From: Obrimoposthia wandeli
Lineage: Eukaryota
DNA length: 64,000 bases
NCBI GenBank assembly: GCA_977020255.1
Contig: CDROCS010001741.1
Span: 62,001 to 126,000 of the forward strand
Reading direction: 5' to 3'
In this document: positions 1-64,000 of the stretch, piece after piece
Numbering within the stretch: the first letter of the stretch is position 1
Layout of the letters: each line of letters opens with the position of its first letter
Notes under the pieces: generated by a model
What the model saw: the letters and a program-made list of their open reading frames with translations, nothing else
Told to the model about the DNA's origin: nothing
The model's database searches: none
Translations under genes and position numbers: made by a program

Positions 1-1555
1 AGAGGTTGAGTAAGCGCCCACCCATACAAATTATTAATGTCGATGTACAGAATCTCCGTGGGGTTGATTTTTGACAACATGATGTTTGTTGACAAAAGTC
101 ATTCCACCGCGTATACCATAATCATACATTTGATACATCGCGGGATCTTGCAGTAACTCGATATGAATTTTAAGAGTTTTTATTGCTGTTGCCCATGAAA
201 GACCAGGTAAACTAAAGAAATGCATGGGATCTAGCCCATCTTCTGATAAAGATTTTACACGAAAGGACTCAAAAACATCAGCTAAAAGATAAATGTCTAA
301 CTTCATATAATAAAGCATATATTCTAGAAGATTTCGACAATTATTCTCCCAAAATGTACGGGCCTCATTATAGTCTTGAAGACTTACACCCTCAAATTCA
401 GTTATGGGTGGGATTTCTGTAGTAGTTTCTAAATCTGCAAAGGTTTTTGCAAAATCATACGTAAAAGTCCACTTATCGTTAATCGAAGCCGGGAACACTG
501 ACTGTAATTAGCCATACATTTAAAGATGCCGTTAAATTTTTTAAAGACCCGCTCATAAACTGCAGACAATCTATGAATCTTAAACTGCAGAATTCAGTAT
601 ATGCAGTTAAAGATAAATATTTATCTGAAGTTTGAGGTATACATGAAATTTCCACAGAGCTTAATGTACCCAACGCATATTTAAGTATATGATGCAAATC
701 ATATTCTTTGAGATTATGAAACACGATGGGAATGCGTGGTTTTTTAGGGAGTCGACGGTCAAGGTTACAGAGGTTGCACGCCGCTCCCAAGTATCGGCCC
801 GTAACATGATCGTGATCTCTGACTAACTTAGACTGGGTTCCACACAAATAACATAATCTACAAGAATTAAAATTAACCCAGTCTATGCCTGTCATGATCA
901 TTGCTTGATGAGCATTAAGATCATACCACGGTTTGACAATTGTTGTTCCTAATTCTTCTAATTTTAACATAAAATCTAAAATACAATTTGAACCGGAAAA
1001 TTTATGATACTGTGTAATATTGAGGCCTAAGAATAGTAGTCCTGCCGAAGCCGGTAGATGAATACTCTCATACTGGTCGTGCAATGCTAGAATTGACTCA
1101 AAATCTGCATACACCCTGAATTCCACGGATATGCATTTTTCCCAATCTCTGAATTTTAAATCCTTATCATTAGGTATGATATATAGCGTATTGTCATCAG
1201 GATTCAGTGAACATAGTGTCAGATGTTTGCTGTAAGAGAGCTCGGATCAGAATCCATGCAAACACATATGACACCACTTACACCTTATCCTAACTGGTAA
1301 GGCTCCATTATCTAAATTTAGAAGACGATCTAAATTGGGAATTGCAACATAATGGAATTTTTTATTATGTTCGAGCAAAATTAAGTTGACCTGAGTCCCC
1401 TCATATTTGCTCCTATAAATTAGATCTACATAAGGATTTTTAAAAATTTCTTCATCTGTTACATTAACTGGGATATCAGTATTATATTTGAATAGGCTTT
1501 TCCGTAGGCTTTTCTCAATTTTTAACTACGTTTGAATGCGGGAATGTCATTGGAT
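1..1555 (-). pseudogene. Polinton/Maverick protein-primed DNA polymerase B (pPolB) fragment, copy 1, with embedded endonuclease VII-like Zn domain; runs off the window start
   Basis: ORFs 479..1126 and 34..498 contain ExoI VYADFES, CYLCG..RDHDHVTGRYLGAACNLCNL, IVFHNLKEYDLH and DIYLLADVFESFR..LDPMHFFSLPGLSW..GIRGG. A hand-read frame near the window start gives YIDINNLYGWAL. Frameshifted. Colinear with ~57566-59010. Confidence 0.9.
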
Positions 1556-4500
1556 AAAAAATATTTTATTCGAAAATAGAACTATTTTTTAAAGGTTTTG
1601 TTGACTGAGTTCAATGTTCAATGAGAGTGTATTATTCAAACAATTTATAGTATTTTCTTAATATTTGTTGATGATTGAATACATGTATATCTTTGGATTT
1701 AAAATAGTAATATTTTCTTGACTGTACATGTTTGGAGGGTATAATGTAAGAAAAACTAGCCTTTTGAATGTATCTGGATATAAATTCTTATAAGGAAATT
1801 ATTTTCGCGACTCTGTATATATGTATTGCTCGTCAGGCCACCGCGGTCCCGAAGGGCACGCGTTGGTCCTTAGATGGCCTCTCAGGCACTTCCTCACTCT
1901 GGGTGAGCACTATGAGATTTTCAATATTAAAGGGTGTTATATAGGGTTAATTAATTTTTTTTGAGTGTTGGGGGGAGTTAGAAAATTTCACTCCACACAC
2001 ATGCACGGTTTTAAAGGACAGTGGTACTCCCCCAGGGGGGTGGATTAGACCGGACACATCCACCTACTTCTGTGGTTGGAATTTATAGAATTTACATCTT
2101 CTTCGAGTTTGTGGGAAATAAACAAATGTGAATAAGTCTAATATATGATAATCTACGCTCCACCAAATCACACAATTGTTCATTTTATTTACATCCAGCT
2201 GAGTTAATATGAAGAAAAATTAAAAAATGCAAATTATAATCTCCATCCCACGAAAATATTCATACTGATTTAAGTAGCAATCTTAACATTCAACATGCCT
2301 GATTTTCTAATCAGTAAAAATTTTCAATTTCGAGTGAGCAGTACAGCTGTACAGGTCTTGTAGTTGTCACTCATCTGCAACAGGGCCAATTAAGGATGAG
2401 CCCTCTTGGCAACAAATTAAACCCGTGTATTACGAAATCGATGGCAATTACACATGCACTTGATTCCCCCTTCCAATTACTTTACTAGGCAATCGGGGCT
2501 GCGTTGGTTTCTGGGATTAAGCACCTTTCTCTTCATAGCCGAGCATACTCCTTGAACTCGCTTCAAGAGGTTTGCAAATACAAATATTCTCAGCGCAAAA
2601 ATATTTTGTTATATTATTTCACACTTCCATAAATGGATTATTTCAAATGAATTATTTTGAATGAAACATATTTAATTAACTTCGGTATTCTCAAGAATAT
2701 CGAAATTATTTTATAACATCAGCACATCAAGACTGTTTTATATGTTGGAAAACTGTTAAATGATGAATAAACTCACACATACACAGGAATTATTCATAAA
2801 TGTGCATCTATAATTTTATAAATAACTGTTTTTTGTAAAAAAATAGTAATTACATTTCAATAGGATTGATACAAATATTTTTAAATGTGAGGAATTTGCA
2901 ACAAAATATAATAACATTTTATTCTATACTTGAAAAGCTTTTGGACTATCCTTGTATTTAACAATAAGGGTAGATAAATAGATTAATGTCGTTAGATTAA
3001 ATCGCTTTTGTACGTGAACAATTTAATTTATGTTAAGAGTCTTATTTTAATTACATATTGGAGCTATTTTCATTCTAACTGAACCAGGTCATGGATAATT
3101 TATTTCGTATAAATAACTTTTCTTATCCAAGCACAAAAACTATACAAAGAAGTATTTCTTAAAATAAATGTCACTTTTGTGTGTGACCGTTTTATCCTTC
3201 ACATAGAGGCCATCTTATTGTGTTTTTTAATTTAAAAATATGTTTTTAAAATTATTAAAGTTACTAGCAGGATTATGCTACAAAAAATATGATAACTAAA
3301 CACATAAAGTTGCCCATTGTGAAACTAACCAATGTATGTGGTGTATCAAATGTATTCAGACTCATTAAATGAAAGCAACCAAACAACAATGGTGCGTCCC
3401 AACATTTTCTTTACATACATTTTTCAATCAACCTAACAAGATTTTACTGTAATTATTTGAAATTAAAATATAATTTAAATAAATTAGTTTTTCTGTGTTT
3501 TAATTAAATACAGCATGGGAATTTTTTTAACTGTATAAAATTATATATATTTTAAAATTCAAAATTCCGATTTTAATATTTAATAATATTTATATCGTTT
3601 TTTGACATTCATTTTAACTGTAAAATACGAGATTCTAATTTGCGAGATAAATATTATTATCTTGTCCAAACTCGGAGTTCGCATTGGATATAGACTGTGT
3701 CACCTCTCCAAAGTGAAATAACGGAAACATGTAAAATTTTGGGACATAAGCTGATTAAACCGTAAAGCAAAAATAATTTAACCACTTTACAGATTGAAAG
3801 CCAAGTAATTATTTTAATGTCAAAATAAATTTATGTATAACTTTTATTTATTGTTATTTTGAATCAAAAAAATTGATTTATCCGTAATTACTCCTTCCTG
3901 AATTTCGATCGCGGTGTGCCATCAGACATTACAATACTGGGAAATAATCAAAAATATAAAAATAAATATTTTTTGTAAAACAAAAGAAGCTTTAAAATGC
4001 AAACAAAGCAAGTTCAAATCTTTGAAGGTAAAGTTTCACTTTTATAAAATTAATTTTTCTATTACTTTATTTAAAGTATGCCAATACGAAATTTAAATTA
4101 AAATGGTATTAAACACAAATTCTAATTAGATATTAATTTAAAAAACCTCAACTGAATAATCACCGATGAAATACAGCCAAACCAAACTACATTTGTCATC
4201 GGTAAAAATGTTCTTAAGAGATGAAAATGCCTTTTTGACTTTTGCAGAAGTAATTGATTATCAAAAAAGTGTAGCATTATTTAACTTAGCGGAAATTTCA
4301 GGATGACGCTTAATCAGCTCTTAGTCCTAGGGTCTTGTTTAACATAGTGTTTAGAATAACTCTAATTTCAGCATCACAGTCATTCCACATGGTAGTCAAT
4401 TCTTCAATTTAATCAAAAAAGGTTTCTTTGCAACTCTCAATTCATTCGATGAATGCAACACTTTTTTATTATATGTATTAGTTGCATATATTTGCATTGG

Positions 4501-7500
4501 TTTGTTTAATGTTCTTATCGCACATATTCTCTTGAGGTACCTCAATACAAGTGGCCTTTTTGGAATTGAAACTATCTACAAACTCCTTGGGTGCTCAAAA
4601 TTATTTTCTACATATTAATTATGACATGTAACAATAAACATCTACAAACCCCACTGGCTGATTTATTATCAAATACATAAGTTGTCAACCCGGTTTTATC
4701 AGTATCACCTTCGTTTATTTGAATTTCACGAACTTAATTCCTTTAATTCCTTTGCACTTAAATAGTTTTTTCATTACTGAATTCAATTTTATGTATACAA
4801 GAAGACAGTACAAAATATGTTGTAAAGTCTAGATAGTTTTAAATGTTGGAGCTGATTTGTCCAAAATGTTTTAGGTGACAAAATAATAGACAATGACTTG
4901 GCAAATTGTATCACAAATAGCATTATTACACAGTGCAAAACACCATTAGTCTCTATATTTCACCCTCGATTGTCAGAATAGAAACCGACAAATCTGCCTA
5001 TAGGCGAATCAATACATTGGATTTTCTTGATGTTGAGTGTTTTTTGAACATGAGCCTATTTTACGGCTAAAAATCATAACAAATATTATTCTAGATTCAA
5101 GTGAGCGAAACAAGAAGATGAAAATAAAAATCACAGTGTCACGACATTACATCAATTTACACAGCAAAACTTGTAACATCAACATTTGAGTCTAGAGTAT
5201 TGAAGAAATTGCAGCTCCTTCCATAGAGCCCAGATATGTCTCGCGGTGATTTATAGAAATATATGCCATGGCGAATACTTTGCAAAAAAGAAAAAGTTAA
5301 CGATTATCTGATAAATAAGCGCCTGAGTTAATCAGGATTGACTTCGATACAAATGGAAGAAATGTGTTGAAAATCAAGTTTGTGTGGAGAAATGAAGAGC
5401 TAATGAAACCTATATTATTACAAATATGTTCTCTCAAATTTCCATCTCATCGGGAGTTTGAGATATCAATGGCCATAAATCGTATTTTATACACAATATA
5501 AAGATTTAACACTTTATTCAAACATTATATTTAGTTATAATATTTAATTATTAGTACTTTATTATTACAATCTCTTAGTACAATCTCTTACTTTGTCATT
5601 TAAATGACCCTGATTTAATAATTAAGGTTATCTAGACATCGCCATTTCATAACGTGTCCATAATATCATTTTCCATAATAATATTTTCAGTATCCACCTC
5701 TGAAACAGAAATTCTACAAATTACAGTGATAATTTAATCAAATAAATTTAAAAATATTAATGCTCTTTTAGACATAAAATCACAATTCAAATTGTTTTTG
5801 GACATGATAGTGGATCAAAATTCTGAATTCAGGATGCAAAGCTATCCATATCATGAAAATAGCAACAAAATTAAACTTCAGAAAGTCTTCATTTTTTAAA
5901 TGTTTTGTGAAACACAAATAAAGTAAATTGTAAATGTTCAGAATTGGATTAATCTGCATGCTATAATTAGTGTCTCAGCATTCCGGCAGCAATTACTGAG
6001 CTTGCTTCCTTCTCAGGTTCATTCCCTATCAACGGTCACTATCTAATGCCATCCAAATGTGACACAGGAAGCCCTAATTATAGTCGCTCAGCTACAATTA
6101 TACTCCGCTACCATCTCTTCGCTATTTCGGGAATTCTCGATGGCAGGATTAGCGTATCCCCGAATTTCTGAATATTTCCCATTTCCACCATTCAGCACTG
6201 CTTCTCCGCTCAAACAGCGAATTCCCGACTAATGTTCTGAACCAAGAACACAGAGATAATCCTTCTGAAATTCAAGAAACAATCCAGATTCTCGATTTAT
6301 CACAGCAATTTTGATGATTGTCCTAGCGATAAATCCTCTCCTGAAATCTGCTGCATCTCACAACGACTATTTTCAAGCCGCTTTTACTCATCATACACTT
6401 CTTGATTGACAATATAGTTCAAAAAATATTTCTCGTACAAATTTTTATAGCATTTATCATATACATTTAGTCTTTTAATTATCATGTCTTCCTTTAAAAA
6501 ATATTTCGAGAATTAATTCAATGTTTCTAACAACGTCACGGAGAAGTAAAATGAAAACTCTATTTAAAATTAAAATTTTGAATATTTATAGTTTACTTTA
6601 TTTGTAATTTTGTTGCATTTCAACAAATAGATAAAAATTAATTAAAACATTAAATGAATCACCTTTTCTTCAAAATACCTAAAACACATAATTAAAACTA
6701 CATTTGTTCGGTCTGAAAAATCGAATGAAATGTATGATTTAAATTCCTTAATTCCCTTGCTTTGTTGATATGGAAATCTGAAATTTAGATACGGTCTAAA
6801 TGGAAACAAATTTAATATGTTTTTTCGACACATGATTTTTTACATTGAAATCCAAATAGAATGACTCTGGTGGATGGTGCTTTTATTGTTTCCTATTTCA
6901 TACAGTCTCATATTAATACTGACATTTATGGATTACTTGAAATTAAAATCAATTGACCTTATGGATTCTAAATCTGTTTATCCGGAGCTTTCGAAATAAG
7001 TTGTCTTATAAATCTATTCATGACCATTTACTAACTCAAATAATTTTTTTAATTATAATTCAACTTTCAATTAATGCCAAAACGGTTTTTGTGAGGGTTT
7101 TTAAACTATTTTAAAATAAATTAATTTATAAACGAGTATAATAATTTTAAAAAATAATAAAGAAACATATTTAAAATGTCTTCTTTTATTTGTTAAACAT
7201 TTACACGCCCCTGGGGTACTCTTGGACCTATTAGATAAAAAATTTAGTGTTTGCTACTGAAACGTTGGAGTTGATGTTTGATTGAATGAATATATTAAGT
7301 AAATTAGATATATAAATTGTTGTTATTAAATATGAACTCATACAACTAAAGAATTTTTGAGATTTTTTGTTGAAAAAATGGCAGTTTGGTGACAAAAAAT
7401 TAAATTCCCTATAATTATAAATTCTGAAAATACATCAATATACATAAAATAAATATTTTCTTCCAAAATGTGACTAATATTTACACTTTGTATTTTGCAA

Positions 7501-8920
7501 AGTTTTCAATCTAGGAACTTTTTAAAAATGAAATAAATATGCTGGGTCAATTATTTGTGGAATTAGGGTAAATAAATAAATTATGTCTATGTGTGGTTTG
7601 TTTTAATTATTTAATAAAATATTAATTCTGATGATCTTCAATTTAATCTCCAACTTTAAATTGGTACGATGTGTGGTTTTCTTCATTGAAGTCACACGAT
7701 TTAATACGAATATTTAGTGGTACATTTTAGGTACGCACAACTGGTGATGTGGGATAAACTTTATCGATAATATAATTATAATTTTTTACATTTATTTTAA
7801 ATATTTATTTTTACAATTGAAACAACAATCCTTTGAAGTCAACTTTTATAGAAAGAAAATTATTTATCAATTTCAAAATGTCAAATTATTGCACTTTGTG
7901 TTATTGATTAATTTAATAGTTCCTTTAAACAAATATGAGGACAAATATTTGCATTTTTGAGTAATGTACAAGGAGCAATATTAGCTAAAACAAAAATCTT
8001 AGAAAAATCCAATATGGCATAAATTTTACTGAAGTTTGTGATTTCTAATGGAGAATGTAGCATTGTAACTAAACTTTGATGTACATTCCTGATGTAAAAA
8101 TGAGTATTCCCAAAATCTTACTCAACAATTGTTTTAAAATAAAACATATATATTATATTTGCTATTTTTGTTGAACGTGATTTTATTTTTGTTCTTAATT
8201 TTGTTTTTGAATACATTTATATATATGCATTTATTTTTGTTAAGCCTTAATTTATTTCAAGAATGCTTTAAACAATTATAATATAAGTACAAAATTATTG
8301 ATTGCTATTATATTCATTTGACCGATAAGCTTATGTTATAATTCCGTGGGAAATTGAGTGTTTAAATCAAATAACCGTTATTGGAATTTTACATAGCCAG
8401 ACAATGAACAAATATCGACTTAGAACAAAACTGAAATATGAGTCTGTTCCATCATCAATCATGCTCAGTATATCGTCATGTGAACAGGACTTGGTGGAAC
8501 ATGACCCTTACTATCAAGAGCCCAATCCAATATATGCTAGTTCAACGTTAGTCGCAGCTCGAGCCAAGACGAATTTAAGCAACTTATACCGTAATCCTAC
8601 ATACTCAATCCAAGTCTTACAACAATGTTTTTCTAAAGGTTTTGATTTGAAGTTTGAGGATAATTTCAGGACTTTTTGAGTACTTTAAATTATTTGCTTT
8701 ACCAGATAAACTGTCTTTCAAGGGTCAGATATCTTTTTAATTTTAATTAACCATCATTACCTTGATCGAAAAGAATGTTTAAAAACAACAGAAGTTTTTT
8801 AGTAATTGAATACAATATTGAGTCTAATCTATACAATATTGTCAAATAATCTATTAAATCTTTTTGATCCATTAAGCATTCATAATAAATCATGCTACTT
8901 CAAAAAAGCAAGGCACACAT

Positions 8921-10960
8921 CCAAAGCCAGATTAATAGTCTCATAGGCCCTAGGCAATTTGAAAACTATTATTGAGTTATTATATTTGATTATTGATTAT
9001 ATTTTATTCGCTAAACAAAGTTTTAACGAATTAAAGAATAGATTCTTGGCTTAAAGGATACTTTTGAAAGTAAATATATTTACTCGTTTATTATTTGTAT
9101 TAAATTATATTCTAAAAAATTTTCGTAAAAAAATCAACCCACAATTGTCGATAGATATAAAAAATGTCATGAATCGGGTCAAAGGAAAGCTACGAGAGAC
9201 GATATGACGAAAAAAGAGAGGATATATACTTTAGTATTTTGAAAAATCAACAACCGATTTTGGAAATAACAATTCAGAATCTTATTCAGAGTCTAATAGC
9301 GACAATCAGGCTTCCAATTAATTTAACTTCGATGCAGAAATCGTGTTTCCAACAGAAAATGCAGCAATCCCATATCCAACTAATGTGCAGATTGTGAATT
9401 TAAATCTAGAAGGCAGCAATTATCCAGCTAAATGGGATTTGAATGCTGAAACTATTAATAATTTTGCCAAAAATCCTCCATCTCAAAATTTGGAGTCAAA
9501 AATTGTTTTAAAAGGCAGTGGATATGGGAAGCATACAAGATACGTCAGGAAGGAATTTTTCATCCAAAAATAAACAAATAGTGAATTAATCAAACGATGC
9601 AGGCTAATGTATTTCTCCTTCGACAGGAAACGTATTTTGTTACGTTTGCAAGCTTTTTAGCACTTCTATTCAATGTAGTAATCAATTTAAAAGGGGATTT
9701 TATGATAGGAAAAATGTTGTCAAAATAAATATCCATGAACAGTCAAAATATCACTTAGATGCTCTTTTAGCAATGGTACAGTGTAGTAAGTTTGTCACAT
9801 TGATAATCAGATTCAAGGAATAAAATAAAAAACATGCAAGTACAGGATTGAAGTTTTGAAAAGAATTATTACTGTAATATAATTTATTATTGCTTTCCGT
9901 GGAGATAATGAGTTGCATTATAACAGAGGTATTGGGAATTTTCTTGGTTGCATTGAACTTGTGGCTGAGTTTGATCCTTTAATCAAAGAACATATTCGTA
10001 AATACGGCAATCATAGAAAAGGAAAAGTTTCTTATCTTTCTTCCACAATTTGCAATGAATTTATTGAAATATTGGACGAGAAAGTATTGCAACAAATAGT
10101 ATATGAAATAAAGGAAGCTAAATATTATGGAGTTAGCATCATTTCTACGCCTGATGCTGAACATACGGATCAGCTGTCATTTATTATACGATACGTAAAT
10201 CAGGATAAAAATGTGGTTGAGCGTTTTCTTAATTTTTTTCCAATTGAACATCATGATGGAAAAAACCTATTTTACATATTACAAAATACGTTGAATCATC
10301 ACAGAATTGATGACAACTGAAGATCACAATCACATGACCGGGATTTATTCTGGCGGACAAGCAAGATTACGACGAGGAAATAAACTAGCTGGATGGGTAC
10401 CATGTTCTGCTCAGAGTCTTAATTTGGTTGGAGTAGCTGCTGCAGAATGCTGTTCAGAGTCGGTTAATATTTTTTGGACTTTAACAATCGGTATACACCG
10501 TTTTTCTACATCGCCACTAACATGGTTAAATTGAAAAAAACATAAGAGATAAAGTTTAGCACTGAAAAGATGGTCAGGACAAAGCGATGCTGTTAAATCA
10601 TTTAATATGAACTATTTTGAAATTTGCCAGACATTACTAGACATTGATAATTGCGTGCATCAACTTCAGACTGTTGCTCATTTGGCAAATGTGTTAGCTA
10701 AAAATTTTGATAATTTTGAAACAGTATTAATTGAGATTTTAGAACAAGAAGTACGATAGAAAATTGTAGAAAAAGGGGTATTGACAAGATTAGTATTAGC
10801 TAACTTACAGAATTTGAAGATTAATGAATTAAGACAGGAGTACGAAGATCGGTGCCTTGAACTTGTAGAAAAATGGACGGGGTTTGTAGATTTAGCAAAA
10901 ACATTAAAATTATGATATAGCGAGACAGGTTTAGACTGAGTTACCACCGATCAAGAGTAA
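8921..10960 (+). mobile_element. Degenerate hAT DNA transposon (ZMYM1-like/DUF4371 transposase)
   Basis: ORF 9913..10320 reads GNFLGCIELVAEFDP..SYLSSTICNEFIE..STPD..HTDQLSFIIRYV..ERFL. ORF 10307..10534 reads NMTGIYSGGQARL..WVPCSAQSLNLVG. hAT-like terminal sequence GCCAGATTAA..GGCCCTAGGCAA at ~8926-8957. Multiple stops; no right TIR found. Confidence 0.85.
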
Positions 10961-11169
10961 ATAATATGAGTGGGAAGAAATATAGAGAAATGTAATCAAA
11001 CAGAGAGTTGAGAGATCAATATGTGTGTGCCCTAGTATTTCAGATCTTATTATAATGCATCAACTGCTTTGTAATATAACTGTGGAACATGTTAGGCCAG
11101 CTTGAGATTTTGAGGAGGTGAAAAAAAGTTGACTTGTCCAATTTTTGGGGATGAGACTAAAGAATATGA

Positions 11170-12760
11170 GATATGGCGTTCCATATTTTATGACTGTATT
11201 GGGAAAGGGAGAGGAGATAAAGTGGAAAAGTTGTTACACTTGTGTCAATACTTAAGTGGTTATTGAAGTTAATTAATAATTTGGGTTACAGTTCCGAAGC
11301 ATATGAGGCTGCCTTATTACGAATTCATAATATGCGTGACGGCACAGAAAAGAACTCTGAGTTTAGTTGAAGATGTTGAAAAGCTAAGAGTTATTAAATA
11401 TGTAAATTGTAAAGATATGGAAATAACAACAATACGTTTAAAAGAATTAGGGAGGAAACAAGAATTAGGGAATGGATTTTTATTACAAAATATGCCACCA
11501 ACACTCCCAAGAGTGGGAATCCTCAATTGAGAAAGGTGGAACGCAAAGATAAGTGTAGATCAAACAGTAGAGAAGGATATAGGATATAGGCTCAAGACGA
11601 AGCTAATTACTTGAGAAAAGCGATGGAGATGACAAAAGGTATAGAAAAAGCAGTAATTTTTATAGATCAAAAATCATATTTTGGTAATAATGAAGGCAAA
11701 AATACGGAACAGATTAAAAACCCGCTAATACCACACTTTTCAGTAATAAGAAGAGATAAATAAACAACGAAAGTTCATAGTTTGTTTAAATGGACAGATA
11801 TAAGCTGGACCCAACCTTCATGGATATTTATTTGATAAATTGTTTCATTTCAGTAAGTTTGAAATTACGATGGTATACAACATGTTTTAAACGAGGTACA
11901 ATCTAGATTTTGGATTCTGAAGGCGAGACATATAATTAGTGAAGTTGAAAATTTGTGTGAAGCGTGTAAAAGAAGTAAAGCAGTAAAAGAAGTATGACTC
12001 AAATAATCACACCATTGTCACAGTTTTGATTTAGAGAACCTCTCAAACCATTTGCAAGAGTTGAGGTTGATTTTGCAGGACCAGTAATGACAGTGCAATG
12101 CAGAGGAAATAGAGGAGAAAAAAAATATACATTTGTATTTTTACGTGTTTACAAGTTAGAGCGTAGAGTTAACCCATGGTCTTGACACATTCGCATTTCT
12201 TACAGCCTTTAAAATAATTTTAGGAAAAAGAGTTTGTTATTTATTATAATGGAACAAATATTGTTGGATCCGCGAATAATCTAAACGGATTTGTAATTGA
12301 CAGCTATATGTGAAGAAAGACTTGTCAGAAAACGAGATTAGATAGGTATTCAATACTCCCTTGTCGCCTCACTTCGGTGGTGTTTTTAGATCAATGACAA
12401 AATCAGTAAAAAGAGCAGTGAAGAAAGTTCTACTGAAAGCAGATGTGACCGAAGATGAGTTTTTGACTGTATTGATAGAAGTCGAACAGTTGGTGAATTC
12501 AATTGTTCAACAACTTTTCATGTGTTCAATTTTATTGTTTTAAGAGTTTTTTATTGCTGCTATTGTTATTGTTGCTTTCTGTGTTATCCATGCCTAGCTT
12601 GTGTTGAGTCAGTGGAGTCAGATAAGGGATATGGAGGAGCGGGTTGACACTAAAAGTGCATTTTGTTAATTGCTGGTTATCAAGCCAATCCCCAAGTGAG
12701 AATGGTATATCGACCACTGCAATTAGCGAGGTATCTTATATAAAGCCGAGTAGCTTGGTA
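11170..12760 (+). mobile_element. BEL/Pao LTR retrotransposon remnant (gag-like and integrase fragments, heavily deleted)
   Basis: Hand translation gives VDFAGP (~12066), [10 protein letters not shown] and NGTNIVG. ORF 12361..12543 reads SPHFGGVFRSMTKSVKRAVKKVL..EFLTVLIEVEQLVNS, typical of BEL/Pao integrase. Confidence 0.8.
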
Positions 12761-12779
12761 AGGCTGGTGATTTTTATGA

Positions 12780-13420
12780 TATTTGTAGATCAGTGTAATT
12801 TGTTGTTCTGGCGATTTTTATGATTTTATAAGAGTGATTATATAAATGTATTATTTTGGAAAAAACTTGGATCCTCTTTTTATTTACTTCTTTTGTGAAA
12901 TTAGTTTTATTTGATCTCTAAAATACGTATAAATCTTTCTACTACTGCTGCTTTGTACTGCGAAAATATCGAGTAGTGATATATATTATTTTGTTTAAAT
13001 AATGATAGAAATTTATGATTATAAAATTATTTTCCTAAATCAGTTGCACATATTGCGGAATGTCCTTTTTTAATATTTCTTTAATGGCTTCAGCATATCT
13101 ATTAAAGACTTTGCTTTAAATGGAATTGCACAAGCAAACCTGCTAAATACATCAATACATGTAAAATATATCTGTATCCCTCATTAATGGAAGAATATGA
13201 TATCATCTCCATCAAATCCATTTGCCATAACTTGTTAGGACCACTGGTTTTGTATACTCTAGATGGAAACCTTCTTCTCATCGGCTTTGTTCAGACTGTA
13301 GGCTAACTGATCGTTCAGCCATTTATGCGTTTTCTTGTAATTCTGTTTTGTTCTTTTTGCCAATTTTGAATCCCTGGTGTTGCTCATTGGATCTTTTGGA
13401 TTGAACCATATCTTCTCCAT
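12780..13420 (-). pseudogene. Polinton/Maverick retroviral-like (DDE) integrase, frameshifted and 3'-truncated
   Basis: Starts MEKIWFNPKDP..KWLNDQLAYSL, then across frameshifts RRRFPSRVYKTSGPNKLWQMDLMEM..NEGYRYIL.CIDVFSRFACAIP..VQTDLGK..FYNHKF..KAAVVERFIR. This matches the Polinton integrase pattern WQxDL / IDVFS / QTDxG / KAxxVERF. Confidence 0.88.
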
Positions 13421-13506
13421 TATAACAATTTGAACATATAGAAAATTAAAATTTAGGTAAAAAAAGATTAGCACCCATATCTTTAGATGATTTTAAAAAT
13501 AATTGT

Positions 13507-13820
13507 TTATTTCCGTGTCGCAGCTATAATATTACATATAATTGAAGCAATAACTGATATAACAACCCCTATGAAACCGCCATTCTGTTTAAGAATAATT
13601 TTTCATTTCCCTTTTTACTTTTACTGTAGCAATATCTAGAAGATTTTTTCTATATTTTTCCGTTTATCAATTTTTATTCGACCCAAAACTATATTATACA
13701 AAACTTTCAATAAATCATGTACAACAAAATATGGAAATGTTTAAAGAATACTCATTTTTTTAGGAGAAGAAGCTTTGATAAAAGCTTTTAAATATGGTAT
13801 GCTTTTTATACTTTCTTCAT
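13507..13820 (-). pseudogene. Small Polinton protein ending in QNGG followed by a hydrophobic/amphipathic tail
   Basis: Hand translation: ..YLKAFIKASSPKK..VVHDLLKVLYNIVLGRIKID..LKQNGGFIGVVISVIASIICNIIAATRK*. Resembles the small conserved Polinton ORF with an NxLxGxI core and QxGGF tail. Lies between ATPase and integrase. Confidence 0.6.
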
Positions 13821-13935
13821 TTAACTTTCTTTTATTTCAAACTACAGACTTGATTAATTTATTCACTTTTTTTACTGATTATTTTTTTTGTTGATTTCTT
13901 ATGCTTTGTTTTTACTTTACGTTTACGTTTTACTA

Positions 13936-14379
13936 TCAACTTCTTAAAAGGCATTGCAAATTTATTTTTTTATAATTGTTCTCTATTTGTTTATAAACAG
14001 TTACTCCATTAGAATTAAATATGTCTGTTAAAACACGTAAATCATCTGGGCAAGCTTGTGCAAAGACAATAAATATATACCCATTTGCTTGTTTAGCAGC
14101 ATCATGGAATGAATCAACTAAAAAGTTCTTATTTTGGGAAAATGCTTGTCTGGCCACAAAATTTACAACTGTTTGATCTCTAGGATTTTAAAATTTTCCT
14201 TCAATTTGCAAACTTCTGTTTGGGTTAGTCCACTTTCCACTCCTCTACCATGATGCTAAAAATATTTTTGAAACTAGAATCGAAAGAGCTTCATTTTGTA
14301 TCAATTTATAAACGAAATGTGTTTTTCTACTTCCACTGGGGCCAACAATTTGAAATACATCATTATTATTCATTTCCAT
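13936..14379 (-). pseudogene. Polinton packaging ATPase (FtsK/A32-like), internally deleted
   Basis: Degenerate Walker A IVGPSGSRKT at ~14320-14349. C-terminal FKNPRDQTVVNFVARQAF..DSFHDAAKQANGYIFI..PDDLRVLTDIF. The Walker B region is missing. Confidence 0.85.
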
Positions 14380-14415
14380 TACATAAACTCTTTCATTTTA
14401 ATATTGTTTATATTA

Positions 14416-14649
14416 TCATAGAAGTTTCCTTATCGAAAAGTATAATGGCAGAGCTACTGTATATGACAATAAAAAATTAATAAATGAATATTTGGCTATA
14501 ATTTTATTTATTTGTGTTTCATTTCTAAATTCTCGAATAACGTGTGATCTAACCAACATTTCAATGTTATCTCTTGTTATATCATTATTTTTTAATTTTG
14601 ATAAAATTTGTTTACCCTTAATTTTTACAGAAAAACATTTAATCAACAA
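14416..14649 (-). CDS. Small hypothetical ORF in the Polinton cassette
   Basis: 77-aa ORF co-oriented between the TBP-like gene and the ATPase; no motif recognised. Confidence 0.3.
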   Translation of the reverse strand: MLIKCFSVKIKGKQILSKLKNNDITRDNIEMLVRSHVIREFRNETQINKIIAKYSFINFLLSYTVALPLYFSIRKLL

Positions 14650-14784
14650 GTCGATCTACTTCGTTTTTTGTATTTATAGTATTATTCATTTGAAACAATT
14701 ATTCATTTAAATGGGTTTGTTTATAGAAAAAATAACAAAATGTAATAAAATATATATTAAAAAATTAATTCAATAGTGTTTTGA

Positions 14785-15128
14785 TAATCCAAATTTCACA
14801 ATCCCCATATCATAACTTAACCACTAGAAAATATATTTACACATAGCGGTGTAAACTTCAAATATCTGAGTGCAGGAAAAATTTCAGGTTCAAACATGTA
14901 TTCTTTCATTTTCTCCACAATTTTATAAAGATTTATTGGCTTCCCGAGATTACCTGAATCTGTGATTGATTGTATGGCGCAGATTTTAATTCCAAATGGT
15001 AAATTGATCTCATTCATCGGTAGTTTGCATCCCTTAACACGACAACTTCCTGAAATATTCAATATGAAAATAAAATGAAAACTAACTTGAAAAAAAATGA
15101 CAACTGTGAAATCATCAAACATTTGCAC
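14785..15128 (-). pseudogene. TATA-binding protein (TBP)-like gene carried in the Polinton cassette
   Basis: IQSITDSGNLGKPINL..FEPEIFPALRY..VNIFSSG*VMI aligns by eye with TBP repeat 2 (IQNMVGSCDVKFPIRL..YEPELFPGLIY..LIFVSGKVVLTG). ISGSCRVKGCK resembles the end of repeat 1. A premature TAA replaces the conserved Lys codon after SG. No introns. Confidence 0.75.
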
Positions 15129-15134
15129 ATATTG

Positions 15135-15713
15135 TCATGGCTTCCAATCATAGAGGCTAGAGTGGGTATCCTTTTGTATTTCCTTATTGAAATACCACGA
15201 GACTATTCGAACGAGTCCAGCTTGTTCTCTACGATTCATCTTTAATCGAATAGTCTGTGTTGCTCCTAGATCCACCGTGCACGAAAAATCGTTTTTCTGC
15301 AGTCCTAAAACCTTGAGGTCGTTGGTTATTCCCGTTCCTACGAAAATGTTGTCTCTTAGCAAGGACTGAACGCGTTGTAACACTTCGACAGAAACAGGTT
15401 GGTTTCTTAACTTACGTTCGTTGAGGCCCGTTATTCTTGTCACATAATTCCTGATTCTGTCTCTGCTATTGCATTTTGTATCCAACACGATTTGTCCGCT
15501 TTTGTTCATTATAGTAATGTTGGCAAGGGTGGGTTGTTTATTCATTTTTACTACCATTTTACAATCGACAAAAATTATTTGAGGATTGTTGGGGCAAATA
15601 TTCAAATGGCAGACTTGAACGGGACTAGGTCGCACATTTTGTTCTATGAATAATATGTTATGTCTACCTGATAAACGAATCATCAAATCGGGAGTTATTT
15701 GATGTCTCATCAA
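15135..15713 (-). CDS. DEDDh 3'-5' exonuclease of the REX4/ISG20 type; the catalytic Glu appears substituted
   Basis: FVDCKMV (cf. DCEMV), LANITIMNKSGQIVLD, YVTRITGL, IFVGTGITNDLKVLGL, IQKDTHSSLYDW (cf. IQxxxHSSxEDA). Open 192-aa ORF. Confidence 0.85.
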   Translation of the reverse strand: MMRHQITPDLMIRLSGRHNILFIEQNVRPSPVQVCHLNICPNNPQIIFVDCKMVVKMNKQPTLANITIMNKSGQIVLDTKCNSRDRIRNYVTRITGLNERKLRNQPVSVEVLQRVQSLLRDNIFVGTGITNDLKVLGLQKNDFSCTVDLGATQTIRLKMNRREQAGLVRIVSWYFNKEIQKDTHSSLYDWKP

Positions 15714-16126
15714 CCGGTAAGAGTGGTTTTGTAGGAAAAGAACGGAGAAATGCTTGCTTTTTTGTGTTTTAAAAATCCACGGCCTTTTGCTACGTGAATC
15801 TCAATGTCAGTGCATGTAGGCAAGAATTTCATCAACTCAAACAGTCTTTGTTCTGTTGGCTTTTTGCAATTTTTGTTGAGAATTATGCTCTGTCTAGGGT
15901 TGTCTCTTAATTTGATGTTATTTAGAAGCTGGGTCTGATTTTCAAAAATCTTTATTCCGTAATGGTTATGGAAATACCTTGTTCCAAACTGCTTTATTTT
16001 TCCATAAAGGAACTTAGTCATTTTTGCCATTTCTGGACGTTGTTCTGTTAACTGGACTGACTTCTCTCTCTTACTCTGCGGCACAACCTGCCAGTTCAAA
16101 TGAGGATTTGTACTTGTGGGTTCCAT
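15710..16126 (-). CDS. Hypothetical basic protein of the Polinton cassette
   Basis: Open frame (likely start MEPTSTN at 16126). Its TGA overlaps the ATG of the exonuclease gene. No family recognised. Confidence 0.5.
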   Translation of the reverse strand: MEPTSTNPHLNWQVVPQSKREKSVQLTEQRPEMAKMTKFLYGKIKQFGTRYFHNHYGIKIFENQTQLLNNIKLRDNPRQSIILNKNCKKPTEQRLFELMKFLPTCTDIEIHVAKGRGFLKHKKASISPFFSYKTTLTG

Positions 16127-16550
16127 CTGTAGGGTATACAGATATAGTAAAAAAATGTTGATTTTACACGCAAATATAAAAATTGTCAAATATTTATAAA
16201 TTGAAATGTTCGTGTCAGTTTATTTGTCTCTTTTTGTTTATCAAAAGTCTGTAAATCATTTTAGTTTTTTGATGTAACAAGCTCAATCAAACAGGTATAT
16301 AAATAAGATATATTTTTTCATTCTTTACTACATATTCTTGTTACTTCTATTATCAATATCAATATATACATATCTATATAAATATTTTCGTTTTTATTTA
16401 TTCTTAATATTTAGTATGACACTTTAATTAAAGTTAATGAATATTAATACCCATTTATAAACATATTTCTCTTCCAAGTCATGCCATAAGCTCAAACTCA
16501 TTCTCAATTTTCTTTTAATTCATATTCCAATCTACTCACTGGGGATTTTA

Positions 16551-16904
16551 CTAATTTTCACACCCGGAATTATTACTTTCTCCCTGTTGAAATCCCATTA
16601 AACGATTAATTACTGATCTCAATGATACAAGAGAGTTTAACGCTTCTTTGAGTCGTCGTACTAATAATTCCTGGTTTGTTTGGCTATGTTCTAATATCTC
16701 AATTGCAACGTCAAAAGCATTATTCATTCGCTCACATTTCATTTCCTTGTCTTTTAAATGCGATCTCAGATTTATATTTTCTATCAATAATTTATTTTCC
16801 CATTTCTTCTGTCTCTTATATCTTCTTCTATTATTTTGTACTATTTTTGAATTTCTCATTTCTAAAATGTTAATAAGTTTTAAGTTCATTTTTACTATTT
16901 TCAA
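16551..16904 (-). CDS. Hypothetical coiled-coil protein
   Basis: 117-aa ORF with a basic cluster (RRRYKRQKK) and heptad-like Leu/Ile spacing; co-oriented upstream of the cassette. Confidence 0.35.
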   Translation of the reverse strand: MKIVKMNLKLINILEMRNSKIVQNNRRRYKRQKKWENKLLIENINLRSHLKDKEMKCERMNNAFDVAIEILEHSQTNQELLVRRLKEALNSLVSLRSVINRLMGFQQGESNNSGCEN

Positions 16905-17049
16905 TTTAAACTAAACACATACGCACTTTCCTTCATCTACATTATAATTACTTTATTTTATGATTAGTTTTTATTTTAGTATGTCAATTCATGTATTTTC
17001 TTGTATGACAATTTTATAAAGATTTTTCTCTTTACTTTTTATTATTCTC

Positions 17050-18240
17050 AATTATTGTATTTATTGATATGTTAGATGAGTTTGAAGAGCTAGGTATGAT
17101 AGATGTTATAAATGGGCCAGGAGGTTCACAATATTTAGTCCGATAATGTTTTTTGAAAATTGTGTTATTTTTTACTTTAATGACTTTCCATGTTATTTTT
17201 ATTATTTATGTAAAGATTTCAATTATTATGATTGTTACAAAAATTTCCTTGTTATTTATATTTTTTTAGTATTTTTGTTTACAAAAGTGTATTTTTAGAC
17301 TTTCATTAAATGATTTATAGGGTATTGTTTCTGTTGTTTTTAATTTTTTGTTAATTTTTGTAATTTCTGTAATATTAATTTGATTTGTAATTTCATAAGT
17401 CTTTGTTGTGAAGGTTGTAGCATGTGGTATTTGTTTTATGGTTGTTTCTTTGATATATTTCCTAATTGTAATTACTGACCAATGGCCACAAAAATCGTAG
17501 GTTGATATAATTTGGATATTTTATTTCCTAAAATCCTTTAGTTTGTTAGATTTCTACAAGTCTCAAATTGTTGTCCCCATTGTCTATACATTATTGGTTT
17601 GTTAGTAATTACACATTCTCTATTATCCATAATTAATTTTTCTGGATATCTTATATTTTTTATAGTTATATTTGTTTTGATTTGTTATTTTTCTAATTGT
17701 TTTTCTGCGTCTTTCCAAAAATGAGCATTATGTCCTCTATATCTAATTCTAATGAAGGCTTTATCTAAGTTATCTATTTTAAGTTGAAATTCTCAATTTA
17801 TCATGATTTGATGTTTTGTTATATAATTTGCTGTCGTCTTTAATATTGAAGCTAAGTATAAATGAGTTTCTATCATTCTTTCATAGAGTGTTATATTCTT
17901 TAAATTCGACTTAACTCTTATTTTGTATTGTGTTTCTGTTCTTAAAAATGGTATTATATAATTTTTTTGAATTAATTTTGTAAATATTTATGATTTGATT
18001 TTTTTCAGATTGGATTATCTGAATTCTTCCTAATTTTCTTGTAAAGAGTGATATTTTAAACTTTATTGATGTGATTTCAGGTATTATTGTAATTAGTCCA
18101 AAATCTTTTATGAGATGTGTTGATGAGTCCTATTTATTTGTTTTGTGTTTTACTATAAATTGATTTTCATTCAGGTTTATTGCGTTTACTTTCATTAGGT
18201 TACTTTTTATTGTAAAATATATTACCAATAACATCATTAT
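17050..18240 (-). pseudogene. Degraded extra ORF downstream of integrase (env position); possible secreted or membrane protein
   Basis: Hand translation: hydrophobic start IMMLLVIYFTIKSNLMKVNA, Cys/Trp-containing segments (RECVITNKPIMYRQWGQQFETC, YDFCGHWSVI), a Thr-rich part and NxT/S sequons. Many stops. Confidence 0.4.
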
Positions 18241-19488
18241 TTTACATTTTTTTTTATTGACATTTTTATTGTATTTCTAGTTTGATGACTCAAAATAGTC
18301 TTGTTTTGTTTTTGTGAGTTTTTTATAGTTAACATTTGTAGAACAGTATTATTGCTAGTTGATCTTAAGTTATATTTGTGACTTTTTACTTTTGTATTTT
18401 CCTCAGGTATTTCTCGACATCTGTTTATATGTGTTCTTATTTCTTTTGATTTTGGTTCATAGTCGAGTTTAGCTGTTATGTTAGTTCCGTTGGTACTAAT
18501 GACTGTATATGGTCCTCTGTATGGTTTTGATAATTTGTGTGACAATCCTACATTAATTTGTGGATTGTAAATCATTACTTTACTTTCGCTTTTTATATTT
18601 GATGGCTTAGTTCTCTATCATAATATTCTTTGTAATTTTCTTGTATGTTTTTTACAAATAATTTAGCTTTTTCGAATGCTAGTTTTATTCTTTCTTTAAT
18701 TTCTATTTTATATTCAGGTATTTCTAGGTACTGTGTAGTAGGTTGTAGTAATGTTAGGTCAATAGGCATTTGAGGATCTCTAAGGAACATAAGGTAAAAA
18801 GATGTTTCTCCTGTAGATGCATGTACTGATGTTCTATATGCAAAAAGGCATGGAGGTATATGTAAATCCCAATCTGTTTGGTTGTTGTTTGTGTATGATG
18901 CCATTATATCTTCGAGGGTTCTATTAAATCGTTCTACTAATCTGTCGGTTTGAGGGTGATATGGTGTCGTATTGATCTTTTTTATGTGAAAAATTTCAGC
19001 TATTGACGCTAATACATTATTTATAAATTCAGGACCTTTGTTGGTTAATAATTTTTGGGGTGCACCGAAAGTAAAAATAATTTTTTCGACTAAAACCTTC
19101 GTATTGGTTTCAGCCTTATGACCATGTGTTGGAAAAGCCTTTGGCCATCTTGTAAAATAATCAGAAAATACTAATATATATATCGATTTCCTCGGGGTGT
19201 TTCAGGTAATGGTCCCATTACATCCATGGCAACAGTTTCCATGGGGGCTGATGGATAAGGTATTGGTTTTAAAGGTATTTTTGTGGTACGTAAAGTATTT
19301 TTCCGTTTAAGACATATTTCACATGTATTGCACCAATTTTTTACATCTTCTTTCATATCAATCCAATAATATTTTAAGTTTAATCTCGAATGTGTTTTTT
19401 TAGTTGAAAGATGTCCTCCTAAAGCTCCGTTATGATATTGAAGGAGTAATTGACATTGTATTTCTTTAGGAATAACTAGTGAGTACAT
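18237..19488 (-). pseudogene. pol: Gypsy integrase (HHCC, DDE core, GPY)
   Basis: YHNGALGGHL..YYWIDM..CNTCEIC; VAMDVMGPLPET; TTPYHPQTD.LVERFNRTL (hand-read between the track ORFs); WDLHIP..FAYRTSVHASTG; KLSKPYRGPY. Confidence 0.95.
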
Positions 19489-19530
19489 ATTTTTATCGTT
19501 TAAATAATGTAAAATTTTGTTACTGAATTT

Positions 19531-20960
19531 CTAACGAGATTCATGAAATTTCAAATGTTTTCTTAATTTTTCATCTGTTGGAACTTGATTGATAGTTATG
19601 TACTTAATTATTTGTTGTATTTCAGTATCTTTGCTTTGAAGATCGGTGATTACTTTTTCATCATATTTTGCTTTAATTATTGTGAAAAGATTTAATTCAG
19701 TATCATCTAAAGTCATTGTGTTTATGTCTTCTTTTATTCGAGATAGACAATCTGCGTTAGTGTTTGATTTACCTTTTCTATATTTTATCTCAATATCATA
19801 TTTTTGAAGAATTAACACCCATCTCATTAATCTAGATGTTGTATCTTTATGATTTAGTAGCCACTGTAAGGGTCTTTGATCGGTATAAACGTAAACCTTT
19901 CGGCCTAATAAGTAATGTTTAAAATGTTCTATAGAAAAACAAATAGCTAGGCATTCTCTTTCTATAGTTGAATAATTTATTTCGTGTTTTTTAAGACCTC
20001 TGTTTGCGTAAGCTATCAGATGATCTTTTTCGTTATTATCTTGTTGTCCTAGTACTGCTCCTAACGCGTATACACTTGCGTCAGTCATTACCAAAAATGA
20101 ATTGTTAAAATTAGGATATCTAAGTATAGGTTTTTCAATTAATTTTTGTTTTAAGTATTCGTATGACTCTTGTTGTTCTGTTTCCCATTCAAATTTTTCA
20201 TCCTTTTTAATAAGTTTATTTAACGGTGTCACTATTTGTGCAAAGTTTCTGATAAATCTACAATAATATCCTGCGAGTCTCAGAAATTCTTGTATATTTT
20301 TACTGTTTTTGGGATCGGAAATTTTTAATTTTTTTCTATATTACTCTCGTATGTTTGAATTACTTTTGCAGACACTGCGTGACCTAGATAATTTACCTTG
20401 TCTTTCATCCATTCACACGTTTTAGGCTTTAATTTTAAACCTGCTATTTTTAATCTACGGAATACGTTTTCTAAGTCTTTTAAATGTTCCTCAAATTTTT
20501 TTGAAAAAATACCATGACGTGATCGGCATCCATTAAAATGTGACTCATGCATATCTGAAATGTTGTGGGAGCACATGTTAAGCCAAAATGTAATACATTA
20601 AATTCATATAATCCTTCTCCTGTTGAGAATGCTGTTTTCTCTTTATCAGATTCTTTTATCTCTATTTGCCAATATCTACTCTGTATATCTATTGTTGTAA
20701 ATATTTTTGCATTTTTTAGTTTATCTAAGATTTCATCGATTCTTGGAAGTGGATAAGTGTCTTTATGTGTAACCTCGTTTAATTTTCTGTAATTCACACA
20801 AAATTTTAATGAATCATCTTTCTTTTTTACTAAAACAACCTACGGAATACGATAAAGTCGTTGTTTAATCGTTCTGCTAGCAGTTAGAGGAAGGTTATGT
20901 TTTATTAAATCCGTTCGTCCAAGGTCATATTCATTTTTAGCAAAAATTACATCGTATTTT
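19531..20960 (-). pseudogene. pol: Gypsy reverse transcriptase and RNase H; the YxDD motif is deleted
   Basis: YRKLNEVTHKDTYPLPRIDE, YWQI..DKEKTAFST..GLYEFNVLHFGL, YLGH. RNase H: TDASVYALGAVL..NYSTIERECLA..YTDQRPL..RWVLILQ..ADCLSR. The sequence jumps from VMV to FSKKFEEH near 20510. Confidence 0.95.
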
Positions 20961-21330
20961 TCTATCAATGATTTAAGTTTTGATTTTTCATAATCATTTA
21001 GTTTAATGTTTTCAAAATTTATTGTCGAATTGTCTTCTATTTTTCGTTACTAATTAACTCAATATTCTCGATAATACTTATTTTTTCAAGGTGTACTCCT
21101 TCCTTAAGATGAATTTTGTTTATGTCTGCATTTAATATTCTGATAGGTATTGTATTATTTTTTATTTTGCAAATTATATTTGGTAGAACATAGTTTAGTG
21201 TTTTTTATTGATATTTATAAGGTTCGAATAATATATATTTTTCTGTGATTAAGTTAGTTTCTAATTGTAATATTGTTTCCGTTCGTGGTTGAAGTATAAC
21301 ATCTCCTTTTATTTCTAACTCAAATTCGCT

Positions 21331-21685
21331 TTAAGTGTTTGATCTGTAAATATCTCTAATTTGATTTTTCTCAAAGTCAAAATGAAAATTGCTTCCTATT
21401 TTCCTTAATGTATCTATACCAATAATCATCTGGCAATGACAATTTTTCATAATTCTGGGTGGTATTTTAATAAATTTATCTCCTATTTTAAAAATGCAAT
21501 CTAATTTACCAATAATATTTATGGGTTGACCGTTTGCTGCTGTTACTTGACTATTATCTCTGAGAAGTAGTAATCTTTGGTCTGGTTTTAAGAAAGACTC
21601 GTCCAAGACTGTAACGCTTGATTCTGTGTCAATTAAAGCTTTTAATTTGTACTCATTTATTTCAACTTTTACATAAGGTCTTCTA
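21331..21685 (-). pseudogene. pol: Gypsy aspartic protease (DTG>DTE), in the same open ORF as the env transmembrane region
   Basis: RPYVKVEINEYKLKALIDTESSVTVL..VTAANGQPINIIG..MIIGIDTL within ORF 21331..22074. Confidence 0.92.
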
Positions 21686-21879
21686 TCATTATCTCTTTGA
21701 TTTATTGTATATATTGTTGGTGCAGTTGATTTTTGAATTATTTTTTCCTCTTTATAATTTGCTAAATCGGGATATTGTGCAGATTCTGTATTATCTTTAT
21801 TTTTATTGTCTACTAGTTTTTGTAAATTTATTTCTCGCATTTCCTTCGATAATGCATTTACTGTATTTTGATGATGGTT

Positions 21880-23216
21880 AAATATAAGAAATTTTGTCAA
21901 AAATGGAAAACATCCCAAAATTAGTTTCCATGTCAATCCACCAACTTTATAAATATAATATGTAGATAAAATTTGACTCAAAAGAATCTTAAAGCATATT
22001 AGTAGCGTGTATATTCCTACAAGTCCAGAAAATGCTTGACCGAAAATTAAAACTTTTCCCCATATTTTTGACATTGTATTTTTAGTAACTTTTATAAAAT
22101 GATTTGGAGAAACTAATAAATCGTAATCAGGACTGCTAATTCCGTCTGGTACTGATTTTTCAATAATTTGCGTTAAAATTCGTGATCTAATTTGAGGAAA
22201 TAAAATGAATTTTATTAATTTATCTATGTCTTCTTGTATGTGTGGTTGTTGTTTTTTTTGTTGGTGTGGTTTTTGCGTTATATATTTTTTCCTTACTTAA
22301 ATATATTCCTTTATAGTTTTTTGTATAAATAGAGTGTTCACATCGGGATTCCTCTTTCTTTTTAATAAATCGCATTCCAGAACCTTGTTTAGTTGACATA
22401 AAAATAGTTGGAGTTGATGTTTTTTGAATTTTTCTTGTCCTATATTTTTGATGTATATCTTTTGGAACTCTTTGATCAAGTTCTGGGTCATCTTTAAATC
22501 TTTGACCTTGAATTATTTGAAAACTTTCAGATTTAAGGAGTATTAATTTGCATTGCTCTGTTTTTACCTTATAATATAAAATTGAGGATCCTGTATTGCA
22601 ATGAACTATATTTGCTTCGCATAGTTACCATATTATTTGTAGAGGGATCAAATGTTGCTTTAAACGTCCATAGTTCTACTTCAAAGTTTTTTATCACTAC
22701 TAAGCCACTTTGTTTGACTCCCATCACGATGTATGTACCTGTTGTACATGCACCGTCAGATTTTATTGTTCCTATTACTGTAATTATTTGTTGTATTATT
22801 TTATTTTTTACTGCTCGTACTTTAATTTCTCTATCTATTCTTAGTTCTCCCGTTGCAAAAGCATCCTTAAAATTTAGTGCATCAACAATTACTGGTATTT
22901 TTCCCAATGCAGGTTTGACAATCGAGTTATGGCTGTGTTGTCCGCAATATGTTATGAATGTTTCTACATGTACCCTACACTCGAAAACTTCGGTGTTTAT
23001 AAAATCTGTTTCCTGATATACGTGGAATAACTTAGTGGTTTTAACTTTTACTTTATTTGGGTCTGCGTGGGCGCATTGTTGTAGATCCATTAAGGAGTAT
23101 TTATTTTGGATACTATATTTTGAGCAATCATATGTTTCAAGAGCATTTATAGGTTTTAATATATTCATAATTATACATATTGTAAATATTAATTGAATTA
23201 ATTTCCATAGTTTTTG
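21880..23216 (-). pseudogene. env: Envelope glycoprotein resembling chuvirus/Jingchuvirales class III (gB-like) fusion protein; internally deleted
   Basis: Signal-like segment then LETYDC..YSL..C..VYQ..VFECRV..TYCGQHSH.S.V..TGEL..GACTTG (ORF 22569..23168). Middle frame ..IFMSTK..RCEHSIYTKNYKGIYLS. Then QEDIDKLIKFILFP and KIWGKVLIFGQAFSGLVGIYTLLICFKILL..GLTWKLIL. The motif order matches my recollection of chuvirus-type glycoproteins. Confidence 0.8.
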
Positions 23217-24671
23217 TTAGAACAGTATGTCTTTTTTATAGTTTTTATTTTTCGATTTTTTGGTGACTCGCTTTCTATTTTTAATTTTTGACTCTGTGTT
23301 TTGTGTTTGAGTATTTTGGTTAATTTTTATATTTGTGTGTTTTAATGTCAGGCAACCATTTCTAAACATGTCTCCAAATTCTGATTGTGCGTTTGAACTA
23401 TTTGTATTTTGTTCATTATTTTGATATTGTTGTTGTGTTTGTTTGTAACGTTTATCTATTTCTTGTTGTCTTAATCTCAATAATGAGACTTCTTCAGTTT
23501 TCTGGGTTATATCAGTGTTTTCTATAGTATGTATTGGTTTCTGTAAGCATATTGTTGATTTTGATTGTTAAATTGCACTGATTTTTGGATTTGTGGTTGT
23601 TGTTGTTTTATTGAGGTGTTACCAAATTGTTTCATTACTGTTTTTAGTTTACCACATTCGTCAGTGTTGTGGTTTTTCATATTACATATTTTACAAAATT
23701 TTGTATTAGCATTAAAATATTTAGCTTGATTATTCTGATTATTGAAATTGTTATATAGACTTCTGAAATTATTATTTGGATTATTGAAATTATAATTTTG
23801 TGGTCTTACATTATTATTTTGTCTATATAACAATTTTCGACAAGTTTCAATGTTATGATTATCTTTTTTACAAAATCTACAAAATTTATTGTTTGTTATT
23901 TTTCGGCAATTTTCTATTGTGTGATTTTGCAGTCCACAATTTGTGCATTTCTGGAAAGGTCTTTGTGTAAATTGTGAGTCTGTATAGTTTCTGTTTGTTT
24001 GATTTCTATAAAAGTTATTTGTCAGTGGTCTATATTGTTGTTGGTTATGGTAATTAAATTGTGTGTTTGGGTTAAAGTTTTCGGTATGGTTGTTATTTGG
24101 TGGTGTTGATGGTCGTTGTATTTTTTTCAAAAGTTAGCGCTGAAACTTCTGTTTGTTGCAACATATTTAAGCTGGTTTCTACAAGTTGAGCTTTATTTAT
24201 AGCTTGTTGAAGCTTTTCTACTTCTAGTAGTGCTGGGTGATTTTTGATTTTATCGTTTAGTCCATATAGGAACTGATGTAGTAGTAAGCGTTCTCTTAAA
24301 GCTTCTTCAATTCCGGGAAATGATTTTAAGGCTAATCTTCGTAATTCAACTGCAAAGATATTTGTGGGTTCTCCCATATGTTGCCCACGTTACCTAAATT
24401 GGTTAAAGTAATTTTGTTCTGACTGTGCTCCTAAAATCATATTTTGAAAATTCTGAACCAAATGGTCCCATGTGTCTTTTTGTTCATTAGTTAATCCTTT
24501 ATAAATTGTTAAAGCAGTGCCTTTTAAATATGCTGGAAAAATCCTAAGTTTCTCTGCATTAGTCCACTCAAATGCCTGAGCAAATGAATCAAACCTATTC
24601 ATAAATTCGGGTAGTGAAGATTTAACGCCATTGAAAGCGTTTAATGGAAAATTTAACTTATGTGCAGCCAT
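23217..24671 (-). pseudogene. gag: Gypsy gag (capsid-like domain, Asn/Gln-rich nucleocapsid with three CCHC knuckles, basic tail); frameshifted
   Basis: FNG..PEFMNRFDSFAQAFEWTNAEKLRIFPAYLKGTA..W..L; R.Q..GEP..FAVELRRLA..QFLYGL; CTNCGLQNHTIENC, CRFCKKDNHNIETC and CKICNMKNHNTDEC (Cx2Cx4Hx4C). Confidence 0.9.
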
Positions 24672-24738
24672 TATTTGAGGTTGGTCGATTATTTGTTTGT
24701 TGTTTATCTGTATAATAGGTGGTTCTGGTCATAAGGAA

Positions 24739-24939
24739 TGTGTGGGGCAGAACGGCTACTTGCGCGGTAAAAGCATGGATGCACTGTTGCATATAGACAT
24801 GGGACATCTACGCGAAGTAGTATGGCGCAAGATCGCTATGAATCTCAATCAGGCGGAGCAAGATGAAAGCTTCAATTGCTGGCAAAATAAAAAATAAACC
24901 TGACACAAGCTGTTAATCCGACTTCAGTTCTGGTCAACA
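24739..24939. repeat. Candidate LTR-like segment (TG...CA) just upstream of gag
   Basis: About 200-bp GC-enriched block bounded by TGTGTGGGG and CAACA, 68 bp from the gag ATG. No second copy and no canonical TGG PBS found. Confidence 0.3.
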
Positions 24940-27840
24940 TACCAGGCCTACCTGAGATTTATCTGGGAGCTTGACCCTGACTAATGTAAACATTAGCGCA
25001 TAATGAGCTAACATTAATAATTTGTATGCACTTTAAAGTACTTCAAACACATAATCAATTGCCCCGGATGGGCTTAACTAACCACATTCCTCTATCAACC
25101 ATCGTAAACATCACATTTATTAATTATCATCAGATTATTTCGCATATTTTAAGTGACCTAAAATCATTTGAATTGGTCAATAAAACCATTTATGCAATTA
25201 TTAGCGCTTTATGATGATTATGCACACGTATGTGATTGGTGATTTGTATCGTTTTTAAATAGCTATGCTTTAAATCAAGTGTGAAATTTGTAGTAAGTCA
25301 ATGTTATGGATATTATATTATTTAACAACTTGTAACATAATGCACATTCACAATATTTTATTTTCTATAAAACAACTCTTTATAAAATATTTCGGCACAA
25401 TTTCGATTAATATTAAAATAATTATTTTTACGAAACATTCGGCACATACAGCATAAAATACTTATTTAATTAAGGAGTTCATTTAACAAATTGCAGTCCA
25501 GCAAAATCAAAAAGAAGTTTTATTAGGCAATGTATATATTGATGTACACGTAAATATAAATTGTAAGTAAATATGAATCATATATATGTTATCGTTTACG
25601 AATTTTTGCATTCTAAACAAATTTAGAGATAATTAACCAGGATAATTACCCTTATAAGTCAATTATGTGAAAAATAGGGTGATATAAAGGAATTCCACTA
25701 ATATCTAACTACTTAACATGAATAAAATATTAAAAAAATAGAATTTAGATTGCTTAACGAAAAAAATGAGAAATTTTAAATCTATACGGAGTCACTTAAA
25801 GAAAAACATTTTAAAACTAAAATCTAAGACTGGTTGAAATTACAAGGTTTAGAATGACATGAATATTATCAAGAGTTACTATTGTTTCTACAAGATGGAG
25901 CCGTTATGTCAGAAGTGTTTTGGATTCCATATTTGAACAAAGATGGATTGGATTAAAATGGAAAAATACATTCTCAGAACATTTTGTTATGGAGAACTGT
26001 CAAATAGATGACATTCAACCAAGAAAATCATACATTTAATGATTTGATAAGTACAATAAAGAAATATACTAAGAAACAGAAATATGTGAAAACGTTATCA
26101 ATAACTTTGGGAATAGCAATGTATTACTGTTGAAGATATTCATCTTTAATAAATATGATTTCCCGTTTTCTGCATATTTTTATTTAAAAACTTAAAGAAA
26201 AACTAAAATTCTGTATTGAAATAAAGTTATTAATCTTTAAGTGACTGACCCTGTATAATAAATTAAAATCAGTCAACCCTAGAATAGTTCGTTACTTGAA
26301 AAGCTATTTTATTAGATGACAAAAACATTGTCAAATTATTTGTTATAAATCAAATTTTTTTCTTTTTTCTCATTCATGTTTCAAACGCATTTTTTATTTT
26401 GTTAAATTTTAGTTTAAACAAGTTTTCTTTCTGATTAAGTCACTGATTGCTCATCCTCATAAAAAATTAAATCATACAAATTATAAGTACATTATAAAGA
26501 ATATTCATGATTTTTCTTTATCAATAATTATTAATCAACATTTTTTAAATTTATTATTGAAAGCTAACTGAAAATCATTATTAGTAGGTAGATGTGGCAC
26601 TACCCACGCCACTAACAGCATCAACCCTGGGCAACTTCGCAACAGAGATATCTGAAGTAGGCATAACAATTCCCACCCATTTCTGTTTAAAATACTTTTC
26701 AAATGTAATTAATATAAAATATTCCAGTCTGTCCATTAAATAAATTACAACATATTAAAATAAGTCATAATTTTTGATAATTTAATCTGCATCAGCTGAA
26801 CTGACAAGATTCGATATTAGACAATAGCTAGAGATCTTCCGCATTAAAGGCAGGTGAATATGGTGCCACTGCTTCTGTTGTCTCTGACGAACTATCTGAG
26901 TCAGATTTTTTTGTGGTGAATGTAAACTTTCTGTATCTGAAGTTAATGTTAGGTTTAGGTGTTCTGAGAGTGAGGAAGTCTGTGTAAGTAAATCGTTATT
27001 TGTTGCAAAACTGATTTGTGATTTGGGTCTTTGAATCGTTTTCTCACTGGAGTCTGTCCTAACTAATCTTGTTTGAATTCGTCTCCAGTGAAGGCTAGCG
27101 CTACGTTTTTGTTTATTTATTTTGTGTGTGTTTTTATGATAGTTTTTTTTGGGTTTGTGTTGTCAGTAATTTATTTAAAGTTTCAAAAAAATTATTGTGA
27201 CAAATGAAAAATGCGCAATGCGTACTGAAACTAAAAATATTTCGGTGATATTCGTAAAAGTTATTTGGTCAATCTCAAAATCAAGTTCTCTTAATAATAT
27301 CAAAACACGTTCTCTGAAAATCTCTGGAGAAAATTTATCTATCCGAAGTTTTATTTGATTTTATGTTGTTTTTAAGTTAGAGTAAAATATCAAGACTCAA
27401 ACATTTCTCTCAAAATTTCCAATTTTTGATCAGTTTTATATTTATCCAAAAATATATATAATTCTTTCAACTTTTATTATCTTTTTAGTTTTTTATTTTA
27501 CTATTGCGTCTCTAATAGATAAATCCACTCCAATTTATAATTTTCAAAAACGAATCTTTATTGGTAAACCAGTTCAAAGGAAAATGTTAAAATCTATCTC
27601 AAAATTTATTGTATTTGAGTTGTGCTTCGTTTATTGATTACTTTTTAATATTTTCGTCAGTGTTCAAAACTCTATCCGACAACAGCCAGTGTTTAGCCTT
27701 TATGTGAACAGAACTCCGAAAACTGATAAATTATTTTTCTATTAATTTTACAATTAAATTGACATACACAACTCAAATTGTAAAAGAAGATTAGAGATAG
27801 GAACTCGACTATGTTTCAGAAAACAAAAATTATGTTTAAT

Positions 27841-27948
27841 CTTACGAGGCTTGTGCGCAAAGCTGAAAACACCTTAACTATTTAGTATTTTATACTTACG
27901 AGGCTTGTGCGCAAAGCTGCAAACATCTCAACAATTTAGTATTTTATT
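27841..27948. repeat. Direct repeat, 2 x ~54 bp
   Basis: CTTACGAGGCTTGTGCGCAAAGCTG(A/C)AAACA..TTTAGTATTTTAT at 27841 and ~27895. Confidence 0.85.
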
Positions 27949-28478
27949 AATACACAAAATAAAATAAAATTAAAATGCAAAATATGTTAAATTTGTAAAC
28001 TATTAATTTATCAAAATATAGGGTTTAGTCAAAAACAAATTAAAATATTAGAAATATAAAGCACCTTATGCGTAACTTAATTATAATTTGTAAAATTGAA
28101 AATCCTCAATTAAATTAGCCAAAATCTTTAAATTACTAAAAAATAATATATATATACATATACATATATTATTCAACTTTAATCTGTCCAAGCTTGACAC
28201 TCACAAAAATTCAAAATATGTATTTGTAAGTCAATTAAAATTAATAAAGCAAAACTATCTTACAAATTCAAAATATTCAATTGTAACTCAATTAAAATCA
28301 AGAAATAATAATTATCCAAATCAACCCAAAGCACAGTAATTTTCGAAAGTTATCACCCTTCAGATCAAAAATCCCAACTACTAAAAAAAAAAAAAAACGA
28401 CCTGAATCTGTTCGGAGGTCGGGCTCACCAAATTGTTAAGGATGTCCAAATTGTACAAAATTAAAAGATCCACGATGG

Positions 28479-28650
28479 GGATAAATCAAATATCAAATTT
28501 AAACTGCTGTCTAATATATTTTTACAATTGCAATGGATAAATCAAATCTAAACGCTGTCCAATATATTTTTACAATTGCAATGGATAAATCAAATTTAAA
28601 CTGCTGTCCAATATATTTTACAATTGCAATGGATAAATCAAATCTAAAAA
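28479..28650. repeat. Tandem repeat, ~48-bp unit x ~3.4
   Basis: GGATAAATCAAAT(C/T)TAAAC(T)GCTGTC(C/T)AATATATTTTTACAATTGCAAT repeated; gives the MDKSNL repeats in ORF 28533..28754. Confidence 0.9.
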
Positions 28651-28749
28651 GTAAAAATATTATTAATCACATCCATAAAATAGTTAAGCTATTTAAAGCA
28701 AAACTCCTTCTTCTCTTTTATGATCTCTCTCACATACACACAAAACCAT

Positions 28750-29380
28750 ATTGATCCGAACATTCGGCCGACAATGTGTGCGCTTCTGTCGCAAGTCTGC
28801 AGTCTTTTAAGGGCAGCCACAGTCGAGGGAGAACAACCGAGCTAACGCTCGAGGATCCGCAGGAGACAGCGAGATCACTTGATGACTGCAAATGTCACAT
28901 GGAAAGAAATCCGGGCAGTTTGATCCGACGTTACGGGATACTTTCAGTGGCAGGGAGTTAGAGAGGGATGGAAGAGGAGTGGGCATTAGAGAGGTGGCCG
29001 ATGCTGCTGTCCGAAATGTCATATGCGACGGTCCGCTCTGCAGCCTCAGCGCATGGATGATGGAGGAGAATGACAAATGTGATCCGTGAAGGTAGGCAGA
29101 CGCTACCAGTTGGATCCGGGTAGTTCCAGAGCGGTTAGGCAACTGATCAGGTCTAGGGCTGCCCGAGAGAGAGAAAAAGAGAGATAGAAAGAGACCGCTG
29201 CTACTGGGTGGTAAATCTTTTGCAGTCAAAACCGCTTTACTTTTTTTGTCAGATTTATCTATGACATTTTGCCATCTCCCTGATGAGGCCAAGGCAGGCC
29301 GAAACGGGTTTATCCCGTCGGAGGTTGTTTTAGAAAAATACCTCCCTGATTGTGGGCACCTCAGCAAAAATGTCAATTTT
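28750..29380 (+). mobile_element. Probable Penelope-like element (or retrozyme) 3' remnant
   Basis: GC-rich island in AT-rich DNA ending in a hammerhead ribozyme. Broken frames only weakly resemble a GIY-YIG C-terminus (..GE..R..R..DH..W; ..GRRYQLDP). Confidence 0.45.
29274..29325 (+). ncRNA. Type I hammerhead ribozyme
   Basis: ATCTCC-CTGATGA-GGCC(AAGGCA)GGCC-GAAA-CGGG(TTTAT)CCCG-TC^GGAGGT. Complete core, 4-bp stem II, stem III, 6-bp stem I (one G-U pair) and a GUC cleavage triplet at 29317-29319. Confidence 0.92.
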
Positions 29381-31335
29381 AATTGATATAATTTTAATTT
29401 ATTTCAAAACCCAATTTTAATTGATATAATTTAATTTATTTAAAAACCCAACATATGTATGAAGAAGTGAAACAATATTTCAAATACAAAGTCAGATTCT
29501 TGAAGAAGCCTCAACTGATTGCTCTAGTAAATTCTGTGACAACTGAAAGAAGAAAGTTCAGCTATTATCTATCAAATATTCAAAAACCAGATTTTCAATA
29601 TCTTAAACAGAAAGTATAAAAGGCAGTTCCAATAAATTATGTTTTACTGATGAAGATTGTGAGGCAAAAGAAACATATCCCTTCTTGGGTCACAAATATT
29701 AGAAAAAGGCTTCTTAATGCTGACTAGAGTGGAGATGTGAAGAAAATACGACTAAAACGAAAAAGTAGACCGAAAGAAAGTGTCAATGTTGGATTTTCTA
29801 AAAATATAGCTGATAATAGAGCGTCATTATGGCGTGGGACCAGAATGAGTTGGCACTGCTCTCTAACAGTCGATAATATTTTAGATCTCATCCGTGAGAT
29901 CGTCTGCACATATTGACCAAACTGTTCAACTATTAAAATGGCTTATTTAGTGCAATTATTTTTCAATTTCCTAAGCTTGTTAGAAATATGACTTCTAACC
30001 ATGAAATTCCATAATTTTATTTCAATATTCTGCGAAAATATGAAGTTCTTAGCAATATGATTTCTAGCTTTAAATAACAATTTTAACCCAGGTTTTGTCA
30101 CAGTTTTCATCACCTAAGACTTATTACAATGTCAAATATTTATTCTGTTTTGAAAAACTCCCAATGAATTTTTTAGAGTAACTTTTCAGATCAATCTAGG
30201 ATTCTGTTGGGGCTTGGAAAAAGGAACTATGCATCAATACATTACTTCTGGATTTTATTTTTAATTCTTCGTTGTTTTTTATATTATAGCTACCTTTAAA
30301 TAATAGATCAATGTATTAAATGGCCATATTATTTATTTCCTTTATTTCCACGAAGCCATAATATAAAAATTAACAAAACACGATGCAACAAAGTAAATGG
30401 AAAACTTACGGTTGAAAGCTACTAAAATCTTACTAAATTTGACACTAAAATTAGTTGTAGATATACAATATTTCACAATTTATTGCATGATAATTAATTA
30501 ATATTATTATTATGATTTTTACATATATCAACTAGTTTTGTCAAAAAATGTACCTTTTTTAGTTTTGCAGATATCTTATCTGGTTAAATTTCTATTATTA
30601 AATATAAATAATGGTTACTATATTAGGCAATATTAAATAATGGTTTAATACGGATAGAAGGCTAGCACTGGATTATTTTTTACACGTGTAACTTTATTCA
30701 AGAAAATTAAACTAGAAATAAATTGTCAATTTCAAAAACTAATTGTGATGTGTTTCTTGTTAAATTGCACCTAAAGTTCGAGTTGATTTTTGTGTCGAGT
30801 CATATATTACAATAAAAGTCCATTGAGTAAGAGATTGTAGTAGTAATATCGTAAATAATTGCAGTTAAAGTTGTAAAGTGTAGAAATGAGTATTGCTCTG
30901 CACGTCGCAGATCTGCGTATTTGTATTACAAAAACAATTTCCTATGGGAAGAAAGTCGGAGGTAAGCAGACAGGACGGGGAACGAAAGGAAGGGATAGTC
31001 AAACATTGACATATGCTCCGTTGATAGGAATAGAGGGGAGATGGGAGGAATATTGTGGACAGTTGGCGACTGCTGGCAGGGGAAAAGGTTGTGTGTGCAT
31101 TTGTGGGAGGGCGAGGACGCCAATGACCGGGTCTCGAGTTTGTAAATACAGCCTGTCAAACGTAAACAAGGCCAATATTTACCCGGGCTTGTTTATGGGT
31201 CTGAATTGGAGAAAATTGGGTGTCGAGTGGAGGAAGACGGCTGCCCGGATGGATGGTGGGAGAAGACAAGTTGGGCAGGGTTGCCGCAGAAGGGTACACA
31301 TAAGGTTTTGTGTGATTGACATTGTTTGAAGTTGT

Positions 31336-31420
31336 AATGATGATGATGGGATGATGGGGATGATGGTGTTGATGATGATGATAATAATAATAATGAGGAT
31401 GAGGATGAGGATGAGGATGA
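31336..31420. repeat. Compound trinucleotide-type microsatellite (GAT/AAT/GAGGAT)n
   Basis: Directly visible; gives the poly-Ser/His stretch in ORF 31193..31567. Confidence 0.9.
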
Positions 31421-33658
31421 AATACTCAAAGCAGTGAAAACCCTTTGTGACAGCTTTACCGGCAAGCTTTGTAAACTAGCATTGATTACGGCCTCAAACA
31501 GAACTGGACAATAAAAACCAGAGTCGTTAAAGATGAATGAGAAACAATGGGGAATTATGCGGAGCAAGAATCATCATTGTATCTGGTCATAAATCATCTA
31601 ACAAGCAAACTAAAACTGGCGTGGGACTGCGATATTTATGGTGCATTTATTGCCGAATTAGCAATGCCAGCCCCATAAATTGATCGTGTTTACAATGACC
31701 ACACAGAAAGGTGTTTGAATTTGCAGTTTAAATTGTGAGAAACTTTCTTGAATCTTCTGATATGAAATTTTGTAGCTATCTCATAACATAGATAATCATT
31801 TTAAAACTTTTAATGTATACGATGTGTGCTTTTCTTTATTGAAATAATAAGAATAAATACGAACCCTTAATGAGTCTATTTTGGTAAACTGGTCAGGTAA
31901 AATGAACCAAAATCATTAAGGAATTTCGATATTTTATTAAATATTTTGTATGAGAATAAAAAGTGTTATTCTGGGTTCTCAATAGAAAAATTCTAAAGGG
32001 ATGAAGCTCAAAATCTCCCAATTTAAAACCGCTAGAATTCTTACACTATCCCGACCAAAAAGATAATCGTTTACAAACGATATCGTATAGCAATTCAGCC
32101 AACAGTTAAGTCAACTGAAAGGAGCTGTACTTTAGGTAGAACGTAAGCCGAAATGAATCAGCTAATATCGATACTTGTATTGATGATAATTTCTTATAAA
32201 CAAATAAATAGGCAAAATGAATAAAGATATATATGGCAAGTTTTTAAAAATTTCAGAAATTTTACATTTAATATATGTAAACGTATGGTCTGAGTTTTAT
32301 TATTCTATCTTAAGTTAACATTGAATAATTTAAAAAAAAAACATGGGTAAGTCATTATGGGGCAACCTGTATAGTTGTAAATCCTACTTTCATTTACCTT
32401 CACCAACTTATTAGCTCTTTATTGCAATCTTGGAATCATTTATGCCTGGTTATTATATAGCCCATTCCACAATGCAACAGCAGACCCTTAAGAGTGCATA
32501 AAGACATGTCGATATCCTATTGGACCATTTGAAAGATAAGCGTTTCAAAATATTATGGTACAAGTAAAACTGTTTCTTAATAGGCTAATGCAAAAATGAT
32601 TTTGCATACTGTACATTCCACATTTGAATACCAGTCATTCACACGAAATGAACAGTTTCGTTAATTTACAAACAAAGACTGACGATTTCCAACAAGTATG
32701 CCGCTAGAAAAACATTTTCTTTCTGTTGACAACTGTTGTTGTGAAGAGAAGTTGCAATCATTCTTTCAACAACCAAAACCTTTGACGAAATGATAGATGT
32801 CCTGTTCTAGCATTTGAAACTGATACAAGAATTGATTATTCTTCACTTAAAAATGACTAAAAATATTTTCTAAAAATGTACAATATTTTGAAAAATATAA
32901 AATTAAAATATTACTTAAAATGTGATTTTGCCAAAAATGTCAAGAAACAATTCAGAAATGTGGCTTAGTGTGGAAAATGTTTCAGGTTTAGAAATTCACA
33001 TAAGACTTTACTATGCAAATGAAAACAGCGTATTCCCTATGTAGCGATTATCCTTGAATTCTATAGTCATTTTGCGAGATCAATAACAATTCAGTGAATT
33101 ATTTATGTGGTCATTATGATAATTAATTGTTGACTTCATAACAGTATTGTCTAGTGACCCATAATTTAGCTCATATTTTCTGTATTACTCCCCTTCTTCT
33201 CATTAAAGTAGTGTAACCAAAACCAGTTGAATTTGCAAGTTATCCAAAAATAAGGTCTTCTTACAAGTAACATAAAAATTTTACCTCTTTGTTTTGAGCT
33301 ATAATTTTGGATCTTGTTTACAACAAAACTACTTTTAATGTACTAACACGTCTAAAACAAATATGTATTTTCGTCAGAAATGGCTTTTTACAGCACAAAC
33401 TCGGCAAATGCATCATTCGAAGTGGCCAAAAATACAAATCCGACAATAGCCTTTTATTTTCATAAAATATTCCAGTTAAACACTATTTAGAGTTTCACTT
33501 AGCTATATTACCCATCGATTGAAGATTATTTTATTGTTATTTTGTGTAAAACAAGCGTTTTGTAATCATGTAGACATATCAAATATCTGACTAGAGGGAA
33601 TTATTTAGTAACATTTTCGTAATAACACATTGAAACTAGAAATATGCTTCTTCGTAAG

Positions 33659-34476
33659 AGATTCAACCTAACCGAACAGTGCCCATAACCTTTATCGAAA
33701 AGGTTGTATCACAGCAGAGTTATCCAGAAAATGAATTATCCTTTTTTGGTCTAGGCTTATTCGAACTAATTTTTAAGGGAATATACATGGATTCTACTTT
33801 GATACCTGCAACTGCAGAATGGATGATTACGTTGTCATCTCTTGACAGTGACTGTTAAAATGGCATCTGCGTCGTCGGCTCTGAATTTTTGTGGGTAAAT
33901 TCTGGTACTTGCACTTCCTGTATGATTGCCTTTTATATGTTGATCATCAATGCCCTAATTAATATCATTACCCAATTTAATTAAATTTTTTCTTTTATTA
34001 AATTTTAACTTTATTTTTGTGTTTAAACTTATTTAACAAAATACTTTACTAAATTAAAAATAGTTTTAGTTTACAAATTTCTACTTACAAATAAATTTTA
34101 AAATATTTCAAAATTAAAACATTACTTGTTATAAATACAAAAATTATTATAATTTTTTAACAAAAATTTGTTTTTCTAAATAAAAGTATTGAACATTATA
34201 GTTTTAAAATTAAAAAAAATAAAAACAACATTATATAGTTTTGAAAATAAATGTTAAACAATATAAAATGTTTCAATTTATAATTCAATAATTTAGATTC
34301 GTTAGACTTTTTACAAAAATCCTTTCAAAATTAAAATAATTTAAAACTTTCCTACTTAGAAATAAATAAAACATATTTCAAAATTAAAATAACTTTCTTA
34401 CAATAAAATAACTTTATCTGCTGTGATACAACCTTTTCGATAAAGGTTAATGGCACTGTTCGGTTAGGTTGAATCT
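33659..34476. repeat. 60-bp inverted repeat pair (33659-33718 / 34417-34476), MITE- or foldback-like
   Basis: AGATTCAACCTAACCGAACAGTGCC..AACCTTTATCGAAAAGGTTGTATCACAGCAGA and its near-perfect reverse complement. Confidence 0.85.
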
Positions 34477-36950
34477 ACACCCTCCTATTTAATAATTTAC
34501 TTTTCCTCAAAACTGTTTAATTCAAATTTAAAAAAAGTTAATGCACTGTTAAGATTAGGATTTATAAAAAAAATTAAAAAATAAAATATATATAGGAAAA
34601 ATATAGAACCTTGAATTAAGGTTAAATAAAAAAAATGTTTAAATTTAAAATTAAATTCAATAAGACTAAAAATGTAATTTAGGACCTTGAAGAGGTCATG
34701 TGTGTAGTATGATATATATGAAAGTTAGGGAGCCAAAAAGGACGAACAGAAATTAGTAGGAAGAATACTCAATTAAGCAAAAGGACAATTAAGAGATCCC
34801 CAAAAATAACTGAAGAAAACTAATTAAGGAAAATCCAAAAGTTGAAAAATTACGATTAAGAAAAGTACTCTACCATTGTGAGAGTAATCCAGCTGCCGAT
34901 AACCAACAGAATCCATTACGCGCATTCAGAAAGGAAAACGTACACGTACATCTCAGAGACAATATTTGATTTATTATGGTTCATGAAAAATCTAAATTGT
35001 GTATTTTTAAAAGGGCTTTGCCTCAGATAGTTGTAGAAAGCGTTTGTAGAAATTTTTCAAGTAAATAAAATTACTAAAAGAAATTTAATTGATTTGGAAT
35101 TTAATATTCAAGTTTATGATGCTAGTTATTTTAATTTGATCAATACGTTGCAATATTGAAAGGTAAAGCCAATAAAGCCAATGTTATTTATTGAGAAGAA
35201 GAAAATTATGAAAGATCCAATAATTGCATGTTTCACACAATGGTTAAAGATGTTTTACTAAGTTTAAATAATCTCAAAATTGGGGGCCATAATAATAGAT
35301 ATTGCCCTAAAGTAACAATTGATACTCTATTGAATTTAAGTGCAGATATAAAACCAAAAATTACGCTGTATTGATTATGAACATTTGGTTTGAAAATACT
35401 GCACACTACGCCAACGGTAATAGGTCTCCTCACAGGGGGTTACCCTTTACTGCAAAACCATTTTGGCGTTGTATGCGTGATTTCAAGACCATTTTTTACA
35501 ACTTTATATTTTGTAGTTGACGTTCTAACTTCTCAATTTTGATTTTCAACTCTTTAATATCTGTCTGATTCTTAAAGTATCCAATTTGTAATTTTCGAGT
35601 TCTTTATCTCAAATTTTCAGCTTTTGATACAAAAGATTCCATTCTATCGTTCTAAAAGTTCATAGATTAAAATCTATATTGGGAAATACAATATGTCATA
35701 ATATGTTTGTTTGTTTGCTATTATTTTCATGTCTTTGGAAATAACAAATTTATTTTCAAGTGTAAAAGTTTTTAAAATTTATTTAGAAAGGTTTGTTAAA
35801 TTCTAACGAATCTAAATTATCAAATTATAAGTTTAAATATTTTATATTTTTATATTTCTATATAAATTTCAGATTCTAAAATGTAAGAAATTTTTAAAAT
35901 TTATTTTTCTAGTTTATCGTTTTATGTAATTTATTATGATCATATTGTATTTTTAGAGTTTTTCAATTTTTCAATTAATATTTTTAAAAGATTTATTATT
36001 TTTCATAAAAATAATTTGCAAACGATTGCAAAACATGTAATTTATAAATGTATTTAAAAATTTTATTGAAATTATTATTTATAATCTATATAAATCTAAA
36101 TTTTTTAAAATATATTTTAAAACTATGATGTTAAATACTTTTATTTAATTTAAAAAATCTATGATGTTTAATACTTTTATTTAATGTTAAATAGTTTTTT
36201 ATCTTTGTATTTATTGTAAGAAAGTTTTTTTTAATTTTATAAATGTTTATTTATTTGTAAGTGGAAAACGTTTTTGAAAATGATTTTAATAAATTTTATT
36301 TAGAAAAGTTTTTGTAAATATTTCTAATGAATCTAAATTATTGAATTTTAAGTTTAAACATTTTTTAAAATTTTAATATTGGTTAACATTTAACTTAAAA
36401 TATATATGATATTTTATATTTTAAAACCCTAATGTTAAATACTTTTATTTAATTTAAAAAACTATGATGTTTAATACTTTTGTTTAATGTTAAATAGTTT
36501 TTTTTTACTTGCTTTTATTTACATTTACAATTGTATTAATTCATACAATCGATAATTAATTATTTGTTGTCACAAGAGATTTTTTAATATATTAGAAAGT
36601 CGAATAATAAATAGAAATACTAAGTTGATGATCGAATATATTAACATATAAAACAATATAATTAAAGATTTGGTATTCTAATTTATAAACAAATCTTTCA
36701 GTAACTTTGAATAACATGTGTTTGCAAATTAATTTTCAATATTCCATAATTTAGATTCGCTAGAATTTTACAAAACATTTTTAAATAAATTTTCAAAACT
36801 TTTACACTTGCAAATAAATTTCTAACAAAAACTTTACTAAATTAAAATTAGTTTTAGTTTACAAATTTCTACTTACAAATAAATTAAAAAATATTTCAAA
36901 ATTAAAACATTACTTGTAAAAAATACAAAAATTATAATATATTTACAAGA
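33990..36950. repeat. Very AT-rich dispersed repeat family present in direct and inverted copies
   Basis: 34035-34150 repeats directly at ~36823-36940. 34261-34390 is inverted at ~36225-36365. 35750-35845 is inverted at ~36745-36825. Confidence 0.75.
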
Positions 36951-37707
36951 TAATGATATTAAAACTATGATTTTTTTGTTTTGGTGAATGTTTGATTTGC
37001 AAAAAAGGTCACTATTTCAAATAGCTGCTATCTTTTAAAGAACCCACAAAAAACTTCAAGAGAACTTTGTATATCAGAAGAAGTGGAAAAAATAATGAAG
37101 ATTTAGAAGATTGTTGGGGTTTCTATACGAAACTTGTACAGATCCTCTTGAATGCGGAGGGCCCCAACGTGAGTTCGAATAGAAGCAGGTCTTAAAGTTG
37201 GTCGTGGCCTACTTAGTGTTATGGTTTGCCTATCTCTTGGACTATCTGAAGGTGTTTGATTTGACGTCTCTTAATCTGAAGGGTGCAAAACAACTTGTTC
37301 TAATGTAGGAAATCGTTTATTGGTAATTCACAATCTAAAACACAACAATACGTTTATGTACGTATTTTCTAAAAAGTACAGTAAAAATTCCTAAGACTTC
37401 TGTAAGTCTCTACAACAAGTGGGGATGAACCACGTATCGATTTTACGTTCGGGTTGATCGAGATTTTAGAGTTATTCTTCTAACTCGAGAATAAGCTCGC
37501 GTTATAGATTTCTTAATAATTTTACTTTGCTATCGGCTTGAGTTTTGGGGTTAAACCTTTATTCTTATGACGATAAAGGTGCGAATGCAATCTTCTTCCT
37601 AGGTTGGTTAATTTATAACACAACTCTCTTAAACTTCTTCAACTTAACTTAGAACGTGTGGGTAAAGTTTCTTGACTCGGCAATTCTATTGTTGTGAATT
37701 CAACCAC

Positions 37708-38171
37708 GAATTGTCAACTGTGGACAATGATTCTTATAAAAACCTAATTGTCAACGATGGACAATGAACACGCGATCCTAATTGTCAACGTGGGACAATG
37801 AGTATTTGATCCGAATTGTCAACGAGGGACAATGAATATGCGATCCGAATTGTCAACTAGGGACAATGATGTGATCCGAATTGTCAACTAGGGACAATGA
37901 TGTGATCCGAATTGTCAACTAGGGACAATGATGTGATCCGAATTGTCAACTAGGGACAATGATGTGATCCGAATTGTCAACTAGGGACAATGAATTTTAA
38001 ACACAAATTCGAAATAATATTAGAGGCAAATCCTAATTGTCAACTAGGGACAATGAATATGTTAAAGACAAATCCTAATTGTCAACTAGGGACAATGAAT
38101 ATGTTAAAGACAAATCCTAATTGTCAACTAGGGACAATGATGTGATCCGAATTGTCAACTAGGGACAATGA
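37708..38171. repeat. Array of 13 palindromic units ATTGTC-N7-GACAAT with variable linkers (31-bp core period)
   Basis: Units begin at ~37709, 37746, 37780, 37814, 37848, 37879, 37910, 37941, 37972, 38035, 38077, 38119 and 38150. Confidence 0.95.
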
Positions 38172-38264
38172 ATATTTTATAGAGTTTTCTCACCTATGCT
38201 GTGACTAGCTGCGACTAAGTCAAATCCGGTACTGGAACTAGCTGGAATTATTGAGACGATCGGC

Positions 38265-38635
38265 TTCTTTTAAGCAATAGGTTGGACAATAGGCGATTAT
38301 TCTTTTAAGCAATAGATTAGACAATAGGCGATTATTCTTTTAAGCAATAGATTGGACAATAGGCGATTATTCTTTTAAGCAATAGATTGGACAATAGGCG
38401 ATTATTCTTTTAAGCAATAGATTGGACAATAGGCGATTATTCTTTTAAGCAATAGATTGGACAATAGGCGATTATTCTTTTACGCAATAGATTGGACAAT
38501 AGGCGATTATTCTTTTAAGCAATAGATTGGACAATAGGCGATTATTCTTTTAAGCAATAGATTGGACAATAGGCGATTATTCTTTTACGCAATAGATTGG
38601 ACAATAGGCGATTATTCTTTTAAGCAATAGATTGG
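38265..38635. repeat. Tandem repeat, 35-bp unit x ~10.6
   Basis: TTCTTTTAAGCAATAGATTGGACAATAGGCGATTA at an exact 35-bp period with few substitutions. Confidence 0.97.
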
Positions 38636-39329
38636 TTTGTGATCTAAACAAGTTATTTCAAATTTCACCAAATCTCCACTTACCAAATTTCCTGTCGATT
38701 CCGCTCAGTAGACCTGGGATATTGATTTCTCTGCTATTTTGCTGTTTTGTTCTTGTTGTTAGGAGATCTTAGCGACTTATATAGTCGACTGTCCAACGTG
38801 AGTCCGGGCTTGGCGGCAGCTGCTAAGTTGACTCAATTTAACACTTGGATTATTCTGCTCAGTCCGGGGTTTGGCAACAGCTGCTAAATTTAATCAATCT
38901 AAATTAATTGCACGTAAATGTGCTTACTTTTGATTGACGTTCGTAGTTTTCTTTCTGCTGACGTTAGCAGATTCTAGATTGTTCCCTTTTGCACTTTTGG
39001 GGTAATTAATTCTAACCTTATATATCACACACTATACACGACCTTCGTGGTCCTCCTAATATTTTATCTTAATTTCCATAATTTTTGTTTTGAATTTTAA
39101 AATTAATATTTAATTTAATTTTCAACCTTGCTTTCAAGGATTTTTATTTTAGTATAAAATCGACTAATTATTTTAATTTCCTAATTCCTAAACCTAACAA
39201 GATTGTAATAGTCACGACATGGAAATACATGATGGTAATCAGGGAAACGTGAGTGATACCATTGCTCATATTTCGTCGGTGGAATCGAGCATTTAGAACC
39301 AAAACGGAATGAAAATATGTATAGGAATA

Positions 39330-41100
39330 ATGATGGTCGTGAATGGATTAATGAGGTAGATCTATAAAATGCGTTTCAGACAAAAGCTGTCTTCGGTACA
39401 AAACTGGGACAATTTTGTTTCAATCGGTTATTATTTGGGTTGGCTACAGCATCTGCAACATTCCAGTGTTTGATGCATTAAATATTGTACGATTTGCTGT
39501 TCAAAGGAACAATTATATATCTGGATTATATTCTTTTTGTAATAACAACTAAGAAGAACATTATAAATTATTAAGGGAAGTATTCATAAGAATTGCAGCT
39601 ACAGGCCTCAAAGTAAACCCTAATAAATACTACATTGGTCAAAAACAGTTAAAATTATTAGGTAATACCATAACAAAAAGCGGAATACATACAAATAAGT
39701 CGAAAGTCAACGAAATTATAAATTTCGAAGAACCAAACTGTATTATGAATTTCAAACAATATTTATATGGAACAGAATTTTTGGCAAGAACGGATCATAA
39801 AGCATAAGCGTTTTTAAGAACGAGGAAAAATTAATCAGCCCTAAATTTCAAACATGGCTGGCAAACTTATCAGAATTTATCAGAACATCGTAAAAGTATT
39901 GACATGGTAATGCCGCAATGGTATGTCAAAATTGAATGAAACAGTCTTTGCTCAGTGTAAAACTAAACATATAGACCCATAAGATAAGATATTTAAAAAA
40001 CGAAATATTCAATTACTAAATGAATACAACTTCTTGAGTAAGATAAGAAAAATACAACAATAAGATATTCACGTGACAGAAATTAAAGTTTTCCTTCAAT
40101 TAGAAAATAAGGATTTATCAGAAAAATGTAAAAGAAGTTGGATCTATTAGATAAAAGAAAAACTCTGTTATGATATCCTTTATTTTGAATTTTTTTACAG
40201 ATTTATTGTCATACCTACAAAGAAAATTCACCAATATCTTTGTCACCTAGGAATACAAAAGGTTTATAACTAAAGATTTTAAACTTGTATTTGAAAGGAA
40301 TGTTTCAAGGAATAAAAAATGAATATCAAATTACGTTTATTGTGACAAAAGAAAATTTGAAACAAGCAGAACAAAATAAATATATATTCCTATGGTCAAA
40401 GAATATTTTTAGATCAAATAGTTGCCGATATAGCTCACATGCAGGAAGGAAGATCTAAATCTCAATATAATTGTCTGTTGATAGTAATCGATCTATTTAG
40501 AAAACTGATATCACTATCAGCAACTACAAAAATAAGATGAAATAACAATTACTAAAGAATTCAAGACGAATTGGATATATAAATTTGGGGAACCTAAGAG
40601 CATTTTAACATATATAGGACGAATATTTACGGGAAATTATTTTCAGAATTGGATACGAAACTTGGTATTGAACATGAATTTACAGTACTTTATCAACATC
40701 AGCCAACGGTCTAGCAGAAAGAGTTATACGCACGGTAAGAGATATGCTAATAGCTTCTAATAAAACAGGAACATGTTGGCACGATTTATTGCCACAAATT
40801 GAATTTTCTATAAATGCAACTGTAAATAATTCTTCAAAACATTCACTGTTTGAGGTCATTTATGGAAGATAAAGAAAAGTTCAATTATCAAGTGCTACAA
40901 CAAACAATAAAAAATATATCATTCAATATGTAAAGAAATACAAACAAATCGCAGCTGAAAAGTTAGAGAAGTTAGATAAAGAAAGAAAACGAAAATGAAT
41001 ATTCGAAGTAAATGAAAAGGTACTTGTTAAAAAGGACCCAATTAAAAGAAGCAAGAATAGTGACCAGTATGAAGACCCAAATATATAATAAAATAATTTT
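39330..41100 (+). mobile_element. pol: Second Ty3/Gypsy pol remnant (RT, partial RH, IN), heavily decayed
   Basis: Hand translation: FCFNRLLFGLATASATFQCLM, IYLDYI (cf. YLDD), RTDHKA, ANGLAERVIRTVRDML, WHDLLPQIEFSINAT, FEVIYGR. Confidence 0.85.
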
Positions 41101-41200
41101 TGAGTCAACGAAAGGTTTCAATTTAGTTTTAAAGAGGAATCTACCCCAGGAGAATCGAATGACTGAAGAAGTGGAAGTTTGAATAGTGAAGGTAGAGTTA

Positions 41201-41496
41201 TGTTATCAGAAACCCGAAATATTCTACCTGCAATATTTGTTTATAATATCCTCTGTATACATGTATAAATATATATTGTGTTTGTGAAATTTAATTCTTT
41301 TGATATTAAAAAAGTTGTTGTGCGTTGTTTTTACTTTCGATTACTTCATCTTACCTATGTTCCTTGGATATTAAAACAAAATAACCTAGTAATAAATAAA
41401 CAAGGATTAGTGCGCGCGAGAAAATGAATCCCTATATTGATACATATTTAATAAAATGAAATATCAATCATTAACTGGAAAACATCATCCTAAACA
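41201..41496 (+). repeat. Possible 3' LTR of the second Gypsy element
   Basis: Purine-rich AGTGAAGGTAGAG immediately precedes TGTTATCAG; AATAAA motifs and an AACA end. No partner LTR seen. Confidence 0.3.
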
Positions 41497-44400
41497 GTTT
41501 AAATAAAAAATTGGTAATGGCCATCAAAAATGGAAACGACATTCTAATTAAAGCAGTAGCAAAAAGTTTGGTTGTGTTGTAGTGGTTGTGGAGAATTGAT
41601 GATAGAATTAATAGTCGGGGTAAATAATATGAAGACATATGAATATGAATTGGGGAAATTGGTTGTAGTTGTTCTTGTAGTTGCTGTAGCTGCTGTTGTT
41701 GTATTGCCCGAATTTTGTTTGCATTTCAGCAGAGTTTTAGTTTCTCATAGAACCATGATAATGTAAATGGCGCCTTTTTTGAGTGATTATGCTCTACAGT
41801 AATCCTACCATGTACTTATTAGCTATAGGCGAGTCGAGAAGGTACTAATTAAGTTTGAACATTCAACTTATCTGTGTATTATTTAAGATTTACATAAACC
41901 TTATTTAGAACAGAATATTTTTCTGATTTTTTCTAAATATTTTAAATAATAAATTTAGTTTTAAAAAATTATTTTATTAAAAATATTAAAAATTATTACA
42001 AAAAGTTTAATTAAAAACAAAAAGCACTTAAAGAATTTGTCAGTATCATTATTTTTCGCTCCAAATTTCTTCTACTTTAAACATAAATTTTTGACATGAC
42101 AATTACAGGGGTATATGCAGAGAACCAGGCAATTTAATTATTGTCTTCCAGCAACCAACATGAGGCAACCGTAATAATAATTTATATGGCAGATCGTCTG
42201 TGTCATATATAATATATTTGTGTGGGTAAGTTTCTTAAGCATTGTTTTACCCCTATCTTCTCAAAGAAAATATACCCCTACATCATTTTAGATGCGGCAG
42301 GATTCTGACAACACGTTTTGGAATTATACAAAACTTTTCTATCACCATCAACCATATATAATTGAAAACAAATATAATATACTGTATTAAAATTAAAAAT
42401 CGATCAAACATTTCCCCTACCTTGTTTTAGTGTAAACAGTATGGTGACATTTATTTTAAAATTATACAATAAATCATTTTAAGTCTTTGAATTTTAAAAT
42501 ATGAAGTCAGAAGATATCAGAAAAATATAAAAATTTATGAGAAACAATTGAAAAGCATATTATCAGATAGCAGAATGGTCAATATAGTTTAAAATTGTAA
42601 AATAATAAAGTTATTCGTCCATAAAAGAAAGTTTAAAAAATAAAGAGAATAAAAATGATTAATATGAAATCTAGGCAATTGTTTTTAATCCAGCGAAAAC
42701 GTCTGATTATTTTTAATATTAGTAATTTTGTTTACTAAATATTTTATAAACCTCAGATACATTTACAAGGATTATATCATACATGATAAACATTGAGTTT
42801 TATTAAATAAAATAATCAGATTAAAATAAGATGTAATAATTGATTTTAGAAAAGAGTACTAGCATGATGTTTATTCAAATTTCCAAAGCTCTATTCTGAT
42901 GAGCGCCAGTTTCAAAAATACAGAAAACACTTTAGTTAGGTTTGGAGTTCAATTCCGATGTGTAACAAAGGAGAGAACTCTAGGATCTCAAAAAAATTAG
43001 GACAAACAAAAAAATCGTTAAATGTGTAAATGTTCATTTTTCTTTATTTTAGAATTTGTACTAAACATTCTTTGAATTTATAAATAATAAAAGAACTTAT
43101 ATATAATTTTCTTTAAAATTCTCGAAAATAATTCTACCATTTTGTTTCTTTATACATCTCTTGTTTAAATATTAATTATAAGGCTATATAATTGAAACTT
43201 ACAATTTCTACCTGATTGATACATTTTATTTAATTAACAAATCAGTTGCCAAATTTGAAACTGGACATAATTGAACGAGTTTTAAAACCAAAAAAATGAG
43301 CCGGATTTAGAAGTTTGTAAAAGTGCCAAAACATCCTAAACTAATAATATCACAAGATTGAATGAAATAAATACTCACAATTTCAAGTTGACACAAAACC
43401 GACGATAATATGAGAATAATTTGTTAACACTAATGTAATAATGAGTATTATTGAAATTGTGAGATTTCCTTAACTAATTTATCCACCAAGCAAAGGCAGC
43501 GATAGACTGTATTTCAAGTGAGCTTCTGCCGAGAATGTAGTAGTTATTCGAGTACTGTTTCTCGATTGTCTGCTCTACTCATTAGTAAATGCACGAAGAA
43601 TCACGAGCTCTCACAAAAAGGCGGGAGCTGGGTTGTGTAGTGATACAGAGGTATCGAGATATTTCTGTAGGAAATAAGAGCACAAATGGTAGTAGTCTTG
43701 TGTATTAGAATCTTGGATCAAGGTGGTGAAATGAAATCTTTTAAAATAAGTTGAGAATATTTCTAACAAAAATATATGTAATATAGCGCTGATATCTAAT
43801 TTGTGATTTATTACCAAAAGGCGCTTCTAGTTTTCAATTTTTCTACATAATATTTTCTGAACAGCAAACTCTTCAGCTGCTTCTTGAATTTTTATCACTC
43901 TGTTTGTTATTTGAGAATTTATTAACCAATCTGCAGCAGTCATCGTTAAACCTGATCGGTAGCTTTATTAAATATTCACTCTTATTAACACTTTTTTTCA
44001 ATTTCTATATATATATATATGTATAAGCGATTTAATTAATAAATTGAAACATTAAACTGTAAAGAATTTTGAAATTCAATTCTGGATGTAATAATTGCAT
44101 GTGTTAGCATTGCAGTTATAAGTTTTTGTAGTTGATATAACAGTTGCATAAACTTATAACTTTATTAATTTGACAATGCATTGAAATATGTTTCTGGAAG
44201 ACACAACGAATATTCTTTAATTTGGCTTTCAAATTAATAATATTTTTTCTGATTTGTATGAAACTATTTGGTTCTTGAATACGGTTTACATTATTCATAA
44301 ATTCAAATTAAATAATCTCAGTTTTTTCATTCATCTTTCGTTAATAAAAAAGTTTTAATTTAGAAAATCTTATTTCGTAGTCATTAGAATCAAAACCAAG

Positions 44401-45721
44401 ACAATAAGCATACAACCAGTTTCATGAGCGTTCGGAAATAAATTAATTTTATAAAGTTTAATATCAAGTGTGCATTTATCAGCACTAAAATTAGCAGTCT
44501 GAGCTCGCAACATGTACTTTCAATTGAAGATTTTTTTAATATTCGAAATATAATATTACTTAATTAATTAATTTATGCTATTTTCTTTTTTCTGAGTTCA
44601 AATCATGATAAATGCATGAAAAACTATCAAATACATTTTTATGTGAATTTATTTATTGATTATCAAAAAAACATGTTCTAAGTAGTTCAAAATTGAAAAT
44701 AAATTTTAGTGCAACATGTGTGAATGTTCCTAGTTAGAATTATTGCTTGCGACTGACATGAGTTTGACACCACCTGATAGATTGAGACCTTTTAAAAGAA
44801 CATTAAAATGTTTTAAATACCTGAATTTTGTAATTTTCTTTTAGAATTCTGATATACAACATTTTCTTTAATCTCTAAGTTATCCCAAATATCCCAAAAT
44901 AAAAACTTCTATAAATTTAACTAATTTTAAATGATCCTGTATATTAGATGTGTATACTGATCGCTTGAAATACACTTGTGACAAACTTGTCATCTCTTTT
45001 AAATCTTTGAAGCAGTAATGATACATCACAGTATTTTTATATATACATTAAAATTAAAGTAACTTTTATCAGTAAAGCTTTGCCAATTTGTCAAACTTAT
45101 ATGATCTATCTTAGTTGCGTATTACCTTTATTTTATGAAACAATGAACTTGAAAGTGCAAATGCTATGAAGGTACGTGAATATTGTGCATTTAGCTGTTA
45201 TAGCGTGGTGTATGAAAGGAAAAAATAAGAAAAAAACAAAGCAAAAACAAGTTTGCTCGTTCTTTAAATTAAACAAACGATTACATTTTTTAAAACAGGC
45301 TGCTGCAATAAATAATAGTTATATGTAAATGCTTCATTTGTATTTATTTCCTGCTCAATTCCAATTATTTTTCATACTTTGAAGCAAATGCATTATATTC
45401 CATACGTTATAGTTCCCGATTATTGCGATTAGTTTGATGGCAGTATTTATCACAATCGGGTATTCCTGTATCTTATAAACATTTGCCTCATTTTAAAACG
45501 ATTATTTTAATATTCAGAGGTGCATACAACTCTTATTTCCAGTGCAATTGCACTGGACTTTACAAATTCTTATCTCGTATAACCTAAAGTTGTTTTCAGT
45601 CAAAACTACCTTTTCCATGGTGGTTGACTCGTCGAAAGCATTTTGAAATTTATTATTTCATTCGCTTCGCCCATTCAATAAAAAATTCAAAATTCAACTA
45701 GCTTGAGTAATTGTTAATATA

Positions 45722-46450
45722 CAAGGTGTCCCATTGAATTTGAACTATTTCTTATGTAAATAAAAACACACATCTACAATTTTTATTGAATATTGATTTT
45801 TATATTTTATAAAGTAAGTGTTTTTATTTTTTTATACAGACACTATATATAATAGGTTATTATGGAAAATATCGATCGGGACATCATAATTTTATATTAT
45901 GAAAATAACAGGAGTATAATTTCGATTATCAGAGCCTACAATAAGAAATATAAATTGAAGCACAATATCTTTGGTAAAAATAAAGTTCTAAGAATAATAA
46001 AGAAGTTTGAAACTGGAAATTTAAAAATAATTCGAAAAGTTGAAAGTGGTGGGAAAATGATAATTGATGACGATGGTAAAGGATTAGAAGACAGCACAGT
46101 AAGTTTGATGAAACAAAGTAATATGGATTAACAAGCGTAAGAAAGATAGCTGAAAAAGTTGGATGCAGTAAAAGTACCGTACATCGTTGGCTAAAGAAGT
46201 TGGCATATAGAAGTCATATGAGCTCCACCACATATTGCGTCAAATGTCAAAGAGTTCTTGAAAGCAACTTTCAGCCAATCACGGGTAATCAGTAGGAATT
46301 TAGAAATATCTTGGCCCGGATCTTAATCCAATGGATTTTTACTTCTGAATGGATTTTTACCTGGAATATAAAGTGTATGAAAAATCGTTTAACTCATTGG
46401 ATCAAAAAAAAGAAAGAATTAAATTCTGTATTGAAGAAATGAAACTATAA
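45722..46450 (+). mobile_element. IS630-Tc1-mariner transposase remnant with DUF4817-type HTH
   Basis: Starts TA|CAAGGTGTCCCA (TIR-like). ORF 45862..46131 reads IIILYYENNRS..LRIIKKFETG. Downstream: SVRKIAEKVGCSKSTVHRWL, APPHIASNVKEFLKATF..RVISR..SWP / DLNPMDF. Centre deleted. Confidence 0.75.
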
Positions 46451-46689
46451 AACGAATATTGAATTTTTATTTTCATAATTTCTACATTTTAAATGAAGTA
46501 GTAAATGAATACATTGTTGCAATAAAATCTATCTGCTTTTAGTATTTTATAATTGTTTTACATAAATTTTCATCGTTTTATGATGTATTTTTCTAATACG
46601 GTTTCTACGTCAAAGTTGCTTTCTAATGAAATTTGCTACAAATGCTATATCAATTTGTAGCTAAAGAAATGACTAATTATGTACAATGT

Positions 46690-47700
46690 TTCTGCAGTCT
46701 GTGATTATGAGATTGAACATGCACTCGACATCATCTGGCCTATCCAGCTGAGCAACTGCAGAGGGAGTATCCTCGGAAGGAGGGAGAATGGCAGACGGTG
46801 CAATTGTCGCTGTTCTTTACAAATTCTGTGCCCATCCTCGTAGGCCTCACCCATTTGCAGTAATGTTGTGTCAGACATGGTCATTCTGATCTGGGATGAT
46901 GTAGCTACAGTACGCCAGCAACGACAATGCAAACTACTCACTGACGCGCTTTAGTCGAGCGACTGGAAAATCATTGCTCGGCGATGCGCGAGAATTTGTC
47001 TGATTCACTTTACTCTACACATACGCAAGTCCTTATACTTCTGCTTTATCGGAGTTTGCAGCTGCTATCGTTACCGTCGCTGTGGCTTGCAGGAAATAAG
47101 AGCTTCTCCGACAAATTTGGCTGGAGACTTCTTGAGATTAATTGTAGCACGACATCAAGTAAGACGATAAATGTCGACAAATGATGTGGATAGATGCGAT
47201 GGAGCATTTCGGGGGCGAGGCTAAATTAGGGCGAGGGACGCTTTGATTTCAATGAAAACGTAGAACCGAAACATTTCCTAAAGTATTCTCCGAGCTGGGT
47301 CTCTAAACGAACGGATATTGTCAAAGTTTGTTATGCTAATTTAAAAATGGTTGATAAATTATAATAATCACAACTTTTTAGTTAACGGAGACTACCGGAG
47401 TTTCAGAAGTTCCAGAACACCCTTTTTGGGTCCATGTTTGATTCCCCCAACAGCCTGGACCCGATTATTGAGTTGACATCTGATGGAATGTAAACACGAT
47501 GCTTGTTAAAGTGGACGATACTCAAATAAGGTTTCGAATTATTGATCATCCGAAAAAGGGAGAAACGTTTTAATTTATGACGAATTTTTGATAATGAGCA
47601 CAGAAAAGCCTTTCGAGAATATTTTGTCAAAGCGTATTCATCATTATTATCAATTTGTAATGAAATCAGAGTGTTCACATTCGAATACTTAACTTATCTG
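46690..47700 (-). mobile_element. Possible non-LTR (LINE) ORF2 remnant
   Basis: GC-enriched block. LLGESNMD resembles the APE GDFN motif and PRPRNAP.. resembles the post-APE linker. Very degraded. Confidence 0.3.
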
Positions 47701-49109
47701 GAATATATCCTTACAAGGAAACATACTTTAGGTGTCATAAAAATTAGGAGTTCGCATTTTGTATAAAAATTATGAAATGAATTTTACATATAAAAGTAAT
47801 TTCATTATCTGCTAGTTTTCAGTATATAAAAAGTTATCAAAATAAATATTTATGTGATAAATTTATAAATGTATTTAAATATATTAAATTATAGAAACAT
47901 TAACGTGATTATATGAATAAATACCAAATAAATATTAATTTAATGAAATATTAAATTGTTATTGTTTAAAATAAAACCTTACCAAATTCCCATTGGATTT
48001 TAAAATTCGCAATACTATTTCAACTAGTGCGCTTAAATTTTTGGATTTAAATTATTTCAATTAAACCAAATTATAAAATTTCTTTTATAAAAATTTATAC
48101 ATATAACTTTTTTATTATAAATAAATAGCAGCTAAAACTATATTTTTAATATTGCAATATATTATGTTTATCATATACTAAAATTTCACTGAGTTCTTTT
48201 TATGACCGTTAGATATATTTTTGATACTTCTTGACCCTCTCTATTTATGCAGTTACGGAGTGAAGGAGAATCATATGACGAAATTGGGGAACTATTAAGA
48301 ATCTCAAGGTTGTCAGATAGTTTTTATGTATTTATAAATAAAAAGTCAAATCTCAAAGAGATTTCAAAAAAGTGCTAGGTATTCAAAAATACAATATTTG
48401 TTAAATTTTAAAGTAGAATGTAAGAAAATTACTACAACTAAAAGTTTGAATGTTTACTTTTAAATGTTCCTCAAGCAACACACTGAAGAATATTAAAAGG
48501 AAGGGACATAAATATATAACCTGTGAGACAAATATTAAACTTACGCAGAAAAGCACAACTTGCGAACTGAGGTTATAACAAAGTGGTTCTTAAGAGGACA
48601 CAATTGATCTAAAACAGTATTCAGTTATGACAAAATGTTTCAACTGCATGGTTCAGATTGTTGGTGGTCATCTTCAAATGGTCGTGAACATATAACAAAG
48701 GAGTCCAGACAGTGTGATGAGAAGGAGATTTTGTTTGGCTCATGGTTCTTGCCAATGGATTAACTTAACATATAAAAATAGCAAGAACATTTAAATCAGA
48801 TAATTACCTAAAATTACGCATAGAAACTACTTTTTTATTAAGGTGAAACATTTGCTTATAAAGAAGATGATGCTGTTGTTCGTACAGCAAGAATTCTAAA
48901 AGTTTGTTTTGGAAAAAGTAATATCAAAGACTTAAATGGCCTACAAAGTCGAAGTTATTTGAAAAATAATATCCGAAATCGTTTATGACGGGCCAAAATA
49001 TCCAGTAAATTCAATTAATAAAACCATTTTGGATATAAATCGTATTTTTAAATGACAATAGTCAAATCGGATCCAACTACCCTTAGTCTTAACGGCTTAA
49101 AACATGTAG

Positions 49110-50180
49110 ATTATCACCAGAGACAAAATCTCAATAATTGAATCAATGTCAACATGTATCCAACTAAAGTCGCCTTGAGGCAATGGCTGATTCAAGACTC
49201 ACATATTATTTATATCTACGTAGAGAAGGAAAGCATCATCATCAGATTTTATATGAAGTTCATTAATGAAAGTGAATTCTCCTCATATACCGGCTTCAAA
49301 CCCATTATACATTTCCAGATCATGTAATAAATATATATCATGAACTAGAGATTCAAGTGCACTGGGCAAATTAAGACCCGATATATTAAAAATGATTGAA
49401 AAATTATCATCGTCTTTTACTTTCAGTCTGAAGACTTCAAGTGCGTCACATAACAAGCTAACGTCTAGTTTCATGTACTCCTATATGCAGTTTTTAATAC
49501 TAGTATACCCTGAATAAGCTCCAAATCCTATTAGTCTCTGTATATTCATCGTCGGTAACATTGGACTGAAATTCTGATTTAGGTGGTAAAGCTGTCTTTA
49601 TAATTTGGATTCAATACTTATAAAGTCAGCATAAATTTACGAAAGTATTATGGTATTTGTCACTTCTCTAGCGTTAGAAAATTAACTACGTGATCATTTG
49701 TACTTAGCTTAAACAGTAAAAAAAATTGAATTTTTAAACACAGTTTTATCACTCAAATGTACGTATCTCAATCTTTATTAAAAATCAGTGATTGAAATTT
49801 TATTTCCGCACTCAAATTAAGGTATATTACAATCTCATTGATTTATCGGTAATTATTTGAGATATTCTGTGTATGTGTTACCCCCTAAATCATCGTGATA
49901 CAAAACTGCTAAAACTAAATATACAAAACTATTTTCATCAATGTTACAAACAATTATAGTCGTATTTGATCTCACAAATGAATAAGGAGTCTTTATGTAT
50001 GATGTATCACTAATAGTCGGTAGTTTAGTAAATTTAAAGAAAATTTTCAATAATTTAAGTACAGACTCATCCAGAACTCAATTCACGATATATTTCAATT
50101 TTATTCTTCAGTTCATATGTTCTACTAGAAAAAAAATTCAGTTCGAAAATATTAACCTAATAACTAATTTGCCATGACTT
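49110..50180 (-). pseudogene. Third Polinton pPolB remnant, a divergent lineage with large deletions
   Basis: SYIKTP..NIDENSFVYLVLAVL (49853..50050); TALPPKSEFQS..DDEY..IWSLF; MKLDVSLLCDALEVFR..SGLNLPSA..DLEMY..FEAGIRG; YVDINNM..QPLPQGDFSW. Confidence 0.8.
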
Positions 50181-50687
50181 ACAATTACCTCCATAGTCAA
50201 TAAATTTTGTTTCTACACCATACTGGATTTTACAAGAGCCAAAATACCTTCAGTTAACTTGACTAGTTTTTCATCATTTATATATGTAATTTCAACATGT
50301 TTTCTCTACTAGTATCAACATTTAAAGACGAATGCACCCAACCATCTTACTGGACTAAAAAAGGTTTGTCTACAGGTTTAACTAGGGTATTTAGCTTAAC
50401 TATAATGGAATCTATATTTGAGATTGGGTTTCTCCCGATTACGTATATATGAGTTTACGGTAATTGTTCCAGCAAATCAACACAGATTCCCTTGTGCTCC
50501 ACATGTTTAAGGCTGAGATCAGAAGATGGGTCTGTACTCATACGCGAGAACCAACACTTTACACTACTACAGTAAAATATTATTTTATCTAGTTATTTTA
50601 TGAGTTAGGAAGATTATTATAATTCAAATAGACATTTGAAGATCATTGATGTTTTATTAAAGATATATAAAGGATTACAAATAAAAA

Positions 50688-52029
50688 TCCGTACTAAGTG
50701 TAACAATAGTTTTTCATAGATAATGTATTAAAATGTTATATTTAATATTTTAATAATAAAATAACAATCCACAAGTGAAAAGGTTATAGGTGAAGACATT
50801 GTCCTGTATTCCGGTTTCCTTACTTTTTGAAAGACGTTGGTCATTATGACAGATATTCTATCTTTGTCAATTTCTTTTCAAGCAATACTTAACTCTTCTT
50901 TTCAGCATTTCACGATAGTCAGCTTTTTAGTTAGATTCATGTATGCTGTTTCAGAATGGCAAAAAATCATATATTGATATTATCTGAGATGCATTGGTGG
51001 GTTTTTGTTTTAGCCACACAATCCAAGACATTTATTACAAAGAGTTCAAGAGTATCTTTAGCAGTGTGTATTGAAGCTAAGTCTGGCCAAAACAAGTAAT
51101 CTTGACCTCGAATGGGTTTCACAAAGAAATAGAATAAATTGCTTATTAATACTATTTTTATAATTTTCTTTGGTAACTGCTTCAACAGATTTGAAGAAAA
51201 TACCTTAGATATTCCACGTGGTGAGATTTTAATCAATATCATCAATCTAAAATTTTCTTGTGATTGCAGTTTGATGCGGTGTCAGAGCATAAATCGTAGT
51301 AAAAGCATTTTCAGGAATTTTGTCATGCTTCAGATTAAAATATCTTTCATCATCTATGTCAGGAATGTCAATAAATATTTTCATATCTTGTACTTGAGTA
51401 TCCTTTTGAGCCTCAGACACAAGTGGAATGTTTAGTTTGTGTTGTTGTTGTATACATGAAGGCCTATTGTTGTATCGTATTTCCTCTACTGGAATCACCT
51501 TCCTCTGTAGTTAGAGTGTATCATCACTCAAGATCAGGTTTATTTTTTCTGATTTTCCATTTGTTGTGTCGTCTACTATTATGTGTAAATATTGTTGTGT
51601 AATTACAAACTTTGATGCTAGTTGGTTCTGTGATTTTCCTTTATTAACAGTCTCCCTAACCAGCAAAGACTTAGACTTTTCATCAAATTTCTCAGCAGGT
51701 CTTCCAAAACCCGAATCCCGTGCAGTTGTATTACTCTGCGCATACCGACTTAGAATATCGTACACGGTTTGCTTTGCAATGGTCAACTCTGAAAACTACA
51801 TGAATACTTGATGTTTTGAGTGTACTGAATGTCTTATTTCATACTCAACAATGTCATCACAAAAATGTCATTGCTTATTAAATATTAAGAAACAAAAATA
51901 AAATTGACATAATATAATGTTGAAACATACAAGATGTTAAGTTAGTTTTACCTACTATTAAGCAATAATTATTAAACAACAATTAAAATTAAAATGTATG
52001 GAAAAACAATTGCTACACTTAGTACGGAG
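50688..52029 (-). mobile_element. Tc1/mariner-family element with 28-bp TIRs and a decayed transposase
   Basis: TIRs TCCGTACTAAGTGTAACAATAGTTTTTC (50688-50715) and GAAAAACAATTGCTACACTTAGTACGGA (52001-52028), 2 mismatches. Transposase motifs: KQTVYDILSR..GRP, DDERYF, FWPDLASIH. Confidence 0.88.
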
Positions 52030-53453
52030 TCAGGCCTTGATATTCAATCATTCTTTATATTTTATTAAATTGTTTTAACAAAACCAGTGACATGTATATA
52101 TATATATATATATTTACTGGATTAATGAGTTATGATAGGAGTATATATTTCATCTAATATATACAACAAAAATTAGAGATGTGACCGAATTTAATTAGAA
52201 TATTCATTGAATTTTCAAGGGGCCAATAATTACTTCCATGGGCCTGATTTCAGTTATAACAGAAATCTACTGTATTTAGAATGTATATATTTCATCAAAA
52301 AGACAAAATTAGAATATTTATATATTAAATTTTGAAATTATTGAAAACTCAAATTTTTTAATTTTTTCAGTTCTGTGACAATGTCATATTAAATTGAACT
52401 AATTTCAACTCTAAATATGATCGAATGGATTTGACTTTTCAAAACGAACAGAAAATTTAATTACATTTATGGAAACTTTCCAGAGTTGTTTTTCATCACA
52501 AATTAAATTTCCTTGTTTGTTTGTTTTTGTTCAAGTATACATAAACATGACAGAAGGCGCGAGCCAGAAACGAAAGACACAAGCAAGTCAACACGGGTTT
52601 GATGTGGGAATTGTCCCAGCAATTACGCGGTCACTCCCCCACAACACCGGAAGCGATTATTTGCCCAATCAATCAGCCCCTACGTGTCTGGCAAAACCAG
52701 AGAAGATGGCCACGTGATTCTGGCAGTATTTACCAGATTCCCCCAATACCCACGATATCCTCACGATATCTCACGTGAGTGAGAGTCAGAATCTAGAGTT
52801 TCCTTTTTCAACTGTCTATTCACATTGATTGGGAAACACAAATCGTTTTATACATAATCGGGATATATATATATATATAAATTTTCATTTCATTAATTAA
52901 TTTAATGAAATTCACTAGCAAATTTTTATCTCAATTTTTCTTACCATTTATTTAACGGAAAATTAGAAAATCCGGCGTAAAATATTTACAAAAATATGTT
53001 TTAATGCATATTTATTATTTTGAATTGTTATCCAAATAATTTTCAAAGTAAATGTTTAAATTTTTAATGGTACAATTAGTCAAAATTTAAATATCAATTT
53101 CTTTCAAAAAATTTAAAAACTAAATGAATTTAAACTAAATTGTACATTTCCTACATTGTTTTATAGGTGTTTTTTTGATTTTGGAGACTTTACAAGGTAT
53201 ATTAGATTATTAATAAAAACAAAATAATGGATATTAAATTTTAAAAATTTGAAAAGAATTTATGTATAAAAATATATATAATTCTAAAATATTGTTCTGT
53301 TGTTTTCAATTCGAATTTTGATGGATAAAATGTCATACTTTTAACTTATTAATCAATAATTAACTATTTTAAAATATTTTTTATTCATTATTCTCCAATT
53401 TCTATCAGAAAAGAAATTACAAAATAAATTAATTATGAAAAACAAATAATGTT

Positions 53454-54280
53454 GTGATCAGGTTTGATAGTAAAGGAAAATTCTATTACAAATGTATAGA
53501 TAAAGAAGTAAAATTAATATATGAAAATAACAAATTCAGATTTAAAAATCGAGTATTTTTTAATCAATTGATATTTGAATCTAAAAAAGAAGCTCTTCAA
53601 TTCGGTTTTGATAGTGAACAAGCAGTAAGTATTAAGAGACGGGATATTGTCTCATCTAAATCGGTTAGACATGTTCCTGGTAGAGTAGCAAGACTGTTGT
53701 TTGTTGAAACGAAAGCAAAGGATGTCCTGGAACTGAAAGGGTTTTTAAAATATTATAAAATAGATAGTGATCAGAATTTATGTAAAAATATAATGAATGA
53801 ATTTAGTGAATATTTGGAAAAATGTGAAACATTAAAAAAATGGTAAATTGACGTTTACAGTAAAGATAAATATAAAACGGCTTTCCTTTGATGATAAACT
53901 CGCTAAAAACCTGGGTTTAACCAGAAATACCTTTGAAACCCATACAATAAAAACCATAAATCTAAAATCAAAGCAAAACTTTTAAATGCTATTAATCAGT
54001 TATATAGTCATACTAGTTTACTAGAACCAACGCTTGTAGGAGGACTACGAGTTCCACTTTTGAGAACAATATGGATATCTCAAAGTCAAACAAAAGTTGG
54101 GAAGTTATCAGTATCCGTATAGATCAACCAATATATCTTCCAGTTGCTCTCTTATATTTAAACAATATTGAAGTAAATATTAGAGACGATTCCGGACAAC
54201 TAATAGATTTCACGTACGGAGCCATCACAAGTTTAACAATACATTTAAGAAAACAAAATGGCGAATCCGGCAATAATTGA
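53454..54280 (+). pseudogene. Polinton minor capsid protein (penton), frameshifted
   Basis: C-terminal LYSHTSLLEPTLVGGLRVPLLR..PIYLPV..NNIEVNIRDDSGQLIDF..TIHLRK is the penton signature. ORF 53454..53846 is assigned as the upstream part by position only. Confidence 0.75.
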
Positions 54281-54587
54281 AGCTTTTGGTCAAAACTAAC
54301 ACGGTGGAGAATTATCATATTTTATTGGTAAACAATATAGATCCGGCTGGCTTAGAACATTAGGTAGATTTGCCTTTCCTCTTTTGAAGAGACTCAGACG
54401 ATTTATATAAAAGTTAGGAAAAGATTACCTTTCATCTAAGAAAAATAAACTAATACCAACTTTTAAAAAGCATTCACTTAATGAACTTGATAATGTTTTG
54501 CCAAAGGTTGCTAATTTGATCAGAAAAGGTAAATCAAATAAAAAACAAGGAGGTAGAGAATTTGAACGTAAAAAAAAATTTTTTTGA
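54258..54587 (+). pseudogene. Small basic Polinton core protein (pVII/pX-like) with two nonsense codons
   Basis: MANPAIIEAFGQN*HGGELSYFIGKQYRSGWLRTLGRFAFPLLKRLRRFI*KLGKDYL..KQGGREFERKKKFF*. Lies between penton and MCP. Confidence 0.65.
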
Positions 54588-55763
54588 TAAACTTCTTCCG
54601 CAAGTAGTTGTAGATAATGCTTCCTTTGAAGAAATATTTCTAGTTAACTCAGTTTCAGGAACCGCTTTAACCGATTTAGATTTTAATATTAATGGTTCCA
54701 ATAGTGAGTATTTAGATTTGAATGATACTTTGCTTTATGTTCAAATAAAAGTATTAAATCGAGATGGTACTAATTTAGAGAAAAATGCCGATGTAACACC
54801 TGTAAATTATCTCTTTAATTCTTTATTTAGTGATGCTATTGTTACTCTTAATAATGTCAAAATTGAAGTTGGAACTCTTCCTATGCTCATAAAGCTTTGA
54901 TTGAAAGTCTTTAGAATTTTAGTACTGATACTCAAAATACTAATTTGACAACCATTGGTTATGATAAAATTGATGCAACTCGCAAAGAATGGATTGCGGG
55001 TTCTAAAGCTTACGAAATGTGTGGGTCTTTGAGATTGAATTTCTTTGAACAACCGAAATATTTAATTCCCGGTGTTAATGTACATCTTCGTTTGAAACGT
55101 AATAAATGGAATTTTTCTTTGATAAGCACAGACGTTCTAAAACCTAGACTTGATATTTTGGATGCAAAATTGTATGTCCGAAGAGTTAAAACGGAGCAAT
55201 CAGTTTTAATGGCACATAATATAGGAATGAAAAAAACAATGCTTGTTATCCTATAAGAGAAACTAAACTTATATCCTACTCTTTAGGTACGGGTACACAA
55301 GCTTTTAATAAGGATCAAATTTTTGGTGATGTAAGATTACCGAAATTCATTTTAATTTCTTTTCAAAAAACTGCAAAGTTTCTAGGAAACTCAATTTGCC
55401 AATCTTAATGTAGGTTCAGTGACACTTTCAAGAAATACTGATTATCGCGAAACATATAAAACAGATTTCGAAGGTAACGCTTATGCTTTGGCTTATACCC
55501 AATCTATTATTCGGAATATTGGCCAACTAGATAAAAATATAAACAATGGTATTTCTTTCATTGAGTTTAAAAGCAGCTGTCCGTTATTCACATTTGTTTC
55601 GGCACCAGACTTTGATATAAACCAATGCCAACTAGCAAAGGATGGAAATTTACGACTAGAAATTAAGTTCAATGTAGCTTTAACACATCCTACTACGGTG
55701 CTTATTTACGGAGTATTTGATTCGGAAATACAAATCAATAAAAACAGAACTGTCATATTTTAG
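54562..55763 (+). pseudogene. Polinton major capsid protein (double jelly-roll, hexon-like), frameshifted
   Basis: DFNINGSNSEYLDLNDTLLYVQIKV..DGTNL..PVNYLFNSLFSD..LNN; FFEQPKYLIPGVNVHLRLKRN; AKLYVRRVK; GNLRLEIKF..L..PTTVLIYGVFDSEIQINKNRTV. Confidence 0.92.
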
Positions 55764-55764
55764 A

Positions 55765-56146
55765 ATGGAATAAGACACATTTTAGATTTATATTTATTAA
55801 TTTTTATTTAGTTCAGTACAAGTACAAGAATCAGCAGAGAAGGTCCTGAGTGATAAATTCAATGGTGTTTATACTATTGATATGATTCCATATTTTTAAA
55901 TCTGGAGGTTACATTATCAATACTCATACTTCGAATTTATCAGGAGAACATTGGATAGCTATTTATGTTAGAGAGTGGACAATACATGTATTTGATCCAC
56001 TTGCAATGTATTATCCACACAAACTTGTTTCAACTATTCAAAAAGGACGAAGAAGAGTATTTTACAACAAGATAAAATACCAGGATCCTGCGACGAGAAA
56101 CTGTGGACTTTTATGTATTTTATGGTTATTGTTGCAAAACGGTTAA
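55765..56146 (+). pseudogene. Adenain-like cysteine maturation protease
   Basis: Not in the ORF track. Hand translation IINTHTSNLSGEHWIAIY..VFDPLAM..KYQDPATRNCGLLCILWL shows the catalytic H, D, Q and C. 5' part frameshifted. Confidence 0.88.
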
Positions 56147-56418
56147 TGTGTTATTATAATAAATAATTTTTAAAAACTTATTTTATTTTGAATTATTTTT
56201 TTAAATCCCTAAAAAATTAAAATAAATGGGTAAAATATAAAACACATAAACGAATTTTTTTTAATACATTTATTCAGCAAAATATCACAACGAGATCTGT
56301 CAGCAAAGATAAGGCCCAACCTAAGAAAGTATTGAAAAAACAAAAAGTTAGAGTCAGAGTGCCATTAGGATCTAAAATTTTAAAAAACTAAACAAAAAAA
56401 TCAAACAATAAAAACCGT

Positions 56419-59400
56419 TTAAATTCGGAAGTCTTCATAAGCCAGACTAGTGCTCTTTTCCACCCAAAATTGCTTGTCGTCATTACTACTCAAAGCAATT
56501 TTTGTTAATTTATGGGAATACATTTGATGGGCTCTTGAAATAAATCTAGTTTGCTCAACGCTTTCAATACACCCAGTATCATAAACTTTCTGATAGGCCT
56601 CATGTGTAAGATTGTTTCTTCCCACACCCTTTGATTTCATTGAATATGTATTATTAGATTCATATAAACTGTAGGATTTAGGGCGTAGGAAAATACAATC
56701 ATAATACGAAACCTGACCCTCGCTTTCATCCTTAAATTTCCCTATAATATCCTTTAAACTCATAGAGTGTAGAAGATGATTAATGGGATATACATGGGTA
56801 TCAAGTAAGTTATCCCTAAACATTGCCGGTAATAATTGATTGTTAAACTTACATTCCTACATTCTTAAAAGAAAGAGTCAGTGTCTCCAGCTGCTATTTT
56901 GTTCTTATAATTGAATTCGTGGCGATATTTCTCTAATTCTATATATCGGAGCTGGTACATTCTGAGTTTAGAAATGTCTAAAACCTTTTGACCTATATAA
57001 CTCGGTCGATCGAGACAAATACTCTGTTTCCCTAATAACACTGCTACCAAGTCATCTGTAATTGTAAAAATACGCTTGTAGTTGTACATGCTAGTATATG
57101 TTATTAATTTACGCTCATCATTGCAAAACCATAGACAAATATGTTTCTGCAAGTTCTCTACAGTTTTTCCAAGGAGACTATTACTTTTTAACTTGTAAAA
57201 ATCCCTATCGAATTTACTAGTGGCCAAATTACGTTTTCTAGAATTCTCTTAATCACAAATCTGACTAAAGCTTATAGCACGATGAATTTGAGTAACTTTC
57301 GCTCCCAACTTTAAGTAGAATTGAAGAATCCGCAAATGCACCACATAATTCAACTTGTCTTCATGTGTTAACAATAATTTCTTAACCTTTGAATTAGGTG
57401 GACATTGATAAACAGGTGCTCCTTGAAGATCAGCTAATTTATCATGCACATTGGGAGAGATTTTTAAACCAACCCCAACCAAATAGCCGAAATTTGATGA
57501 CACTGTATCAACAGTAGCTAAATCTGTCATCAACTTATTCAACGCTTCCTCATCATACACCCAGTAGAGGTTGAGAAGGCGCCCATCCATACAAATTATT
57601 AATGTTGATGTACAGAATCTCCGTAGATTGATTTTTGACAACATGATTTTTGTTGAAAAAAGTCATTCCACTGCGTTTACCATAATCATACATTTGATAC
57701 ATCGCGGGATCTTGCAGTAACTCGATATTAATTTTAAGAGTTTTTGTTGCCGTTGCCCACTAAAGACCAGGTAAACTAAAAAATGCATAGGATCTAGTCC
57801 ATCTTCCGCTAAAGATTTTACACCAAAGAATTCAAACACATCAGCTAAATGATAAATGTATAACTTCATATAATAAAGCATATAATCTATAAAATTTCAA
57901 CAATTATTCTCCCAAAATATACAGGCCTCATTATAGTCTTGAAGACTTACACCCTCAAATTCAGTTATGGGTGGGATTTCTATTGTATTTTGTAAATCTG
58001 TGAATGTTTTTGCAAATTTATAAGAAAATATCCCCTTATCATTAACTGAAGCTGGGAATACTGACTGTGTAATTGGCCAGATATTTAAAGATTCAGTTAC
58101 ATTTTTTAAAGACCCGCTCAAAAACTGCAGAGAATCTATAAATCTTAAATTGCAGAATTCAGTATATACAGTTAAGATAAGTATTTATTTGAAGTTTGAG
58201 GTATACAAGAAATTTCTCAAGAGCTTAATGTACCCAACGCGTATTTAAGTATATGATGCAAATCATATCCTTTGAGATTATGAAACACAATGGGAATGCG
58301 TGATGTTTTAGGGAGTCGTCGGCCAGGGTTACAAAGGTTGCATGCCACTCCCAAGTAACATGATTGTGATCTCTGACTAACATAGACTGGGTACCACACA
58401 AATAACATGATCTACTAGATTTAAAATTAACCCAGTCTATACATGCCATGATCATTGCTTGATGAGCATAAAGATCGTACCACGGTTTGACAATTGGGGT
58501 TCCTAATTCTTCTAATTTTAACATTAAATCTAAAACACAATTTGAACCGGAAAATGCATAATACTGAGTTATATAGGGGCCTAAGAATAATATTCCTACC
58601 GAAGCCGGTAGGGGAATACTCTCATACTGGTCGTGCAATGCTAGAATTGACTCAAAATCAGCATACACCCTGAATTCCACGGGTATGCATTTTGCCTAAT
58701 CATTGAATTGTAAATCCTTATCCTTAGGCATATCCTTAGACACATGCTATATAGCGTATTTTCATCAAGATTCAGTGTACATAATGTCAAATGTTTGCTG
58801 TAAGAGATCTCGGAGCTCAATCCATGCAAACATATATGACACCACTTACACCTTTTCCTAACCGGTAAGCCTCTATTATCTAAATTTAGAAGACGACCTA
58901 AATTTTGAATTGCAGCATAGTGGAATTTATTATTATGTTGGAGCAAAATTAAGTTGACCGGAGTTTCCTCATTTTTGCTCCTATAAATTAAATCTACATT
59001 GACATTTTTAAACTGCTGAAAAGCGAACCAGTGAAAAGCGAGTAATCTTGAGTGTATATCCTGTTGCAGCAATTGGAGACATTAACATACCGGATGCAAT
59101 CGGGAGATGAATTTGATTGTGAATGCCATGAGGTGGGAGAACGGATTCAAAATCTCCGTAAACAACAAATGATGGAGAAATTGTTTTTGAAAAATCTGTG
59201 AATTGAATATATTTGTCCTCCGGCATCTGGTATAGTGTATTATGTTCCATATTCATCATACAAAGAGGTTTATGCTTCTCAAAACTTATTGCCCGTCTAA
59301 ATCCATGAAAACATTTATGACACCATATACTTTGGATTTGTGGAGAACCTTTTCCTTTGTTATAATAGTTTAGAAGCCTATTAAGATTTGGAACTGCGAC

Positions 59401-60560
59401 GTAGTGATATTTCTCTCCTTCTTCCAACAGAATTAGATTAACTGGATTGCCTTCGGTATTGGTGGTTCGATATAATATATCAATAAAAGGATTTTGAAAA
59501 ATATCCTGATCCGGAGAAGGAATGGTTCCGAGGTTATTGTAAGTGAATACATTTATTGATAAGGATGAATTCTCTCTTTCAAAACGAGGGATATCAGCTA
59601 ATCTCATAGGCATATCGTTTAAAGAGTATATCAAATCTCCTAAATATGGATCATATTGTGACACTCTATACCTATGTTGAGAGATAATATCGTACTTCAG
59701 AATAGAAAGTATACTATAGATAAAACACAAAACACCTGTATTCTGAACATTTACAACCTAATTGTGAAGTTCATTTGGCGTAGCAATATATGCTCTTCCT
59801 TGGAGATAATTAATTTCCGGGGTCTTAATGATAATAAAATGTATCTCCAGGATGTGTTTGAGTTGCCAATTACTGGCATTTTGAGAATACTTCTCAATCT
59901 TAGCATTGAGAGACTCTATACCCCGATCGAGGAATTCAGGTGAAAAGAAAGTAGCCTTGTTTGAAACATTCCATTGTTTCACACCACTCTCATTCTCGAA
60001 CTCCACCTGGAGACCGAATTGCACCTTACAAGATTCGAATTCTTCAACTATTACTCTTAAAGAGTCAATAAAGTGCTGCGGCACATCTAATTCAATAACA
60101 TTATCGCTAGTCAAATCCAACGATAATGTTACATAAGACCCTCTTAGTCTCTTTTCTCTAACAACCCCTAATCTCACACTCTTAGCCACTGATGCACCAC
60201 TAGTTGGTTGCATCGCGCTTGTTGACGGGGTATAATCCGTTTTTGTGTAGGTATTGTACTGGTCGAAGGCATAGATGAGATAGACATTGATGAAGTGCTA
60301 GCTGGAGGAGAAATCGGAACAGGAGTAGATATACGATCAGGATTGAATGATAATGAGACTTTATCAGCTTCGGAAGTTGATTTAACATATTGTATTCCCT
60401 TTTGATTGAAAACTATATTCTTCTTTCCTTTAGCTCCAAAATATCCTAAATGTGATTGATGTATGGAAACAAAAGCTCCCCAGTCTTCTTCAGCCGCTTC
60501 ACATTGAGGACATATATAGAAAATACGTCCATAGAACTTTGTTCCAAAATATTGTTGCAT
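56419..60560 (-). pseudogene. Polinton pPolB, near full length but frameshifted, with a duplicated N-terminal/ExoI module
   Basis: Zn-finger-like N-terminus; CFIYSIL; VYGDFES and a second VYADFES; EndoVII motif; YININNLYGWA; FYKLKSNSLLGKTVEN; AGDTDSFF; FLRPKSYS..KSKGV..KIALSSNDDK. Confidence 0.95.
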
Positions 60561-60939
60561 CTTGGTTTAGCAAATTAAAGGATATTGATTAAAGCAAAGA
60601 TTTTTGTTAATATTGCACTAAAATTATAATAAGTGAAATAATATAAAAATAAATTACTTACATTAGTCATTTTGTAATCGATTAAACACTAATAATTCTT
60701 TTGTTTATAGAAGTTGTTACGTTTATAGTAATATATTGTTTATATTTCAATTTCTTTGTTAAAAATAACACAGTAAAACAAACATGAATTTACTATGTAA
60801 CTTTTTTAAATAATAATTTTATTTCATTTTACTTACTTATAGTAACAACAACAAAAAGTTTTATAAGCACAATTTTTCCCGTGCTCAATATATGAACAAC
60901 TAATATTTGATGGGATCTGTGAAAGCTCTTTCAATGTTT

Positions 60940-61420
60940 TACATAAAATTCACAAATTTCTTATTTGTTTGAAAGAACAAGGAGAGTTGGTGAACATGTC
61001 TATATTAAGACATACATGTATGTGAAGATGTGCATGTTCTAATTTGGTTGATGCAATTATTTGCGAGTTTCTTATTGGATGACAAGAACAAGGAGAGTTG
61101 GTGAACATGTATATATTTTGACATAAATTTATGTAAAGATATGTTCTGATTTGCAAGTATTTGCAAAATATTACAAGTTTCTAGTTGGATGACAAGAACA
61201 AGGAGAGTTGCTGAACATATATATATATATATATTTGAACATAAATAAATGTGCATGATCTGATTGATTGATGCAAGTATTTACAAAATATTGTAAACTT
61301 CTAATCGGATGACAAGAACAAGGAGAGTTGGTGCATGTGTACATGTCTATATTTGGACATAAATGTATGTAAAGATATATATGTGTGTGTTCTAATTGTG
61401 CAAGTATTTGAAAACATATG
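60940..61420. repeat. Four imperfect ~110-120-bp tandem units containing GACAAGAACAAGGAGAGTTG
   Basis: Motif at ~60973, 61081, 61191 and 61311. Confidence 0.85.
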
Positions 61421-61639
61421 CATGTTAAGAACAGTCTACATCAAGAATCGATATATCAGTATATGTGAGAATAACGTATAGTACTAATTATTCTCATGTA
61501 ATTACATAATTAGTAATATCATATCCTAATACTTATGAAAATCAATGAAAATACTTATCAGTGACAATTCATGAATGAGAACTTGTAAATATATTGAAAT
61601 CCTTTCATTCTACTGAATTCATGAATCATAACCCGAATC

Positions 61640-62040
61640 AATTATACCAAATCCATGATAATTAATCAAATACATCAAATATCTGTATATTCCTTGTAAA
61701 ACACACATCAAATATCATATCAAGTTAATCAATAAATACATGTAAATATGTTAAACCGCAAGTAAAACACATCAAATAACTCAAATATGATATCAAATAC
61801 ATTAAGTTAATCAATAAATACATGTAAATCTGTTAAACCCTAGTAAAACACAACAAATATCCGATAAGACAAATACAGTAAAAATTTGTTATATCAAATC
61901 AATGTTAATTAATCAATAAATCATATACAAAATATCCTATAAATGCATGAAAACACTCTAAATCAATATCAAATCAATATTAATTAATAAAATGTATCAA
62001 TAAATCATATTAAAAATATCATATAAAGTCATTAAATTTC
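61640..62040. repeat. Degenerate AT-rich tandem repeats (TTAATCAATAAATACATGTAAAT / ATCAAATCAAT)
   Basis: Recurring motifs visible by eye. Confidence 0.6.
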
Positions 62041-62771
62041 TATTAAAAAAAAAAGAACTAAATATTTCATGTACAAAACGTTTTTGGTAAAAATGATGTA
62101 CAAGTGATTTAAAAACTTTTTAATTTTGGCGCCAAAAAGTTTTGAAAATTTAAACAAACGTTTTTTGAAAAAATAATTTTTAAACTTTTTGGAAAAATAA
62201 ATTTTTGGAGGTTTTTGACCCTTGAAGTTGCACCCTCGAAGGTCTAATCAAAGTCAGATCAACGCTATTATATATAACTTTGAAAAGTAGAAGAATAAAA
62301 TTTTTGAAGGTTTTTGACCCTTGAAGGTCTAATCAAAGGTAAAAAAGGAGATCTTTGAAAGAAGATTTTAAATCTGAATTTATATGCTGCTGTTGCGACG
62401 GAGTGGAATTTTTCATTTTTCGTGGAGATAGAAGATAGATGACTAGCTGAAAGAAGAGGGGCTCAAGACTGGAATAAAAAGGTGGAGTTAGAGAATAAGC
62501 GATTGGCAGAAAGAAGAAAGGTGGAGATGGAAAATTGCAGAGCTGAAAAAAAAGAATCCTACATCCTCAAGCTGAAGAAGGCCCTTCTGGTAAAAATTAT
62601 ATTTCTGATAATTCTAACTAATATGAGAGAATAAATTCTGGCAGATTTGACACTGTTATCGGTTTTCCATGATACATATACAATGATAGATCGACGTTTT
62701 ATAGCCATTTTGTGTCACAATATAGTCTCACTAAATGTATGTAACTAGAAAATGTATCTGCAATGAATGGG

Positions 62772-63295
62772 CTTGTTTCATAAATGTGCAACTTTATGTG
62801 TTTTAGTATCTTTTTGTTAGGAGCATAATCCTACTAATCACTTTTGATAATTTTATTAAACATATTTGTAAATTAAACATACATTAAGTTTGCCTTCATG
62901 TGAAGGTCTAAATGTCCATGCACAAAAAGTGTTAAAAACACTTGGTATTATATAGTTTGTATGTCCTTTGATAAGAAAGGTTGGTTTGTACGAAATTAAT
63001 TATCCCAAGCCTGGTTTAATTATAATGTAAACGGCTCCAATATATAATGAAAAGTAGCTTCTCAGAATAACGCTGAATGGTCTACACACAAAAGCGATAT
63101 ATTCTGACGACATTACATTAATGAACTACAATTATTGATAAATACAAAGTTATTTCATAAACTAATCAAATATAGTCATTATATTTTGTGACAAATTACA
63201 TACATTTTAAAATATTAGTATGAAAACTATCGAAATTTAATGATTAATAATTTTTTTGTTGAATATATGGAATAGTTGCACATTTATGAAACAAG
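62772..63295. mobile_element. MITE-like element with perfect 22-bp terminal inverted repeats
   Basis: CTTGTTTCATAAATGTGCAACT (62772-62793) and AGTTGCACATTTATGAAACAAG (63274-63295); non-coding interior. Confidence 0.7.
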
Positions 63296-64000
63296 TCTAC
63301 ATGTAAGTAACATATTTATTGCGACTTATTATAATTAAATTGTTTATTCTTCTTGTTAATGGCTTAATAATTCTCCTTAATTAATCCCCAACTGAGAGCT
63401 AGATACACTGATCCTCTGACACTCATACACTGATATATCTACAATTGGGAAGAGTTTCAAATCCACTGTCAAATTACATAACTTCTTTATTCTGAACATT
63501 TGTGCTTTATAATGCTGGTTTGTGTCTAATTAATTTTTCTAAAGAAAATCATTAATTTTTAATTATCCTAATGAACAGAGATAATTTTCTCGTTAAATTT
63601 TGATACATTTAATTAAAATTGCAGCTACTTTCTAACTGATAATTTGAAATAATTTTTTAATGTATAACAGTATTTATTTATATAATTTATATCATTTTTA
63701 CGCGTATAATTACATTTTCCAGAACAGTTAAAGGAAAATGCTACAATTTTATTTTAAATAAATTTTTCAGTAATAATAAGATGAAAATTTAACAAAAGGT
63801 GCGATAATAAAATATGATCAAATATTTGTTTTTAAAATAACCTTCTAATAACCATGTTGATTACTATTTTTGTTGTACATATATATCAAAGGCAAGAAGT
63901 GTCTAATAAAGTATCCAAACATTCTTACTTAATTGGCTCCAGTTATCAATTATGATGATGTACTAATGATTTTTCTACCATATTCATCTTCAATTAGCTC

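Follow-up and report, generated by a model that had tools for sequence, protein, structure and literature searches.

Beta- and gammaherpesviruses encode TATA-binding protein (TBP) mimics, among them ORF24 of KSHV, BcRF1 and UL87. According to PMC12529657, ORF24 belongs to a nuclear virus without an RNA polymerase of its own, has a TBP fold with a more polar DNA face, and reads the TATA variant TATTWAA in front of late genes, while early genes have conventional promoters. The TBP-like gene and its elements described below resemble the KSHV system in these respects. However, ORF24 is large and multi-domain, belongs to a complex of six members, contacts Pol II directly and has no TFIIB-binding acids. 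TBP homologues are also known from NCLDVs, and PMC7221094 presents viral TBPs as varying mostly at the TFIIB-binding acids and as accompanied by a viral TFIIB. The elements that carry the gene resemble the Polintons, Mavericks and adintoviruses, for which the part of PMC8502044 available gives pPolB, an integrase, an A32-like ATPase, a double jelly-roll capsid, terminal inverted repeats and a 6-bp duplication.

In this work, a decayed Polinton copy of the TBP-like gene was compared with its relatives. To our knowledge, Polintons encode no RNA polymerase, and the expression of their capsid genes is an open question. The sequence-only reading of this DNA had regarded TBP as undescribed in Polintons, which holds in part: no description was found, but "TBP" stands as a gene label in the legend of Fig. 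5 of Starrett et al. (2021, PMC8502044), on the MELD-virus genome map in the section on non-animal datasets; the accessible text of that paper holds no TBP analysis or promoter box, and the TBP of the legend may differ from the Polinton family. No paper on the family or its box was found in the literature, where figures, bioRxiv supplements, Repbase and subscription papers may name the gene. By term, Polinton TBP was absent from the available text of PMC11161782, PMC12220804, PMC10675990, PMC13037468, PMC11131425, 10.64898/2026.10.13.758929 and 10.64898/2026.06.19.733378. This work contributes the intron, a residue map, the promoter (TATA plus initiator) of the TBP-like gene and control elements.

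Results

The window and its decayed TBP-like gene

The window, i.e. the whole stretch of 64,000 nucleotides that was analysed, holds fragments of Polintons and no single intact element. Its features are as follows.

1..1494, minus strand: separate Polinton fragment with pPolB (homology; DNA_pol_B_2 match weak, below cut-off)
12831..13420, minus strand: 5' part of a Polinton integrase, truncated at 12831 (homology to younger copies)
13513..13806, minus strand: remnant of small ORF B, pX-like (tblastn; Adeno_PX matches of relatives weak, below cut-off)
13966..14379, minus strand: packaging ATPase remnant with an internal deletion of ~220 nt at 14191-14194 (homology; the intact copy matches Pox_A32, PF04665)
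13988..13995, minus strand: TATAAACA box within the 3' end of the ATPase
14405..14412, minus strand: TATAAACA box ~32 nt before the probable ATG of the ATPase
14416..14689, minus strand: small ORF A (tblastn, 79% to the family-1 ORF)
14718..14725, minus strand: TATAAACA box, 35 nt ahead of the small ORF A start (ATG) and overlapping the end of the TBP-like gene
14721..15049, minus strand: exon 2 of the TBP-like gene, with the last N-lobe strand, a short linker and the entire C-lobe (PF00352; 3' end by comparison with L035)
15050..15086, minus strand: intron of spliceosomal type, 37 nt long (GTTAGT...TTTCAG), in phase 1 where copies are intact (sequence comparison)
15087..15154, minus strand: what is left of exon 1 of the TBP-like gene without its 5' part, with N-lobe strands as far as the splice donor (blastn homology to younger copies stops at 15154)
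15153..27894, minus strand: Ty3 LTR element with gag, Monjiviricetes-type glycoprotein, pro-RT-RH-INT and exonuclease (Pfam; collinear full copies C28 and C203)
29453-29632: further Polinton fragment
53376..59012: separate Polinton fragment with penton-like gene, small ORF, capsid and protease on the plus strand and pPolB on the minus strand (homology)

The minus-strand open frame at 14817-15134 (105 aa) matched the Pfam TBP family PF00352 with E 4.7e-7 and 30 bits, above the curated cut-off of 22.9 bits, which confirms the TBP-like frame of the sequence-only reading. With stops read as X the frame reached 36.8 bits, and its relatives score 46-66 bits. The reading had also called the frame "two-repeat": the model of a relative does have both lobes, but the Pfam match on the window frame covers only the C-lobe, i.e. 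the second half, and the N-lobe of the window is incomplete. The N-lobe is degenerate across the whole Polinton TBP family, and in the window copy its first ~20 codons are absent because the break at 15153/15154 leads into the Ty3 exonuclease gene. In-frame stops lie at 14819-14817 and 14798-14796, and the exon 1 remnant is out of phase with the splice donor. With no start and two in-frame stops near its end, the window copy is therefore a pseudogene, incapable of encoding a working protein. We regard it as likely that the window preserves a pseudogenised copy of a Polinton-encoded TBP of altered specificity.

DNA homology of the window to younger Polinton copies extends over 12831-15154 at ~84-85%. 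After the TBP-like frame there follow, on the minus strand, small ORF A, the ATPase remnant with its deletion, small ORF B and the truncated integrase, so the placement of the frame beside a packaging ATPase and an integrase was correct, with remnants of both downstream on the same strand. No Pfam match above cut-off was obtained for small ORF A. Immediately ahead of the integrase is a small ORF that starts with Met-Gly and has the box 32 nt upstream of it, in the window (13478, minus strand) as well as in metagenome contig L070 (~3410); we take this start to be a possible myristoylation signal.

The Ty3 element adjoins and truncates the TBP-like gene and lies outside the Polinton. A fusion of exonuclease and TBP was ruled out, the exonuclease being a Ty3 gene and the join a break point. 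Between gag and pro-pol the element has a Monjiviricetes-type fusion glycoprotein, and after the integrase a coiled-coil ORF and a DEDD exonuclease of ~380 aa; the collinear copies on contigs C28 and C203 have LTRs of 1.3-1.4 kb. At a family-3 Polinton locus, an ORF located upstream of the TBP-like gene shares 60% identity over 376 aa with the Ty3 exonuclease (L158:2848-3975 and L054:1297-2523), a similarity that suggests exchange of the exonuclease gene between Ty3 element and Polinton. Elsewhere, the window contains tandem arrays with units of 31-42 nt and 35 nt at 37691-38719, partly common to the L024 repeat, and fragments of a hAT-type transposase at 8329-10950 (weak DUF4371 match).

A spliceosomal-type intron in the TBP-like gene

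The gene had been described as intronless, which turned out to be wrong: a 37-nt GT-AG intron occupies 15086-15050, and 17 of the 20 other copies examined have a 33-39 nt intron at this site, with exons that remain in phase. Of the other three, two are out of phase and one has a deletion through the donor. Among the rows listed for four contig sets no joint at the intron was seen, which bears neither way on expression or splicing. The genome searched is a 1.35-Gb AT-rich eukaryotic assembly (G000), the window's own; at least 150 matches to the gene were obtained there from 30,505 first-look candidates, and most of the matches listed share one stop at the same place, inside the GT-AG intron. 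Thirty-seven intronless relatives align across the site without gap or insertion. Three further Polinton families of the same genome have the TBP-like gene, one of them intronless and two with introns of 35-40 nt that are unrelated in sequence and sit at the same site and phase, as does the intron, again of unrelated sequence, of L070. In the intronless family (L151-L153) the dinucleotides AG and GT meet exactly at the intron site of the other families, in a proto-splice-like arrangement. The intron may have been gained more than once, or lost. One intron site shared by several families implies that the gene is probably expressed in the nucleus and spliced by the host. The host TBP has no intron at this site.

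Linkage to Polintons and spread of the family

The sequence-only reading had assigned the gene to a Polinton and not to the host. This assignment is upheld by Polinton gene order around the gene at 10 of 10 long loci examined, by its presence in complete elements and by its separation from host TBPs. The intact Polintons that had been suggested as a check exist in families 3 and 4: complete elements of 16.7 and 16.2 kb with terminal inverted repeats of ~500-600 nt and 6-bp target duplications (C146, C131) carry the gene. Terminal inverted repeats and target duplications were not found for family 1 in the stretches examined, nor in the window. At least four Polinton families have the gene in this genome, and it turns up in many metagenome contigs. 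Among the latter, 13 of 24 family contigs match Polinton ORFs (9 with core genes), compared with 0 of 56 contigs with canonical TBP; the other 11 family contigs are short (1.0-3.4 kb). Furthermore, the Polinton gene order around the TBP-like gene varies among metagenome loci. A search covering protein lengths of 91-291 aa gave 37 relatives among 52 candidates, with 37-53% identity and mostly 145-165 aa long, and a search of 50%-identity representatives gave 83 matches at E up to 1e-10, a few of which are archaeal TBPs.

Long polB and integrase frames are present in the 10 loci, labelled partly from motifs read by eye. The A32-like packaging ATPase matched Pox_A32 with 29.6 bits against a cut-off of 22.8. 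The capsid gene is, with moderate support, a predicted double jelly-roll major capsid protein: the model has a pLDDT of 48 (low confidence), its best matches are iridovirus and faustovirus capsids (E 6e-5), the first Atlas match was 0.98, and the DJR-like family was found on 15% of members. The penton and the cysteine protease gave no Pfam match and are tentatively named here from position and known motifs. No matches were obtained in viral_contigs with TBP, capsid and ATPase queries, nor in the phage collection with the capsid. In a search of the own genome for a TBP-less Polinton family, capsid matches were uniform at 28-31%.

Several other gene contents were observed in these elements. A Polinton on L183 (11568-12122, minus strand) encodes a near-canonical two-lobe TBP, i.e. 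a second kind of Polinton TBP, and has canonical TATA boxes before 6 of 15 ORFs. One or two ORFs of ~120 aa, all of one family, often flank the TBP-like gene (L059, L062-L066, L018, L152, L159). They were considered as TBP partners, but as their look-alikes are unnamed NCLDV proteins (DUF2738/DUF5871), possibly ssDNA-binding, the ORFs were given no role in transcription. Families 3 and 4 carry IAP genes (BIR plus RING), and family 4 has a dual-specificity phosphatase (IAP and phosphatase loci at L158:5047-5943, L159:5572-6591 and L160:3408-3812). The Polinton contigs L181-L186 are filed within bacterial MAGs, probably as contamination.

Fold and residues of the protein

Structure prediction and inspection of the DNA-intercalating Phe residues had been proposed as checks on the TBP-like frame. 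The AF2 model of the relative P0003, which is not the window copy, has a pLDDT of 95.5 and an N-lobe without helix, and superimposes on human TBP over both lobes (VIA-align Z 12.8, rmsd 3.0, 152 residues). On this model, the family is predicted to have the two-lobed TBP saddle fold. Residues were mapped in yeast numbering, via a fungal TBP that maps ungapped to yeast 63-239, on an alignment of 39 compact, 12 intermediate and 29 cellular rows. As in cellular TBP and TRF (PF00352), which share the two-lobed saddle, N69 (97-100% of family rows), F116, F190, F207 and E188 (100%), P191 and E186 (97% of compact rows, 75% of intermediates) are kept, and thus the C-lobe acidic stirrup for TFIIB (E186/E188) is retained. 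In contrast to cellular TBP and TRF, the family forms a separate clade and is without the F99 stirrup, F99-A101 being deleted in 51 of 51 family rows; three of the four intercalating Phe (F116, F190, F207) remain and the fourth is gone. Residues 132-147, i.e. helix H2 and the basic patch, are gapped in most compact rows, whereas in intermediate rows H2 is present but diverged. The compact members also have an eroded helix H1, and the family has no N-terminal extension. According to PMC7221094, contact with TFIIB is made by acidic residues of the C-lobe, and the basic patch on the N-lobe is the site for TFIIA, TAF1, Mot1 and Brf.

Compared with cellular TBP, the DNA face of the family carries ~10 changes, and polar residues are fixed there. 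V122R, T124M and L205N are found in 100% of rows, and N159S/T, V161T/S, I194R, V203C and V71N are common. We take I194, V203 and L205 to be the three sites of the classical altered-specificity TBP mutant. Three second-repeat substitutions are mentioned, with their sites unnamed, in the text available from PMC10005294. As a counterpoint, N159 and F99, both important for DNA binding in cellular TBP, are altered or gone in the family.

Phylogeny and selection

In the trees, the Polinton TBP family forms a single clade apart from cellular TBPs (SH-aLRT 99; 18 rows with a long stem in a quick tree), and the host TBP1/TBP2 exons group with eukaryotic TBPs. The phylogenetic check proposed earlier thus separates the family from host TBP, with the reservation that forcing the two together was rejected at the borderline (p-AU 0.047). 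Identity to cellular TBP is ~20-25%. Comparison of the families gave dN values of 0.38-0.43, with dS at 1.66 or saturated, which indicates purifying selection on the TBP-like gene. The host also has TBP paralogues, two of them head to head (L139/L140, G000:C238); C60 and C1092 hold divergent intronless TBP-like genes, and C968 a split one.

A box upstream of packaging and capsid-module genes

An unbiased word count over 68 upstream regions found ATAAACA in 38, against a background of 4.9%. Within 100 nt upstream, ATAAAC[AG] precedes 37 of 39 packaging and capsid-module genes and 0 of 22 TBP-like genes; the Fisher values for this contrast overstate independence because the box was found post hoc in related elements. 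Outside the 39-gene set are the integrase (box in 3 of 5) and the divergent ORF X and ORF Y (0 of 1 each), and the protease and polB are absent from the counts, their starts being uncalled. The distance from box to ATG is mostly 31-49 nt for the ATPase, small ORF B, the capsid and ORF Z, while some boxes lie in coding sequence (ends of ATPase, integrase and penton genes), 65-100 nt from the ATG. The box is sense-strand biased and occurs also between genes. The base following ATAAA is C in 25 of 26 cases against a background of 20%, and the base preceding ATAAAC[AG] is T in 28, C in 9 and A in 2 of 40.

The TBP-like genes have a different putative promoter. TATAWAWR is present 35-47 nt upstream of 9 of 22, compared with 2 of 39 other genes, and the initiator-like TCA[GT]T is found at 14 of 22 compared with 4 of 39; the remaining 13 TBP-like genes have no canonical TATA within 100 nt. 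In element L181, a held-out case added once the box had been defined, the family gene is present and boxes lie at -37 and -35. On the other hand, in the control elements L182-L185 and L187, in which the family gene was undetected, the box was seen ahead of matching genes in 2 of 17 cases, 21 and 78 nt away; these contigs are partial, so that the family gene could lie outside them, and they amount to about one lineage contrast. L182 and L183 have TATAAAAGG at the matching site of the ATPase end.

Cellular TBP tolerates C at position 7 (TATAAAC). The sequence TATAAACG was reported to keep 27% activity in Arabidopsis protoplasts (PMC10005294), and PDB 1qn3 is, by its title, a C(-25) variant bound to wild-type TBP.

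Discussion

We hypothesize, as the probable explanation, that a viral TBP made early recognises late promoters of the TATAAACA type and brings host TFIIB and Pol II to them. The host machinery would, where the element is intact, transcribe the TBP-like gene early from a canonical TATA and initiator, and the transcript would be spliced in this lineage. The protein of ~150 aa would then bind the minor groove of the TATA variant (T/C)ATAAACA, which lies ~31-49 nt before the start codons of packaging and capsid-module genes, and host TFIIB and RNA polymerase II would be recruited through the conserved C-lobe stirrup. The N-lobe helix, by which cellular TBP is regulated through TFIIA, TAF1, Mot1 and Brf, appears to be lost in the Polinton TBP. 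The outcome would be an early-to-late switch in a virus without RNA polymerase. The remodelled N-lobe would then lie opposite the C at position 7, a lobe orientation that is partly assumed and that fits the statement in PMC12529657 on a C-lobe proline favouring T at position 1. The sequence-only reading had proposed that the factor redirects or antagonises host transcription; the gene-class-specific box speaks for redirection, while nothing positive was found for antagonism.

The box could instead be read by host factors, either by host TBP/TFIID as a weak TATA or by a forkhead protein, the Polinton TBP being a decoy that titrates TFIIB and dampens host transcription. Host TBP does use TATAAAC weakly, ATAAACA fits the forkhead consensus, which is RYAAAYA, and the TFIIB-binding glutamates were kept while F99 and N159 were lost, as a decoy might have it. 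However, other forkhead words are rare in the 39 regions (GTAAAC[AG] 3, ATAAATA 1, GTAAATA 2, reverse orientation 0), the near-fixed C at position 7 (25/26) is not favoured by host TBP, and a non-binding decoy would have no need of the new DNA-face residues, which are invariant in 51 diverse sequences. We consider such host reading unlikely. It is very unlikely that the Polinton TBP binds the box as a repressor, keeping the late genes silent while the element is latent in the host genome and up to the onset of replication. Gene and box would then co-occur in the same way, and loss of the TFIIA surface could hinder productive complexes, but the C-lobe TFIIB stirrup is conserved and another TATA-like element stands upstream of just 2 of 39 late genes. 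With no such element in most of them, the late genes would be promoterless under repression. Moreover, the box might be a non-promoter word, such as a polyadenylation signal, a coding constraint or a replication or packaging signal, with an unrelated role for the TBP-like gene. It resembles AATAAA, and several boxes coincide with conserved codons at gene ends; yet of 40 boxes 37 are preceded by T or C and 2 by A, the spacing of 31-49 nt to the ATG is that of the canonical TATA of the TBP-like gene (35-47 nt), and boxes favour the sense strand and also lie between genes, all of which makes this highly improbable. A host TBP gene or retrocopy recently captured as a passenger, despite the host-type intron and the merely borderline rejection of a grouping with host TBPs (p-AU 0.047), can practically be dismissed in view of the ~20-25% identity to cellular TBP, the long-stemmed 18-row clade (SH-aLRT 99), the purifying selection, the carriage by distant Polintons with different gene orders and the lack of an intron at this site in host TBP.

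Returning to the viral TBP that would read late promoters, the Polinton TBP would, by analogy, work like the herpesvirus TBP mimics and is not a member of them. Unlike ORF24, the Polinton protein is a bare core of ~150 aa in which E186/E188 are retained, and its box is set apart by position 7 (TATAAACA). The ORF24 type of large protein, with an N-terminal domain for Pol II and a C-terminal domain for DNA, is unmatched in the family, whose proteins have ~145-165 aa in the search over 91-291 aa. The NCLDV TBP homologues share the viral TBP fold and are the top BFVD matches (E 2.8e-7), but are only 9-20% identical to the family. For a virus-encoded TFIIB, no Pfam match was obtained in 62 of 115 listed ORFs and a few others, nor in 21 proteins, a search which a divergent homologue could escape.

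We incline, if only slightly, to the broader view that this Polinton lineage, which is widespread, controls an early-to-late transcription cascade of its own by means of the smallest TBP-type factor known, a protein of ~150 aa that has no H2, has co-evolved with TATAAACA and uses host TFIIB without TFIIA, TAF1 or Mot1 control. The window copy is a dead fragment, and the value lies in the family. The pairing of one protein with one 8-mer allows a test on a small scale, and the box can serve as a marker for calling late genes in unannotated elements. The family is also a natural experiment on TBP specificity and on the TBP surfaces that are dispensable for Pol II initiation. If the proposed reading is true, factor and box would form an orthogonal TBP-promoter pair of natural origin that converged on the late transcription of herpesviruses, and this would count as evidence that these elements pass through a regulated virus life cycle with no helper giant virus.

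Follow-up and report, generated by a model that had tools for sequence, protein, structure and literature searches.

Introduction

The planarian Burro elements, reported in 2019 (Arkhipova and Yushenova, PMC6431247), have an env gene that follows gag and precedes pol in the same reading frame, and GAG-ENV-POL elements with a gB/chuvirus-type env are described from nematodes, bryozoans and flatworms by Chary and Hayashi (eLife 2026, PMC13524379). The window, the whole 64,000-nucleotide stretch of Obrimoposthia wandeli DNA that was analysed, contains an element spanning approximately 29453-15153 on the minus strand. The best explanation as a whole, which is judged probable, is that this is an older, decayed copy, with its 3' end missing, of an env-bearing Ty3/gypsy family of the errantivirus-like, GAG-ENV-POL type that is young and present in very high numbers. 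The preliminary description of this locus covered positions 21331..24671, which lie within the element and cover only part of it, and stated that no description of its layout was known; this statement does not hold because the gag-env-pol layout is already published, and on layout alone the element is another member of a described group.

Among the described elements, Smed_errantivirus_1-6 of the Platyhelminthes (PMC13524379) resemble the present element in belonging to Ty3/gypsy, in the order GAG-ENV-POL, in a gB/chuvirus-type env and in being multicopy, with up to 215 copies. The features of the GAG-ENV-POL HSV/gB-type group of Chary and Hayashi, a gypsy pol and, separating it from gag, an env of the gB/chuvirus type, are present here. 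The domain I-II rows of the Smed envs are colinear by eye with the env of the element and have short motifs, VYQE and GMRFIKK among them, in common with it, and the identity to Smed_1 is approximately 35-40% by a by-eye hand count with no alignment score; the likeness to the Platyhelminthes C1a group is likewise a by-eye colinearity with the supplement rows, without alignment score or tree. That paper lists neither an LTR nor a primer-binding site (PBS) for the Smed elements, whereas both are clear here, and its main text does not state the in-frame fusion, a second membrane protein after the integrase (protein X) or 3' ORFs, all of which are present here. Because four of the listed Smed spans, less two 3-kb flanks, leave 8.5-8.9 kb, the Smed elements may carry an unannotated X-like tail.

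Burro/GYPSM1 likewise encodes one polyprotein in which env sits in frame, preceded by gag and followed by the protease, and its gag, which bears two or three CCHC knuckles, and its accessory ORFs are comparable (PMC6431247). However, Burro exceeds 30 kb and has a 4,873-aa ORF with BIR, BCL2, MATH, ankyrin and dUTPase domains, whereas the element is 14.7 kb long with none of those Pfam domains; for the Burro env, homology to gypsy Env (baculovirus/paramyxovirus-related) is reported, whereas that of the element is assigned to class III; and only the element has X after the integrase. The non-canonical nematode ERVs (Sacco et al. 2022, cited in PMC13524379), likened here by title and citation, are also metaviruses with an RNA-virus glycoprotein before pol. 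In Anakin (Dezordi et al. 2020, 2023), a chuvirus-type glycoprotein has likewise been captured by an LTR element, but on a BEL/Pao backbone, whereas the present element has a Ty3-like RT, an H2C2 integrase and no BEL/Pao Pfam match; Anakin-type chuvirus glycoproteins also adjoin gypsy pol (PMC13524379). The Juno/Vesta elements of bdelloid rotifers (Rodriguez et al. 2017, PMC5408684) are gypsy-like and carry 3' ORFs for a DEDD exonuclease, a coiled coil and a TM protein, as here, but their exonucleases are RNase D-like DEDDy, whereas that of the element aligns to ISG20/SDN1, has a His in the last motif and lies beside a class III env. In the canonical ICTV errantivirus, env is the third gene, downstream of the integrase, whereas the fusogen of the element lies between gag and protease. 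In the literature searched, no gypsy element is described as carrying a second membrane protein fused downstream of its integrase, and no class III env as accompanied by an ISG20-type exonuclease.

Results

Family, boundaries and pol

A motif search reveals at least 1,423 gag segments in the genome and no match in a reversed control; chance origin is excluded by these 1,423 matches and by the similarity of env to PF24664 (E 2e-91). The element has a full length of 14,660 bp in a copy with paired 1,092-bp LTRs that are 99.8% alike, and 10 LTR pairs spaced 13.2-13.8 kb apart are present among 40 scored matches. A 4-bp target-site duplication (TSD) flanks the C50 copy, and a TSD is also present in four of nine further LTR pairs, the other five being without a resolved LTR end. 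The family has transposed recently.

The window copy has no 3' LTR. Its 5' LTR (28434..29453, minus strand, as are all features below unless stated), read from the sequence, measures 1,020 bp, has the form TG...CA and is approximately 68% like the LTR of the paired-LTR copy over the first ~220 nt. The PBS (28418..28430), 1-3 nt past the LTR end, is tRNA-Trp-like, its reverse complement differing from a Trp_CCA 3' end (PMC13524379 supplement 1) at one of 12 positions, and a related PBS reproduces a longer tRNA-like stretch. A candidate host tRNA-Trp gene proved to be another PBS, and no host tRNA gene was found. A canonical polypurine tract is not seen before the 3' LTR in either of two copies, where a C-run and a short purine-rich hexamer stand instead of an A/G tract of ~10 nt. 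A target preference for a Maverick-like repeat, hinted at by the window and C50 copies, is ruled out, as such flanks occur in none of nine further copies (flanks of 400-570 nt, the downstream one resolved in six of the nine). A TBP-like ORF at 14817-15134 belongs to the flanking repeat and is ruled out as part of the element.

The aspartic protease (PR; 21388..21687; PF09668, PF13975 and PF00077) is in frame with the env anchor, and its active-site motif, altered in the window copy, has the canonical form in the young copy inspected. Reverse transcriptase and RNase H (RT-RH; 19798..20839; RVT_1 E 2e-20, RT_RNaseH E 3e-37) are broken in the window, and the integrase (IN; 18330..19473) is recognized by Pfam profiles for its H2C2, rve and C-terminal regions. 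The best PDB match of RT-RH is Ty3 RT (E 1e-95), followed by a match at 2e-58, foamy virus at 5e-37 and HIV at ~1e-11, and this similarity ranking, which is not a tree, supports the assignment to Ty3/gypsy. The order PR-RT-RH-IN in a 2,429-aa ORF of a sister copy is that of the Metaviridae. The criteria for this family include paired LTRs around an internal region of 3 to >15 kb (PMC7879559); paired LTRs, the pol order, a Ty3-like RT, a tRNA PBS after the 5' LTR and TSDs are all found in the present family.

A single frame from gag to X

The window copy carries stops and frameshifts, a deletion of ~540 nt in env at 22256/22241, a deletion of ~88 nt at 20840 and a 2.1-kb insertion (26865-24729), and because of this damage the single frame is not readable from the window alone. 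The insertion (24730..26864, no strand assigned) is present only in the window copy, where it separates the gag extension from the gag ATG; it is absent from copies aligning across that point and has no full-length match elsewhere among 40 scored matches. In one sister copy, gag, the class III fusogen, PR, RT, RH and IN are contained in the single 2,429-aa ATG ORF, and in three of ten copies, which were chosen for long open frames, one frame extends from upstream of gag through the integrase. The path from the env anchor to PR is stop-free in 25 of 29 top-scoring copies, and 109 of 124 scored matches have no internal stop, both sets being biased to intact copies; more than 100 copies have the same env-PR junction. 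One frame encodes gag, the class III fusogen, PR, RT, RH and IN, followed by the membrane protein X. Since no examined copy keeps the whole stretch open between the gag start and the X terminus, the full length is pieced together from overlapping natural frames. Shared stops at two sites in 4 of 10 copies suggested a gag-env boundary with a programmed stop or read-through, which is rejected as the main form because, among the first 100 matches listed in each case, stops at these two linker codons occur in 6 (299 matches in all) and in 2 (1,423 in all).

Gag is preceded by an AUG-less N-terminal extension (26865..27162), basic and of ~105-118 codons in young copies, which is stop-free in the gag frame in all six copies inspected; between two leader types it exhibits 52% aa identity, a dN of 0.39 and a dS of 1.1-1.3. 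In the window, gag starts at ATG 24671, and its capsid region (24096..24671), broken by a stop and frameshifts, resembles PF03732 (Retrotrans_gag) below the cut-off (E 3e-4; E 2e-3 in the 2,429-aa sister ORF). Three CX2CX4HX4C zinc knuckles mark the nucleocapsid (23654..23947). This is followed by a basic linker and an internal signal/anchor 1 (23142..23567), in which a K/R-rich stretch (23567-23220) precedes a hydrophobic signal that ends at 23142. The hydropathy peak of signal/anchor 1 is 1.7-1.9 in three sister ORFs and 1.95 in a distant relative, P0001 (2,627 aa), and a cleavage site is predicted at this position.

The env glycoprotein

The env ectodomain (22060..23141, with the ~540-nt deletion in the window copy) is recognized as a class III fusogen of the chuvirus/gB type by PF24664 and the ESM Atlas. 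The window env matches PF24664 (Monjiviricetes_fusion) at profile positions 5-200 (E 1.5e-27) and 481-636 (E 6e-20), and the second match and the aspartic protease occupy one stop-free frame; the env of the 2,429-aa sister ORF matches the same profile with E 2e-91. The best Atlas matches (0.95-0.96) are Monjiviricetes fusion clusters, followed by rhabdovirus G, gB and gp64 sets, with a recognition score of 1718, which is under the Atlas mark of 2300. An AlphaFold model of env from the single sequence reaches a pLDDT of 31.5, and because this fold model failed, the class III assignment rests on profile and language-model evidence; a PDB sequence search with env gives a sole match at E 1.4. This evidence supports the view that the glycoprotein encoded between gag and PR, in the same frame as both, is of class III and chuvirus type. 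No furin motif is found in env. The membrane anchor (21880..22059) comprises two hydrophobic segments by hydropathy, and the topology proposed below requires one of the two not to be membrane-spanning.

Searches for env homologues return sparse results, with single matches each, one of 105 candidates among metagenome contigs and none in viral contigs. Env shares 23% identity with the free chuvirus-like G (PF24664 E 2e-208) carried by one metagenome contig. In P0001, env is 41% identical over a full-length ectodomain, and the order of domains matches that of the element, including a second signal and a TM segment after the integrase.

Much of the preliminary description is borne out by these results: profile and motif matches agree with its minus-strand order of gag with three zinc knuckles, linker, signal, glycoprotein, TM, PR, RT, RH and IN; its Ty3/gypsy assignment accords with the best PDB match; and its chuvirus-type class III glycoprotein between gag and PR is supported by the profile and Atlas matches. 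The single ORF that it proposed is recovered from the sister copies, not from the broken window copy, and both a one-ORF copy and nearly identical paired LTRs, which it had suggested seeking, are found. The AUG-less gag extension, protein X and the 3' ORFs, including the exonuclease, were absent from it.

Protein X and the 3' ORFs

Protein X (17032..18260) consists of a second signal/anchor, an ectodomain with a possible FN3/Ig-like sandwich, a TM segment and a short tail, and lies in the integrase frame in most young copies. Two versions of X, with 26-68% aa identity by segment, are present on a backbone that is 95-100% identical; the window carries version B, which is 91-92% identical in nucleotides to L036/L037. 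No homologue of X is found among 1.84 billion representatives, no Pfam match reaches threshold (fn3 E 0.26), no match to env families is found for this post-IN protein, and BLAST detects no similarity to the P0001 tail. The X model contains seven strands at residues 43-117 with a pLDDT of ~42-52. Its best Foldseek match has E 3e-3, with many FN3 rows and none at E <= 0.001; the best VIA match is a poxvirus IFN-gamma-binding protein entry (Z 8.6, rmsd 2.2, 76 aligned), with others at Z 6-7.6; and the Atlas places X at 0.84-0.86 to FN3 clusters. These models weakly suggest an FN3/Ig-like ectodomain.

Two ORFs, one coiled-coil-like and one for a DEDD exonuclease, lie between X and the 3' LTR. The first (16551..16859; ~100 aa) is present in both downstream copies fetched, with 93% aa identity and a dN/dS of 0.24, and its Pfam matches are all sub-threshold. 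The second (15153..16126; ~365 aa) encodes an ISG20/SDN1-like DEDD 3'-5' exonuclease (PF00929 E 5e-9), whose PDB matches are ISG20 and SDN1 (E 6e-5). Aligned to ISG20, motifs ExoI-III contain the four acidic catalytic residues and the His, which predicts a nuclease; they are intact in both young copies, whereas the window copy is frameshifted and truncated with one catalytic residue altered. Of 112 exonuclease matches in the genome, 83 are stop-free. An acceptor-like CAG immediately before the ATG suggests that the exonuclease may be expressed from a spliced mRNA.

Discussion

A membrane-threaded polyprotein agrees with the hydropathy of the frame. In such a mechanism, a polyprotein of ~2,800-2,900 aa would be threaded through the ER membrane: the cytosolic Gag would end in signal/anchor 1, where signal peptidase would free the luminal fusogen; the env anchor would bring the chain back to the cytosol, where PR would release RT-RH and IN; and signal/anchor 2 would direct X to the lumen, with the final TM segment anchoring it. 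Gag would remain tethered to the membrane, so that capsids would bud with the fusogen and X at 1:1 stoichiometry, and the particles could enter neighbouring or stem/germ cells. X may serve in attachment or as an immune decoy, and the exonuclease, made from spliced RNA, might trim element RNA or host small RNAs. The joint reading put forward here, tentatively and as one possibility, is an enveloped metavirus with two-glycoprotein entry, in which a conserved class III fusogen and protein X, distinct from it, rapidly changing, FN3/Ig-like and acting in attachment or as a decoy, would both be cut from one four-crossing polyprotein with the capsid and enzymes cytosolic, the ISG20/SDN1-like nuclease would counter small-RNA (piRNA) defence, and the two X versions would reflect receptor- or immunity-driven cassette swaps.

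The same anatomy could also belong to an element that is no longer infectious and replicates intracellularly, env and X persisting only because polyprotein processing needs them to anchor it in the membrane or as spacers, or because they serve cell-cell fusion. Intracellular transposition spreads an element without need of an envelope, env lacks a detectable furin motif, and because an in-frame stop in env kills pol, pol alone would keep the env frame open; additionally, the dN/dS of the env ectodomain (0.05-0.27) exceeds that of RT (0-0.05). However, env is under purifying selection, and a dN/dS of 0.05 where dS is 0.5-0.6 indicates amino-acid constraint beyond an open frame. P0001 retains the full-length ectodomain at 41% identity, and a conserved cysteine architecture is reported across such envs in PMC13524379, which leaves the loss of infectivity rather unlikely.

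The polyprotein with a fused X also has to be weighed against a four-ORF provirus in which X is translated on its own as ORF3, through splicing or frameshifting, and the polyprotein is only gag-env-pol. X bears its own signal sequence, and although 64 of 97 X matches lie in frames of more than 500 aa, 22 share a frame of ~453 aa (451-454) separated from the integrase; two of the ten copies fetched are shifted near the IN-X junction. Both shifts, however, are single-base indels in A-runs, and the junction is in frame in the other eight copies, with both X versions. In short-read contigs, which stem from four runs on a single sample and are perhaps not independent of the assembly, single-base losses at the junction are a minority, at ~1-22% of depth, with no insertion among the rows listed. 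P0001 is also fused, and a separate X appears improbable.

That a chuvirus endogenous element landed by chance in an otherwise ordinary gag-pol gypsy copy, as might be suspected from the fragmented window copy and from the chuvirus glycoprotein EVEs often found among gypsy fragments without true capture (PMC10084718), is refuted by the env-PR junction common to more than 100 copies, the gag-env-pol ORF of 2,429 aa, the purifying selection on env and the same layout in P0001. The later, unrelated insertion that the preliminary description had considered is likewise not seen, and the in-frame junction and purifying selection support env as an old, selected part of the element.

The added value of the element lies in its fuller anatomy, with X after the integrase and an ISG20-type exonuclease. 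Herpesviruses and paramyxoviruses split binding and fusion between two proteins, as would an LTR retrotransposon should X prove to act in attachment. The more than 1,400 copies in this single genome, with X in two versions, constitute a natural data set on infectivity, on Gag:Pol control in one-ORF elements and on the small-RNA counter-defences of retroelements.

Organization of the window copy

The Ty3/gypsy element lies on the minus strand of the window at approximately 29453-15153, where six-frame translation and a Pfam scan bear out the order gag-env-PR-RT-RH-IN given in the preliminary description. The gag remnant starts at the ATG at 24671; downstream of it, the six-frame translation shows three CX2CX4HX4C knuckles, then a linker of basic character and then a hydrophobic signal. 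Env is recognized as two matches to PF24664 (Monjiviricetes_fusion), at profile positions 5-200 (E = 1.5e-27) and 481-636 (E = 6e-20). The second match shares one stop-free frame with the aspartic protease, 3' of which the scan places RT, RNase H and integrase. This decayed copy is approximately 83-92% identical to ten sister copies, which were picked for long frames, and comparison with them reveals a 2.1-kb insertion (26865-24729), a deletion of approximately 540 nt in env and one of approximately 88 nt ahead of RT; relative to one of the sister copies, the count of frameshifting indels is 14. The 5' LTR occupies 29453-28434 (minus strand), and the 3' end is missing from 15153, where the surrounding repeat resumes.

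This abundant repeat (12830-15152 and 29454-29604, minus strand), in which the element is embedded, carries a TBP-like ORF (PF00352, E = 5e-7), a P-loop-like ORF and an integrase-like remnant, and we read it as Maverick/Polinton-like. One other element copy is inserted in this same repeat, approximately 190 bp away, and none of nine further copies is so placed. Elsewhere in the window, two approximately 90% alike copies with DNA_pol_B_2 and Endonuclease_7 matches (34-1525 and 57628-59012) are probably fragments of Maverick-type polymerases, a DUF4371 match (9883-10320, plus strand, E = 2e-5) is presumably the remnant of a hAT-type transposase, and adjoining tandem arrays with units of 31-42 nt and 35 nt occupy 37691-38719.

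Sister copies and recent activity

The env-anchor/protease frame has 124 scored matches in the 1.35-Gb genome, the best candidates out of 24,668, and 109 of these best candidates are stop-free inside; a 30-nt motif at the end of gag has 1,423 genome matches, versus none with a reversed control. A single frame extends from upstream of gag through integrase in three of the ten long-frame copies, one of which has a 2,429-aa ATG-initiated ORF matching Retrotrans_gag, PF24664 (E = 2e-91), protease, RVT_1, RNase H, H2C2 and rve. One copy is 14,660 bp long and has TG...CA ends; its 1,092-bp LTRs are 99.8% alike, its PBS is Trp-like, and a target duplication of 4 bp flanks it. Among 40 scored hits, ten pairs of LTRs lie 13.2-13.8 kb from each other; four of nine further pairs have a 4-bp target duplication, which was not resolved in the other five. 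Young copies diverge by 0.6-3.4% across a 3.9-kb env-pol stretch.

The LTRs are far more variable than the coding core. The young LTR type holds an 86-nt tandem unit (L042:1369-1707), and over its initial 220-270 nt or so it resembles the other types at only approximately 68-77%. In a related element (L048), the PBS reproduces an extended tRNA-like 3' stretch as far as the CCA end, and we take its identity past the last 12 nt to be Trp. The RT-RH region ranks Ty3 first by similarity among solved structures, in agreement with the original Ty3/gypsy assignment; Metaviridae family criteria were taken from PMC7879559.

Gag extension and env

All six copies examined here have, upstream of the gag ATG, a reading frame of 105-118 codons that lacks both stops and an AUG, and the 2.1-kb insertion of the window copy sits within it. 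This extension is probably coding, because identity between its two leader types is 52%, at a dN of 0.39 and a dS of 1.1-1.3. Within small sub-lineages (L035:2646-2648, L039, L036:869-871 and L037:2365-2367), copies share an in-frame stop in the gag-env interval. It occurs at either of two sites, in 6 of 100 listed matches at one and 2 of 100 at the other; such copies are possibly gag-only and mobilised in trans.

The proposed chuvirus-like class III glycoprotein is likewise supported, by the PF24664 match and by Atlas, where env scores 0.95-0.96 with Monjiviricetes fusion clusters, followed by rhabdovirus G, herpes gB and gp64 sets, at a recognition score of 1718, below the 2300 mark. Single-sequence structure prediction gave no usable fold for env, whose putative class III assignment is based on profile and language-model evidence. 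Env is 23% identical to a free-standing chuvirus-like glycoprotein encoded by a metagenome contig (L044); that glycoprotein is followed by 401-aa and 197-aa ORFs (L044:196-4484), a gene order typical of chuviruses. The distant relative P0001 (2,627 aa) has 41% identity across 98% of env and an identical domain order. Its database entry is a hypothetical protein assigned to a bacterial MAG, and it is most likely animal DNA in that bin. Env is under purifying selection, with pairwise dN/dS among few copies of 0.05-0.27 in the ectodomain and 0-0.03 in the anchor and tail.

Protein X and the 3' accessory ORFs

In frame past integrase, the element encodes a second membrane protein (X) with a signal-like segment, an ectodomain of approximately 310 aa, a TM segment and a short tail. 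Frames longer than 500 aa contain 64 of 97 X matches, and a frame of approximately 453 aa is common to 22. No homologue of X was found among 1.84 billion representatives. Four weak lines suggest that X may begin with an FN3/Ig-like sandwich: Atlas (0.84-0.86), Pfam (E = 0.26), a seven-stranded model (pLDDT approximately 42-52) and fold searches (Foldseek best E = 3e-3; VIA Z = 8.6, rmsd 2.2 over 76 residues). Two X versions are 26-68% identical by segment, with the remaining polyprotein 95-100% identical. P0001 likewise has a second signal and TM after integrase, and BLAST detects no similarity between its tail and X.

Ahead of the 3' LTR are a coiled-coil-like ORF of approximately 100 aa and an ORF of approximately 365 aa with an ISG20/SDN1-like exonuclease, whose catalytic motifs are intact in 2 of 2 young copies. 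The exonuclease matches lack a stop in 83 of 112 cases, the ORF has a dN/dS of 0.12-0.25, and on at least eight contigs the match lies 5-6.5 kb from an env/protease match. In one copy (G000:C1258:27813-33689), the 5' leader and the 3' accessory ORFs are merely 3 kb or so apart, which suggests an internally deleted derivative retaining the exonuclease region.

Discussion

The preliminary description was partly supported, its anatomy being right and its claim of an undescribed layout wrong: in PMC13524379, GAG-ENV-POL gypsy elements with a gB-type env are reported from nematodes, bryozoans and flatworms. Six Schmidtea families, of up to 215 copies, are among them, and the Schmidtea env rows shown there look, as judged by eye, colinear with the env described here, so the host is probably planarian-like. 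PMC13524379 also cites Sacco et al. 2022 for nematodes. ORF3s of rotifer LTR elements are reported to encode a DEDDy exonuclease, coiled-coil or TM segments (PMC5408684), and in arthropods no clear case of a chuvirus glycoprotein captured by gypsy elements was reported (PMC10084718). A literature search, with most subscription journals, Repbase and figures outside its reach, revealed no element of this type described as encoding either a second, FN3-like membrane protein or a nuclease of the ISG20 type. The GAG-ENV-POL layout is of a known kind, to which this family adds protein X, the exonuclease and the extended gag as apparently undescribed features.

In an element with this order, frame and set of hydrophobic segments, which has transposed recently and evolved under purifying selection, we infer that the polyprotein would be threaded through the ER. 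Cytosolic Gag would end in an anchor, the fusogen would become luminal once signal peptidase cleaves, PR would release cytosolic enzymes and X would be luminal; this topology would require just one of the two post-ectodomain hydrophobic segments to span the membrane. Gag, env, pol and X would be produced 1:1, and capsids would bud through a membrane bearing both glycoproteins.

That the element is non-infectious and retains env for processing appears improbable. Even less credible is X as a separate ORF: the IN-X junction is in frame in eight of ten copies, the shifts in the two exceptions examined are single-base indels within runs of A, and single-base losses near the junction are a minority in short-read contigs from one sample. 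A chance EVE insertion as the origin of env is refuted.

X may be an attachment factor or a decoy, and the exonuclease may act in RNA trimming or against small RNAs. Tentatively, and with considerable doubt, the family would represent an enveloped metavirus that carries two glycoproteins and a nuclease directed against small-RNA defence.

Follow-up and report, generated by a model that had tools for sequence, protein, structure and literature searches.

One reading frame from gag to a probable second membrane protein in a Ty3/gypsy element family of Obrimoposthia wandeli with a gB-like envelope

Introduction

Retroelements normally deliver their enzymes as Gag-Pol. The NERVs (reportedly the subject of Sacco et al. 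2022, J Gen Virol) are said to be restricted to nematodes, to occur in low copy and to have gag, env, pro and pol in one continuous ORF, a glycoprotein captured from an RNA virus, and additional ORFs. The continuous ORF is also a property of the element family considered here; to our knowledge, NERVs have no second membrane protein after the integrase.

The GAG-ENV-POL order with a gB-type envelope is known for nematodes, bryozoans and flatworms from the work of Chary and Hayashi (PMC13524379). The HSV/gB-type errantiviruses treated there share with our family a Ty3/gypsy Pol and a gB-type env between gag and pol, and the ectodomain of some is, in the words of that paper, 'flanked by two transmembrane domains'. 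The env of Smed_errantivirus_1 has ordered motifs in common with the one studied here, as judged by eye only, and six Schmidtea elements measure 8.5-12.0 kb after subtraction of two 3,000-nt flanks (assumed to be included), compared with about 7 kb from gag to integrase in our family. The main text of PMC13524379 makes no mention of a polyprotein, Pol topology, a post-integrase membrane protein, a fused or single ORF, frameshifting, fibronectin or an exonuclease. The Anakin elements carry a chuvirus-like gB-fold glycoprotein inside an LTR element, but their backbone is BEL/Pao and not Ty3/gypsy, and an env between gag and pol is not described in the part of the source considered here (PMC7642597). 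The bdelloid Juno and Vesta LTR elements have a DEDDy exonuclease as ORF3, a 3' accessory, and so resemble our family in their 3' accessory DEDD exonuclease and coiled-coil ORFs but lack the gag-env-pol order, according to the part of that paper considered (PMC5408684).

Neither a post-integrase membrane protein nor a Pol bracketed by membrane anchors was found in the openly accessible article text that was searched, the main text of PMC13524379 included; within that text the two are the apparently new part. The env-Pol architecture was already known, since the order is in print and the continuous ORF is reported for NERVs; the evidence on selection and topology given below confirms it.

Results and discussion

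A dead copy of an abundant family

The window (the whole stretch of 64,000 nucleotides that was analysed, positions 62,001 to 126,000 of contig CDROCS010001741.1, assembly GCA_977020255.1) is mostly 22-39% GC and has no tRNA gene within its length. It belongs to a genome of 1.35 Gb with many copies of the Ty3/gypsy family described here (24,668 first-look candidates, which is not a copy number), abundant enough to be a major component of that genome. The pieces recognisable in the window follow the order gag, glycoprotein and protease (PR), then reverse transcriptase (RT), RNase H and integrase (IN) (Table 1). The PR-RT-RNase H-IN order of Pol is that of Ty3/gypsy elements (Metaviridae), the Pfam families matched are the gypsy-type RT_RNaseH and Integrase_H2C2, and env is placed between gag and pol, as in the GAG-ENV-POL subgroup. 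Within the family, the glycoprotein match to PF24664 reaches E 5.5e-91 over profile positions 4-634 of 653; a PDB sequence search with the ectodomain gave no credible match.

This particular copy is dead. It has stops, frameshifts, a degenerate PR triad, a loss of about 540 bp of the ectodomain relative to its sisters (near 22256/22241), a 2.1-kb insertion in gag, for which no long second copy was found among the fetched loci, and a truncation at 15153. It has no LTR pair itself; the LTR-like remnant upstream may be its own 5' LTR.

Table 1. Features of the element copy in the window (positions are those of the window; PR, protease; RT, reverse transcriptase; TM, transmembrane segment).
Feature	Positions	Strand	Evidence
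LTR-like remnant upstream of element	29187..29460	-	72-73% to LTR starts of two sisters, 90-91% to another copy's LTR
5' leader	27483..27947	-	92% to one sister copy's leader
ATG-less 5' extension of gag frame, separated from gag by insertion	26865..27162	-	sister frame open; window match
Unrelated insertion of ~2.1 kb splitting gag frame, lesion of window copy	24730..26864	.	sister alignments begin at 24729
gag: capsid domain, three CX2CX4HX4C knuckles, basic tail; frameshifted here	23220..24728	-	PF03732 E 3e-4
Predicted internal signal peptide 1: basic n-region, hydrophobic core, small residue before LETYDC	23142..23216	-	pattern in relatives
gB-like PF24664 ectodomain, frameshifted	22065..23141	-	PF24664 E 1.5e-27 and 6e-20; dN/dS 0.16
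TM1, residues 82-102, closed by conserved Lys	21991..22053	-	only long uncharged span
Amphipathic helices, predicted cytosolic, incl. H2 (121-139), kinked at Pro131	21880..21990	-	KD19; AF2 helix break
Charged linker, envelope tail to protease	21688..21879	-	dN/dS 0.44; stop count
Retropepsin protease, catalytic triad degenerate here	21352..21687	-	Pfam; AF2 fold match
PR-RT linker, RT, RNase H; stops, frameshifts, 87-bp gap	19534..21330	-	PF00078, PF17917
Integrase (H2C2, core, GPY)	18240..19530	-	PF17921, PF00665
Predicted internal signal peptide 2, post-integrase	18180..18250	-	in frame in 28/32 copies, open in 22; dN/dS 0.55
GP2 (probable membrane protein): predicted luminal domain with FN3-like motifs, TM2, short tail; fragmented here	17032..18180	-	frame continuity, dN/dS 0.40-0.58, hydropathy, weak fn3
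Separate small coiled-coil-like ORF	16551..16910	-	no family match above cut-off
Separate DEDD-type exonuclease ORF within element, truncated at 15153 by another repeat	15153..16219	-	PF00929 E 1.8e-7

The sisters compared are the 39 top DNA matches other than the window copy itself, each scored separately. LTR pairs were found in 9 of 11 sisters tested (91-99% identical, ~0.5-1.6 kb aligned, spans of 13.7-16 kb), and two of six sisters inspected show TG..CA ends with a 4-bp target site duplication; TGG follows the 5' LTR as primer site. The stretch before the 3' LTR is pyrimidine-rich and not a standard polypurine tract (L061, L063, L070, L073, L078). Median pairwise identity among 45 copies is 0.94. 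Searches for other gag-env-pol families in the same genome returned apparently the same family.

Three CX2CX4HX4C knuckles can be read in a sister gag frame. Upstream of the first shared gag ATG, 107 codons are open and in frame in 19 of 21 copies. Over 2320 codons this frame has 10 stops, against 194 and 172 in the other frames. No shared CTG, GTG, TTG or ACG was found among the copies in this extension, which may be expressed via a non-AUG start or a spliced leader. At the other end there follow a coiled-coil-like ORF and a DEDD exonuclease ORF, present in 27 of 30 3' stretches and, in the nine listed, only 27-41% alike between subfamilies. The exonuclease ORF (PF00929 E 8.6e-7 in a sister) comes before the 3' LTR in those copies that have a pair of LTRs.

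Envelope and protease in one frame

A minus-strand frame of 321 codons from stop to stop (22296-21334) joins the C-terminus of the gB-like glycoprotein to the retropepsin. Pfam places PF24664 (Monjiviricetes_fusion) at residues 21-176 (E 6e-20) and retropepsin families at residues 204-303 (best E 9e-8), and the run RPYVKV..ALIDTES is present, its Asp codon at 21630. The AF2 model of this frame (mean pLDDT 82.5, 65 rows) has long helices, a disordered linker and a domain whose fold is matched by Ddi1 and HIV-1 protease (best E 6.5e-9). A preliminary description of the locus had reported one 247-aa ORF passing from the glycoprotein end through a charged linker into this run, and the frame and its Pfam matches bear it out. 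The 247 aa are counted from a Met at 22074; being residue 75 of the frame and within the membrane-proximal helix, this Met is ruled out as a start. The same description had the frame continuing after a single TAA. The TAA lies at 21333-21331 and 41, then 55 further codons do follow in the same frame; the word "single" did not hold, as there is a second stop at ~21207, past the protease, and then a later frameshift. As a regulated stop the TAA is ruled out, since only 3 copies have it.

The distance from TM to PR is a multiple of three in 34 of the 39 sisters (405 nt in 33), the junction is open in 20, and any one stop site within it is common to at most two copies. In the light of these counts, the join is not due to chance, and the earlier proposal that Pol is an in-frame C-terminal extension of the envelope tail applies to the whole family, as does the conservation of frame and linker.

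Other routes from envelope to Pol were considered. Skipping of the 2A type is ruled out, with no NPGP in 14 of 14 polyproteins. The TM-PR linker has no structured slippery site; it has a single in-phase heptamer, kept in 27 of 45 copies (the background is 1.3 in-phase heptamers per 100 codons), and structure downstream of it is absent (-2.1 vs a background of -5.1 kcal/mol), so that frameshifting in the linker is unsupported. The one copy scanned for splice signals has no match to a GT[AG]AG donor-like or a pyrimidine-tract acceptor-like pattern in its 366-nt linker, and no conserved donor-like site was found in the linker.

The frame runs from gag to GP2

The continuity extends in both directions. 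Between the gag tail and env, 16 of 27 copies are in frame and 14 open. Each of the 18 anchor intervals that separate gag from integrase has a modal length divisible by three, the weakest being the long ectodomain (6 of 26 in frame, none open), and no stop between gag and IN is common to more than 3 copies. Past the integrase, as far as the GP2 tail, the modal distance keeps the frame in all 8 intervals. Of the other matches from a protein search, which favours open copies, 108 of 123 lack a stop, and among 124 frames 6 are at least 2,000 aa long. The four natural frames scanned (2439-2547 aa) all contain PF24664, PR, RT, RNase H and IN, with a gag match in two. In one natural copy a frame of 2,889 codons spans the entire layout, and its hydropathy has strong peaks at 617, 1188, 2476 and 2816 and a weaker one (KD 1.69) at H2. 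That the family has a single frame we regard as practically certain. The earlier reading of the locus thus stands for the env-Pol frame and, as a prediction, for the cytosolic placement of Pol (see below), and was incomplete, having missed Gag upstream and the signal, luminal domain and TM after the integrase.

Selection acts on this frame throughout. We have calculated dN/dS pairwise among 45 copies with a bootstrap over columns only, and since the copies are related the intervals are too narrow; decay after insertion shifts values towards 1, and the non-coding control is weak, resting on ~3 copies. Upper bounds are below 1 in all 13 coding segments: signal 1 gives 0.31, the ectodomain 0.16, TM1 0.21, the amphipathic tail 0.18 and PR 0.25. 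For the linker, the part across the junction on which the preliminary description had called for this measure, the value is 0.44 (0.26-0.82), again below 1, against 0.91 and 1.23 in the other frames, and it has 10 stops in 2,880 codons compared with 322 and 310. The signal 2 region gives 0.55 (0.35-0.86), with the other frames near or above 1, and GP2 0.44, 0.40 and 0.58, the last on ~11 copies. A single family-wide frame is therefore under purifying selection.

Predicted topology of the envelope tail and Pol

Across 79 sequences, residues 82-102 (TM1) form the only long uncharged stretch, closed by K or R at residue 103 in 87%. In the stretches that flank it, polar and hydrophobic columns alternate. 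All 12 fused proteins reach a KD19 of 1.6 or more at TM1, and none of them does so at H2 (121-139); among stand-alone proteins H2 attains this value in 5 of 20. In the fused proteins the longest uncharged run of H2 is 11 residues, with Lys on both sides and a Pro kink. The arrangement resembles that in herpes gB, with its membrane-proximal helix, its TM and its amphipathic cytoplasmic helices. With one true TM after the ectodomain, Pol is predicted to be cytosolic; its return to that side of the membrane, which the preliminary description needed, is thus borne out at the level of predicted topology. Before YDC, a signal-like segment is found in 8 of 8 fused relatives shown and in two stand-alone glycoproteins. 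Basic residues (+3) precede signal 2, and its c-region is of the small-residue type; this is an N-in orientation, which is sensible only with a cytosolic Pol and so supports the one-span reading independently.

Some observations point the other way. On an approximated translocon scale even TM1 scored +1.3, which counts against the topology; the net charge of the fused proteins is about equally positive on either side of TM1 (+2.5 before vs +2.8 after), making positive-inside support weak; and the KD of 1.69 for H2 in the full-length copy goes against a single span. All considered, it is very probable from these sequence features that Pol is cytosolic, and it would be bracketed by membrane anchors. 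The whole chain is predicted to cross the membrane four times, alternating in-out-in-out, with Gag and Pol cytosolic and both ectodomains luminal.

The post-integrase protein

Past the integrase, the frame holds signal 2, a domain of ~310 aa predicted to be luminal, TM2 and a short tail. Signal 2 is in frame with the integrase in 28 of 32 copies and the frame is open in 22. Among 128 GP2-matching frames, 79 have at least 503 aa, enough to include the integrase C-terminus if the usual stop is used, and 22 have 451-455 aa and begin just before signal 2; this recurrent break is the main counter-observation. A/T runs, which make up 10% of the bases, hold 191 of 648 small indels, an enrichment that could explain the break, and it is likely to be A/T-run slippage or an assembly error. 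That GP2 is a real membrane protein we consider to have good probability.

For its luminal domain, an FN3 fold is suggested by sequence motifs with about an even chance of being right. The fn3 match (PF00041) has 13.5 bits against a cut-off of 25 (Pfam E 0.09), it appears in none of three relatives' tails, Atlas gives 0.90-0.91 for two unalignable sequences with low recognition, and the AF2 model of GP2 alone has a pLDDT of 31. Among 2102 candidates of near length no homologue was found at E 0.01, and a relative's tail, searched against the genome of the window, gave nothing. Compared with the relatives' tails, GP2 had no BLAST match, a profile score below shuffles and a global z of 2.2 at best.

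Relatives in the databases

A search of 1.84 billion representatives gave 194 matches to ENA proteins; a scan of metagenome contigs gave no relative. We have scanned 18 distant proteins, chosen from 150 matches by score and length and including four stand-alone controls, and in 11 of the 18 a single chain carries PF24664 and, after it, PR and/or RT. Identity of the top relatives to the query is 24-44%. Six env-bearing relatives extend as far as the integrase; of these, four have a signal-like segment after it (P0003, P0007, P0026 and P0151), three combine a signal, a terminal TM and an LxPxTxY-like motif, and two (P0031 and P0136) have no post-integrase signal, TM or motif. Among pol-only proteins, P0027 has signal, TM and the LxPxTxY-like motif and P0064 has none of them. 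Compared with each other, the tails of P0003 and P0151 give a higher score than shuffles do.

Several of these proteins have peculiarities of their own. Two to four tandem protease domains, in some cases also after the integrase, occur in P0001, P0003, P0004, P0009, P0012, P0027, P0064 and P0151; P0151, of 4,844 aa, has ankyrin and C2H2 matches; and P0007, a full gag-env-pol-type polyprotein, is labelled as a hypothetical protein of a Flavobacteriaceae MAG and is probably a misassigned eukaryotic contig.

A possible mechanism and its alternatives

In flavivirus and alphavirus polyproteins, signal and stop-transfer segments in alternation lead a single chain through the ER, and signal peptidase and a viral protease cut it. 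The chain proposed here would work alike, but those are RNA viruses and homology is not claimed. Active ancestors would have made a polyprotein of ~2,800-2,900 aa in the order Gag, signal 1, gB-like ectodomain, TM1, amphipathic tail, PR, RT, RNase H, IN, signal 2, GP2 ectodomain, TM2 and tail. Host signal peptidase would cut after signals 1 and 2, yielding a membrane-anchored Gag, a type I Env-Pol whose Pol would be held at the C-terminal end as well, through the stub of signal 2, and GP2 as a free type I protein. Synthesis would be 1:1:1:1, and Pol would be packaged via the envelope tail and not as Gag-Pol. Crowding of spikes at budding could then lead PR to dimerise and release the enzymes. 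Membrane tethering and maturation coupled to budding are thus inferred by analogy. Taken jointly, this polyprotein with its mechanism, and the window element as a dead copy of a high-copy Ty3/gypsy LTR element of 14-16 kb with a gB-like envelope, form a reading that we hold to be reasonably probable.

The single frame could be real and most Pol nevertheless come from a spliced or internally initiated RNA (Gag-Pol minus env, or pol alone as in foamy viruses), with the tethering to Env incidental. Equal synthesis of capsid and enzymes would indeed be wasteful, and the ATG-less 107-codon extension of gag hints at unusual RNA processing or initiation. Against this, purifying selection acts on the linker in the frame of Env, the copy scanned had neither donor- nor acceptor-like match in it, and the fusion is kept in families as distant as those of the top relatives, all of which makes the explanation unlikely. 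It is also unlikely, in our estimate, that PR or a host protease frees Pol from the Env tail right after synthesis, in which case the fusion would be an economy of expression and Pol would be packaged by binding Gag or RNA. Residues 172-200 of the linker are predicted by AF2 to be disordered, as is typical of cleavage sites, and many Ty3/gypsy elements have single gag-pol ORFs; but retropepsins need dimerisation, usually reached only at assembly, and a second hydrophobic anchor brackets Pol.

Two further alternatives concern single segments of the chain. GP2 might be a separate gene or be reached by recoding, the fusion to integrase being one allele. The frames that begin just before signal 2 would fit, yet most GP2-matching frames would reach further upstream if they end at the usual stop, most copies have signal 2 in frame and the fusion recurs in four unrelated env-bearing records, so that we find it very unlikely. 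If H2 were a second true span, as its hydropathy in one copy and in a quarter of the stand-alone proteins might indicate, PR-RT-IN would be luminal, another route to a cytosolic Pol would be needed and signal 2 would become a stop-transfer segment. The short, Lys-flanked and kinked H2 of the fused proteins and the N-in character of signal 2 leave this a slight probability at most.

Returning to the one-span polyprotein, its broadest version, a widespread gag-env-pol lineage with a flavivirus-like four-pass ER polyprotein, Pol as a cytosolic loop held at both ends, a gB-like fusogen and a captured FN3-type attachment protein, is tentative and stands somewhat below an even chance. If true, it would mean a herpes-like split of binding and fusion in a retroelement and enzymes packaged through the envelope and not the capsid. 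Were Pol to hang from the envelope tail, each round of transposition would depend on membrane assembly and env would be less easily lost than in the Drosophila errantiviruses, a possible reason for its long retention in these lineages. Herpes gB needs partners for triggering. GP2, if real, would be a candidate partner for the gB-like fusogen, and none has been described for these elements in the literature searched; its most likely role would be that of an attachment or immune-shield partner.

Neighbouring repeats in the window

Next to the element, positions 12831-15152 are a separate repeat of ~2.3 kb with a TBP-like frame on the minus strand (14820-15134, PF00352 E 4.7e-7). Sister alignments end at 15153, which rules this frame out as part of the element. 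The repeat has 30,504 first-look candidates, 150 of which were scored, many with one TAG inside the match, and it often adjoins or sits within copies of the LTR family. Positions 9883-10320 (plus strand) have a fragment of a hAT-like transposase (DUF4371 E 2e-5, below the cut-off). Two decayed Polinton/adintovirus-like stretches, 88-94% alike, are found at 1-1500 and 56400-60300, with matches to pPolB (PF03175 E 2e-4) and to an endonuclease VII-like protein, and tandem arrays with units of 31-42 bp, 35 bp and ~111 bp occupy 37691-38719 and 60931-61384.
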